A stretch of DNA of 64,000 bases from Takakia lepidozioides (GCA_030704615.1 CM060733.1:14818001-14882000); one strand, 5' to 3'; shown: positions 1-64,000, counted from the stretch's first letter. The notes: generated by a model from the letters alone, not told the origin. Numbers and translations: made by a program.

Positions 1-714
1 AAAGATCAACACATCACTGGGACAAAAAGGGAATTCAGAGTCGGGTATACCCGTGATGAGCTCTTCCCAAGTGGGATCCCGGGTAGGGGCTGGTGGAACT
101 CGAGGCCTTAAATTAGCAAGCAGAATCGATGTACCTCCTTTAACCAGTTCCCACAACCGTAGAGGGCTCGGCTTGTCAGGAGGCAGGAAGCTCTCAAGCT
201 CTACACCTAATTCTCGACTCACAGAGAAATGTGGAATGCCCAAGACAGCCCAACTAAGCTTCTCACCACTCACCAACTGTTCCTTGGCACTAGCAAGGGG
301 AATTTGTAGAGTGACTTCCCTGGAATGAAGCTTGAGGAGAAGGCGTGCGGCATAGGCTCCCTGAAGAGACTCGCGAATGCGCCGGCTCTGCTCCCTCTGC
401 TCCGCTTTGGTGCATATGGGTTTGCAAGCCTCTTTGCGCGCAGTTTCCTCAAAGGTCTTGGCCCAGAACTCCGAGGGCGTGTCCAACGGGAGCTCAGGTC
501 GTGGAATAGGTTCTCCCTCTAGGTAATCGACAAACACCAGCTGCTCAGGCAACAGGTTGCGTGCAAGCTCACAAATGTAACGAGATTCCAATGCCAGAGT
601 CTGCTTCAAGCGCGGGACCTCGAATTGATCAAGCTCAAACCAACCACGCTCAGAATTGGAAGCCATAGTGCTTAGTTGCGAAACTCTCAAAACACAGAAG
701 AGCTCGAGCAGGCA

Positions 715-752
<38 letters not shown>

Positions 753-874
753 GCGATACACAAGCCACCATTTTGCCACTACCTCTCCCTTCAATCATGC
801 AGGATCCCACGACACAATCTACTGTTCTCAGGTGCTTCGTACGAGCTAAATCCTCTGTCAATGATTTTTAGTTG
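1..874 (-). mobile_element. Internal 5' region (leader / start of gag) of the tRNA-Ala-primed LTR element
   Basis: Lies directly downstream of the LTR and PBS on the minus strand. Only short broken ORFs, no diagnostic gag motif seen; includes a (CT)n tract at ~718-748. Confidence 0.55.
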
Positions 875-890
875 CCCCGCATCTCCACCA
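875..890 (-). promoter_or_regulatory. Primer-binding site complementary to the 3' end of tRNA-Ala
   Basis: The minus strand reads TGGTGGAGATGCGGGG directly after the LTR end. Its complement CCCCGCATCTCCACCA matches the plant tRNA-Ala(AGC) 3' end plus CCA as I recall it. Confidence 0.85.
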
Positions 891-1413
891 TGATTCCGGC
901 GTTGTGGGTTTGTTCCCCTTCCTCTACCGGACTTAATCCTATCTGGGGAATGTAGTCGATAGATGGGCTTGGCAGAGAAGACGGAATCTCACGAAGAGGA
1001 CACCACAGACTCAGACTTCCAAAGCAGTTTCATCCACCCACTCAAGTACACCGTTACACCCAACGTACACTCGCGTAAGACCCAAAAACCACCACCCTCA
1101 CTGCCACGGCAGTGAGGCTTAAATAGTATTAGGTCATAATCTAATCCTAGTGCCGCGTGGCAATTACATATAGGTCCACCAGATGCCCTTCCAGCATAGC
1201 CATAGAAAGAAGCCAGATCACCCAGACCCATCCTAATCTAATCCTAAACTAGCTGTTAGAATAAGACAGCCCCTAATAAAGTCATCAGCTGTCGCCAGGT
1301 CATCCTCATGTGCAAGGTGTAAGTTCATCCAAACTTCATCCTGGCTCCGTCCATCCCTAAATCATCCGGAGCGCATCCCTCCTCTATTCATCCACGTCGA
1401 AAAGGAAGGTACA
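891..1413 (-). mobile_element. 5' LTR (~523 bp, TG...CA) of a Ty3/Gypsy-type LTR retrotransposon whose internal region runs leftwards out of the window
   Basis: On the minus strand it starts TGTACC (1413) and ends GAATCA (891). It is followed immediately by a tRNA-complementary PBS and aligns by eye in reverse complement with the LTR at ~57750-58388. Confidence 0.85.
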
Positions 1414-3985
1414 CGACGACGGTGCGGCAATCGTCGCCATAGCCAAGTGGTCACCCGAAATAAATAAATAAATAATATTTTTATTAATTTATATTACGTT
1501 ATATTAAATTTGGGATTGCGAGAGCTGGCGGTCCCCATTTTTTAAAGTATTTTATTTGAAAATTGGGATCCCCAAAAAATCATAATATAACATAAAAATG
1601 TAGTCGAGCGACCGTTAGGCGATGACAACGGTCGGCCAATCGTTGCCGTCAGCAACTGTGACGGCACTTAATAAATACTAAAATTCTTCTTAGTTGATTT
1701 TTTTTCATACTTGTAATTTTCGGGAGACATCCACATTTTTACCCTCCGAAAAATTACATTACTGACACCTAAAACTGACGTGACGCAGGCATCAGGTTGG
1801 ACAGATCTGACGCAGATAACCCAGATCTATATCGAGTTGTCCAACCTCCTACTCATCAGTCTTTTGGGACCATAAATGACCATTTTTTACTTCCAAAACA
1901 TAGCATGTAACATGTTGGAATCCACCAAGAAGCCATGTGTACACATGATTTATGCAATGTTCCAACTTTTGTCTTATGTTTATTCTTGGCATCTCCTTCA
2001 TGGATTGCCATCAGTTCCCTTTATTGTTTGGCTACATGCGGCTCACAAGCGGTGACCCTATGAAACCTCCCTTGTCAGAGATCTCAAAGCTCTGAATAGA
2101 CAAAGGTGTAGAGGGGAGGCGAACTCTGTTGAGGCAGATGGCCGCATACATCCTTGTCTACACATAATGCAAAAAACAGTTTCAAATGAGAACGCAGCTT
2201 TCGGCATGACAACATCTTTTCTATAACCTTGTAGTGTTTGAGGTGGAGATTTCGCCGAATCGCTCGTAGGATGGCATACTGAAATCTCCTTTGCATTGTC
2301 TCTCCGTACCCTCGCTTTTTTGCTCCATTTCTGATTGCAGGATAGCTTGGAGAACCAAGAATGTGTTCGATAATGTGTCTTTGGTCCTGGTCAGGGCCTT
2401 GGTTGATGTGCAATACATCATATTGTTGTTATAAGACTGAATATAATGTTATCATATACATGGATATAATACTAACGTAGAACTAACTTTTTTTTTTGGG
2501 GGAAAGGGGAGGTAGCCCTTGAGAACTAACTGAGCTTAGGAGACCTGTATAAGTACATTATTTTTATATTAAAAAGAGGAAATCCATATTATGTATAATT
2601 TGGCCTCCATACTTAATAAAATGATCTGAAGAGCTTACTACACTTGATTTAGGTGTGGGAATGAGAAATTATTTGATTGTATATGATAATGAACTTTTCC
2701 GGATTGGGTGGCGACAAGAGAATTGTGACTTCACATTATAAAATTGCGGATTTTTTTTTTTACAGATAATTAGTAATTTGTTGGCATTGACATCTTTGTT
2801 TACAAGAAAAAAGAAGAATAATGAGGCCCTGAAGTGGCCTTGCCCTGTACTCCTTATGGCCTCGAGGTTATTTTTTCCTCGCTTATTAATTTGATTAAAA
2901 GGGCCTCCGTCCCCTTTCCTTAAAAAAATGAAAGAATAATGTGCCCTACTACCTTGGTGGATGCTTTAGTGGAAATTCAATATCTGAGCCCATCTTCTTT
3001 TGAACCCTGCAAGCACAGGAAAGGGAACCCTTGACTACCGCTCTTAGTGCTTCCTATTTGTTATGATAGGGTTTTTGGAAGGGGGGGGTGTCCCCTTCCT
3101 CAGCCTCCATAGCCTGTCATGCGAAGTTCTTTTTTCCTCATATTTTCAAAAATAAATTCCAAAAAACAAAGAAAAAGAAAATCTGATTGCGAACTCAAAA
3201 AACAACTTGTGGGTGTTCAAATAAGCACCCAAAAGCTCACTCCCTTGTGTGCTGACACCACCTTCCCACTTGCAAAGCTTGCGTGCCCAAGGCAATTTTT
3301 GTTTGTTATCAACTAAACACAAGGTGAACCAGATAGTAAGTAAGGACTTTTGAGGCCTTAAAAGGGAAGGTTTGATGGCATCCATGCTGCGAGATATAGC
3401 CTTTTTAGAAGGCATCCACCTTCTTCTCTTGTCAAGCTTCTCTTCTGTCAGAAGTCCATTTTTCTTTCACTTTGAATTTTTGATAGCCACATACATGATC
3501 TCAAAGTGGTTATTGTCACTATCCATGTTTGCGTCATAAACCTTAATTCAGAAGAAGATCAAGATTTGACCACCCTCCCTCGGTATTGGCAAAATCGAAG
3601 AACAATAAAGGGATTCATCTAGGATACAATAATATGTTAAATGCATCGCGCCAGCCCCACTGAATGTCACTGCAAAGCAAGCTATCTATGCCAAAAAATG
3701 GGAGACTCTCATATCATCATAAATTTTCCAGCCCAAAGTACATAGGATCTGGAAGGGTGCCTTGGCGGTCAGGAACCCCAGTCTAAAGCTATTTTTGATG
3801 TTATTTCTCTGTCTTCAGCAAATTTGGTAAATTTCTTGTAGTAGTCTAGGCACAAAATGATGCCTTTTTCCCCTGAGTATACTGGGTGTAAGCCTGCACC
3901 AATGGGGCTTGGCTTGAGGATAACATTGACTAGCAGTAGGAATTCAGATCAACATAAGAGGGCGTTCGACCGACCATGGTTACCC

Positions 3986-6900
3986 TTAGCAGCTTGCCGA
4001 CACCAAATCATGCACCAAGTCCACAACACAGTGCAGAGAACCGTCGTTCTGCAGCCACAGACAACAAACAAACCAACAGCTATCAAACTCAAAAACACTC
4101 TTGCTCATCTTTGTTCCCTCTCCCAAACCTCTTTTCCTTTCAAGGCAGGACACTCCAGAATACAAGCCCCTTACTGCCTCTTGCCAGGTCAAACCCTCCC
4201 TCTGCCTCTCTGTGATTCCTTCTTTGTTCCATGTTCGTGTTCCCTTAGCTAATTCAGCTTCCTATGGATTACAAACTTTCTCTTTTGATCTCGGTCTCTA
4301 TCTTTCATAGTGGATTCTTTTGATGCAGTTTTCCTGTTGTTCTACTTCAGTGCATGGTTCTTGGGGGTCCCCATGGATGTTTTCAAGTTGTTTTGAGTCT
4401 GGCATGTCTGTGTCTGTGTCTGTCTTCCTTTCTTTCTCTCTTCAGCGGTAGTTCACAAAAACAAACACTGTATCTTGAACAGAATATTCTCAAGAGACAT
4501 CATCTGCCGTAGCCTTGTGGCCATAGACCCATGTGCCCAGTTTGGGCAGCACAAGAGGGAACAGACTACCTTCGTGAGGGGCTCCCTCCAGTAGTGGGAC
4601 TTATCTTGGTAATAAACAATTGGTTTGGGCTTTCCAGATTTCCTCTAATTTACACAGGCATCAAGCGAGTGCTGCCCAGCAATTAGACCCCAACTTGTCA
4701 GGGCTTAGGCTGATTACTCATAACAAACGCTTGAAGGGAATGGTTTCTGAGATTCAGTGTCATATAAGGCATATGCAGGCAAATCTGCTTCACACCTCTA
4801 AGATGATGAGCTAAAGAGAGGGACATGGAGAAAGACGTAAAATGGTGTGCATGAGAGTGTTGGGAGGTGAAAGGCTGAGACACACCAAGACAACAACGTC
4901 GAAAGCCTGCTTGTAAGTCTCCAACCAATTGGCAGCGTTCTCATTTCTGTCCAATAAATCAGATGTCAAAAGTCCATGCATAGTGGGTAAATGAAAAAAA
5001 CTCCCAGGACAGAAGGCAGAGGGAAAACAAGGAAGGGGAATAGAGCACATACAAAAAACCTATGGAGATACAGGTATCATAGTTGACACCATCAGACATG
5101 CCCAGGTCACCAAGGTGGTCACCCAATAGCAACACATTAGAGCGCCCTTGTACAATTGAAGCTCCTGAATCCACACTAAGACTGTGGCCCTCCTCATCAT
5201 GCAGGGGTGCCGCCATCTCCAGGGCATGTTCATTCTTGTTCAACACATGAATGGTCTTGCCTTGGCAAATACAAGATCACACAAGTGTAAGATGCCAGTG
5301 TTCCTTCAGGAGGTTCATGCTCTCTCTTTCATTTTGCAGCAAGAGCATCCAACACCTCTCTAACAGCTCTCTTTCCCTTTCAACTGGAACAAGAAAGAGA
5401 GCTGCTTAGTCAGCATATGTAAGGAATATTCCATGTCTATTGAAACAACATAGAACCTATAAGTAAGAAAAAGGACTCTGAGCCAATAACTCACACCATG
5501 AAAGAATTGCATAACCCTGTCTTCTGGTTTGACAACATGTGCTACCTCCATCAACCTCTACTCTTATTAATCTTCATAAGGCCAGTAAGAACCTTGTTTA
5601 AGACACACCTTTGAAGCCCGTCAAATTACCCTTGTCATCAAAATCCATCCGGTTGGACACAACTCTTATGTTTCCGAATGCTCGATGAAGCTTCTGTCGC
5701 ATAACCTAGATCAAAATGAACCTCCACCTTGATCACTGATGCCTACTGGGATCCAATGCCACTTCTAGCAAAGTGCCGCCTAGATATAGACAAACACGTT
5801 CACACTGATCCTGCCTGTTTCTATTTAGCAACGGGTTGGTTGTAAGGATTTAGTCTAGGGATTTGGCATATACCTCCTCGATAATATCAGCCAGCCCTGC
5901 TGAAAAGATAAGCAATGGCACCCCGTCCGCCTGCAGCCATTGAGAACCAGATAAGATTACCCTTTACGTTTGCAGCATTATATACACCCAAGGTGCACAT
6001 GCAATATGGGTGTATGATGTTTTCTAGACATTTTCTCGCAGTGAAACTGTCCCGAGGTGGTGGAGGTGCTATCTTGAACACTTTGTACATGGGACTGCTT
6101 AAAAAATGACACTATGGGTGAGGATCGACCATATCAATGATGACATAAATAGCTGAACCATGTGACCAAGAAATACACCTCAAGTGCCTCGAAGAAATCT
6201 GTAATGCCATCACGAAAGCCAATATGGGCATTTGCCACAGAGCTCTTGATGGCATCATAATTGAGGCCCCCTTCCAGCAACAGAGCATGTGATTTCCCCC
6301 ACCTGCTTCATGCTAGCCGCCACTTCCTGTCAATCTACCTGTTTATGCTCGTCATTGTCTTGCTACAAACTAAGAACTACCACTTGAAATCTAGTATCAA
6401 AGGAATCAACATTTGAATTTTGCAATATATAAGCACCCTCTATCCAACTCCTCGATTTTCAATTAGAGGAAGAAAGAAGATCAAACAAGACAGACTGATC
6501 TGGATACAGATAATGAAGAGCGAGAGCATTTGGTTTCCAGGGAGGGGGGAGGGAGTGATCATTAGTAGGACATAACAACATGGCCATGAAAACAATGTAC
6601 CATTCTTCCATGAGCTTCGCCTTTTCATCAGAAGGTAGGGTGGGGCAGATCTCCAGTGGATAATAGTGTTCAAACAGCTGATGTCGCTTCATATCATACA
6701 CTTCATTACTCTTCAGCAGTGCATGCGTACCTGCGCACAATCAGTATACTTCATGCTCAAAAGTAGACTATATCATGCCACAAGCTCCCTTCCTCTCTCT
6801 CTTTCTCTCTTCTTCCTTGAATGTGGCGAAGTTCTTTGTAACAACACTCAATTGCCTGATCCCTCTGGCTCTCTCTCTCTTTCTGAAAGTGATCCACGAA

Positions 6901-8030
6901 CTGCAAGGGAAACCAAGCATCTGGGAATATGTAAACTAACTTTTGACAAGGAAAATCAAAGGTTGGAGATAAAACTTACTCTGCCCGCGGGTGCCATCCA
7001 CCAAGTACTTGGTCAGCGTCATGTCAAAATCAGCTATGACCTATCCACCAGAATAATTGGTCAGCACATTCTATCTCTCTCTGGCAACTAGTCAGAAAGG
7101 ATATATCCTATGCTTGGACAACTTGTATGGTTGAGAACAAGAACCTGTAAAGACCACTACTGGTCATTTTAGCTCCGAGTGTGTCGAATGAGGCACTGGG
7201 ATAAACCTAATTGGCACACAGACACGAACACGCCTAGGAACACTCTACCCATGCCTCCCCAAATGTGCGCACTACTCTGCCTTTAATGGATTCTCGATCG
7301 TCGAAACTAACCAAGGATAAACCACATTCCAATTCCTCAGTTGAGAGCCCAATGCACCTGCAGAGATGACACACCGGCAGCCCTGATAGCCTGCTTTTTC
7401 TTTTCCAGTTGAGCAGGGTTGCCGATTACCACATCCACATCCGGATAAACAGGGCTAGGCACCCGCAGATTCACAGAGTGCTCCATTGGTGACGCAGATT
7501 TGCAAGAGATTGCTCGCTTACCGTGCAGTGCGAAGCTGCACCACGCCAATTGCCCCAAGACCCGACAAATGAGCTCTCACCTGTTTGTAGAGAAACCTTT
7601 CCTCACTATAAATTTGAATGGAATACAGTTTATAAAAACCTAGAGTGGTTTTGTAGTGACCCAAGCGCAGCATTGCACAAGCCCCAAAGAATTGACTCAG
7701 AGGTCTGATGGAGTAGGAAGCTGTTGCACTCTTCCTGTAATAGGGAGCGATGCGGCTCCAGAAAAGCATAATGCGAGTCTCAGAATAGCGGGAGAAAGGG
7801 AGTTTTCACGTGCATGTGTACCGGTGTTGCAGCAGACGGAGGGCCCTATGGCATGGCCCGACGGGAGCGTCGATAGGCAAAAGCGAAGTGTGAAGTGGGT
7901 AATCAGTGCTCACAAGAGTTGCTCGTAAACAATGGGAGAGATACGGAGCATAGGAGACAGAAGGGTGGGGCACGGAGGAGACGCAGCGCAGTAGAGCCTG
8001 CGGTGCCCATGTGGCTGTAGCTCCACTCAT
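3986..8030 (-). CDS. Cytosolic 5'-nucleotidase III / pyrimidine 5'-nucleotidase (UMPH-1, HAD family), multi-exon, with possible N-terminal transit peptide
   Basis: GT-AG spliced exons give: VVIGNPAQLEKKKQAIRAAGVSSLQ (~7359-7450); VIADFDMTLTKY with HAD DxDxT (6980-7040); LFEHYYPLEI..KAKLMEEW (~6600-6730); WGKSHALL..IGFRDG (~6180-6300); VPLLIFSAGLADIIEE (~5875-5930); VVSNRMDFD (~5610-5706); NVLLLGDHLGDLGMSDG (~5053-5260); YKQAFDVVVL (~4885-4947); NDGSLHCVVDLV..stop (3986-4048). The start at 8030 is the most likely one but is not proven. Confidence 0.92.
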
Positions 8031-9840
8031 CCAGACCTCTCTATGCTTTGTATGGTATAACCACCTGACCTAGTATCCCTTTGCTTCTGCCTTCCTACAC
8101 TACGCTCTCTCTCTCTCTACCCTCTCGGTTTGCAAGGATGGAGTAGGCTACACCAACTGTCTTTCTGCCAGGCCTTTCCCCCAACTGTGCTTCTTCTGCG
8201 TCTGCTCTGCGTTGTTCTCTCCTACTTTTCTCCCAATCGTTGCAAACTCATCTTCTCCCTAACCCAATCCCGCATTTGCGTTACAGATGCTAGCTAGGCT
8301 GGGGCCTAAGCCTTCTTCCCTGCAACTGGGCTGTACCCACCGATTCCCCTGCTCCGTTTGCTCCGCGATGTATGTGGGAGCTGTGACTGGCTCTTCTGCT
8401 GTTTGCCGTTGTGGCCCCGTGGCAGCACAGAAGCCGTCACAATTTATTTCAGTTGCTTTTCGTTTGCCTGTGCGTTTCGCTGCTTTGGTGTGAAGCTTGG
8501 CCATGGATTTCTTTGTGCTATGGCTTAAGCTTTGAATGTTCGTGCTTTCGCTCTTGAGCGAATTTCAGCTTGACACTAGGAGATTGTCCCCACTGAAGGA
8601 AGAGGATCGGCACAATGCTGTTTGCTGGAGTGGGAGACAGCACACTTTCATGACTTGGAAGCATGCAGCTTTAGCACTGCACCACATATGGTGAGAGGAT
8701 CAAGGCTTAAGAGTATATGCTGATGGTACTGCCGAATTAGACAGGGCTTGGCAGTCATGATATTTTCTCCTTTCATTCTTTGTCACTTAGACGGGTGTCA
8801 GATTCACACTTCCATTGTACTGAATATTGCAAGACGCCACTTTGTAGCACACTTGGAGTGTGAGAAGGTGCATCGTTCCATATCAAGCTTTGCATTGACG
8901 TTGGACACAGCACAACAATCATTGTCTTCCACCAGCAACCATCTGTCGCATGTCATGCCTCACAAGCATCTGTTATACCAGTAGAGAAGCAGTAACAATC
9001 AATTGCAAACCCGAATTTTCTGTTTTGAGAGTCAAGCACTAAATGAGGACAACTAAATGTTTGGCCACCGCAGTCACAGAATTGACATGACTTCCGTAAG
9101 CTTGATTCTGGCCTTCAAGTCTATGCGTTTTCCGCCCATCAAATACCCTCAAAGGAATATTCACATATCCAATTTTCAGCCATTTTCTGGGTTCTGCTCA
9201 TGCTTCTTTATGCTCACTGCTCTGGGGGTTGGTAGAACTTGAGGTAAGAATCCTTGCTACTGACCTCTCAATGAAAGATTTTGCCACACAACTTGGTCCA
9301 TTGGTAAGTCGTGGGATTCTTGACTGGATTCCAATCCAGTAAGACAATGTCATCTATGTGAGTACAGCATAACAGAAATGAAAATGTCATCAAAACAGAT
9401 GTTGCACTAGTCCAAGTTAAAACTTGCAACATAGTGCAGTCAATCATGAAATCTCTACCATCAACATGTGTGGCAGTGACAAGTTACCAGCACACCCCAG
9501 TGACTTCATCAGCTCCTGACAGTGGGTGTAAATCACATATAATGTTATGCTCAAATCCATGGGCATACTATTATAAGAAGGTTCTGCCATTTTTCTGGAA
9601 GTACGGGAAAACTCAGGCATGATGTCACCCAGAACTCAGTCAAAGCTAATAACTTCACTTGAGCATAACAGTTATGCAGTAGGGCTTCAAATTTCACTTG
9701 AGCTTGTCCTGCGACAGACAATGTTCTCATCACAGAAGGCATGGACCAGGAATGTACCCCCAACACTGAGGATTATGTCCCTAACTAAGTGCCACACCCA
9801 GTTGTGTGGGAAGTTGTATCAGAAACAAATCAAATGGTGG

Positions 9841-12800
9841 TCAAAGTGTCGGTTCCAACCATGAGCGAAGAGAGCCTTGCCCTGTTACTCTCCTGCCCAT
9901 GGGTCTACTGCGAAGCATCACTTGATGTAATGCTCTGTATGTGGTAGCTGGGTTTGGTTGTTTACGACCATATGGTGGCCTTCGGCGAGTGACTGGCCGC
10001 CATGCCTCTGCAATTGGTGCTATTCTTTCCATGGTTGAGGAACTGGGAGCCAAGTGGTCCCAAGCCAGCCTGATGGATGCCCTGCGAGAAAAAAAAAATT
10101 TGAGATAAAGTCAGACGTAAGATTCCAAGTCACACATGCACTGTTACTGGATCAAACTGTGGACCGATGCATTTGAGACATGCAGGATGTGAGCATGAAA
10201 GCTAACCTGTGGCGGCTTTGTGTACATCGGCTACAAAACCACAGTTCCCATGCTTCCTTCGGGGGATCATGACAGAAGGAGTGGCAGGCTCGTTCCCCAC
10301 AGCCCCCGCACATCACCAACATTGCTTCAGTATCGTTGTTTCCACATACAATGCAGATTGTATTTGTCTGTACGCACCCCACAGTATAATTTTGTAAACC
10401 CTCCCCTCCATGCAGCTGGGCCCAAAACCATCGGAGCATTGACATTACATGTTTACAACTTACAAACCCTCAAGAAGTGAGGTTGGATAAATAGCTGGGC
10501 AGCATTACAGGAAATATTCCGGTTGTTAAGAAGAAAAACTTTGGCATGCAAGGAAGTGATTCAGTGCAACTACATGCAGTTCTTAAACAGCCAGCAAATC
10601 GCACAACAAAAAATTACCGCTGTAACATGGGCTGAGGTGCTTCTATCTGGTACTCTAGATTGGTCACCGACCAGCACCACTTTCTCATTCACATTCCTTG
10701 AGGCATCAGCATCACCACCTGATGGGCTGCGAACCTCCTTCACCGTAATAAGGTCAAAGGGAGCCTTACAGAGGGGGCAAGTTGGTGCCTTTGACTGCTG
10801 CATACAGCAGATACTATGATGTCAGAAAAACCATTTTTCAGCTTCCAAAGCTTACACAAAGATAAGCTATTTTCAACAGTGAACATCGAAGGTGAGTAGC
10901 AAGTACCGCTTCATCAGCCCATTTGTAGATACATGGGAAGCAAAATCGATGACCACATCCAAGAAGTCCTTCGGAGGAGGACTTGGCGTCAGCTTGACAG
11001 ATAACACAGGTTATCTCCCCATCCAAACTCCTGACCTGTGTAACATCAGCTCCCTTATCTGGCGAGCAAAGCTCTGTAGGGTGCTCATCTGCCATTCTAT
11101 CGTCACCATCATCATCCAGGTCAATGATCTCCAGATTGCCTGCAGATGCCTCTTCTCGTCTACAGACAATGACAGCTCCATCAATGCAGGAACTAGAGCT
11201 TATGATCTCCATTCTGGAAGAGCCCTCCACACAAAGACTTACAGGCCCCATTTTTCTGCTATCTAATCCCATGTCCTTCTCCACCAGTTTCCGTAACCTT
11301 CTCCCTCTCCTGCTAGGAACCAGCACGGCAGGCCGCCCTGGCTGATTTTGGTGAGAAGAGGTATCATCATGCATGTCCATGTGTGCACTCGACTGACCAT
11401 GCCTCTGCTGCCCGTCGCTGCCTCTGCTATCGACCCCCTGCAAACATACTGGGAAAATTGAGCAGGCAACATGACAAGTACTTGATTCTGGCATAAACTG
11501 GAAGTACAGGAAATAATAGAAGTTGAGGTCAGTAGATGCACCTGAGAGATACTTGCGTGCCTCAGGCCATTGAGACCCTGTACCGGGCCTCCATTCTCCA
11601 TGCCAGTGCATGGGTCCTGTAGTACGCCCGCCCCTGAACAGTAGCCAGCCTCATTATCATGACTCCGTTTCGTGCCCCTAGTGGATGGTCCAGCACTCTC
11701 CTGTTGTGCACAAGCATCCGTGTGGACAGGTACTTCCTTCCATTGAAGAGGGCCCACTGCTTCCCCACTGCATGCCAATTACAAGCTGGTTACCACCTTG
11801 CACAGCATGCTCTTGCTGCTACAAATTGCTAGGGTCTCCTCCTTCTAAAGCAACAAATGTAAGAAGTGCCTTGTCACTCTCCCAGAGTCCTATTTGCGCC
11901 ACTGGTATGTCCACCTTTCCCTTCACTGCACACAGGCCACTGATACACATATACCACTAGTTTCCTCTCTGGACAGAAATATCCAGGAAGAGGAGAACTT
12001 CAAAAAGATTCAGTGATGAGTACAGCGAAAGGAATAAATCTGCTTCCCATGCTTCGCATGCCAAGCAAAGCAACAGTGGGCAAACCAAGTCAGCAACCAA
12101 GAGAAGGGCTCCATCCACATAAGTAAGAACTCAAGTCAATGCACAACCATCAGGTTCACAAACTAACTTTGCATCCAAATATTGCATTTGCCTTCCAGCC
12201 AGAAATGATAGAGTCACTGCATACTCTAGATCTACCGAGTCCAAACATGCTCCTGCTAATACCTTTGAGTGTATGGCTCCTCAGAAAGCCGTGTCCCCTG
12301 TTTCAGACAGTCCTCAAACCAGCAGTGATTGATAACTAGCTTTCTCAGCTGTTTAGCCATCTCATACTTTTTGCCCCTGAAGTTCCAGCACACCTACAAC
12401 AAATTCAAGGAGGACCACACTAAGGAAAATCCCATGACAGTAGAAACAGCAACCTTACTGCCCTTAACTGACACCTGGGCAGATGAAGTTAGGTCAATAA
12501 CTACACTTCAAAAAATAACATACCAAATGAGTGTTTGCCTTTGATAAACTTCCTGTGAATGCAGCCCCAGTTTGATTGATAAGCTTCACAAGATTGCTTT
12601 TTTCATGTCCTGCATAGCCACTCATAGATGCGATCACTGGCTCCATACCCAGGACAGGACCTTGAGGCCACGGTGCATGAGCTGCAACTCCTGAACTTGT
12701 ACAGTGAACACTTTCATCACCATTGTTCCTCACTGCCTGCTCTATTTGTTCCTCTGCTTCTAGTGTCAGCCTTGCTTCATCACCACATGCTTTGATTGGG

Positions 12801-14647
12801 CAAACGGGCTGTTCTGCTCCCCCTCCTCGGAATTCTGCATCTTCCTGCCATGACGTGTACACTGCAAGTTCTGGAGCTGCATGCTCAACACCCTCATTGT
12901 CAATCACCCTCACTGCATCTGTTCCCTGTTCACCTCCAGCTGTCTGTCCCATCCTCCCTTCATACACGCATGCAGGCCATTCCACCACCTCTCCTTGCCA
13001 TGGATCTGAAACACCTGGTTCTCTATGTTCAACCCCAACATTAAGGGAATCCTCTGAAGTTGCAAATGCTTCCTTATTCATCGCCTTGTCCACATATTCC
13101 CCAAGATCAGTTCTGCTGGGTTCTTGTGCTAATTGCTGAATAACGTGAGCACCCTCACAATGCTGAGACTTGTCAGGTCCTGGGTCACTGACATCAGGTG
13201 TACACTTTACAACAAGCTTGCACGCAGGAATCCTAGACCTTTCCTCAAATGATTCTGATGCAGGGGAACAAGCAGGCCATTCCACCCCCTCTCCTTGCCA
13301 TGGATCTGAAACACCTGATTCTCCATGTTGAACCCCAAGTTTGAGGGAATCTTCTGAAGTTGCAAATACTTCTCTGTTCATCACCTTGTCCACATATTCC
13401 CCAAGTTCAGTTCTGCTGGTTTCTTGTGCTGATTTCTGGACAACATGAGGAACCTCAAAAAGCTGAGACTTCTCAGCTCCTGGGTAGCAGACATCAGGTG
13501 TACACTTCACAACAAGCTTGCACCCAGGCGCATCGCGCAAGGGTAAAACCTGTGGAGGCGGAATTGAGGTAGATGTTGCATCAAGGTGCTTAGTTACCAC
13601 TGTGAGTGGGCACTCTGTTGCCACAAAGTAGAACTGATCACCGTTGGTAAGTTCCACAGACTCGCCTCTATGCAATTTGTAGAGCTCTCTAGCTGGCGAT
13701 TCCTGTTGGTTTGGCAAAGACAAGATTAGTGGTCTACTACCTCCATTGTGCCGAATTCTCCTCCCAACCTGGTTGTTACTACTATCCCAGCCACATATGG
13801 ACCTTCACAACGTCCCTGTGTGTGCCTCTACTAGAACTGATGAACAACTAAAGGACTTCAAATGCAGATGCAGTAGTCAACCAGACTATGGACAGAACCA
13901 GAGAGCATTGCGCATGCTCTGCAAATGGAGATGAAACAGAGCATCCAGTTGTGGTCACACATTCTGCATGACTGAACTCCCCTACGACCCTGGTTTCTAG
14001 TACTAGCCCAGCCACATGTAGGGATCCCTATGTGTTTCTCCACTGGAACTGGCCCCACTTTGACATGCAAAATAGCAGTGTGTGCTTTCACTCTCCCACA
14101 TCTCTTTTGTTGCTTGGCCAAACCAGGAATTTCTGCTAGACAGGACAATTGCGCCCAAGACGTACGCGAATGAAATGAAATGGAGCCAGCTGGATTGAGG
14201 ATCAGCAAAAGTGTGACTGGTAAAGAACTGAAAGCCTACTATAATAATCTCCTACTCAGGTCAGCTTAGCACTACTGTGGGAAGGTAGAACATTGGAAAT
14301 GAATTTGGCGATCAAACCTCTCTCTCTCCCTCAAATTTCTTATGAGTGCACTCTTCCCTCCAAAGGGTCGACAACACCTACCAGGGTGGCAAAGAAGTTC
14401 ACTGAATGGCAAATTACAAAGCAGACGGGATTGGAGCCATGGCACTCCAGCCGCAGGCCTGTTTCCAGATGATAAAGACATGCTTGACGCCTGCTGCACA
14501 GGAGCTGCCCTCTCTGAGATGCTTCAAAAGTGCCACGTCCGATCCACGTTTCGCCTTGCCTCAAACCCTGCCTCAAACCACATCAACGAAGTCATGCTTC
14601 ACTGTCATTTCTCTTTTCCTGGAGATACTCTGAAGTCTTATTGCCAT
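9841..14647 (-). CDS. Multi-exon FHA-like + BRCT + RING (C3HC4) + PHD protein; probable DNA-damage/chromatin E3 ligase
   Basis: FHA-like GETWIGRG..CSRRQA..GSNP (~14420-14560) continues in LHRGESVELTNGDQFYF (~13620-13700). BRCT VIASMSGYAG..NTHL/VCW..GKKYEMAK..NHCWFEDC (~12260-12645). RING CVICQ..CGHRFCFPCIYKW/..CPLCK (~10760-11010). PHD CIVC..CGGC..HSFC..WFCSRC (~10225-10360). The 5' end is uncertain (ATG 14647 needs a frameshift or another exon). Confidence 0.8.
12975..13522 (-). repeat. In-frame internal duplication (two ~245-bp copies, 300-bp period) in the linker exon
   Basis: Peptide CKLVVKCTPDV...LGEYVDK.MN.E.FATSEDSL..GVSDPWQGE.VEWPAC occurs twice in ORF 12494..13723; DNA copies start at ~12975 and ~13275. 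Confidence 0.9.
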
Positions 14648-15432
14648 GACAGACCTGGCAACAATAGCTGTCGACTGAGCCCAAATGTGTCTACATATTA
14701 GGTCTTATCTAAGCATGTCTTTGACACAACCCCAGAGATACCCCAATTTTATTTTACCTCTTTGTCTGTCCTCAACTTTTCTCTCTCCTCAACATGCGTG
14801 TCAAGCAACAGGCAGGTGACGTACGAGTACCAGAGCTGGGCCACGAGGTGGCCGCAAATAAGCCGAGTAGAGGGGTAGCTGAGGCATCTACCCACAAGCT
14901 TCACTGCACTCTGGCCAGAACATGTACACAGCACAGACCGCTGAGATACAAGCTTCTCTTCGCCCCTCCAGAAGCTTCCTCTCCTTCAGGATCCCACCTC
15001 CCTCATCTCAAGCTCCCATGTTTCATCCTCATTCAGTTACTCCGAAATTTCCCTTGCCAAGCTCCCAATCCACAGCTCACCGCAAGCGAGGATCGATGCG
15101 CAGGCAACGACGCTCTCCATTTCAAACTCTTGGTTCGCGCTGCAGCGACACTGCTCGGTCTCATGCCACGTCAGGACCTGGATGTGGAACGCCACAGCCC
15201 TAATCTGAGGTATCAAGTAATTTCCATGTCACGTCACAATATACATCACACACATGACACACACGTCTTTTTTTTTTAAGAACTTAAAAGAGGACTGTGG
15301 CCTCAAAGCTTTATAGATACTGGACGAAAATGTCCCAGATACATAGAGGAAGTAAAGGAAAAAATACCTTAGAGAAGGCCATGAAGGCTGATAAACGAGG
15401 CACAATGGAATAGGTACCAAATGACCACTTCC

Positions 15433-15700
15433 ATTTCCAATAAACGTTGATTCATTTCCAATAAACTTTGTTTCACTTCCAATCAACTTTGCTTCATTTC
15501 TAGTCAACTTTGTCTCACTTCCAATAAGCACCGGCTTTTTAATGGAGCACGATATAATGAGATTAGGTTTAGTGAGACATGATTTAATGGTCTACCGGTG
15601 CACTTGGAAAGCCAAATGACCACTTTTATTTCCAATAAATTTTGCCTCGTTTCCAATAAATTTGTCTAACGTCCAATAATCTTTGCCTCATTTCCAACAA
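15433..15700. repeat. 21-bp minisatellite (ATTTCCAATAAACTTTG.. type) in two clusters
   Basis: About 5 degenerate copies at 15433-15530 and about 4 at 15628-15700. Confidence 0.75.
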
Positions 15701-15949
15701 ACAGTGGCTCACTACAATTTAATGAGACTTGGTTTAATGATGCATGATTTAACGGTCTAACGGCACACTTGGAAAGCCAAATGACCACCCTTGTGTTGTC
15801 TATACAATCATACTAGTAGAACCGAAACATGAGTTACCGATGCATGATTTTTTGATCAATCAGCACCCTTAGAAGGCCAAATGCTCATTTCCAACACATT
15901 GTGTCTCACTAAACGATTCTTAATTTTTTTTAAATCCTTTGAAATGTGC

Positions 15950-16215
15950 TTTTGTTCAATAATTAGTCAAACTAGTGGAGCAAATACGTTCGTAGATCTC
16001 TAAGATCCTTTAAAAAGATTATTTGTTCAGTACACAGTCACACTAGTGGAGCTGAGACATTCCAGATCCTCTGAAGACCTTTAAACAGATTCTTTGTTCA
16101 GTACACAGTCACACTAGTGGAGCTGAGACATTCCCAAATCCTCTAAAGATCCTTTAAAAATATTATTTTGTTCTTTTGTTCAGTACCCAGTCGCGCTAAT
16201 AGAGCTGAGACATTT
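15950..16215. repeat. ~70-bp tandem repeat, about 4 degenerate copies
   Basis: Recurring TTTGTTCAGTACACAGTCACACTAGTGGAGCTGAGACATTCC near 15951, 16022, 16093 and 16176. Confidence 0.8.
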
Positions 16216-16589
16216 TGCAAACAGCAGTCCAGGAGTATTACTTCAATGGCTCAGCAGTATCAGTCCTCATCTCAGAAGAGAGATGAATTGTTAGCTGCTA
16301 AGGGTTTAGGGTTTAGGGTTAGTATTAGTCTCGAGAAGCACAACAAGTTAAAGATTTCTAATTTGAAGAATCTTGGTGTAATCTCTGATGACGAATTCAA
16401 ACAGCAAGTGAAAGTGCTTCTTAACTTGTAATTAGAAATCCCCATCCCATCCAAATTCATCGGGGTTTCCAAGTTGATCACCGATGATCTCAAATGTGAA
16501 ATCCATTCTTCTTCTGTGAATGAAGTTTTTCAATAAAGTTGAACAAATGATTGTACTTTGGTTTTGTTGAGTCAAATCTCTTCAGGAGT

Positions 16590-18030
16590 CGTCTTCATTT
16601 TCGTTTCAGTCCTCCAATGCCCCAGGCTGCCGCCATAACATTCAAGGCCACCACGTCCTTAAAGTCCCAAATCCGCCGAGGCAGCCCCCATAAAACCAGA
16701 TCTTCTATGACCCAAAGAAATTACAACCTAGCTCATTAATCCACAGGCCCTGCTGTCAAGGATCAAAAGATAGGGTATGGTCTGTATGCAAGCCTCAGGA
16801 GACAGGCCAGACAGGTCGAGCTGCCCCATCGACGGCAGAACAACAAAAGCCAAAACATAGGGTGTAGCATGCCAAACCAGGAGCAGTCGGGCTGAATTCG
16901 GGGCTGCAGGCAGCAACCACTTCAAAGCGCGATAACTTACAGGTCTCCTCAGCCCATATCCCCAACTGCATGCTCAAGAAATTTCAAAGTAGGTGAGGAT
17001 CCTCACCTGGTCCCATCACAAACCCCCACAAAATCAACATATTAGTGAGGATTGTGGAACCCCAGGTGAATCACAGACGATCACACTTGTCATCGATGTC
17101 AACTAAGAATCTCAAAAGCAAGAGAAGAAGATAAGAACACAATGATCCCTAAACTCCAAAGGCACCTTAAGCGATTGGGGAAGAGGGTTGTGTGCCATCA
17201 CCACCCGCAGCAAGCTGCCTCCACAAAGCACATGAGCAATGAAGCAAAGCAGGCAAACTCGCAAGGCAATATAAGGGAGGGAGAGAGACTTCCCAGCACA
17301 AATGCCACTGCTAAAATTAAAAGCCAGAGGAGGGAAGATGCCACAACATTCACAGCAGTGTTTCCTTCTGCTAGAGAGACAAGGCGCCGCCTTTGTGCGT
17401 GCTAGCCACCAAAGCACGTCCGCCATAACACTCTCGCCGCGAGCTCAGAAGCACATCGCGTGCTTCTGACAGAAAGAGAGACAACATAGGGTTTTTTGGC
17501 CTGATTTTTCATCCGTGGATGAAAAACAGTTAAAAAAACATCCTTCTAACCTGACGGATTTCATCCGTAGCAGAGTTAAAAATAGGTTTTAGGGTGGGGG
17601 TTAGGGTTTCACCCCGTAATTAATCATAATTAGGGGTAGTTAAGATCAATTCCAGGCCATAATCATCTATACTCGTCATCCATAAACAGATCACTTGTCA
17701 GGATGAAAAGTATGGAATATCATCTGTGGCAGTGGTTAACCTCCTCCTAGGTAATTCATTATTCCTCACCAGACCACCCGGTATGGATAAAAAAAAGTCA
17801 ATGAAAGAGGAATGAAAAATTATAATCCTAGTAGCTTTTCAACCGGTATGGAGGAAAAACAGGATGTTGTTGGCAACCCTCATAGAGGCAATTTTTCATT
17901 CCTTGGTGACTCATCCGGTATGGATGAGAGTCAATAACGTTAATTCAGTGTCCATCCTGGTGGCTCATCCGGTATGGATGAAAAACCGATAGAGGATGGA
18001 TGAAACTTTGTCAAAACTTCATCCGGTATG
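16590..18030 (+). repeat. Copy 1 of a ~1.45-kb dispersed direct duplication (copy 2 at ~21390-22850)
   Basis: Long near-identical blocks, e.g. CAAAGTAGGTGAGGATCCTCACCTGGTCCCATCACAA at ~16985 and ~21749, and CACACTTGTCATCGATGTCAACTAAGAA at ~17082 and ~21847. Confidence 0.9.
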
Positions 18031-18092
18031 GAAAAAAAAAACAGGAAATCAACACTCATATCAATCTGCCGGCAGCTGCTCAGTCACCCCCC

Positions 18093-18132
<40 letters not shown>

Positions 18133-18512
18133 CCCTCTCTCTCCCTCTATAACTCTTTGGATTTCATCTGGCCTTAACCTTTTGAGGTTATTTAGTTTTT
18201 CATCCCAACCTTTTTCATCCAAATCTGGATGATATTATTATAGGATGATGAAACTTAATGTACAGAAAGCTTGGTTTACCATCTATTTCTTTCATCTAAA
18301 TTGGATGAACTACATGAATAATGGTTACCTATTTTAAAATCCAAGAGATAATAAAACTACCATCATAAATGATGGCAGTTATTAAACCTAAGCCTATACC
18401 ATAACCCGAAAAGATACCTTTTTATTGGATGTCATCCATTGACAATGTGCTTCTCTTGATAAAATGTGATTTTTCATCCACCCTGGATGAGAAATCGGGA
18501 AGTTATGCCCTA
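17487..18512. mobile_element. Non-autonomous TIR element, hAT-like (TAGGG...CCCTA ends) with CATCC/GGATG subterminal repeats
   Basis: Left end TAGGG..GATTTTTCATCCGTGGATGAAAAA; right end in reverse complement TAGGG..CCGATTTCTCATCCAGGGTGGATGAAAAA. Many CATCCGGTATGGATG copies. No 8-bp TSD visible. Confidence 0.55.
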
Positions 18513-20438
18513 AGCACGCCGACACATTTCACAACACTGAACTCGTGCTTCAGTGAACCTTGATGATGCGCCGCGTAAACCTGCTCCCCTGCTGCTACAT
18601 GATACTCGTGATGGCTGGCTCTTGGGATGCGCATTGGCGGTTAGGCAGATTCATCTCTGGCAGACGACAAAGCGATGATCGTTTTGCTCAGAAACTCATG
18701 GTTCATTATTTTGCAGCGGCACTTTTACTCCTCGTTGGGAAGTACTCTATCCCTATTTATATACAGATTACATGTTGCTCTCTTCTTGTATGAGCCATTC
18801 TCTATCTGTGAACGCTTCTACTTTGATTGCGTTCTGTTGGAGACGATCTGTTGGACGCCATGGCGCAGGGCATACCACAAACACTCAAGGTTTTTTGAGT
18901 TTACCCTTGCTTGAATTGTGATTTGTACATGCTTTAGAATTCAACACTGACATGGATAGCAACTGTGAAGACCTGCCACTCACCTGCTGCATCCTCACTA
19001 ACACACATCGCTATGTGGTGGTTTTTGGGACGGGCACAGGTGAGGGTCTTCACTTGTCTTGATTTCTTGAAGCTTGCAGCTCCTGTTCTTGCAAATGTGG
19101 ATACTGCTGCTGCCTAAGCTGCTGATGCCATTTGCTGCTTCAAACTGCCACCATGCCGCTTCAGACCTGCTCCAAGATGGCTCCAATGAGGATCTGCTTC
19201 TCTCCTTACCCCTGTTTCTGGTTTTTTACAACCACATTTGCATGTGTAGGAGTTAAGCTATGAAGGGTACAAGGGTACAAAATAGCAGTTATTACTCTGA
19301 ATGCTTTGATACTTGGCTCTGAAATGAAACTTCTTGGTATGACTTTGATGGATCAAAAGGATAAGCTTTGATAGATAACACACATTCTTCAAGGCCCTCA
19401 TATCATTTTGGTTTCATGGCTTGATAACAAACAGGGGTTTCTGAGCTGCTCTTTCACCTTGGCAGAGCTATTTTATGAGGCCTTAAAATACCATTCCAGG
19501 CCTATACCTGCTTAAGGGGGCTCAACCCTGTTGTTTCTTCTTCCTTTTTAAGAATCTTGCTTGTATCTTGGTTCTGAAACATCAACTTCAAACCAGTACT
19601 GTTTCTTAGGGAAGTGAAATGCTCAAGACCTGGATTTTGTTTGCCTTGGCCCGCTAAAGACTCTCAATTTAAAGGCCTGGCTGCAGGCAGGGTTCTTCTG
19701 AGTTTCTTTGTTAACTCAGATCTTTGGAGGTTCTAGAATATCACTCAAGACCTAGATCTGTTTTGGAACACTCAACCTTGCATAGGTTTCTTGTTTACTG
19801 CTTGTGGTTTGGCATTGATACATCACCAAACTAGCTTTGGAATGAAACCTCTCAGCTTGACTCTGTTGTGTCAAACAAGTACGTCTTGTTTAGGGAACAC
19901 ACACACTCATTATGGCTCTCATAGCAGTCTGAATTTGAGGGCTGATAGCAGGCAAATTTGGGATAATTTGCCTTACTTCTGTTCTATGATTCCTGCTTGT
20001 GACACGACACTGAAACGTCACCTTCAGGCCAGCAATAGCCTCTAGGGATAAGACTTGTTCAAAACCTGGATGTTGGCATGCAGCCTCATGATATATACCA
20101 TGTCTTGAACCATGCCAATAGGGCAAGAGGAAACATGATGTAAACCAGCAAATGCTTAAGGCATATTTGTTTGACTGTTCAAACTCAACTTGAATTGTTT
20201 TTGAGCATGAGTCTTGGGGAATGTCCCAAGACCTACAATCTGGTTTTCACAACTTATTTTGCTAAGGTGTTGTGTCTACTTGCAAATACTTAAGGCATGT
20301 ATGGCTGGCTGTTTCAACTTGAAGTGCTATGAGCTTGATTCTGGGAAATATCCCCAAACCTGCAATCTGGTTTTTGAAATGAGTTTTTGAAATGATGGTG
20401 CAAACTATGGTGCTTTCATGATATGATTGACCTGGAAT

Positions 20439-20856
20439 CCCACCCTCCCACCCTGTTTTTTCAGAGACCCTGAAATGTAATGGGGTATTCAAATGAGATT
20501 GTAAACATGAAAGGGAATGTTAGATGGTGCCCTATAAAGGGCTGTTTTGTCTTTCAATGACAATGACCTTAGCGGTCTTGTCCATGTCTTGACATGACAT
20601 GTATATCTTCCCTCTCTTTTGTGTTGCTCACAAAAAAAAAAAACCACAGAGAGAGAGAGGGGGTAGAAAAAGTTTTTTAAAAAAAAGGAAAGATATTCAC
20701 GTCATGTCAAGACATGGACAGGACCCATAAGGGTCATTGTCAATTAAAGACATAAACAGCCCTGGATAGGGCACTATCTCACATTTCCAGTCTTGTCAAA
20801 TCAACCCAAAAGACAGCACCCAATCATCCAAGATAAAACAGGGTGGGAGGGCGGGG
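20439..20856. mobile_element. Fold-back / MITE-like element (~420 bp)
   Basis: Outer inverted repeat CCACCCTCCCACCCTGTTTT (~20440) / AAAACAGGGTGGGAGGGCGG (~20834). Inner ~95-bp imperfect inverted arms at ~20522-20615 and ~20685-20780. Confidence 0.7.
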
Positions 20857-21389
20857 TTTGTTCTTGTGTGGGACAAGATAAGATATTGCTATCCTTGTGC
20901 ATGTTGCAAGGCCTCTTGGTTCAGCCTGTACATATACCAGCAGCTTACCAATTCAGCCATTAATTATGGCAAGTCATGCATCAGCCAGGGCATAAGGACC
21001 AGCCTGCAGTTTGTCAGAATCTCAGTATGCCATCAAGCAGTCCAACTTGATCCAGATGAAGTAAATTCCATATCATTTGTATTCACCCCGAGACATGTGA
21101 TCATACAAGGTATCAAGGGAATGTGAATGCAGCTTGTCAGATTGCAGGTTCAAGACTTGTACCAACAAGCAGCATGAACAGCCGAGATCCATCCTCTTTT
21201 GTATAAAAAACAGATTGCATGTCATAGGCCTGATGTCATGACAGATCCAAAACAATAGGTAGGATTCCATTGCAGCTTACCATCCTCATTCTTCAAGAGT
21301 TCCATGCTAAGACATGCAAAGAACACCTTACTACGATCCGGTACACATCAGAAGTAGGCCTGACAAGGAGCAGGGCAGTACCCTACCAT

Positions 21390-22850
21390 ACTGTCGCCTT
21401 AAACTTCAAGGCCATCAGATCCATAGTTACCCAAAACCGCCAAAAACATACCACCAAAAACCAGATCCTCTTTGGCCAAAATAACTTACAACCTAGCTTA
21501 GTAATCCACAGGCTTTGTTGTCAAAGATTAAAAGGTAGGGTATGGTTTGTATGCAAGCCTCAGGAAATAAGCCCGTCAGGCCGAGCTGCGCATTGGCGGC
21601 AGAACGACAAAGGCCAGAACGCAGGCTGTAGCATGTCAAGTCAGGGGCAGTTGGGTTGAAATCGGGGCTGCAGTTAGCAGCCACCTCACAGCGCGCAAAC
21701 CCCTAGGTCTCCTCAGCCCATATCCCAATCTGCATGCTCAAGAAACTTCAAAGTAGGTGAGGATCCTCACCTGGTCCCATCACAAGCCCCGACAAAAACC
21801 AACAGGTTAGTGAGGATTGTGGAACCCCAGGTGAATCACAGACCCTCACACTTGTCATCGATGTCAACTAAGAAACTCAAAAGCAAGAGAAAGAGATAAG
21901 AACATGAGAATCCCTAAACTCCAAAGGCACCTTAAGTGATTGGGGAAGAGGGTTATGCGCCATCACCACCCGCAGCAAGCCGCCTCTACAAAGCACATAA
22001 GCAATGAAGCAAGCAGGCACAATCGCAAGGCACTAGAAAGGAGGGAGAGAACTTCCCATCATAAGCATCTTTGCTAAGCACAGAAAAAGCCAGAGGAGGG
22101 AAGATGTCACTGCTTTCATAGCGGTGTTTCCCGCTGTAAGAGAGACAAGGCGCCGCCTTCGCGCCCCCCCCCCCCCGGCGCTCGTCCAGCATGGGTACGA
22201 CACCAACAACGGGGCAGCCACCGAAGCACGCCCGCCATAACACTCTCCTCGCAAGATCAGAAGCACATTGCGTGCTTCTGACAGCAGGAGAGACGACATA
22301 GGGTTGTCCCCCGATTATTCATCCGTGGATGAAAAACAGTAGGACGAATCCATATACCCTGACGGATTTCATCCGTAGCAAGGTTAAAAATAGGTTTTGG
22401 GGTAGGGGTTAGGGTTTCCACCGTAATTAATCATAATTAAGGGTAGTAAAGATCATTCCAGGCCATAATCACATCATCCATAGACAAATCACTTGTGTCA
22501 GGATGAAAAAGTAGGGAATATCATTCGTGGCAGCGCCTTACCTCCATCTAGGTAATTCTATCATTCCTTACCAGACCATCCGGTATGGATAAAAAGAGTC
22601 AATAAAAGAGGAATGAAAAATTATCACCCTGGTAGTTTTTCATCCGGTACGGATGGAAAAACAGGATGTTGTTGGCAACCTCCATAGAGGTAATTCTTTT
22701 CTTCCATGGTGACTCATCCGGTATGGATGAGAGTCAATAGAAGAGGAATGAAAAGGCCAAAAGAACCATCCTAGAGGTAATTCAGTGTCCATCATGGTGG
22801 CTCATCCGGTATGGATGAAAAAGCTTGATAGAGGATGAGAAAACAAAAAA
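21390..22850 (+). repeat. Copy 2 of the ~1.45-kb duplication, including a truncated copy of the TAGGG-ended element from 22299
   Basis: Collinear similarity to 16590-18030. Confidence 0.9.
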
Positions 22851-23079
22851 TCCACACTGATAGCAAACTGCCAATTCCCAGTAGAGAGGGAGACAGAGGG
22901 AGAGAGGGGGCAACAAAAAAAAAAAAGTGGGGGCGGGAGTGACCGAGCAGCTGTAGCTGTTGAGCAACAGCTGCTCAGTCAACCCCCGCCGCCCCCCCCC
23001 CCCCACATTTTTTTTTTCTTTTTTTTGGGTTTCCTGATCTCTCCCTCTCCCTCTCTCTCCCTCTCTCTCCCTCTTTTTT

Positions 23080-24665
23080 AAGCTCCCAACGATATGAGTT
23101 TAAGGTCAGATGGTGGGGTCAGCTGCAGCATATCCAACACCAAATATCCTAAGTTAATCGACTCTATATCTTGGAAACATGACCGCCCATCGGCCTGTCT
23201 AACAGGCTAAGTCCTGGCAGAAGACAGTAAAAGAGATTCTCAAGGACCTAGATCTGGAACCGCAAGTCTTTACCCTACTGGATAAATCTGACTTAGAGGC
23301 TGTAGTGTCCAACCATGTCTGTTGCCATGAGATTATCTGATGAAAATGAAGTTATGCAAAAAACTTCCCTGAACTTGTTTCCAGTCTATGACATGGGGGA
23401 GGACATCTTGGATGACCTCAAGGGTCTACCCACCTCGGCACTAGACTGAAATTTAAACTCGGGGCAGGAAGCCTACCTTTGATAAGCAAACAGAAGTAGA
23501 GAGGAAAGAGAGAGTGCAATTGCCCGTTGTGACCTGAAGACATTATTCATTTTTTGAATACACTGTCCAGGGTTCTCTCACCAAAGAGACGCTCTCTTCA
23601 AATCTATCAAGGGAATTGTGCATGTACCTCTGTTTACTAACTTTGAAAGTCTCGAGGTTGAGCCAAAAGCCCAGCCCCTTCTGAGGCCTAGTTTTTGGGC
23701 AACTCACACACAACAGATTGATGCTTGTGTGAAGGGATTTGTAGAGGATATCTGGAAAACCCGGATTAATTCTATATGTGAAGGTAAGTCTTATTACCAA
23801 CGTCAGCCCCTGACAGAGGTAGGATCTGTCCCTTTTGTTTCCCCAAGAGATGGGGCAACAAAGGAAAAAAAAAAAAATGTGGGGGGGGGGGGGGGGAGTG
23901 ACTGAGCAGCAGCTGCTTAGTCACTTCCCCCCCCCCCCCCCAACCTTCTTTTCTTTTCTTTGTTGCCCGCTGATGTCTCCCTCTCACTCCCTCTCAATGT
24001 CCCTCTCTGTCCCTCTCTCCTGCTCCCTCTCTCTCCCTCTCTTCTGTGCTGCTCTCTTTTAAGCTCCTGACAAGATAAATTCAAGGTCAGATGGTGGGTT
24101 CAGCTGCAACATATGTCCAACACCAGATATCCTAAGTTAATTGACTCTATATCCTGGAAACAGGACCGCCCTGTCAAACAGGGTAAGCCCTGGGAGAAGA
24201 GAGTAGAAGAGATTCTCAAGGATCTGAATCTGGACCCGCAAGTCTTGACCTTGCTGGATAAACCTGACTTAGAGAGAGTGTAGTGTCTAAAGCCATGTCT
24301 ATTACCAGAAAATTGTCCGATGAAAATGAAGTTAGGAAGAAAACTTCCCTGAACCTGTTTCCAGTCTGTGACATAGGGGAGGACATCATGGATGCGCTCA
24401 AGGGTCTATCCTACTCTTGGCACCAGACTGAAATTTAAACTCAGGGCAGGAAGCCTACCTTTGAATAGTAAACAGAAGCAGAGAGGAAAGGGAGAGTGCA
24501 ATTGCCCGTTGTGTGGGCAACCTGAAGACAATATTCATTTTATGATGTCCGGGGTTCTCTCACCAAAGAGACGTTTTCTTCAAATCTATCAAGGGAATTG
24601 TGCATGTACCTCTGTTTACCAACTTTAAAAGTCTCGAGGCTGAGCCAAAAGCAGAGCCCCTTCTG
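23080..24665 (+). mobile_element. Tandemly duplicated (~980-bp period) degenerate 3' fragment of a LINE ORF2 (zf-RVT-like region)
   Basis: Copies at ~23080-23680 and ~24061-24665. Translation LGTRLKFKLRAGSLPLN..CNCPLCGQPEDNIHFM is a CCHC-type C-terminal motif of LINE RT proteins; multiple stops. Confidence 0.65.
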
Positions 24666-24719
24666 CTCAATAACCCCCCCCCCCCCCCCCACCCTTTTTT
24701 TTTCAGTTTGTTTTGTTTC

Positions 24720-24723
<4 letters not shown>

Positions 24724-24790
<67 letters not shown>
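24724..24790. repeat. (CT)n microsatellite
   Basis: Uninterrupted CT dinucleotide run of roughly 33 units. Confidence 0.95.
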
Positions 24791-24794
<4 letters not shown>

Positions 24795-24959
24795 TTTGAT
24801 GGCTATCTATGGTAATGTAGCCCAGTCTTAGTGGCAATCTTTATATGTTTCCAATTGATATAGACATGTCAAAGTCTGGGGATGCTGAACATGAAGGACC
24901 AGCAGGGATTTCGCCCTCTTTTCTTCGAAAAAAAATCAATAAAAGAATAAGGATAGAGA

Positions 24960-25710
24960 TACCACTTCTGGCACACTCAAGCCGCATCTGATGCACAAAC
25001 ACGACAAACACTTAAATTCAGATACGCCCAGTACATGGGCCACCAGCAAAAACACATCTTCTGGCCAACCATGTACCCATCTCCGCACTACCCACTCTGC
25101 TCCCACATCCATGCGACACGCAATACCTGGCACCATCTTCTTAGCGAATGTCCCCACCCCGTCATCCACGGGTTTCGTATTGCTAGGCATCACCATGTCG
25201 TTTGACATATCCATAAACTCTTATTACGCCGTAACGAAACTAGATGGTTCTCACTCATTAATGCTGGCACCTACCAAGGCAGACCTCCCGATCATACGGT
25301 ACCAATATGGCTACTCCCATTGTCTGCCCCTAAATGCTCTCCCGCCCACTGACCCATCCCCAGCCCTCACCATACACTTCAGAGAATTTACATATTGCCA
25401 CGACCGCTTCCCCAGCTCCTCCACCCTCGAAAAACGTAAAAAATATGCACCACTCATCCTAGCTATCCGCCGACGGGGATGGACCACCGGCCCATTAACT
25501 GTCATCACTACCGGCACCAGGGGGACATCCATTATGATAGTATCTTTGCACATCAAATTAATTTTAAACTTCCTCTCACCTCTATTCATAAATGCTTTAA
25601 AGCAATACATCTCACGGCGCTCCATTCTCTCATTGCTAATATTACCAACAAATGATAACTTGAATCCAACCCTCCCCCAGCTTCATAGGTATCCAGAGCG
25701 CCTCTAGGTA
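24960..25710 (+). mobile_element. Degenerate 3' end of a non-LTR retrotransposon with a restriction-like endonuclease (RLE) domain
   Basis: TIHFREFTYCHDRF...EKRKKYAPLILAIRRRGW..LTVITTGTRG resembles the E-x-T...K-x-x-K-Y..L...G-x-x-G layout of RLE domains. Confidence 0.55.
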
Positions 25711-26388
25711 CCCATTGGTACCATGTGGTACCATTCGCTCCACGGGTACCATCTCTCTGCCGGTTACTAGGTGTCACATGGACACCGATTTTTCCACATA
25801 GGGCCCACCCCTGAATCCCACGTAGAGCCCCCTGAAAAAAGGGAGTAGCCGTAAGACGAAGTGGCTCTTAGTTACGCCGGCTTCAGTAGGAGTCGTCTCT
25901 CTCTTCTCTCTATATCCCTTATGTATATCATTTGACGTTGATGTCGACGTTTAATAAATTTGGAATCATGCAAATTCACTTGAAAACTAAATTTTTGATT
26001 CATTGCTTTATAATATTGTTATTATTTGATTTAATTTAAATACAAAATTGTATTAAATTTTGTCCGAATTTAAGCCAAAAGTCTGGAATTAGTTAAAATT
26101 GAGTTCCAATTTCATGTTTTAGTTTTGCTAAAACATTTTCCAAAAATATTCTTGGAATATGTGGCATATTCTCTTCTGAGACGCAGAGACGCGAGCCTAT
26201 GCACATACTACCCCAACCTCACTGCTCATAAAAAAAAACAACCCTCTCACTCCCCAGGGCCACCACCTTGTATAATAGTAGGAAAAGGGCATCCCCAACA
26301 GCCACACTTGGGCAATTTGTTGCCAATCCAAAAGCGTGGTACCTTTGCTGTCTCATTTTTATGTCAATTGCAGTCGTAAAGGAATATG

Positions 26389-27520
26389 TTGGAAGTCTAA
26401 CATTCAACATGTCATATGGTGAATCTTGAAGGGACACAACTCTTAGACAAAGAATAGTGATCTGTGTGACTTGCACCTATTGGTTATTTCAATAGTCATG
26501 ACTGTTCACATGTCTCAAAATGAACATATGTCCACAATTGTAACATCTTCTTCATTATCAATTACAAGTCATCCTCAATCTCCATAAATTTAACGTGGTG
26601 CCAAAGCTTCTGCTCAACCGATCCATAGCGATGAGAGTCAACTTAAGATTGTCATGCTAGTATTGTAATCCTAGTAGATATGATAGTCAAACAACTATCA
26701 AACAAGATCTCCATCATCTAAAATAATATATATAAGACCAAACTTTGCAATATAATATACCATAAGCACCTAAGAATAGTGAATAAATTATTCCTAGGCA
26801 AAGAAGCCCACGAAGGAATATTTATGGTAATAAACATGCAAAGAAGTCTGAGTCTAATAGCCATTTCAAACATTTTGAAGTGTCATTCAAGCATGTAACA
26901 ATTTACATTGTTAACTATGCTTGGAGTTCCAACAAACTTGTTTCAAAACCTTCGTAGAGTTATGTCATGCGACATTAACTTAAAGAAGAGATCTAAGGTG
27001 ACATCCCAATAGTACCACTATTGGTGCATTTGAACTTCAAATGAGCAATTTCTCCAACAAGAACTTCTATTTGAAAATTAGGCTATTCTAACTAATTGAT
27101 AGCAAGTTGGTCGCAACAACGACTTCCACTTGGACGTGAGCGAAGTCTCAGTTCGACCAAGGGAGCACATGCTAGAGGACGTTGGCCAACGCCAACAACT
27201 CTATACATCTCAATCAAATATTAAAATTATGTGAATATGCTTTAATAGCATTGTTGGACAAAAATAGGGCCTTCATAATTTAGACTCATGAATGTCTTCA
27301 TTGAGGGAGGATGTAGGAAGTCAATTCTAACATTCAACATGTCATATGGCGAATCATGAAGGGACACAACTCTTAGACAAAAAGTTGTGATGTGTGTGAC
27401 TTACACCTATTGGTTGTATCAATAGTCATGACTATTCAAGTCTTAAAGTGAGCACACCTTCATTATTGTAACTTCTTCTTCATTACCAATTACAAGTCAC
27501 ATTTTCCCCATAAATTTAAC
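26389..27520 (+). repeat. ~200-bp direct repeat pair (~26389-26595 and ~27315-27520)
   Basis: Shared CTAACATTCAACATGTCATATGG.GAATC.TGAAGGGACACAACTCTTAGACAAA...CCATAAATTTAAC. Confidence 0.85.
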
Positions 27521-28105
27521 AGAACATTCGAATTAAGGAGAGAGTGATAGAGAATGTAGAAGAGAGATTTAGGATATGGATGACACTGTTCTCATCAGGC
27601 TGCGTGCTTGTCATTGCCTATACCCTCAACAACTGAGAAAACAAGAGAGGGAAACTGGAGGGCCAGAGAGAGAAATCAACTACATCCATTCCTTAAAAAC
27701 CTTCTACATCTCCTGCTAGCAGTAGCTTTCAACCCAAGAGCTTTATATGAAGCCCCCTCTTGCACATTGGTCATCATGAACCACATGTTATATTGCATCT
27801 TGTTTCCTTCTACTTCTCTCATAAACAACCATATCCAAACATGCAATCTTGATGCAAGGCGTCTCTCTATCTATACAGGCTTGTGGTAGTAATATAGGTA
27901 GAAAGATGGAAAAAAACTAGGTAGTGTTAGTAGTCATCAACTTATACTTACAATGCAGTTGCTTGCGCTATTGCCCTGCCTCCAAAGCTCAACCTTGTCC
28001 TTGTGTTCAACATTGATGGTTTCTCCATCGAGTCCTTGAGCATAATCAAGGTCACCTTCTAGGCCAACATCCGGCCATTTTGACACCAGTAAAGCAAACC
28101 ACGCC

Positions 28106-28824
28106 ATGGATAATGAGGACAATCCCGGGGCAGGGGGCATATACCCCAAAAGACCGTATGACAAACACTGCCGCAACCTTCCTATTCAATGGCTCAGCGA
28201 AACAAGGACTATCAAGATGGCACGAGGCCTGGACCTGGAACTTACAATATCAGGAAGAGTGTGGGAGGTCCGGCGTACACCATGGCAGGAGCGGCGAGCT
28301 CCAAAGGGAAGGATCCAGTGCCCGGCCCAGGGGCTTACTCAGTAAGCACGAAATACACCAGACCTACTCCCCCATGCTACAGTCTTGCTAGAAGGAGTGA
28401 AAACTTACATGTTGAGAAAGTTCCCGGCCCTGGTACCTACAATCTTCGACGAAGAATGACTGGCCCAGCATACACCCTTGGAATCAGGACGGATGTCTCC
28501 TCGAGCTCCAAAACCCCCGGCCCTGGATCATACACTCCCCTCCGCCCTAAAGACACTCCAGCATACTCCATGGGGCAGCATCTCACAGGTCAAGGACGTG
28601 GTGAACAACCCGGGCCTGGAACGTACAATCTTAGATCCCAGACGCCAGGTCCCAAATACACTATGGGCCAAAGGTTTACTCGCAAATTTAAAGGTCAAAG
28701 CAAGCAACCTCTTTATTCGAGTTCCACAAGTGAACAGAAAGGAAAGCAGCCTGCAACATCTCCGAATACATCCTCTCAGAAAGAATATGTGGGGCAGGGC
28801 CGTATAACTCAACACTACAAATAA
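28106..28824 (+). CDS. ODF3/SHIPPO-1-like (PGPGxY repeat) axonemal protein, intronless; main ORF 28189-28824
   Basis: Five PGPG[TAS]Y repeats, each followed by P[AC K]Y[ST][ML]G-like segments. A sixth repeat (PGAGAY..PSYSM) lies upstream from ATG 28106 but out of frame. Confidence 0.8.
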
Positions 28825-29847
28825 AATGAATACATGTCATGCATGTGCGACCATCTACAAGAGCGATTTGCCCTATGTCATCACCTTGTCCGACTGTGAT
28901 CTTGAATAACCAGAATCCGACATACTCACAATACTTTCAGAGTCACGTCGGAGAAACTAACTATGTAGTGGGGTTCAGTCCTAAGATTTAGGTTCATCAT
29001 GTGTAGCTTAGCTGCTCTATGCCTCATGCTTGAAAAGAGTGATGCAAATCAACTGCTTCGTCTGAAACTATGTGAATGTGACCACTCGCCACCTCTTCGC
29101 TTAGGGTCTCACCAGACCCCTTTCAGGATTTTAGTGAAGTTGCTTTCTTTCTCTTTCTTTACCTATTCATAAGATTGTTAGCACTTCGTGTGATGTGCAG
29201 TCCTGTGTCTTTTGAACAGTACTCTTTGTTTTGTTTCAGCCTTACCATTGCAAAGACCGACGAAAGTCCCACTACCGGTTTGCCAATGTCACTTAACTTG
29301 CAGAGACTTTGTCACGGATACTGTGTATCCACACTCTTTAACATGCCATGCAATGCTAGTGTGGATTGCACGATGCCTGACCCGCTGCACCCCATCTGCA
29401 AAGAGAGTCCAACAATTTCCAGAGCTCACTTTACCTCTCCCCACCACAATTGTTCCAAGGTACAGAGGTAAATATGGCCTGAGATCTACCTAAACTGCAA
29501 AATGACTTAAAGACGAACCCAAGAGAGACAATTGACCAGCCAAAGCTGAAAACCACATTTACCCCCCACATGGGAGCCACCAAGAAATGCCGAATCGAGT
29601 AGTAACCAGGATGAGCATGCAAAGCCACAAGTGTAATTGGAGTCACACGGCCCTAGCCAACATCAGGGGGGACGGAGGAGCGTCATGGCAGCAAAAGAGG
29701 GTGGAGGCAGTGATCGAAGCTTAGTCGTGAAATTTGTTTCTTGCCAACATGCTTCCAGTTAACCTCCCTATCAAATTCCGGGAATCCATGGCATGCTGGT
29801 GTTGAGTCCCTACCAGGAAAGGGGCGGCTGCTTAGTCCAGATATAGA

Positions 29848-30543
29848 GAGATGTCTACCCTTTGCCATGCATCAATGAAACGTTAGATCAACTTAATGGG
29901 GCCACTATCTTCTCTTCATTAGATAAGTTCATTTAACTGCTGCTGCTAAGGAGAAAATTGCCTTCACCTGCAGGATGGGCCTCTTCCAATTTGAAACCAT
30001 GCCTTTTGGTCTTTGCAATGCCACTGCTACATTTCAGCGCCTTATAGACATTGTTTTAGGAAACCTTCGTTGGGAGTGTGCATTAGTTTACATTGATGAC
30101 ATCAACATTTATTCTACAACGTTTGACCCTCATCTGCTGGATTTGCAGCAGGTTGTGTGTAGACTTCGTACAGCCGGGCTTAAAGTTAAAGCCAAGAAGT
30201 GTGATTTTTGTATGGAACAGCTCCATTTCTTGGGCCATCTGCTTTCTGCTGCTGGCATCAGTCCTGACCCAGCTAAGATCCAAACTATGTGGAACTATCC
30301 AGCCCCTAGGGATAAAACATGTGTTAAGGCCTTCTTGGGCTTGGGTTCTTACTATCGTCGCTTCATTTTTCAATTTGCCAAACTAGCTACTCCACTCACT
30401 CGCTTGTTATCCAAGGATGCTCATTTTGTATGGGGTACTGCTGAAACATCCGCCTTTGAGAAACTCAAAATTGCACTAACCTCTGCTCATGTGCTTGCTT
30501 ATCCTGATTTTACCTTGTCGTTTATCTTGCAAACTGATGCCAG
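29848..30543 (+). mobile_element. Host Ty3/Gypsy element A, part 1: RT and start of RNase H (5' LTR, gag and protease missing)
   Basis: DVYPLP..LDQL.GA.IFSSLD, MPFGLCNATATFQR, YIDD, FLGLGSYYRRFI, LQTDAS, cut off by the CACTA-ended insertion. Confidence 0.92.
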
Positions 30544-31584
30544 CACTACAACAGATCGCGGTATATCTGACTGCCGAGCCGTGGTAGTCATGGTTTTTCT
30601 GACTTTGACCATGACTTCCTTGTATTTTTGGACCAAATGGAGCTTCACGTAGTCATTGAAATGACTACGTGACTACGTAGTCCTTTAGGCGACTACTTTG
30701 GTAGACGTCGTCATGACTGCATGGCTCTGCACTAGACGGATGGTTGGTCAACGATGGTTGACCAGCGCGAGCTCGCCACCAAATAGTCGTCGGAATGACT
30801 TCTAGTGCAAGCCTGGTAGCCAAAAGGTTATTTTTAAAAAAAAAATGCTTATAGGGTTGCCCATGAGAGGGCTGGGACTTAGTTTTCTTTTTCTTTCTCT
30901 CCTACGCGGTTTCTTAGTATCGAGCTGTTGTGTTGTGTCATGGACCTGTCATGGAACGCGATGATCGCAGGGGGGGTTGCTATTCCATATGCACAGGTTG
31001 CGTGCATGCATGCACAAAATCCCTTATTATATATGCATGTGACAAATTTGTACGCACACATTGTAGATTGTATGCAGTGGAGTTATATAACATAGAATAC
31101 GACGTATTTATTGCATATGCAAATGTTACATCATATGTATATAGAAAAAATAAAAATAAAAATCTTAGCTAACAAAATCAGTAGTCAATGGTCAAAGATG
31201 CATGTGACCACTAACTCCAACTAATGCACCACCTTAAACTGAAGAGAATACAAGATCCCTGGCCAAAGTAATAGTTTGCAAACTTGTATTCAAGGAAAAC
31301 AGTTTCATATTAACCAAAATATGGACTTTTGTACTAACAAATGCATATGTGTCATGTTTGGAACCACCACATTGCATGTCTGTTTGTAACGCCAAGCAGT
31401 TCTATAATTTGAAAACTTGTATGACAGGTACACAAGTTCCATTTTAACCAAAATAGGAACTTTTGTACTAACAAATGCTATGTGTCATGTTTGGAATAAA
31501 GTAGTAACAAGATAATTACATGTCACATGCATGAAAATGAACGGCACAAGTTAGAGGTTCTTTTTTTGTGCATTTCATGTGTCA

Positions 31585-34500
31585 CTAAGAAGTTGAACTA
31601 GGGTCCTTCTTTAGCATAGCCCTAACCTCTAACTGGCTAAGGGAAGGTTGGTGGATCTCATAAGCCCCGGCGCATCCTAGATGCACGTTGTACATGAAGT
31701 ACATGTGCTTACAAGGTAGATATGTTTGTTTTTTCTTCTTGACAGATAGCTCATCAAAGTCGGACAATCACAAGATGGAAACTGACCAATGTATACATTG
31801 TAAACCAATCTTGCTCTGGTAGATCCCTCTGTTTGTAGCTGGTAAATTCTCCCATAACCTGGCTGAGGCACGTTTCTGAATCCACGAACCTCAGCAATAA
31901 GAGTCTCCGCTGACTCTTGGCGACTCAAGTGTCGAGGAGTCGGATCCTGACGCCGAATGCGCACCCCATAGCGTGTAGTGGGATACTTACCCACAGGAAG
32001 GACAACACCTTGATGCATATGTTGTTCCACTGGAAGTGGTCCCACAGGAAAGTTCGGATCAGGAACGTTGGGAGGATGGACTAGTCGAAAACCTGCAAGG
32101 GTCAAGTTGTCCACCTCTTCTTGTGTAAGGTTGGTTCCAACCTTCACAGGCCACACGTTAGGTATACCCGGTTTTCCCAATCAATAGGATGGCACGGTCC
32201 CTCCAACACACGACAAAACATCTGTGGGGCAAAACCAAAAAACTTGCAGTTTTGGTTCTTTCATGTTCGGTGCTAGTAACTTGCCAGTGAAGCAAGGTGC
32301 AGGACTTCCTTTACCTTTCCTGATGAGCGCTTTGCATTTATCTTTGGAAACTCCAACCAAGGCAGAACAACGAACCATGGAAGCAGGACCTGTCCGCTGA
32401 ATCCTGAACAATGCATCGGAAAAGTCTTGTGTCTCTCTCACTGGATTTCCCCATTGCATTGGCTGAGGAGGGATAGCAACATGTGGATTTGTCTCACAGA
32501 AAGTCGAAGAACTAGGAATGTCATGACTTGATTTGGAGCTGACGAACCTAGATGGCTGGTGTGGACTGGGCATCCCAGTGGCGCGCACTGGAACAGTCTT
32601 TACATTCATATCACACCTCCAAGATTCGTTTGGCCCACCATGCTCATCGCCTAACTTGCATTTGACTGGAATAGTGCGATTGTCTCCCTCCAATTGAACC
32701 CCCCTTGTGTGCATGGGTGTTCCAACTACTATGCCACGTACAACCTTACCCATTTTTGCTGGGCTATTAGATCTAGCTGCTTGACGCAACATGAGCTCCT
32801 CTTTGTCGGGCCCCGTCCCCCATGTCTTTCCTGTGGTGTGCCTGTAAAATGTTGCCTGCTGCAAAAGAGCTCGTGACATGTCATGCATGGTGGCCTCATA
32901 TAGATCCACCTTCATTTTTTTCCCATTGCCTGCTGTCTTCCACCAAGCAGAATGGACTGCCTCAGACAAATTAGTGGTAGGCATATCTGCATCTGCCTCC
33001 ACATCCATGTCCTCTCTCATCCATTGGCCCCACATTCGATATCTGTAGTGCCACCATGCAAGCCATGAATCTAGTTTTGGCAGACTCTTTTCTGTGCATG
33101 CTCCTGAAGAGAGCCACCAAGCCCGAATTGCAATGTATGTGGTTGTAGCATCCTCCAAGGTAGCACTATCTTTTTATTCATAACAGAGCTGAGTGTGCCT
33201 TTCACGGAAGTCCTCCAAGATATAGTCGTTGGTGTGTCTTCGGAGGCTTTCAGCCCAATGATATAAACATGTTCTTTCTTTACCTTCCATTGGGACATTG
33301 GGATCAGATCCATAAACCCTTCGAACAGCAGCCCAATTCGCTCCTGCTGCATCCGCCATGAAGCCAGCAAAATTTGGTTTGTTCAAGCCAGCAAGTTTTG
33401 CTTGTTCATTGATCATCTCCCAAAATAACACCTGAGCATCTGCATCCTCTGTTTTCATATCGCAAATGGCAATGGTCATCATTCGCTTGACATATGGTTC
33501 ATAGACATGACACGCAAGAGTTGTCCAATCCTTGATGCGTTTGACATGGTCAAATACTACCCAACTTGTGCATAGATCCCCCTCACTCATGCGACGCACA
33601 AGATCAACACCACTCCCGGGACCAGCAACAGACATCTTGAAAACATGGGGGAGATGAGAAGTATGCTGGCCTGGAAGGAGATTGTTGTGAATGAAATGGT
33701 ATGTACTCAGACGCTTCAACTCCAATATGGACATGATGGAATTGACACGTGCAGATGCGACCTTGTTTTTCACATTGGGGCTACAAACATGGGCAAACTC
33801 TTCAAGAATATCTTCCAAAGCCTCTCCCTCAAGACGTACTGTCTCTGTGCCATCAGCCACAAGAACTCGATCAATCAAGAGCTTTTGGGCCATTGACAAG
33901 GAAATAGCTCCCGGGGTCGACCATGGCTTCATCTTAACGTGCTCTTGAATCATGCTTGATGCATTTTCCGCAGCCTCTCTATTCTCGCCCTTGGCACATG
34001 GATGGTTATGAAACCCAACGTGAACTGCAACACGTGTATATGTTGGAAGGGAACTTGTGACATAGTACATTCTTGCCCCACAATGCGCCTCACAGAAAGG
34101 TCTTTCTTTGCAGAAACTACACTTGAACTGGTTGAATGGAACTTGGGCTCCTGCAATGAACACCTTGTCTGCATTGCCTTCCCAATAGCGGTCATTCCGT
34201 TCTCCTTCTTTCTTGAAGAAGGGGCAAGTGCTGCTTTGACATATGAGCTTTCCAACACAAAAAACCTTACTACATTTCACATGATCTGGAACACCAGACA
34301 TATCGTAGGTATTGGTCTTGCACCAAGGATGACCATCAAACTTGCGGTCCATGCCTTGGAGGGACTGTGAACCACGGTCCGTACGTAGTTTGACCACGGG
34401 GGGGAGTTCGTGGATCACTTTTCTATCAAAAGCTCGAGGAAGACACCGAACACGATGCACTGGAATGTGACTATAGTCCAAGGTAGAAAGCTCTCATTTT

Positions 34501-34600
34501 GATCCATTCCTCCGAGCAATGGCCAAGATACTCAAAATGGACAACACACCAGAAGGAAATGCAGATGTAGCCTCCCATGCTAGTCGTGGAGATGAAGATA
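31585..34600 (-). pseudogene. Transposase: GCM-like Zn domain + MULE-type DDE domain + C-terminal SWIM finger (disrupted by stops and a frameshift)
   Basis: One frame across ORFs 33174..34481, 32181..33158 and 31677..32180, separated by single stops. GCM-like CVGKLICQSSTC..CSFC..HC..GFHNHP; DDE motifs WVVFDH, FMADA, CLYH (CxxH), TTNLSE; SWIM SCDC..CKH across a 1-nt frameshift near 31765. Confidence 0.85.
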
Positions 34601-35513
34601 AATCCCTCGCAGATTCGCAACAATCAGACGTGGTGTTGTCCAATGGAGTTTTCCGAGGCTTCAGCGGAGACACTTGGAGCTTGGTTTTTTTTGCATATTC
34701 CCTGTGTTACGGAAGCTCCAAAGCGCCAAGGCTGCCACCTCTGTCAACACAGACCCGTGCAGCATGGCTACTCACATATTTCAGGAAGTTCTCCCCCCCT
34801 TCCATCTCTTTTGTTTCTCCGCATTCTCATAAGTTGTTGATGCTCCGAGCGGGCTGGGCTGCCATATCCGCCGGCGCATACCCATTGAGCACAATCTTTT
34901 TTTGCTTAGCTCCTAGGTTTCAGGAACCTCATGCAAGCATCTCCGCCGGCGGAGATGCTTGGAGCTTGGTTTTTTGTTGTATATTCCATGTGTTACGTAA
35001 GCTCCAAAGTGTCGAGGCTGCCACCTCCGTCGGCGCAGACGCTTGGGGAACCTTCCCTATTTTGGTTGATCACAGTATTCAAGTATCTCAAAGCTTCTAC
35101 ATTGCCACCTCCACATGCTTCCATAGGCCTAGTTTGATCTTTCAAGGTGCTCCTGTATGTTTGGCTACAACCTCCCTTCCATGGTATGCGCCGGCGCATA
35201 TGCTTGGAGCTCCTTGAGCAAAAATTTCTTCAAGGGCCTCAAATCTTGTCAAATTTTGAGTTGGTTGCACATATGTGTCATATGCGCCGGCGTAGGTGGT
35301 CGGAGGTCCTCTGTTGGGATGCTCACGCCTGTATTATGCTCCAAGTTGTAAGCTTTGAAAGACAAGGACATTCATGGAATTAGTTGACTATCCAAATTCA
35401 TTTGTTTTCTTCATGCAACCATGACACTGAACTGCTCTTTTTACATATTATACATTCACACATGTGCTCTTCTCATACACTGACATCTTGAACTGTTTTG
35501 GTCTATGGAATTA

Positions 35514-38500
35514 GGAAATTACTACTACAACTGAAGCTGTGGAGGCCGGGACGCTTGCAACCATTATTGACGACATTGATGCAGGGAATTGGGGGGCAGA
35601 TGAGTATGAAGAGGATACAACATCTAGTGATCCTCTTTCTCTAGATGCCAAACAGGCAATTATTTTGGAAAAGAAACAAGATCTGAATGTAACTTTCAGG
35701 TCCCTCCTCATCGAGGATGGAGTTATGGACATTCCATTGTGTCGCATGATTTCTATGCAGGTTGTTAGGCCCGCCCTTGCCAACGACATCCTAAAGCTTA
35801 GAGGAGACTTCTATTCTGGATTCCATCCAGGAGCAGCCGTGTTCTATGTTTCTGTTGAGGGGATTGATGGATCTACTATAGATGTAGGTCCTGATATCAT
35901 CTCTATATGGGATAGTCATTGGAAAACAGTCAATGATGAGTTTGAGAAGTATCTTGAGTCCAAGCCAAAGTTGCATCATCTTCGGGGGAAGATGTTTCAT
36001 GTCTGGGATGGGAATCATAGGCTTCAAGCATGGTATCCCTATATCAATGAAGTTCATGGGGCCAACTTGTCAAGAATGTCTGTGTGACAAGTTGGGTGCT
36101 CAATGCGGACATTGAAAATCGTGGTTCCCTCAGGTCCATCATGGATGGAGTGAATGTGTGAGTTTCCTTTCTATTCTTCATTTACTTTCATGTTCAATGT
36201 TGTCATGTTCTTGCTCAATGGATGTACATATACACATCTTCTTTCTAATGATCATATTTTATATGTGCAGGGCAACAGAGAGGGCACATGTTACATCCAA
36301 ATTTGTGCACTTGGTTTGCAAGGTCAATATGATTGGCCTTACACCTGTCTCTGAATGGAAGAATGTATTGAGGAAAGAGCAATACGACGAATGCATCAAG
36401 AAAGCAGGAAAGACTTGGTATAACCTGACAGTCCATGCAATGCCAGAGATTTTGTACAAGGTAACATCATGTCTTAACCAAGTTTCATTCTTTGCATCCA
36501 TAGACAAGATTCACCTCTGCTTCATGTTATGAACTGTTTTGGTTCTTTTGGCAGCATGATATTGTTGAGGCCCAACGCATGGCGGGGGAAGCTTACAAAC
36601 TTGCTGAGGGGCCAAAGAGTCAAGAGGGCCTTGAAGATACAATGAGACAGGCTGGATTGAAAGCAAGGGAGCAACACAAGAGTCAGCTTGTGAAGTTGCT
36701 TCCTATTGCTGATCCAACCCTTGGAGAGGGGTTTCTCCAAGAACTTAAACTGCATTGGTCACGTGTAAAGGCAGGATCAGAGGAAATGACCCAAGAGAAA
36801 ATGGTGAACATTGCTACCGCCCGGGTGGATCCTGAAGAAAAGGTGGAATGGCTACATATATGGAATGGAGACCAAACACTTCACGACCGTAATTTTTTTC
36901 CACCCGGGCCTATCAGTGGGCCAACACTTGATCCTTGGCTGAATAGAAGGACTTTTTGGTGGCAGGTACATATACAATCACTATCTTCTCAATGCAATTA
37001 ATTCATTTTGTTGATGACACATTAACATAGTTATTTAACTTACTATATTTTCTGGCAGCTTCGCAAGGTTGCCTTGGCTCAGTTTGCCTTGTACACCACT
37101 CAGTTTGGCCAATTTCATGTTGCTTTGGAGGAAGGAGAGAGTGAGAGTCTGGGAGACTACATGGATACATGGAAGATGACTCATTTCAATGAGTTGTTTC
37201 ATAGAGAGTTCTCATTGCCAAAGGGGCCATTCAGAGGCAATGATTGGGAACAACAAACAGGTGGGGAGAAGGTGGTGAGACGGATTTTATTCAGGTACCA
37301 TCTTTCCATTGCATTGTACATGGATAGTGTATACACCTTGTAAGTCAAAAATGTCTATGCTTCAAGTATTTTTCTAGTACATTGGGATATACATGTTTCT
37401 TAATGTGCTTGTTCAATTGTTGAACATGTTGCATAAATATTTGTCTCCACAATAACTTTGAATGTGTTTGTATTTTAGGTACATGAGATTTGTGCTTGTA
37501 CCGAGTGATCGACTTAAGGCCGAGCCCAAGTTTCTGATGGCCTGGAAGTTTGGTGCTCAACAAGCTTCCATGTACACACCTGCAATTGAGGAAGATTGGG
37601 GTGTGGAACACCGGGAAGGGGGGGGTTGGTATTTGGATATGCCCAAGGGTACTATCCCCTATGCAGAAATGGGACTTCATAAGGAATGTGTTCGCAGGCA
37701 GTCAGTGAGTGATGAAGGGGGTATCTCCCCTGAAGTCCCTGTTCTTGATCTGGAGCATGCAGAACAGATTGCTACACAGGCCGCTGACGCTGTAGCCCAA
37801 GTGGTCCCTGCCGTTGTGGGTGTACCAAAACGCAAATCACGAAAAAGAAAAGGTGCGGATGTCAATGCAGGTGTGGCCCCCAATGCAGGTGTGGCTTCTA
37901 TTGCTGGTCCTATTGGTAGTTCTTCACATCCTTCAAATCAGTTGGTTGTAGTGCCTGCACCTACTACTCGAGGAAACAAGCCAAAGGCAAGCGAACATCC
38001 TTACAGTGCAGTGTCATTTTCTGGTGGTGCACCTAGCATGTATCGCATGAAGATCATGCCTACTCATTTCATTGATCTGGTGGAGGCCTCAAGTACATCT
38101 CCTGATGCGACCTTGAAAGAGCTCATGGAGTTCTTAAAAAATGTGAGTTTCCCCCAACAAACAAACTTGAATGTAAGGAATTCTTCGATGTTTTTATATC
38201 CTCATCATCCGGCTATTGACTCCTACATTTTCTGTATGTTGTTTGCAGTTGCCAGGAACTTGGTCTAGTGTTGTGGATGGAAAAAGTGTGCATGTGGCTG
38301 TGGACATGATCATCGTGGACTGCCCAACAGGAATGCCTGTACAGGGCTGTTTGGATGGTGTACAGGTTCCTCCCTGGAATGCTTTTGATAAACGGTATTG
38401 GGAGTATGCATTCTCCATTGCTAATGACCTGTTGGATGACAATGGATGCTTGATGTTCTTGCAGGGCTCTCATGATTCATTTGCATTGGAGCTCTTTTCT

Positions 38501-39666
38501 TACTCTAGGGGCAGCTCTATTTCCGTATTATCAAGGAAATATACTTGCATCAATACCACCCCTCTACACACTCAGACAGGAAAGGTAAAAATCATCCCTC
38601 TTCAATATCTCATTGTTTGATGTTTCATCTTCCTACTCTCATACATATTATTAAACCATCCGGGTGCACTGTTTTTGTGGAAATGGCACGTCTAACAGAC
38701 CATGTTCTTCCACGCCCATGTCCTCACCAAGCAAGGAGGACTATTCAAACTGCGTGAGTCTGGCAAAGTTGTGGACCCCCTTGCAGACCTTGTTGAGTTG
38801 GATGCCATCTACAACCACATTCCAGATGTTGCACTACCCATACAAACTCCTCAACAAGCCTGGAGGGGTGCGCGAGACCGTAGTCCCGCCTTCATGCAAG
38901 TGTTGTTGGAGACATGCTCACCTCCTGGCTCCCGCATTTTGGATCTCACAGCTGGCACAGGTTTGCATTGGTTTCCATTTTGTAATTAAAATCTTCTGAG
39001 CTGATTCATGATCATTAACTGTTATCCGATATAATATCATCATTGCATGTTTTTTTCCTGCAGGTTCTACATTTATTGCTGCCCGCGAGTCTGGACGTCA
39101 TGTATTTGGTCTTGAGGGGGACCAGACGTTGTATGCAGCACGTCTCTCTGCACTTCAAAATACTCAACCCGTTTTGGTTTCATCTGTGGTAACTCCAACC
39201 ATTCAACGTCCTGTGAGTTTGTTGGAACCCCCCGCTCCTAAGGTGGCGCGCAAGCTTGGTCTTCATATCGGCAGTACTTCCTAGTGAGTATGTCTCGCCT
39301 CCATTCCCTTTGTTGCAATCTCTATATTATTTGCAAAGCAAACCATTCCCATTTGATTTGTTAACATAAGTATACATGTATGTGTGATGCAGTGATGGGA
39401 TTGTGCGGACCATCTACGATAGTCTACCCCAAAGTCCTCTTTCATCGTTTTATCTACCTTCGTATGCCGAGTCCCAAGCTTTGCATTCAATACATCAACA
39501 ACGTGATGTAGGTCTTTCCAATGATCTCTTGTTTGATCGAAGAGCAGCTATTGTTGGACAATCCGTGGATAGGTTGCGTAGAGTTGAGGCTTTCATGGAT
39601 GTGTATGCCTCTGAATCACAGGCTTATGACACGGATGATGAAGTATCAGCTGATGATGTTATGTAG
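35514..39666 (+). CDS. Intron-containing gene: N-terminal ParB/sulfiredoxin-like domain + C-terminal beta-class N4C/N6A DNA methyltransferase-like domain (one frameshift near 36080)
   Basis: GT-AG exons ~35514-36155, 36271-36460, 36555-36965, 37059-37293, 37479-38141, 38249-38584, 38699-38960, 39064-39282, 39393-39666 join into one protein. ParB motifs DIPLCRM..VRP..VWDGNHRLQAW. MTase motifs VDMIIVDCPTG (IV-like), LLDDNGCLMF (VI), SPAFMQVLLETCSPPGSRILDLTAGTG|STFIAARESGRHVFGLEGD (X-I-II). First exon/start not identified. Confidence 0.8.
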
Positions 39667-41639
39667 ATAATTAGAAATTACATATACAATACATTGTCCT
39701 CATTGTCAGTCCGAATTTTTTGTTATTTTTTATGATACATGTATTTCTCTCTAGTGTAAGGTAAAACAAATGGGGCAAATGACATGGTGTTGAAATCAGA
39801 TTTCATGTTATCTTCCTGTCATTTGATTTATCTATGTAATAGTTTGTACATAGATCTCTACTGCATTTCATAGATCCCTTTACCTTAATGCGAGTTCGAC
39901 ATGCACTTCAGCACTATCAAATTTCATCATTAGTAAGATCAACCCTTATGAGTATTGTGGCATGTTATGTACACACAGGGTGACTATCTTTATCTCATTA
40001 GTGTTTCATTTCATTAGTGTTTCAAGTCTGAATGGGTAGTGTAGTGGTATGAACTAGGCTTGATACCCGATAGGTTGTGGGTTCTATCTCTGATGGACAT
40101 TATGTTTTTGTAAAATAAAAATGTTTCAGAAGATAGATATATAGATACTGCAAAACCTATGTAACAAAGCTCCCTAGCATTGTCAAGCTCCCTAGCATTC
40201 CCTTAGCATTGCTCCATTCTGAACTTCAAACTAGACTCCCACCATTGGAAAAGCCCGTACCTTCACCATTTGTATCTAACAAGGAGCCGTGCCTCGTCAC
40301 TTTTTAATTTTTCAACCTTTTTTCTCATGTTGGAAAGCCATAAAAGCAACATGTTCATCTCCCATTCCTACACTCACCCATGTGGAATAATAATACAATG
40401 AATATGGAATATTCTATATAGAATATTCTTATTCCATCCTTTGATATTTTGACTATGGACCCTAAGATTAGATGAATCACAATTATTTATTTATTTTTGG
40501 GTACCCTTATTTAAGTGTTGTGCATATAAAATTGTTCCTATGCATATCTAAAATTTGTATGCACGCATACATTCCTCCAAATGCATGCATTTGTGTGCGC
40601 ATATAGTATAGGCTACCTCATCGCAGGATAGGGGCGTGGGATGGAGGCTTTGCTATTCTTGAGCTACTGATGCATGAAGGGGCGAAGCGCATCCTGCACT
40701 GTAACCGCAATGGGCTCTTGGCTCCTGTTAGTACCATGATTTGGTATTCTTCCTGATATTCACAAGGTTCTTGGGAGAGATAGCTTGGTCTTAGTAGTCC
40801 GTGTTTCAATCGACGCCCGCTCCTGGCTGCACCGTGGTGGTTCTCACAAACCAATCCGACATTACTGACTAAAGACACAAGCAACACACACAAGAGGTCC
40901 TATTGTGTTCATGGTCAGTCAAATCCTCCATGGGTCATGACACAAGGTTGAGGACAATGTGGTGAGGGCACCTTCTTCTTCGACCTATTTCAGCCTGTTT
41001 TGACCTCGAATTTCTACACGATGGTGGGACAACCACAATCACAAGGTGTGGCTTTTTCTTAATGTACCATGTAAAGTTCTAAGTTAGTCTATCCTGCAAA
41101 TGTGGGCTCTTGGCTCCTGTTATGATTTGGTATTCTTCCTAATGTTTACAAGGTTCTTGGGAGAGTCAGCTTGGTCTTAGCAGGCCGCGTTTCAATCTCT
41201 GTTGTGGAAGTCGCAACAACAATGGCACAATTGATAAAATCAGGCACAGCTACTCAAGGCACCTTCTTCAACACATTTCACCCTATTTTCCCCTCTTATC
41301 ATAATCGGCCCTAAACTGGTGAGGGCACCTTTTTCTCCAACCTATTTCAGTCTGTTTTGCCCTCTCATCATTAGGGTTGGGGTGTTTGCTGGAAGAGGGC
41401 CGGATTTCAAGCACAAGATTACCTATGATTCCCTGTGGATCCATTGCTACAAGAAACCTGCATGGGTAGATGGTGAACTGGAAACCGTAGCAGCAGCGGC
41501 ACAATTGATAAAATTAGGCACTGCTAATGAAGGCAACCTTCTTCAATACATTTCACCCTGTTTTTCCCTCTTATCAACATCGGCCCTAAATTTTCATGTT
41601 GAATTTCTGTAAGTTATTGGTTGAGTGAACCTTTGATGG

Positions 41640-43985
41640 TTTGCAATGCGTGTGCAAGCCTGACAGCTCTGGAGAAGGGCAAAGAGGTACATGGCAACAT
41701 TGTCAGAGCTGCAATTGTACCACATGTCATTTTGAACAATACCCTCGTGGACATGTATGAAGGGAGTGTTTGACAGTATGGCTGAACAAGATGTGGGTGT
41801 TGTGGAGTGCGATGATTGCAAAATATGCATAGCGAGGACGTGGGATGGAGGCTTTTGAGAATTATGAGCATTAAATGATGTGCAAAGGGGAGAATCCCAA
41901 CCACATCACATTTGTTTGTGTTTGCAATGCTGTGCAAGCCTGGGAGCTCTGAGAAAGGGGAAAGAGGTCCATGGTGATCACATCGTCAAAGCTAGAATTG
42001 TATCAGATGCCATCCTGAACACTGCCTTGGATGATATGTTTGTCAAATGTGGGTGCATTCAGGATGCGAAGGGAGTTTTCCACACTCTGGCTGAACAAGA
42101 TGTGGTGTCATGGAACGTTGGGGGAACGAGATGTGGTGTTGTGGAATGCCATGCTTGCAGGGTATGCACAACAGAGGCACGGGATGGGGGCTTTGGAGAC
42201 CTATGAGCAAATGATTGGGGAAGGGTGAAGCCTGACCACATCAGGTTTGCGTGCGCGTGTAAAAGCCTGGCAGCCCAAAGAGGTGCATGGTTGCATCGCC
42301 AAAGCTGGAATTGTACCAGATGTGATTCCATATGGATCAATAGCTACAAGAAACGTGCATGGTAGATGGTCAACTAAAGGCTCCAGCTGCAGCGGCACAG
42401 TTTATAAAACCAGGCACCTCAATCATGACCACAGCTTCTGAAAGAGGATCAAGAGAGGGAGTCCACAATGCCTCTTCTGGCACTTCTGGGCATGTGAAGA
42501 TGCTTTGCGGCAGGCAGACTGACAGAGGCTCTACAGACTTTAAACCAATGAGGCATTTCAGCAGATTCAGGTACGTGTGTCTGTCCCTTGCTTAAGTGCA
42601 TCAAGATGGAAGGTTTGGACGCTGGAATGCAGGTGCACACTTACATTATCCAAAGTAGATGCACGCCAAATGTTTTTCTACTCAACACCCTTGTCTCCAT
42701 GTATGTTAAGTGCGGGAGCATCATGGATGCTCACCAAGTATTCAACAGAATGCCTCAACGAGCTTTGATCATGTGGAATATAATGTTGGCAGGAGTTACC
42801 AAGCATGGGTGTGGTAGGAATGCTTTGGAGACCTATGAGCAACTGTTGCGCGAAGGGGTGAAGCCCAACCACATCATGTTTGTTTGTGTTTGCAATGCAT
42901 GTGCAAGCTTGGGAGCTCTGGAAAAGGGGAAAGAGGTCCATGGTGACATCGTCAAAGTTGGAATTGTACCAGATGCCATTTTGAACATTGCCCTGGTGGA
43001 CATGTATGGACATCAGCTCCTATGATTCCCTGTGGATCAATAGCTACTAGCAACCTGCATGGATAGACGGTCAACTGGAAGCTGAAGCTGTCGCAGTAGC
43101 GGTGGAATTGACAAATCAGGCATTGCTAATAAAGGCACCTTCTTCAACACATTTCACCCTGTTTTTCCTTCTTATCATAATCGACCCTAAGTTTCTATGT
43201 TGAATTCTGCATGTTAGTTGGTTGAGTGAACCAGTTTGGAGTGACTTTGACATGATACTGCCAATGTGACAATAGGAAAGTATCCAGAAACAGGTAACAG
43301 AGATGAGGAGAAGCTGTGGAATGAATACTTTTCTTACCTAGTCAATGGTGGGACAATTGAGGCAAGAAGGTGAATGTCTGTCTGATTATAGAGAGTAGCA
43401 GATTCAATTGAGCATAGGAACTAGTGTGATAAGTTGAGTTGGGTGTTTCCTAGAACAAATCTAAGTTGTCATCGTCAGCTGCTAGCAGCAAGGCAAGGAT
43501 GTATGCATGATTTGTGCAGAGGCATGGATAGAAGGAGCAGGGATAGAGTGTGGGTCCAGATTCATCCAAGAGGGCCAGAAAGAGGTCCATGGTGACATCG
43601 TCAAAGCTGGAATTGTACCGGATGTCATTCTGAACACTGCCCTGGTGGACATGTATGCCAAATGTGGGTGCATTAAGGATGCGAAGGGAGTTTTCAACAC
43701 TATGGCTGAACGAGATGTGGTGTCGTAGAACGCGATGCTTGCAGGGTATGCACAGCAGGGACGTGGTATGGAGGCTTTGGAGACCTATGATCAAATGATG
43801 GGGGAAGGGGTGAAGCCCGACCACATCACGTTTTTGTGCATTTGCAATGCATGTGCAAGCCTGGCAGCTCTGGAAAAGGGCACAGAAGTCCATGGTAACA
43901 TTGTCAGAGCTGGAATTGTACCAAATACAGTCATTCTAAACAATACCCTCGTGGACGTGTACATGCAAAATGTGGGTGCACCCTA
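41640..43985 (+). pseudogene. Three blocks of captured PLS-class PPR gene fragments inside the transposon
   Basis: LNTALVDMYAKCGCIKDAKGVFNTMAERDVVS, NAMLAGYAQQGRGMEALETYDQMMGEGVKPDHITFLCICNACASLAALEKG; blocks at ~41640-42330, ~42530-43010 and ~43575-43985, with many stops and frameshifts. Confidence 0.9.
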
Positions 43986-44434
43986 TCCTGTTTGATTTGT
44001 TGTTGTGCTGGATCAGTAGCAAACGTAGAACGACATTCGTATTTTACATGTGTTGTTATCTTTAGTGCATATGTAATATCCTTTGCACTTTGTCAGACTA
44101 TTGTTTGAGGAGCCAGATTTTGGGACTTCGGTGCTATATTGTAAATTTGACTGGCAGCAGTTTAAGAGAAGCTCTTACATCTACTGCTGTCTTTAAGTGC
44201 CTATGTTTTGTCCTTTGCACTTGTTGCTTTTGTTCTTTCATTTGATTCTTGCATATGAATAAAACATTCATTTGCACAGTCATTTTTTGTCTCTTTGTTC
44301 TTCCCTTTGTTATTCTCTTTGTTCAATATTTGAATAATACTAACCCTAATCTCTACTAACCCTAACGAGATAAGCTTAGTCGTGGTTTTGACTATCCAAT
44401 ACATTTAAAAGTTCCAAACAACCCCTCATATGAT

Positions 44435-44640
44435 GCCATGTGTCCACATATCATCATGTCATAGTCAGGATCATGACTGCAAGACCTCCTCAATACATGC
44501 CACGTGTCTAGATATCAACATGTTGTAGTCAGGATCATGACTACAAGACCTCCTCAATATATGCCACGTGTCCAGATATTAGCATGGTTGTAGTCAGGAT
44601 GATGACTGCAAGACCACCTCATGGATATGCCACGTGGGAG
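44435..44640. repeat. ~63-bp subterminal tandem repeat (3 copies) of the CACTA-ended element
   Basis: Repeated TAGTCAGGATCATGACT[GA]CAAGACC.CCTCA..ATATGCCACGTG. Confidence 0.85.
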
Positions 44641-44936
44641 ATTCTGGAGACGCCATATGGCGCACATCCACAAAACCTCCTGGATTTATTAAAAAGAGAC
44701 ACGTGTACAGTTTGTAGCAGCACACTAAGTCATATATGGTAGAAGTACGTATGACTGCCACATGACAGTGAGATGTATCACTTGGTTCATCTGACTGCAG
44801 TCATCCATGACCGACCATACTGTACTCATTGTATTCACTTGGTTTGCACGACTTAAAGTCATTGCAGTCATATGTACCGTTTATGACTACGGGATAGTCA
44901 TATATACAGTCATATATACCGCGATCTGTTGTAGTG

Positions 44937-46157
44937 CAGTGATCTAGCTAACTCTGCAGTGTTGAGCCAAATTCAAGATGGTTAGGAACATGCCATCGCC
45001 TACACCTCCCGCCGCCTTGATAAACATGAGCGTAATTACTCTATCACTAACAAGGAAGGCTTTGCAGTTATCTTTGGAGTCAAATATTTTAGGCAGTTTT
45101 TACATGGCTGTCATTTACCATTGAAATTGATCATCTACCTTTGAAAGCCTTGCTAACTCCTCGTGAACTCACTGGCAGATTAGCTCGGTGGGCTCTAATT
45201 CTGCAAGGCTATGACTTCACCATCTCCTACAAGCGTGGGAATGATAATGTTAATTCAGATGCTTTGACTCGAGGCGAATCCAAAATCCCTGCACCTTACA
45301 CTACCTTAAATGCCCTGGTCTCCCCTGCTGCACGCTCTACATCACCTGCTGTGCCTGTTTCGGATCCCTATGCCTTGTGTCATTTGTTGGACTATCCTTA
45401 TGTTCCTCTAGATCTGCTTGACACTTGGGATCTACTTCAGTTTGATGTTGGTTGACTTTCTCTTGGTATTGGCATGAATTTTGGTCTGGTATCTTGCAGA
45501 AGGGTCTGGTACTTTCCCTTACCTTAGAACTGCTCATCTTGTCTGGCGCCTGCTTTGGTTTGTTTCCCGACCGAGGGACTGAGCTGCACCTTACAGCCTG
45601 TTTGCCTCCTCATAGGCAGCCAATTGAAAATGAAGTCAGGATTACGAAAGGAAGAGAACGGGGGCTACCACTTTCTTCTCGTCTGCACTAACATGATGTT
45701 GTGTGGCCATGAGTGATGTAGGCATGGATGATCCATTATACGATGCTCTTCTCCATAGGTGCAAAACCGGCACCCACCGTAGTGGCATATCCAAGCTGCT
45801 CATGAGGCAAGTCAACTATCACTTACCCAGCCACCGGGAAAGTGAAGGGAGATTGTTCAGAGTCACTGCTTTGGAAGGTACCTCTGCTGTGGAAGTCCCT
45901 TCTAGGTCCGGTGTCCCTGCTTTGCTCGAATTGTACCATGCTTCTACTTATGCTGGCCATTTGGGGGTTGCTAATACTGTCAAGAGATTACAAGAGCAGT
46001 ATCACTGGAAATGCTTAGTTAAAGATGTCTCAGCTTTCATTGCAAGGTGTGTGCCCTGTCATGCTAAAACCATCCTACCTAGAACCGAAGCTCCCTTACC
46101 TTTGCAGGCCAATCCCGGTGACTGAACCATTTGCTAGGGATGGCAGTCGGACCCCTT
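44937..46157 (+). mobile_element. Host Gypsy element A, part 2: RNase H, connection and integrase HHCC zinc-binding domain
   Basis: AIAYTSRRLDKHERNYSITNKEGFAVIFGVKYFRQFLHG; GRLARWALILQGYDFTISYKRG.DNVNSDALTR; YHASTYAGHLGVANTVKRLQEQYHWKCLVKDV..CVPC; ends at ..PFAR..VGPL. Confidence 0.9.
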
Positions 46158-46434
46158 TGTCGTGCACCTAAGCATCGTGCCACAACATACATCGCTGTCC
46201 ACCACACAATCTAAGCACACAATCCTAGAAAGCTATACCACAGCCGTACTAAGTCCTCTATCACTGTCCCTATTGTACTCAAACTCTATAGACCAAGAGG
46301 CCGGGTACAAGAGCAACCCCATCGTTAGTCGCCGTCTTGCAATCTGTGAACTTGAGTCAGGATCTCGTGTATTGGTCTCCTAATAGCTTGGCCTTGCATT
46401 TCTTGTTAGCCTTCTATGGTTGTATCCACTCCCA

Positions 46435-47940
46435 CTATCCAATGCAATACGGACATAACCAATCCCCATCAGGAACCATCTCAAGAGGTGGAGTCAAGCA
46501 TCCCATATGCCAACCTCTAGAGCATCGATCACACACCAGCATGGTGGCTGCCCCTCTAGCAGACCCACACAACATGCATTTCAAATTTGCAGATACCACT
46601 GCCAGGTTTGGGTCAATCCTGCCATCGACATTCGGAAGGTGACATGGCGCACAATTACGCACATGGTCCTTCCAAGTTATGCCATCCTGACCCTCCAAGA
46701 CCGAGACGCATGAGGGCAAACCCTCTCGAACCCTCAAAATAACACGTCATGCAGTCACATCCAATGTCGTAGGAGCAGTCTGCTGCAGATAGACATAGTC
46801 ACCAGGGTTGAATCTCCGAACCCCAGGACGATAGCCCCCACCACGTATGGTAGCATACCTCAACGTATCACGATGTTGTGCAATGGCAAGGTTATCAAAA
46901 GCCATGGGCATGACTTTCTTTAACAACTCTGCACGCTGCTCACATGCACGTACCCACACGTCCGAATCGTCAAGGTGAAGAACTGTAGCAGCTTCTCTGC
47001 GAATGGATGTAGGCAAATCCGGCTCTCGGCCAAAGAGAAGAAAGTATGGTGAGAAGGAGGCAAGTGATGCTTGCTTGCTGAACCTGTAGCCCATGGCTAA
47101 CCAGGGTAACTGAAGGTCCCATTCTCCTAGGTGTCCCTTCTGCAAGCCATACTTGCGCAAACCCCTCTTTACTGTCTGAACAACTCTCTCTGCCAAGCCA
47201 TCGGCCTCAGGATGATCCCGAGAAGTGATGCGGTGGTCTATCAAGGCTTTGTCACACAAAGCCTGAAACTCCCCCAAGAACTCTCTCCCTTGGTCCGTGA
47301 GTACCTCAGCTGGAGCACCGAATCGGCTAAGCACACAATCCAAGAATGCATACGCAGCTCCCTCACTAGCCTTATCAGGCAATGGAACCAATTCAATCCA
47401 CTTGGAGAAGTGCTCCACCATCACCAACACGTACTTGTTGTGGCGCATGGTCAGTGGCAACGGCCTTGCGAAGTCAAGACTCCACCTGTAGCCCAATCCC
47501 ATGATCGGAAGAGGGTGCAATTGTGGAGTAGGGGCGTTGAATGAAGCACGCACCCTGTCACACACCATGCACCTAGCCACAAATTGTTGCACCTCTGTGT
47601 GCATACCACGCCACCAATACTGCCCCTGCAGTAGACTATGAGTGCGTCGCACCCCAAAATGCCCCAACTCCTCATGGGCATGCTGCACTACATGTGCCCG
47701 CTGTGTTGGGTGAGGCACAATCCTCACTCGACTATCCTCCCACACTCGGAGAAGGTGTGTTTCCTCCCACTTGAACCTCTTGGCTCGTTGTAGGATCCGA
47801 TCCCTCTCCTTGGCAGTCACAGTGGCTGCAGTGTCTCCAGTGCGGAGGTAGTCCAATACAACTGAATCCTCATGTATATCTTTGGCGCCACCTTGCTCAT
47901 TGCTGGCCTCAGGGTCCTCAGACACTTGATCTACAGTCAT
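46435..47940 (-). CDS. Integrase (HHCC + DDE) with C-terminal PHD finger, element B (in-frame stop at 46747)
   Basis: HEELGHFG..YWWRGM..CMVC; WSLDF, LTDQGREF, DGLAER; PHD CMLC..MLVCDRCSRGWHMGCLTPPL..VPDGDWLCPYC. Confidence 0.92.
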
Positions 47941-47958
47941 CCCTGTTGCAGGTCCAAC

Positions 47959-49444
47959 CTAGCCTTCCGCTGCCAAGATACACAGAAATGCAGATGCATG
48001 CCATCCGGGCACCATCTCCTCGTCCGTCTCACCATGCCACCGAGCTCCAGTGTCATCCTGCTGGCTCGTGCATGGATTGCGACTCAACCCATCTGCATTG
48101 TGATTGACCAAACCCGGTCGATACACCACCTGAAAGTCATACTCTTGAAGGATGAGTGCCCACCGTGCAAGCTTCCCCGTAAGCTTGTCTGACTCCATCA
48201 ACCACTTGAGTGGTTGGTGATCCGTGACAAGGGTGAAGAGATTGCCGTATAGATAGCACCTGAAGTGTGCCACGGCCCACACTACAGCTAAGCATTCTCC
48301 CTCATATGAGCTATACTTAGACTCTGCAACGTTGTTCGAGCGGCTAGCATAAGCCACTACGAACTCTCTTCCCTCATCGTCCACCTGTGTGAACACCGCT
48401 CCAAGCCCCAGCATGCTCCAATCTGTATGCAGCTGAAAAGGACGCCCCCTGATAGGTCGTCTCAAGATGGGCGCCGAGGTCAACCTCGCCTTGAGCTCTT
48501 GAAAAGCTTGTTCTTGCTCATCTTCCCACTGCCACTCCTGGTCCACCTTGTTCAGCTTGGTTAGAGCCTTTGCAATGGCACTAAATCCCTTAACAAACCG
48601 TCTATAATAGTTTGCTAACCCCATGAAAGCTGCAACTCGGCTCACATCCGTGGGGCGTGGAACCTGTACAATGGACTCTACCTTAGTCTGCTGTACCCCT
48701 AATCCTCCAGGATATATCATGTGACCCAGATACTCAATCTGGTTGTGGAAAAACTTGCACTTTCCCGGATGTAACTTCAATCCGTGCGCCCTCAAGCGCT
48801 CAAATACCCCCTGAAGGTGTCTCTCATGCTCTTCCACCGTAGCACTAAAGATGATGATGTCATCTATGTAGCACCGAGCAAACTCCACCCCTGCTAGAAT
48901 CCTGTCCATGACTCTCTGAAACTCTGCTGGAGCGTTCTTAAGCCCAAATGGTAAGAACCGCCACTGGTATAGGCAATCCTTCCCGTGCTCATTGATCCCC
49001 CAAAATGCCGTCTTTTGCTTATCCGCCTCCTTGATCGGCAACTGGTGATATCCGGATCGTAAATCCAACGTGCTAAAGACCTTGGCATGCCCAATGGCAT
49101 CAAAGATCTCCTCTGGTGTTAGCATGGCATACTTATCGGACTTGGTCTGACGATTTACAGGTCAGTAATCACCGCACATACGTCTCTCCATCCAATTGCC
49201 AAAGACATCTTTCTTGGCTGACATCACTGTGGCTGAAGCATACTCTCCCCCAAGATAGCTCCACCAAACCAGCCTCCCAAAGGTCCTGAGTTCTCATCTG
49301 AATCAAGGACCTCTCCATGTCACTGTATCTATAGGGTCTCCGAAAGATTGGCGTTTCAGTATCCAATTCAATGCGAATCTCTTGACCCTTCAGTGCTCCT
49401 AAGTCCTTCAAACTGAAGGCAAAACAGTTCTTGTAAGCCCTCAA
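47959..49444 (-). CDS. Reverse transcriptase + RNase H of element B (frameshift near 49250)
   Basis: FSTLDLRSGYHQL, LPFGLKNAPAEFQR, YIDD, FMGLANYYRRFVKGF, LHTDWS..GLGAV, YSSYEGECLAVVWAV, TDHQPL, ADGLSR. Confidence 0.95.
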
Positions 49445-49879
49445 GAACCGCCGTATACGTTGTCTCTCTCCTCCGGTGACTATAGGTCCAACATCAGGCT
49501 CCCAGTTGTCCTCCGTGACTGAAACCTTGAGTCCAGCAGGCTTAGAGGTAGAAGACGCGTCCCGTGGTTGCTATGCTACAACCTCTTGAGTAGTGACCAC
49601 TGCCTCCTCTGTCAGTGACAATGTCTCATCCTGCCCAATCATCCCATTCTTGAGGACCTCCTCAATCCGAGAAAAATCCCAAACCTGATCCATCACCGCC
49701 GCCTTGGCTGCCAACTCATTCTGAACCTCGAGCACCTCCCACGTGTGCCATGGATGCGGCCTGCACCTCATGGTCCTCACCTGCTCGCCCCCACTCGCTG
49801 CCTGTACCGTCTCGGTAGGCAGGGAGACCATGAAGGGAAGTGTACTCTGTACTCTGCGCTGCTCAGCCATAGCCAAGCT

Positions 49880-50900
49880 AATAATCCAGGTCAAGCAATT
49901 GAGATCCATTGCTTGCCCCAACACCTGACGACGTGATGCCTCAGAAAGAGATGGCACCGCCGTGGTACCAGTGGTAAAACCCATCGCTCGCTAGCGCTCG
50001 TCAGCATTGGGCTCCACTAATTGTTGCAATAATCAAGGAGTTTGTTTCCGTACCATGGCGTCCCATGGCGAAGAACCAAACCCCACACTTGACTCTACTC
50101 TCCACTAGCAAGAGGCCAGGTCCACCATCCCGAAAAGCATGGGATCCTGGGAAGCTGAGCAGTGTAGGTAATGCTGCTCGTGGTTGATTCACCTTGTTGA
50201 CCACTGCCAAAGGCGAACGGTCATCGTGTCTCACACGTTGAGACTGCCTCCCTGTGTCCAAAATGCTATCCACTGTGAGGTGTGCTGGCCGCTGCACCCC
50301 ATCAAATGCACGCTTGAGCAGTGCGGGTGGCATCAAGTTAGTCCACCATAGCCGTGGATGATGAGCTCGTGACCCCACTGCAGCTGCATCCAGCAACACT
50401 ACTGACCCAAACCACGACCGGACTTGATGTACACTGGCCATCACCCTGGCCCGAGAATCACCCATCAGTGGCACATTCTCCAAGATGTATGCTGGCGATA
50501 CAGCTTGATGAAGCTGCAAGTGGCGCAAAATCCGCACCATCTCCCAAAACAGACCCGTCCTCGAGTCTCGCAATCCATTGCCATGCCCGGCTGATGAATG
50601 CCCTTGGCAGGGTCAACCTGCCACTACCAGATCAATGGAGCCAACCTGCTCCAAATCCTGCGCCCCCAGCAACGAAATGTCTGCTGGCAAGGCTTGTTGG
50701 TATCCACGAACTGCAGACACTGGCAACAAATCAGGGTATTGCTGTACCAACTGAGCAACATGGCGCAGTGAGACGCGTCGTGCAGTCTCATCCCTCTCCA
50801 CATACAGGTAACGTCGAACTCGTACACCTGCCTACAGTATTGCAGCCAATCCAGTGCTGATCCCGCCAAACAAGTCCAGAAGACATATGCCTTCATCCGG
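49880..50900 (-). pseudogene. DNMT3-like C5-cytosine DNA methyltransferase domain embedded in the pol of element B
   Basis: Motif I LLDLFGGISTG; motif II YVERD; DIS; motif IV DLVVAG*PCQGHS (stop at 50613-50615); LFWEMVRIL; motif VI YILENV; motif VIII AHHPRLWWTN; motif IX-X ER.RAMGF..GTT..SEASRRQVLGQAMD. Confidence 0.9.
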
Positions 50901-51249
50901 GCACTGCCATACAAGAGGTGTGGTGTCCAATGGCGACAACTGAGGTGGTCCTAGTGCAATCACCGCACTTCTCTTCTCCTGACGGTACGAAGGCCTCTAC
51001 CCAGGCTTGTTGTACCCGTCCATCAGCAGCCTGCTGCAAATCCTTGTTCGTACCCCATAATGGAGTGTGAGCAACCATAGCAGGCAACTCCGCCGTACCA
51101 TGCATATCATCCTGCTCTGCTGGAGGTGGCACATCCTCTGCATGGGCATTGCCTTCCAGCAACTCTCTAGGCCAACTAACTGCAGCTGTAAAGGCGACTA
51201 GTGTTGGCATCTTGCCTCGCTGGGCAGCCGCAATATCCCCAATGAATGT

Positions 51250-51660
51250 CACAGGGAGCTGTGCACGACGACCATCCCCTGACTGCCATCCAGGCCTGTA
51301 GGATGCTGACTCCTCCCAAAAGTCCAGGGTGAAGCCCATGGGATATAACATTGCCCCACCAACAAGGACATCGTAAGAGACCGCGTCTGTCACAATGGCC
51401 TTGGCTCGCATCACTGAGCCATCTACAGGATGATCTGGTTGTAGTCCAATGGCCAACTCACGCCGTGTCATGCCCCGAGCCTGCTCTGATCCTCCCAGAG
51501 ATGTCTGTATCTGAAAAGGACAAGGCTCCATATCCGCCTCCATGAGGCCCAAACCTGCAATAGCAGCTCTGCCCAACATCAGTGGCTGAGCTCCTGAGTC
51601 CAACAAGACCCGCAGTGGCCGGTACTTCTTGCCTGCGGTCCACTCAAAGTGAAAATGCCT
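51250..51660 (-). pseudogene. Aspartic protease of element B
   Basis: VLLDSGAQPLM active-site motif; YDVLVGGAMLYPMGFTLD. Confidence 0.8.
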
Positions 51661-51979
51661 CCCTGGTTGTCTAACAAGACAACTCCAGGTGTCACCATGG
51701 CGCGCTCAAAGGCTGGCCTAGCTGGCAACTCCGTCAACCTGGCAGCTACAGCTTGCCATGGCGCAGCCGTGGCAGTCTTGACCCTCAAATCCGAGGATCC
51801 CTCTGCCACTACACCTTCTAGTAACTCCGCAGAAGATGAAGTGACCTCCCCACTCTCGCAGAGTGTTGCTGCTAGTCTGAACACTGTAGCTGGTCTTACC
51901 CCCGGCGTCGCAATCATGGTTGCCGAGAACAGTGGGGCTTGACACACAGAGGTGGCTGCCCCCAATAACACACGGCTGC

Positions 51980-53810
51980 ACTAGGCTTGGTAGCAGGTGT
52001 CAGTGCTGCACGTGTAGCTCTCCCCAATGGCATAGTAACCTCCGCCTCGGTAACAGTCGGGCGAGAGAACTAGGTGCCATGGATGGCGTCGACACTGTCT
52101 CCGCCAATGTGAATGACTGAGGAAGCCTCGCCTGACGGCTTGCCTCCCCACGCTGTGGATCCAATTCCACCTCTGCCACTCGTGGCTCATGAACTCGTGC
52201 TGCTTCTCGAGTCACGGCTGCAGCAGACTCCACCTGCACTAGTGGTAGTACTGCTCCGCACATGAATCCCATGCCTCCCATATCTCCTCCCTCAGGAATA
52301 GGAGGTGGACCATCCCGCCTGGGAGCGGTATCACCTGAGCTGTAGCCATGGCAGCGAGCCTCTGCTCTAGCTGCTGAAGCCGGTTGGCCATGTCTTGGTC
52401 AACACCCTGACCTCCGCGTCCTTGGCCATGTTGAGCTTGCCCTTGGCTTGCACCTCGTGCCCGACCACCTCGTCCTCTCTGGGCTGGTCCACCTCGCCCC
52501 CGGCCACCATTGTTCCCTTGGAACTGGCCTGGGCGCAACTCAGGGTGCAAGTCATAACACTGGGCATCTCCATGCCCATACTTGCCACAATGCCCACACT
52601 GCAAATGTGCAGGCTGTGCTTGTGCCGGCCTTCTGCCACTCTCTGGGCAATCTCTCTTGACATGGGTCCTCCACATGTCCAACATATCACCCCTGGTTGC
52701 TGTTGGCCTGCAAAAGATGCCACGGGCCTCTACACCTGAGGTCCCCTGTAAGGTCCATGGAACTTGGGTTGGGCAACCTTGCCCCCTGACCACGCTGTTG
52801 GGCAGTCCCTTGTACCTGTTGGCTGGCAGCTGCACCTCGTGCAGGCATGTCCTTGCCAAATCCAATGGTAACAACTCGCTCCTCCACCATGTTGGCTCAA
52901 TCCGCTCAGCCAGCAGAAACACATCCGCTAATGTGGGTTGGGCCGCTTGTAACAGGGTTGCATCCCGCACCCTTCTCTTGAGCTCCTTGTCCAAAATTCC
53001 ATACCAGAACTGGACTGCCTGAGCTTCAATAACCCCTTGGGTCACACTTATCAAGCGCCTCATACGAGTGTAGGCCTCTCGCAAGCTCTCACTGGATTTG
53101 CGCTGGAAGTCTTGCAAAACTTCGCAGCTTCTCTGTCCGTACACCTTGGTAGTTCCTCCGCAACTCCTGGAAGAACTCCACCACCGGGTTGAATCTAGGC
53201 ACATGTGTTGTAATTGTGGCAGAGGAGAGTAGTAGCACCTTTTGAACTGGTACCACCTGCAGAAGTGCCGGCACTACTTGTTCCACTACTAGTGCTTGTA
53301 GTTGGAGATGTTTGTGAAGCTGCTGGTGTCACCGCTGCCCTTGTGCCTCTAGTGATTGAGACATAGTTAGGTGACCAATACTCTCGCACTCCTCAATCTC
53401 CACCGCATGTCCCCGCCTAAATTCATGGTAACATCCATGGGCGGCCCCTCAAGGTGCTGGAATAGCCCCTTCCACGCCATAAAGGGCGTAAATAGTTGTG
53501 GATTGCGCATTTGCTTGCAATCACACCAACTGTCAAACTCTTGTATAAGGTCATCAAGCTGATGGTGCCCACAGCTCCAGAGTACCTACGTGGCCCCTTG
53601 GTAGCTCCATACATCTCCTCCATCGTGTCCACAACATGGCACGGAAATGACTTGCACCCTCGGCGAGAATCCTCCTGACTCCGAGTCTGAACCTTCCTCA
53701 GAAGATACTGAAGGTGAAAGTGGCCTAAACCGCACACCTTGTCTTGTGTACCCACTAGTATCGCTGGTGCTTGTACCGGCACTCCCTCAGCAGCTGGTGG
53801 CACCTCCGTG
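51980..53810 (-). pseudogene. gag of element B (retrotransposon gag core + two CCHC zinc knuckles), frameshifted
   Basis: FQRKSSESLREAYTRMRRLI..QFWYGIL; CWTCGG.HVKRDC and CGHCGKYGHGDAQC; RG-rich tail. Confidence 0.8.
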
Positions 53811-54510
53811 ATGAAAACTCACAACCCAACCGGTTGTCAACCTGTCTCTAATCCCCACTTTCTACAAGGTAAACCAACCTGTTGTGGCTACTGGTTCAAG
53901 CAGGAATAATAGGTTTCTAACGTAGACCTGTACTGCACCTGCATCCACCACAAGCACTCCTATGGTCTGCTGGTCATCAACCCAGCCTCACCATAGAAGA
54001 AACACTGGTGGTCTTGCTGGTCATCACTCCAGCCTCACCACCGACAGCATACTCTAGGATTGGCGGTGATCAAATCCGGACCAACCTCCTATGAAAACAA
54101 GCGCCCACACAAAGCTAACATGGCGCACAGTCAAGCATGCAGGTGTGGAGGGGATCCAAACACAAAAAAATCAAGACAACAACTCCCCCACACCAAAAAC
54201 ACTCCACAGTGTCGCTCCTGCAAGGACACCCAGCCCAAACCCGGACTGAATCTTGCCTCCACCTACGGAAAGGTTTTGGCCTACAGAGAGGGTGAAAAGA
54301 CTATGGAGAAGAGAAACTAAAGCAATCCTAACCCCAGAATGCTCTCATCCCACCACTCTCCCTCCTGTCTCTATCCACTCGCTTGTATGGCCGTGGCAAG
54401 TATCCTTCAATATCCCTCAATCAATCCTTCAAGAGCTCTTCAACATTGTCCACCAAAGCTCCTCGAAGGGTCCTCCAAGGACCCCAAAGATCCTCCAAAT
54501 ACTCCTCCAA

Positions 54511-54812
54511 GGGTGATACATTAACAGAGGTATAGTCTTAGGTTGCTAGGGTCCCTTATGTTGATGATACCTTTACAGAGGTATAGTCTTGAAAATGAGG
54601 GTTCTGTTTTTTATACTAACAGAGGTATAGTCTGAGCTGATTAGGGTTCACATATGGGATACCTCAATAGAGGTATAGTAAAATGGACAAGCTCCCGTTT
54701 GGTATACTAACAGAGGTATAGTCTCACATTAGGTTTCACATATGGTGATACCTCAACAGAGGTATAGTCAAAGGACAGCTCCTATTGGTATACTAACAGA
54801 GGTAGTAGTCTG
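54511..54812. repeat. Array of 7 ACAGAGGTATAGT cores at ~43-51-bp spacing (dimeric ~90-bp unit)
   Basis: Cores near 54525, 54576, 54619, 54667, 54710, 54756 and 54796; alternate copies share GATACC.. or TATACTA.. upstream context. Confidence 0.85.
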
Positions 54813-56571
54813 AGCATACACTACTAGGGTTTGTAATGATGAAGAGCTAGAATGCAAGTCCTTGACTTCTATGCTTCTACGCAAGCAAAAATATGGTCTC
54901 TAGGTGGTCATAAGAGGCATCTTCTTGCTCTCTTCCACCCCAATGTGCAACCAAGAGTGGTCCAACTCAACTTGAAAGTCATTGTCCACCAAATCAATCC
55001 CCCTTCTAGTCCTTGGGATTTGATTGCAAACTACCATATCTCCATGGCGAGCAAATCATGCATTTGTCTCCTCATCACTTGACAATTGCTCCAAATCAAC
55101 CCAAATTATCTCAATGTGTAGGAGCAATGCTTGTCACTTACAATAATGCTCCCCAACAATCCGCCTTGGATCCCACTCTCACGCCATATGCCTCATTTGG
55201 GGGTCTTGCCACCAATCCATCATCCATGTGCTCCCCGTGGTCATTTGAATGCATGTTTCATGACCTTTGGCCTATATGTTGCTCTCTCATCATTAACATG
55301 AATCAACACCGTCCACTTCACACACAAATGGATCTCAAAGGCCTTCACCTCGTGCTAGTTCAAGAGCTCCCCTTCTCAAACTGGAACTTACAAACTCAAG
55401 CGAGCATGCTCCACACATGCACCATTGCTTGGTTCAACTATCCACCACAAAGCTCGCACTACCAAGAGCATGAATAGCAAAGTATTGCCTCCACCTCTTG
55501 TCACATTACATAGTTAGGGCGAAGTTGCATACATTGAATGATGATTCCCTTCAAGGATTTCCCACCACATGTTCTCCAAGCCCTCCATGGCACCCTAAGC
55601 TTGGCTCCACACCACCATGATGCGAAGATTTCTTCACATGCTCCCTTTCAAAACTCTTGAGCTTCTTAGTGCTCTCCAAGTGCTTGCCTTCGTTGTCTTC
55701 AAGCCCAAGCAATATATAGCTAATGGCTTCTCTTCCACAACATCCACACTTTGAACTTGCTTAACCCTAGCTTGATAGTTGAAATGAGCACTAACAGCCT
55801 TTAGTCACTCTCCACAAGCCATGGCGCACACCATCGACTCATAATGCATACAAAGGATTCTCAAACCCTAGAATCCATGCTTCCACACACACAAGACTTC
55901 CTCCTTACAATCCTTGCAAAATCTGTGACTCAAGAGCTTTCTTTCCAAGCTCTCCAACTCCTTGTGCATGCAATACTGAGCACCTTTCCTTGCAACCACT
56001 TGCCAAGCCTTTGTGATACAAGAGCTAAATTCTCCTAGCTCTCAACCTCTTTAAAATACAAGTGCAAAACTAATCCCTACACTCCAACACTCACAAGCAT
56101 AAGTCATCTTCTTGTAGTAATAAGAGAGAGAAAATGAGAGAAGTAGAAGAAGAAATGAAAAGCTCTCAAGCATGAAGCAATTCACATGAAGAACAAGCCC
56201 TAGTTCTTCCAAGTGAAATCCACTCTATCACATAAAAGAAGTCAAGCCAAGGGGCACCTTTGCTAAAGGAATTCACCCCCCTACCAAAACCCTCATCCCA
56301 ACTCCCTCTCAATACCTAGAGCTATGGAGGTGAGAGAAGCTCATGGAGGTTCAAATACCAAGAAGATGAGCCTCCTCAACACTCACAAAGGGGGAAAACC
56401 TTCTCCATGTCTCAAGTGAGGCTCGACACCTCACTTGGCATGTGAGACCAAATGAAGTCCAACACCAACAATAAAATATAAATGTTAATATCTAAAAATG
56501 TCCTAGTTAACTAGAAGTAGGTAATTCTAGATAACATGACCAATGAAGAATATCTTTTTCATGGACACATT

Positions 56572-57320
56572 AAATCCACGTCCAAGGGCATGCAATACAG
56601 TTTGGGTTGTTGCTACGGACTTTACCTGACGAAAAATGGGTGGCTCCGACCTCTGGTTGCTAAGGATAGTGATGAGGGTGGTGCAGTTCTTCTTTGATAA
56701 GGTGATACTTCGTATGGTTGCACCTCTTGAAAATCATCCACGGATCAAGGTGACAGAGTTCTGCACCAATTATGGAGATTGTTTGTTTAATTCAAACACT
56801 AAGATGCCGTTATCTGTCCTTACAATCCCCAATGCAATGGGTTTGACAGAACAATTTAACAAAAACTTATGCCAGATGCTTCGAGAAGCATGGATGGCAC
56901 TCATTGATTTGAAAGGATATTGATGTGCATATTCTGCTCTTTGCCTATAGGACTTCTATCCATGCCAGTACCAAAATCTCACCTTTTGAACGTTTGTATA
57001 GTAGGAAAGTAGAGAGAGAACTCCTTTGAATCTCTTGGCTGCAGGATATCAGCTACTGAGACTGAGAATTGGGAAGTTATTTTTGCTTTCCATGAATGCT
57101 AGACGACGTAGTTGCGTAAAACTGCAAAATCTAACATTGAATTGCCCAAGCTGATCAGGCCAAGAATTACAACGACGTGTTGTGGTATTCTAAGTCATTC
57201 AAGGTAGGCCAGTTGTTTGTGTCAAGCCCGCTTGGTAAGCAGATTTCTAAGGCAAACGAAGAATTTGATGGCCCTTACCTTATCTCTGATATTCTTCCTG
57301 GCAGGCCGGATGTCTTGCTC
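56572..57320 (+). mobile_element. Host Gypsy element A, part 3: decayed integrase core and GPY/F motif
   Basis: Frameshifted KGMQY..ATD.LTK, FFDKVILR, TDQG.EF, P.AMGLTEQFNKNLCQML, LFAYRTSIHASTKISPF, FDGPYLI. Confidence 0.8.
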
Positions 57321-57749
57321 CCCCAGCTTGCCTCTACTCCTCACCTAGCTAGATCCATTCAGGGTTCACTGCTTGTTCCATGCACTCTTATTTTTGATCT
57401 AACCTGTTTGAATGTTGAGATTCGTCAGGTGATCTTCACCCCACAGTTAGGACAGCTTGCACTCAAACCATGGCATCTTCTTTCACTTTTTTAGGAAGTC
57501 TTTGATTTCGTGCTAGTTTTCTGCCACCAATTGTGCACTTTGGGGTTTTTTTTCCTATGGGATGTTTTCCTCCACCCAGCTTGCAGAGGTTGAGGCTTTT
57601 CTTCCCTAGGTTTTTTATGCCTTGTGTGCGGGGTGTGTAGTTTGTTTTGGCTAGGCTTATTTTGGTTCTTCCTGAGCTCATCACTCACAGGAGCTCGCAG
57701 TTTCTTGTGGCCCCAGCAGGCTTCACATATGTGGAGCTGGGATTGCTTC

Positions 57750-58388
57750 TCACCTTTCTTTTCGACGTGGATGACTGGAGGAGGGATGCCCTCCGGATGA
57801 TTTAGGGAGGGACAGAGCAGGATGCCAGTATCACGATGCAGATGAACTACACCTTGCGCATGAGGATGACCTGGTGACAGCTGATGACTTTATTAGGTGT
57901 ATCTTATTCTAAACAGCTGGTTTAGGATTAGCTTAGGATGGGTCTGGGTGGGTGATCTGGCTTCTTCTATGGCTATGCTAGAGAGGCATCTGGTGGGCCT
58001 ATATGTAAGTGCCACGCAGCACTGGATTAGATTATGACCTAATACTATTTAAGCCTCACTGCCGTGGCAGTGAAGAACCCTCGCCAGTGTTAAATGAGGA
58101 ATCTGAAAACTCCAATCCGACGATCTCTATTGTAGATCTCTCATTATCGATGAGCATATATCTTTGGGATTTTGGGTTCTAACACGAGCGGTACGCGGGG
58201 GTTTGTTGTAACGGGTGTACTGTTTTGTACTTGAGGTGGGTGATGAAACTGTTTGGAAAGTTGAGTCCGTGGTGTCATCTTCGTGAGATTCCGTCTTCTT
58301 GCAGGCCCCATCTATCGACTACGTTTCCCCATATAGGATTAAGTCCGGTGAGGAAAGGAAGGGGAACAAACCCATAGCGCCGGAATCA
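57750..58388 (+). mobile_element. 3' LTR of element A (same family as the LTR at 891-1413)
   Basis: Ends ..CGCCGGAATCA at 58388. Collinear with the reverse complement of 891-1413, with ~100 bp of extra sequence at ~58075-58170. The 5' boundary is approximate. Confidence 0.85.
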
Positions 58389-59499
58389 GGCCTCACAATA
58401 TCTTCGTCCATAATTGCCAGTATATTGGTGTTGGGAGAGTGAGGTAATCGCACAGTCCTGGGAACGCTTCAGAGTAGGCCCCTAAGGGGGGACGGTTTAG
58501 AGATTTAGAGAATGGGGGGGAGGAGAGTACAAGGGGAGACTAGCTTGGAAATAGTCATTGATTTTGTTGCATAAGGGTGGGATGGGGCTGCTGTCCATTG
58601 GGTTTTTAGAGAGGAAAGATTGCACATTTCTAACAGAGATCCAGATGGAGTCAAGGCTCATGTTATCACGCCATGTCAACAAAAACGTTGGGTTTGGATG
58701 CTTCCGAAAATCAGTGGAGTGAGAACATGTAGCCACTGTGGGTCTTAACTTGACAGTCCCTGTCTTTAAAAGGAGCTGGTAGCAGCCTGAGGGTAAATAA
58801 AGGAAGGAAGGAGGGGGGGCTGATGGAATGTTGTATGTGGATAAGTTGCCCGAAGTTTTTTGCAAATATGCCGTTACTTTTTACCATTTGAATCTGTCCC
58901 AGGCAATGAGCCGAGACACTGGCAGGGGAGCTGGTATGGCGGAGCCTTGTGCTGGAGGATGTTGGATGTTGGATGCTGAAGAGCCTGACTTCCCTCTGAT
59001 GATTGATGCTTTTGTTTCTCGTACGGATGCCATTTTGAGAAGCCTAGTGGAGAGGGAGGCCGCCGCCTCGAGCAGCATAGGGTCTTGATGTTCCTTCCTT
59101 CTTTTGATAGGGGGGAGTAGTGGAGACTTTGCTTTAAGGCAGAGTCCCATGCCTGGTAAGATGGAGCTGAATTTGAAAAGAGGCTGTGTAGGTGTGGGGG
59201 TGATTGGCGGTATGGTTCTGATTGAGGGATGGGTTTTAAAGAGAAAATGGTTTGAATAATAGGAGGATGCCCCAACATGTTCATGAACTCTGGCCATTCT
59301 TTCATCTTGCCTTGGAGCAGTCAGTGATCTGAGATGACCAGAAAGGCCACAAAATAACAGCTTGAAGAGGGCCGTTATCTTCCGAAACTCTGACCAAAAA
59401 GTAATTCCCCTGATCATCAATTGGCAATCTGTTAAACTGAAGAGATCTTGTATGCGGGCATCATAACACATCTTTGCAAAACCATTTTCATGAAGGTTG

Positions 59500-60330
59500 A
59501 TGCCAATGTAGCCCCCTCCAGGTAGGATCCTTCGCAGCGGCGGCCAAGCTCTGCTTGGATCAAAAACCGCCAGGCACCCTAAAAAATCTCAAAGAAAAGA
59601 AATTCCCAATCGTTGGTAGGCAAAAACAATATTGGTCCGGAATATATGGAGCGAGATTATCCTGGGGCCTCTCCGATCTTCCGTTAATGTTGTCCATTAC
59701 TCTTGGGACCAGGGAAATATATTGACGTTGAACCCATGCAAATAGGGATTGAAACCCAAGGCTCTGTCTGTCGCCTCTTTGGATTCCAGGAGGACAGAGA
59801 AGAAGCCACAAACCCTTGCATGGCAAAAGTGTCGCTGCAGGTCTCCAGTTCCCCCTAGGTGCCTGATTGCCCAATCGCGAGCGTGGTTCCTATCAACTTT
59901 CCTGCCAGGAAAGTGCAAGAGGACCCTATTGCTTTCAATATGAGCTACGTTTGAATACATTTGGGGCAATTCGACTGGCACCAGAGGGTGCTCTTTTGCC
60001 ATCCTATTTAAAAGCTGCAATTGTGCTTAGAGATCCGTCCGAGAGGTCTTGTCCAGGGAAGCGGAGGGAGCCCGGAGCCTGTTGTAGCATGCGGTTGAAT
60101 TCGCGGGGCGATGATAGCCTTGCCGAATCGCACAACCAGCTGGGATTGAGGGCGCAAATAGACGAGGGACGTTGGGGGATGAGGCCTCATAAGCCTGAAG
60201 TTGGTGAGACAGAAGAAACACCTGTGAAGAATTGATGAGTTTGTGATGTGAAGGGTTGGTGAAAATGCCTCGCTTCAACAACGTTGTTGTGGCCAGCGCT
60301 AACGGGGGCTGACTTGACATATTTATTGAG
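59500..60330 (-). mobile_element. Degenerate L1-type LINE ORF1 remnant (DUF4283-like)
   Basis: NRVLLHFPGR...W....GFFSVLLESKEATDRALGFNPY..FNVNIFPW resembles the plant L1 ORF1 RRM-like region; broken frames. Confidence 0.5.
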
Positions 60331-61029
60331 CTGGGCCGCCATGGAGAGGATCGGGCGATGCAAGGTTGTTGGGAGAGGAGAAAATGGAGAAAAACAGAGG
60401 GAAGGTAGGAGGGGTGATGGAAGATGCAGCAGGTGAGAGACACAGTGACGAGAGTGGATACTTGGTTGCACGAGCTAATCAAACAGAAGCTGCAGTCGAG
60501 TGAGAGAGGCTACAGGGGGGGAGGGGTTAGAGAGGTGACTGTTGCATGGAGGTATTTTGCAGGGGTTCATTACCTCGATGGCAGAAGACAGAAGAGAGGT
60601 TGATTGAATGGGGAAATTTTAGCCGAGGGATTTTGGGAGGGCCACCATAGGAAGGCGGTTTTTCATTATGAAGAGATGATTAAGATAAACGTGGAGCGCT
60701 GAGTGCTGGGCTTGACACACGGATGAAAAGGTCCTTGTTCATCTGTTAGACTGCCCTGGGGAGAGTTTGAGGGAGGCCAAGGAGGGGTGATGGATTATGA
60801 TAGTTCAAAATGATGCCCAAGATACGGCAAAGGGCCTGAGATACGAGATTGATGATGAGAGGGATGATTGAGGGCCGATGCTGGACACAAGAAGGCAAGA
60901 TGCACATAAGGCGACGCAGACGTGAAGGGAAATCTTGAGCAACGAAGTACGTCATCTCAGCGATATTGCGGAGCTCCCCTCACTTCACCCCCATTTTCCC
61001 TTTCTAATTTGTTTCATCTATTTTACTAA

Positions 61030-62200
61030 ACTTGAGACCGGCACGGGTAACGGTCTTGATATTTTTAATTTGTTATTTTTTTCAATGTGGGCGGTCCCGA
61101 TCGTTTTAATTTTTAATTTTTTAAATCAAAATTTGGACCCTCTCAACTAGCGTCCCGATTTTGTTTGAAATTTAACATAAAAAATCGGGCCGCTTGACAT
61201 GACGGTCAAATTTTTATACATATTTAAAAAAAATGAGAACCGCCAGAGCTAGTAGTCTCGAATTTATTAAATACTTCCTTAAAATTCAGGACCGCGAAAG
61301 CTGACGGTTTGGAATTTATTATTATTAGATTTTAAAGTTTTGTTTTTCGAGACTACGAGGGCTGGCGGTTTAGAATGTAGTAAATAATATCTTAAAAATC
61401 GGGACCGCTAGAGTTGGCGGTCCCGATTTATTACATAATTTCTTGAAATTTGAGACAGCTAGATCCAGCTATCCATATTTTATTGTTAATATTTTTAAAA
61501 TTTTACAGTCATAGTTGCACATATGGACATGACGTGGCGCTTGCATGTCAGCGTCATATCCAAAACAGACGTTAATTTCTGTAATTCTTTTTTTCTTTAA
61601 TTGTTACTAGTTTATATTTGTGGGTCGCGTTTTTTTGTTAATAAACTTTCGTTGGACATGAGTTTTAGCAAAACTAATAGCGATCGATAGAGTTCAGAAG
61701 TCGATTCTAATTTTTTTTTAAACAAAATTGAAGCCACCGCCAGAATACGACGGTCGTAATTTTTGTTTTTTTTCAAATATCTTTCTTAAAAAAAAAAACA
61801 ATGGCTATGATCCCCCAATTTGGAGGTCGCATCTAGTTTTAAAACAAAAGAATAAGAAACGACCACCAAAATTCGGTAGTTATAAATTTTTTGGAGATAA
61901 TCTATTTCAAAAGTAATTCAATAATTTATTTTTATTTTTGAAATAAAAATATTATTGTGATAATCAAATTCGATGGTCGCACCTATTTTATTAAACAAAA
62001 ATTAGACGCACCCGCAAAATTATGCTCGTTATTTTTAGTAAAATATTTTTTATTCAAAATTTATAACGTTAAAAAAAAACTCTTTTATGTATTTTAACTT
62101 GAAAAAATTTCTGCAATTTCCAAATGCTGACGGTCGCACTAATTTTTCCTTAAAAAAATAGAAGCGACTGCCAAAATTTGGCCGTCACATCTACTTTTGT
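61030..62200. repeat. AT-rich array of short GC-rich hairpin motifs (GGACCGC-N7..10-GCGGTCC type) at ~50-60-bp spacing; probable non-autonomous TE
   Basis: Best copy GGGACCGCTAGAGTTGGCGGTCCC at 61401-61424; degenerate copies near 61135, 61187, 61237, 61289, 61350, 61732, 61860 and 62163; a related motif at ~1512-1535. Confidence 0.6.
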
Positions 62201-62862
62201 TTTAATATTGATTTTAGAATTTACTTGTAATCGTTAATTTTTTGACGATTGCATATTTTTTATTTTTATTATTTACACCGCGTCGTAATTTCTGGCTGTC
62301 GCAAGCGTCCGGTCCTACGCGACCTACCGTGACGTTCCTCACCTTGGATGCAGTATCTTAGTGCACTGCACCGTCCTGTTGATGCATTAAAGGTAGTGTA
62401 TTGCACATTTCGTGGATGTTGTATATGAAGTGGAGAAAAGAGCCTAAGAGGATAAATTGTTTCAAGGTCACTGATTACTAACATGATACGATGTTGTTTT
62501 TATTGCCGATAAAAAATTTACATCCTGGGATTGTCTGGAGGTTTCTGCACTGCCATTCAGTGGACCTGGACTGCCTAAAGGAGCATTAGTAAACTACCAA
62601 ACTCCACCACACGGAAAGATAAGAGATTTCAATATGTTCTCACAGCCTCCGTCTACAAAGTGAGCAAGATGCATTCATTTACAGCCACGTATCGATGCAA
62701 TCGTTGTGGAAACCCCAGTCCAGCTATTATTATCATCATCCTCTACCACCTGTGAACTCTTCCTCTTCGTTATCTTTGTATTTGTCGTCGTCCTCTTCTT
62801 CCTCTTTGTTTTATATCAATGAACCCCCAATCGTCAAAGCGGATCCAACTCTCCAACTCTCC

Positions 62863-63078
62863 AACTCTCCAGGTCTAGCCAATTCCTTCCCTGTTGCATG
62901 AGGGGAACATCCATCCTCGTCATCCTTATTGTTTGAATCAGAGTCTATGTCTATGAGTCAGGAACATCCCAACAGCCAAATGACATGGACATAGACTCTG
63001 ACTCAGGCGAGAAGGATGACGAAGAAGGATGTTTCCCTCAGGTCAACATGACGGAATTAGCCAGACCTGGAGGGTTGG
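62863..63078. repeat. ~215-nt imperfect inverted repeat (~95-bp arms, ~27-nt loop)
   Basis: CCAACTCTCCAGGTCTAGCCAATTCC pairs with GGAATTAGCCAGACCTGGAGGGTTGG, and CAGAGTCTATGTCTATG pairs with CATGGACATAGACTCTG. Confidence 0.85.
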
Positions 63079-64000
63079 CCAGCTTAGATCATTTGGTCAT
63101 GAGAAGTCAACTCAGACAGGATGCTTTTTTTTTTTTTTTTTTTGTGTCGAACGTCTCTATCAAGTTCAAGGTTGCAATGAGATTTGAGGAGTTGGGTGTT
63201 TGTTTTGTTAGCTTTTAGACTCAAGAAGATTTATGCAGATTTCCAAGAATTGTCAGCCCACATTTCCCATGCGGTCATCTTGCGTCTTCTTGAAAATGTT
63301 GCAACGGAAAGAAGAAGGGTAGGACAAAGTGGGGGTGTACAAAATCCAGCGAGGAGAGACAATTACAGTCGACATGGGCGACCTCAAGTATTTCTACACA
63401 ATGGATGAAGAGGAGCAATGAGCAGTGGTTTTGTGCCATATATTGTTAGGTTTCGTGTACAGGCTGGTGTTGAAGACCTGACACCACACAAGAAGCCGCT
63501 ATTAAGGGGAGGGTGTTGTGGATTGGGGTACCATGTAGATATGGGAGATGGATGGGTACAAAAGTTTCTGAAACTCATCCCAGAAAGTATGAGGGGGCAT
63601 AATAGTGGTAGACCCCTCTAAGGGGATTTTGGAGGATGAGGTCCGCATCTATGCAGATTGATGTGGGTTAGAGCTTTCAGACTTTCCTACTTTCAGTAAA
63701 GACCTGGTGTGATGAATTTCATGCACAGGGTCATAGTATTTCCCAGCCTCTCATTTTGTGCCTCCATATTGCGGATTGTGGATATATTTGTGAAAAAATT
63801 TAAAAGTAAAAAAAATGTCACTTTGGATGCCACGTCGTTTTACTTGGTTTTATTTTTAATGCAGGCGACTGCAATATCGGCGGCTCGACAAATTTTTTTT
63901 AATAACAAAGCGTGTTTGTTGACGACCTCCTGCACCTGTCACAACGACACAAATCTTTAGATATGACAGATGAATATAATCACTTTATTCGTAGAGGTGG

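Follow-up and report, generated by a model that had tools for sequence, protein, structure and literature searches.

The 64,000-nucleotide stretch of Takakia lepidozioides DNA analyzed here (the window) carries what we read as a decayed copy of a green-lineage Ty3/Gypsy-type element, in which a first open reading frame (ORF1) encodes Gag, protease and a DNMT3-like cytosine methyltransferase (DNMT), ORF2 is reached through a probably leaky UAG-CARYYA stop, and the DNMT would be packaged in bulk and likely methylates the new DNA before its insertion; taken as a whole, we consider this reading fairly probable. It is built on the domain order, the family-wide retention of the DNMT, the conserved stop and its context, the DNMT3-like fold and purifying selection, from which the later steps are extrapolated.

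Every motif named by the first-pass annotation was found in the sequence, on the minus strand and in the order gag, protease, C5-methyltransferase, reverse transcriptase (RT), RNase H, integrase and PHD. The gag region (52240..53623, minus strand, as are all features below) opens ORF1 with MEEMYG at 53623, is frameshifted and has a CCHC-like knuckle and a Gly/Arg-rich segment near its end; it has no Pfam match and was delimited by translation and by tblastn alignment with Marchantia ORF1 (P0003 residues 1–422, in several pieces, 31–73% identity). The aspartic protease (51316..51654, DSG at 51600) lies under the Pfam cut-off (Asp_protease_2, E 0.003) and is matched by the family profile at E 7e-45. 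In the DNMT (49880..50897), motifs I, IV, VI, VIII, IX and X stand in canonical order, with DLFGGI at 50876, PCQ at 50612, ENV at 50480, RLWWTN at 50354 and GFTTG...RQVLGQA at approximately 49985–49905. The RT (48700..49500, with YIDD), the RNase H (48139..48528), the integrase (46582..47715, formed by an H2C2 zinc finger, a DDE core and a C-terminal region) and a C4HC3 PHD finger (46435..46581, its motif at 46581–46444) follow, and the latter ends ORF2 just ahead of the terminal stop. In the Pfam search, where stops were read as X for DNA_methylase, all these domains except gag and the protease exceeded the curated cut-offs (RVT_1, E 2.7e-31; RT_RNaseH, E 4.3e-36; Integrase_H2C2, E 4.5e-16; rve, E 4.2e-14), and the HMM search suggested with the annotation bore it out for both DNA_methylase (PF00145, E 2.4e-13) and PHD (PF00628, E 2.4e-11). 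The protease-RT-RNase H-integrase order with a DDE integrase is that of Ty3/Gypsy elements.

The copy in the window is dead, a state absent from the first-pass annotation. It has six premature in-frame stops (50834, 50615 and 49993 in the DNMT, 49164 in the RT, 47961 ahead of the integrase and 46749 in the integrase tail), frameshifts in gag and near 49247 in the RT, and one DNMT stretch (approximately 50030–50109) that differs from the other copies and, as seen from its joints, was replaced. The stop at 49573–49571 is a feature of the family and not decay.

The element also outruns the interval 46435..53810. A 5′ leader (53624..54524), recognized from depth steps, reaches at least approximately 54.5 kb and possibly approximately 56.5 kb, and the 3′ end lies at 46158. 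Between the PHD and this end there is a short conserved non-coding motif, GGCGAYTAANGATGGGG (46317..46333), found by exact pattern in the window and at locus L001 and as a one-letter variant at L007 and L008, and then a terminal repeat B (46158..46242) that ends in ...CACGACA, as in L008 and L007. The layout of the relatives is TG..A, internal region, purine tract, B, 2 nt, A and B..CA, with a palindromic B-A junction: L001 has A...B-A-B and L008 has B-A-B. L001 starts with TG and is flanked on either side by a direct repeat of 4–5 bp, one mismatch being present at the final CA. The window copy keeps the CA end and has only B at its 3′ end, with no A and second B after it; no long repeat was found in it, nor any exact target-site duplication or, at the 5′ side, similarity to repeat A of L001. 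Two full, equal LTRs around the internal region are seen neither in the window copy nor in L001 or L008.

By profile and predicted fold, the DNMT of the element is DNMT3-like, with DNMT3 as its nearest similarity. The best PDB sequence match of the window domain is DNMT3A (E 1.2e-9), and the family profile matches DNMT3A at E 1.2e-20, compared with 1.7e-9 for the next entry (4onj), 2e-6 for M.HhaI and 0.05 for DNMT2. The fold predicted for relative P0042 (pLDDT 84.6) matches DNMT3B best (Z 27.6, rmsd 2.7, 277 residues aligned), followed by DNMT3A (Z 26.9), M.MpeI (24.4) and M.HhaI (21.8), with DNMT2 at Z 20–22, identity to the DNMT3A/3B chains in these searches being 19–26%. Phage enzymes reach E 1e-15 at best among the best 10 of 425 matches.

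Counted over 151 DNMT domains of at least 230 aa, the catalytic Cys is retained in 138 of 145 relatives (65/68 and 73/77 in the two architecture classes) and the motif VI Glu in 69/71 and 73/80; Cys, Glu and Arg are present in approximately nine of ten. The domains of C. reinhardtii, Pleodorina and Tetrabaena have no catalytic Cys, and two records nested among carriers, P0257 and P0258, lack a DNMT altogether, so that in parts of the clade the domain is, to judge from these records, dispensable or non-catalytic. An intact copy, L007, allowed selection to be evaluated: over 315 DNMT codons it shares 51% amino acid identity with the window copy, with pN 0.36, pS 0.74 (saturated) and pN/pS 0.48, and the ratio is 0.71 in the linker, 0.57 in the protease, 0.40 in the PHD and 0.19 in the RT. 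Between L001 and L002, dN/dS is 0.41 for the DNMT (49 codons) and 0.40 for the RT. These ratios indicate that the DNMT is under purifying selection and not evolving neutrally, with a weaker constraint than the RT in the window–L007 comparison. The CpG observed/expected ratio is 0.51 in the element, 0.43 in the rest of the window and 0.78 in L007; CpG depletion does not set the element apart from the rest of the window.

The family is abundant in mosses and present in liverworts, including Marchantia. Summed contig depth in host DNA runs, which is not a copy number, is 9,272–37,135 in run X2 and 337–1,661 in run X5 over 46104–53321, the corresponding values over 44901–46103 being 8–20 and 7–17; in X2 it drops approximately 500-fold from bins 46104–46504 to 45703–46103, and the DNMT bins (22,536; 19,754) are near the RT bins (32,817; 24,369). 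DNMT matches of 52–74% identity (mostly 55–73%) occur in Marchantia polymorpha, M. paleacea, Calypogeia fissa and Sphagnum, those of Closterium have 38–42%, and clustering at 50% leaves 526 representatives (E<=1e-30). The position of the DNMT is shared by Marchantia, Calypogeia and Sphagnum and by L001, L002 and L007. The combination first described from the window, a DNMT3-like domain and a PHD at the end of the integrase in a Ty3/Gypsy-type element, is constrained, family-wide and present in seed-free land plants. Of the two outcomes named beforehand as grounds for rejection, neither was seen, as the domain is retained at its place among relatives and does not evolve neutrally.

The wider integrase-PHD clade extends to Coleochaete, Klebsormidium and chlorophytes. 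Trees built from the 104 rows that carry an RT as well as a DNMT agree with each other: of the strong splits of the RT tree, 35 of 50 recur in the DNMT tree (element domains only), and none of 32 strong DNMT splits is in conflict. On the RT tree, whose outgroup is one other Gypsy RT fragment from the window, Klebsormidium P0211 (RT-RNase H-integrase-PHD, a record that begins past the DNMT position) groups with the pre-RT set, and C. reinhardtii P0220, with the same domains, falls in the sister group. Of the earlier suggestion that the lineage persisted into, or recurs in, seed-free land plants, the presence stands, and the RT tree is consistent with a lineage that persisted from streptophyte algae, rather than with one that recurs.

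The first-pass annotation had placed the DNMT inside pol; it is instead the end of ORF1, upstream of a conserved in-frame stop, TAG CAA CCA (49565..49573), located 116 codons past motif X, and ORF2 comprises RT, RNase H, integrase and PHD. This UAG-CARYYA occupies the same site at each of the four loci spanning the junction (window, L001, L002 and L007), where eight of its nine letters are identical, compared with 10 of 97 (ungapped) in the saturated surroundings, and the six letters past the stop match CARYYA in each. In L007, stop-free ORFs of 1162 and 1047 aa are separated only by TAG CAA TCA. Of the named bryophyte records, 14 extend as far as motif X: seven stop 96–100 aa beyond it, four end earlier and three enter the RT, skipping the stop region, probably via predicted introns, as judged from the protein records. 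No variant of at least 5% was found at 49565–49576 in four sequencing runs. In the same data, variation at 22 of 171 places means that 12 invariant letters in a row are by themselves not rare. The tobamovirus type I readthrough signal is defined as UAG-CAR-YYA (PMC3542737), and gag-pol of MLV is also expressed by UAG readthrough (PMC5009743). In-frame UAG, CARYYA and open downstream frame are found together at 4/4 loci, and by analogy the stop is likely leaky and read through at a low rate. No stop separates DNMT from RT in the algal-type relatives P0154, P0160 and P0204, so bulk production of the DNMT would not be universal in the clade.

At the other end of the polyprotein, PF00628 is present in 119 of the 120 integrase-tail relatives among the matches listed, including Chlamydomonas, Volvox and Klebsormidium proteins, which deprives the PHD of the land-plant novelty initially given to it. 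An intact finger, with C4HC3 and the Trp, is present in 153 of 163 relatives; of the 153, 146 have Asp after the third Cys, 143 have Gly at His-2 and only one has Trp there, and the window copy also lacks the aromatic-cage Trp position. We take this Asp and the lack of a cage Trp two residues before the His, within a C4HC3 finger, to be the signature of readers of unmodified H3. The nearest solved PHDs are those of CHD4, PHF12, KDM5B/5A, ATXR5, PHF21A, BAZ2A and UHRF1, which read unmodified H3, as ADD does. We assume as well that H3K4me0 readers carry an acidic residue before the first Cys, a residue that the element PHD does not have. In the window copy the PHD fills the position of a chromodomain, and Pfam gives no Chromo match at E 0.1. 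A PHD on a Gypsy element is already known from Chlamydomonas, where it has been published for Gypsy-7a_cRei (PMC9940879).

Different origins and uses of the DNMT have to be weighed against these observations. The notion that the window copy alone captured a fragment of host DNMT3, now decaying neutrally, would account for its broken DNMT, but gag, RT and integrase are broken to the same degree, the domain has neither introns nor DUF3444, unlike host plant DNMT3 as described in PMC6453930, and its wide distribution and shared place, its retained catalytic residues, its constraint and the congruent trees refute this idea, to which we give practically no credence. It is also improbable that the stop is a true terminator, with RT-integrase-PHD translated from an RNA of its own, spliced or started internally, and the DNMT still produced with Gag. 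Database records do list ORF2 as a protein of its own, among them a “complete” transcript ORF of Coleochaete scutata (P0195), and some ORF2 records start with Met shortly before the RT; against this, ORF2 is in frame with ORF1, CARYYA is kept at four loci amid saturated surroundings, and the first Met past the stop is codon 85 in the window and codon 117 in L007, both within the RT.

We regard as unlikely, although somewhat less so, the reader-plus-writer model of the first-pass annotation, in which the DNMT, comparable to DNMT3 with its ADD domain, would accompany integrase-PHD and, during integration or later, methylate the site of insertion or the chromatin around it. The near-universal and mostly intact PHD, its presumed ADD-like preference and the location of the DNMT in chlorophyte-type members (64 of the 120 listed relatives have it after RNase H, and a further 20 directly before the integrase) agree with it. 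However, the stop, RT and RNase H separate the DNMT from the PHD, so that most DNMT would never be joined to it, and a PHD is still present in members whose DNMT is dead or missing. Nor do we favor, as another unlikely option, that the domain is kept for nucleic-acid binding or RNA methylation in the particle and not for DNA methylation. A structural role would suit production at the level of Gag, volvocine algae retain catalytically dead domains, and the isolated KnitGypsy-Dnmt3 domain of Klebsormidium gave no DNA methylation in yeast, a result described by its authors as inconclusive, since DNMT3B also failed (PMC5890265); yet the catalytic residues are kept in most relatives, and the domain is nearest to DNMT3 by fold and profile, with DNMT2 far lower.

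Returning to packaging and methylation before insertion, the position of the DNMT before the conserved stop means that particles would carry it in bulk. Readthrough of a few percent, as suggested by the tobamovirus type I signal and comparable to the UAG of MLV, would fix the Gag:Pol ratio: the DNMT would be produced at the level of Gag, and RT-integrase-PHD by readthrough only. The protease would then release the DNMT within the particle, where cDNA would be the sole DNA, and mainly CG methylation may be written, by analogy with DNMT3 and SymbioDIRS-Dnmt3, so that the new copy would arrive pre-marked like host heterochromatin. The integrase may open end-joined cDNA at the B-A palindrome, and the window copy, with its internal B only, would fit a one-LTR circle opened at the palindrome or B-B recombination. 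The PHD, without a K4me3 cage, could tether the integrase to the free N-terminal end of H3 and steer insertion independently of the DNMT. The proposal that DNMT and PHD mirror the reader-catalytic arrangement of DNMT3 is not supported, since in the present architecture they lie on opposite sides of the stop, with approximately 1,100 codons between them in a polyprotein that includes a protease, and would differ in amount and probably be separated by cleavage. More tentatively, and with considerable doubt, the clade may be as old as green plants, with a single DNMT3-type capture, a move of the DNMT between two positions, a leaky stop in land plants through which every particle receives the enzyme in quantity, and cDNA that is methylated in the particle, circularised, opened by the integrase at the palindrome and steered by the PHD. 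On that view, new insertions of the element would carry epigenetic marks from the outset, in a family common in mosses to this day and also found in the model liverwort Marchantia.

Among known systems, KnitGypsy-Dnmt3, described as an acquisition of the Klebsormidium nitens lineage (de Mendoza et al. 2018, PMC5890265), shares the Gypsy domain set, a Dnmt3-type DNMT under purifying selection and DIRS-like A-coding-B-A-B repeats, here seen in L001 (B-A-B in L008; only B in the window copy), and in the RT tree P0211 branches on the side of the present family. It differs in that its DNMT shares an ORF with RT and RNase H, an arrangement found among the relatives here only in P0154, P0160, P0204 and similar records, whereas the DNMT studied here ends ORF1 before UAG-CARYYA; besides, the present family occurs in mosses and liverworts, its clade includes chlorophytes, and it has a PHD, a word absent from the text and searchable supplements of PMC5890265. 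C. reinhardtii P0220 carries, between its RNase H and its integrase, a DNMT-like domain without the catalytic Cys. REM1 of the same alga is reportedly a Gypsy polyprotein with a PHD finger. Gypsy-7a_cRei is likewise a Gypsy polyprotein whose PHD is proposed to limit harmful insertions, and PMC9940879 reports, in the parts that concern it and REM1, no DNMT.

SymbioDIRS-Dnmt3, for which de novo CG methylation was shown in yeast, also carries a Dnmt3-type domain on a retroelement, but it is a dinoflagellate tyrosine-recombinase DIRS with an unrelated RT and, as described in PMC5890265, without DDE integrase or PHD. Membership of the window element in DIRS/Ngaro was rejected, its rve and Integrase_H2C2 matches pointing to a DDE integrase and not to a tyrosine recombinase. 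In SIRE1, a CARYYA-like signal precedes an env-like gene. Tobamovirus type I and MLV readthrough are alike in the in-frame UAG ahead of the polymerase part, the tobamovirus motif being matched exactly, and differ in that the stop of the element follows protease and an accessory enzyme, not gag alone (PMC3542737, PMC5009743). Host DNMT3 of animals and seed-free plants has the same canonical motif order and gives the best fold match, whereas the element DNMT, at low identity, is intronless, sits inside a retroelement ORF and lacks PWWP, ADD and DUF3444 (PMC6453930). Chromovirus membership was also rejected, with a PHD and not a chromodomain at the integrase C terminus. Chromoviruses and CopiaMBD do share a chromatin-reader domain on the integrase, which in them is a chromodomain or an MBD and is described with no writer enzyme (PMC6317226, PMC6673714), and here is a PHD.

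The minus strand of the window, translated in three frames, contains all the motifs described in the first-pass annotation, and the Pfam domains bear out the order claimed there. In an HMM search, DNA_methylase (E 2.4e-13, stops translated as X) and PHD (E 2.4e-11) lie above the cut-offs, as do RVT_1, RT_RNaseH, Integrase_H2C2 and rve; the protease scores weakly (E 0.003) and gag has no Pfam match. The copy is dead: it has premature stops at 50834, 50615, 49993, 49164, 47961 and 46749, frameshifts within gag and near 49247 and, around 50030-50109, sequence unlike that of the other copies. As its 5' end, none of five CA-plus-duplication candidates, nor a TG-like start at 56536, could be confirmed, and the similarity between this region and terminal repeat A of another copy (L001) is at chance level (13 versus 12 ± 1.9). 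On either side of the element, 44938-46125 (+) and 56560-57010 (+) contain decayed RNase H and integrase pieces of another Gypsy element. One reading, that the integrase pieces near 45.9 kb and 56.6 kb are the two halves of a single target element, was rejected because both seem to hold the first catalytic Asp region.

Elsewhere in the window there is one more Gypsy RT fragment (29927-30652, +), pieces of host genes with BRCT, RING and a PHD-like stretch (10200-13804, -), and a sperm-tail PG-rich (SHIPPO) repeat gene (28162-28824, +; E 1.6e-21), which would fit a plant with flagellated sperm. Several long ORFs without Pfam matches occupy both strands of 31677-38268 (for example, 32181-34493 on the minus and 35515-38268 on the plus strand), and those of the minus strand resemble the decayed protein of a DNA transposon, with a Cys/His motif of SWIM-like type. 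Degenerate tandem PPR repeats lie at 40900-43935 (+), and one repeat occurs in inverted copies about 57 kb apart (976-1410 and 57752-58299), pieces of which match at 90-100%. Together with the closest named relatives, the PPR-like genes and the sperm-tail repeat gene indicate a seed-free land plant.

The methyltransferase (DNMT) had been placed inside pol, and this did not hold: the domain is upstream of a conserved in-frame stop, on the side of ORF1 (gag-protease-DNMT). The frame with DNMT motifs IX-X stays open for another 116 codons, up to a TAG at 49573-49571, and then continues in frame into the reverse transcriptase (RT) of ORF2. The six letters after this TAG, CAA CCA, match the consensus for type I readthrough, UAG-CAR-YYA (PMC3542737). 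At the corresponding position two other copies (L001, L002) have TAG CAA TCA, likewise in the RT frame, and the intact copy L007 consists of a 1162-codon protease-DNMT frame, TAG CAA TCA, and a 1047-codon RT-RNase H-integrase-PHD frame, both free of stops. Across four loci, in an ungapped comparison, 8 of the 9 letters of the stop and its context are identical, versus 10 of 97 in the surroundings, and by composition a given stop would be followed by CARYYA with a probability of 0.001-0.002. In four sequencing runs, one of them from a second organism, no variant of at least 5% occurs at 49565-49576, and 22 of 171 places vary. Motif X is reached by 14 of 30 named bryophyte records, seven of which end 96-100 residues after it and four earlier, while the remaining three continue into RT with the stop region skipped. 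We infer programmed readthrough at UAG-CARYYA; the DNMT thus precedes the recoding site, together with Gag, and would be produced in large excess over RT and integrase.

The best match of the DNMT among sequences of solved structures is DNMT3A, both for the window domain (E 1.2e-9) and for the family profile (E 1.2e-20), the latter compared with 1.7e-9 for the next entry (4onj), 2e-6 for M.HhaI and 7e-5 for DRM2. The predicted model of a related protein (P0042; pLDDT 84.6) has DNMT3A/3B as top match by Foldseek and by a wide aligner, which gives Z 27.6 for DNMT3B (rmsd 2.7 over 277 residues), 26.9 for DNMT3A and 24.4 for M.MpeI. Among 151 DNMT domains of at least 230 aa, drawn from 312 proteins, with DNMT-only fragments assigned by default to the first of two architecture classes, the catalytic Cys is kept in 65/68 and 73/77 ungapped rows, respectively, and the Glu of motif VI in 69/71 and 73/80. 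Since dS is saturated in most comparisons, pN/pS is reported. Between the window and L007 the ratio is 0.48 for the DNMT (pN 0.36, pS 0.74), 0.71 for the linker, 0.57 for the protease, 0.40 for the PHD, 0.27 for integrase, 0.23 for RNase H and 0.19 for RT, all values being raised by the decay of the window copy. The DNMT is thus under constraint, weaker than that on RT, and the neutral DNMT beside constrained RT and integrase that had been named as the contrary outcome is not seen. CpG depletion does not distinguish the element.

The family is abundant and widespread. Contig depth of public DNA runs over 46.1-54.5 kb is about a thousandfold that of the flank (in one run, X2, 9,272-37,135 over 46104-53321 versus 8-20 over 44901-46103), and the DNMT bins almost equal the RT bins, although summed contig depth is not copy number. 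The window DNMT matched 40 longer proteins and 112 of similar length, with named matches in Marchantia polymorpha, M. paleacea, Calypogeia fissa, Sphagnum and Closterium, and with the DNMT profile 526 cluster representatives scored E<=1e-30 (library clustered at 50%; 150 listed). The integrase tail and PHD as query matched 144 proteins; among the matches listed, PF00628 is found in 119/120, and the named hosts are Klebsormidium, Chlamydomonas, Volvox, Pleodorina, Tetrabaena and Haematococcus, to which record look-up added Coleochaete, Tetradesmus and Hariotina. By in-house domain profiles, 87 of these 120 listed records have a DNMT, located after RNase H in 64, before RT in three, and directly before integrase in 20, all without RT or RNase H; most of the other 33 begin at or after RT. 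These positions define two architectures, one with the DNMT between protease and RT (streptophyte in its named members) and the other with the DNMT between RNase H and integrase (chlorophyte). A 2122-aa protein of Cymbomonas tetramitiformis (P0408) has a family DNMT ahead of integrase, so that the clade reaches a prasinophyte.

A metagenome scan with the window DNMT returned six loci, two of them copies of the element (L001, L002); the others (L003-L006) were rejected as unrelated phage-like or bacterial methylases. A scan of prokaryote genomes with an ORF2 protein (P0450) yielded two intact or near-intact copies, L007 (CADCWO010000201.1) and L008 (CADCWO010000148.1), whose assembly is labelled uncultured Synechococcales cyanobacterium and is almost certainly contaminated by eukaryotic contigs. 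Viral contigs searched with protein P0194 gave no relative, and the one locus matched there by a motif X pattern (L009) proved unrelated, and the ESM Atlas searched with P0045 gave generic phage methylase clusters only.

RT and DNMT phylogenies, compared among element sequences (the window and 103 records carrying both domains; FastTree), are congruent: 35 of 50 strong RT splits (support at least 0.95) are found again among the DNMTs, strong RT splits are contradicted by none of the 32 strong DNMT splits, and the path distances correlate (Spearman 0.55; 0/999 permutations as high). Nine pre-RT DNMTs form a single group (support 0.96). In an IQ-TREE analysis of RT-RNase H (35 hand-picked records, the window, L007 and one outgroup, rooted on one long branch), the window joins Marchantia (99/91), then Coleochaete (98/93), with Klebsormidium at a greater distance, and the members with a DNMT after RNase H make up a single clade (100/100); a 90-row FastTree agrees with this topology. 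The trees fit long co-inheritance, with one capture, one relocation and persistence into land plants, the last being one of the two options (persistence or recurrence) given in the first-pass annotation for seed-free land plants. Two separate captures may instead have occurred, the DNMT tree being one of element domains.

The PHD is intact in 153 of 163 relatives, and of these intact fingers 146 have Asp after the third Cys and 143 have Gly where the Trp of a K4me3 cage would stand. The nearest solved fingers are those of CHD4, PHF12, KDM5B, KDM5A, ATXR5, PHF21A, DPF3, BAZ2A/B and UHRF1, and we take unmodified H3 to be the ligand of most of them. DNMT-like domains of C. reinhardtii, Pleodorina and Tetrabaena lack the catalytic Cys, and two relatives (P0257, P0258) have no DNMT domain. 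In P0220, P0210 and P0248, from the same three volvocine algae, the Cys-less domain lies between RNase H and integrase and is not detected by Pfam; it is possibly a pseudo-enzyme. The PHD on integrase is family-wide, but a PHD had already been published in Gypsy-7a_cRei of Chlamydomonas, whose insertion is biased to intergenic sites (PMC9940879), and the capture of PHDs by transposons has been called widespread (PMC6673714; 10.1101/2021.11.30.470311). The PHD is thus an accessory both old and already known, and one that is kept where the DNMT does not work.

The ends of the element are seen in its relatives. L001 has repeat A at 3125-3395 and B-A-B at 12858-13328, a TG start, and direct repeats of 4-5 bp just beyond its two ends; in L008, A is flanked by two identical 106-bp copies of B. 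Both L007 and L008 have a G-rich tract ahead of their first B. That L001 holds a tandem B-A array is unlikely; no B lies ahead of A1 (z 0.6), and A-likeness beyond B2 is weak (z 3.6 versus 12.1 for A1-A2). The window copy ends with CACGACA at 46158, as in L007/L008, with no A-B beyond. The B-A junction is a palindrome in L007 and L008 (GACA-GC-TGTC) and reads GACA-AT-TGTT in L001. If both strands of the palindrome were cut after CA, in staggered fashion, ordinary integrase ends would result, which is why we infer integration via opening of end-joined cDNA. Between the PHD stop and repeat B there is a short non-coding motif, GGCGAYTAANGATGGGG...CACCC (46317-46333, -; also in L001, L007 and L008), kept though the synonymous sites of the elements are saturated; it may act in cis, as a packaging or priming signal.

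The position of the stop would put the DNMT at capsid level and points to action in the particle on cDNA. On the reading we moderately favour, Gag-protease-DNMT would be produced in bulk, RT-integrase-PHD would arise via rare readthrough, cDNA would be methylated in the particle, and the PHD would guide insertion. That the DNMT works at the insertion site together with the PHD is unlikely; both domains are carried by the element, on opposite sides of the stop. A non-catalytic or RNA role for the DNMT is unlikely, the catalytic residues being kept in most rows of both architectures; in its favour, the Klebsormidium domain was inactive in yeast, an outcome considered inconclusive (PMC5890265). 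Translation of ORF2 from a separate RNA is unlikely; the first Met downstream of the stop is codon 85 or 117, within RT. The chance of a one-off capture, the other contrary outcome raised at first pass, is practically negligible, relatives of the window DNMT being widespread and its depth close to that of RT.

Why transposons carry an enzyme that silences transposons has been an open question since 2018. Symbiodinium and Klebsormidium, the known hosts, are difficult to work with, and methylation mutants and methylomes exist for Marchantia polymorpha; the presence of the family in this species therefore makes the question testable. The stop position is a mechanistic clue absent from the algal description. 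With its range across chlorophytes and streptophytes and its congruent RT and DNMT trees, what was supposed to be a capture in a single alga becomes a lineage of the age of green plants. In Marchantia, many gene models called "DNA methyltransferase" are such elements, and some conceal the stop. Three of them (P0008, P0010, P0015) join DNMT to RT with the stop region skipped, probably via predicted introns, and other records bear the name DNA (cytosine-5)-methyltransferase, with possible confusion with host DNMTs.

The five DNMTs counted in Marchantia do not include such elements in the portion available (PMC5784723); the words "PHD" and "methyltransferase" are absent from the main text of REXdb (PMC6317226), and the accessible parts of PMC11982613, PMC5009743, PMC6453930 and 10.1101/363937 contain nothing on the family. 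No description of DNMT-Gypsy elements in land plants or chlorophytes, nor of the stop, was found in a search that covered few subscription journals. DNMT3-bearing Gypsy elements with split repeats were already known from K. nitens (PMC5890265), and a 2025 paper citing that work mentions DNMT3 in retrotransposons of "streptophytes" (PMC12344493). The repeat layout of the relatives (A...B-A-B in L001) corresponds to the DIRS-like arrangement noted for KnitGypsy-Dnmt3. The latter is stated to have a single frame (PMC5890265), like three of the relatives (P0154, P0160, P0204) and unlike the element of the window.
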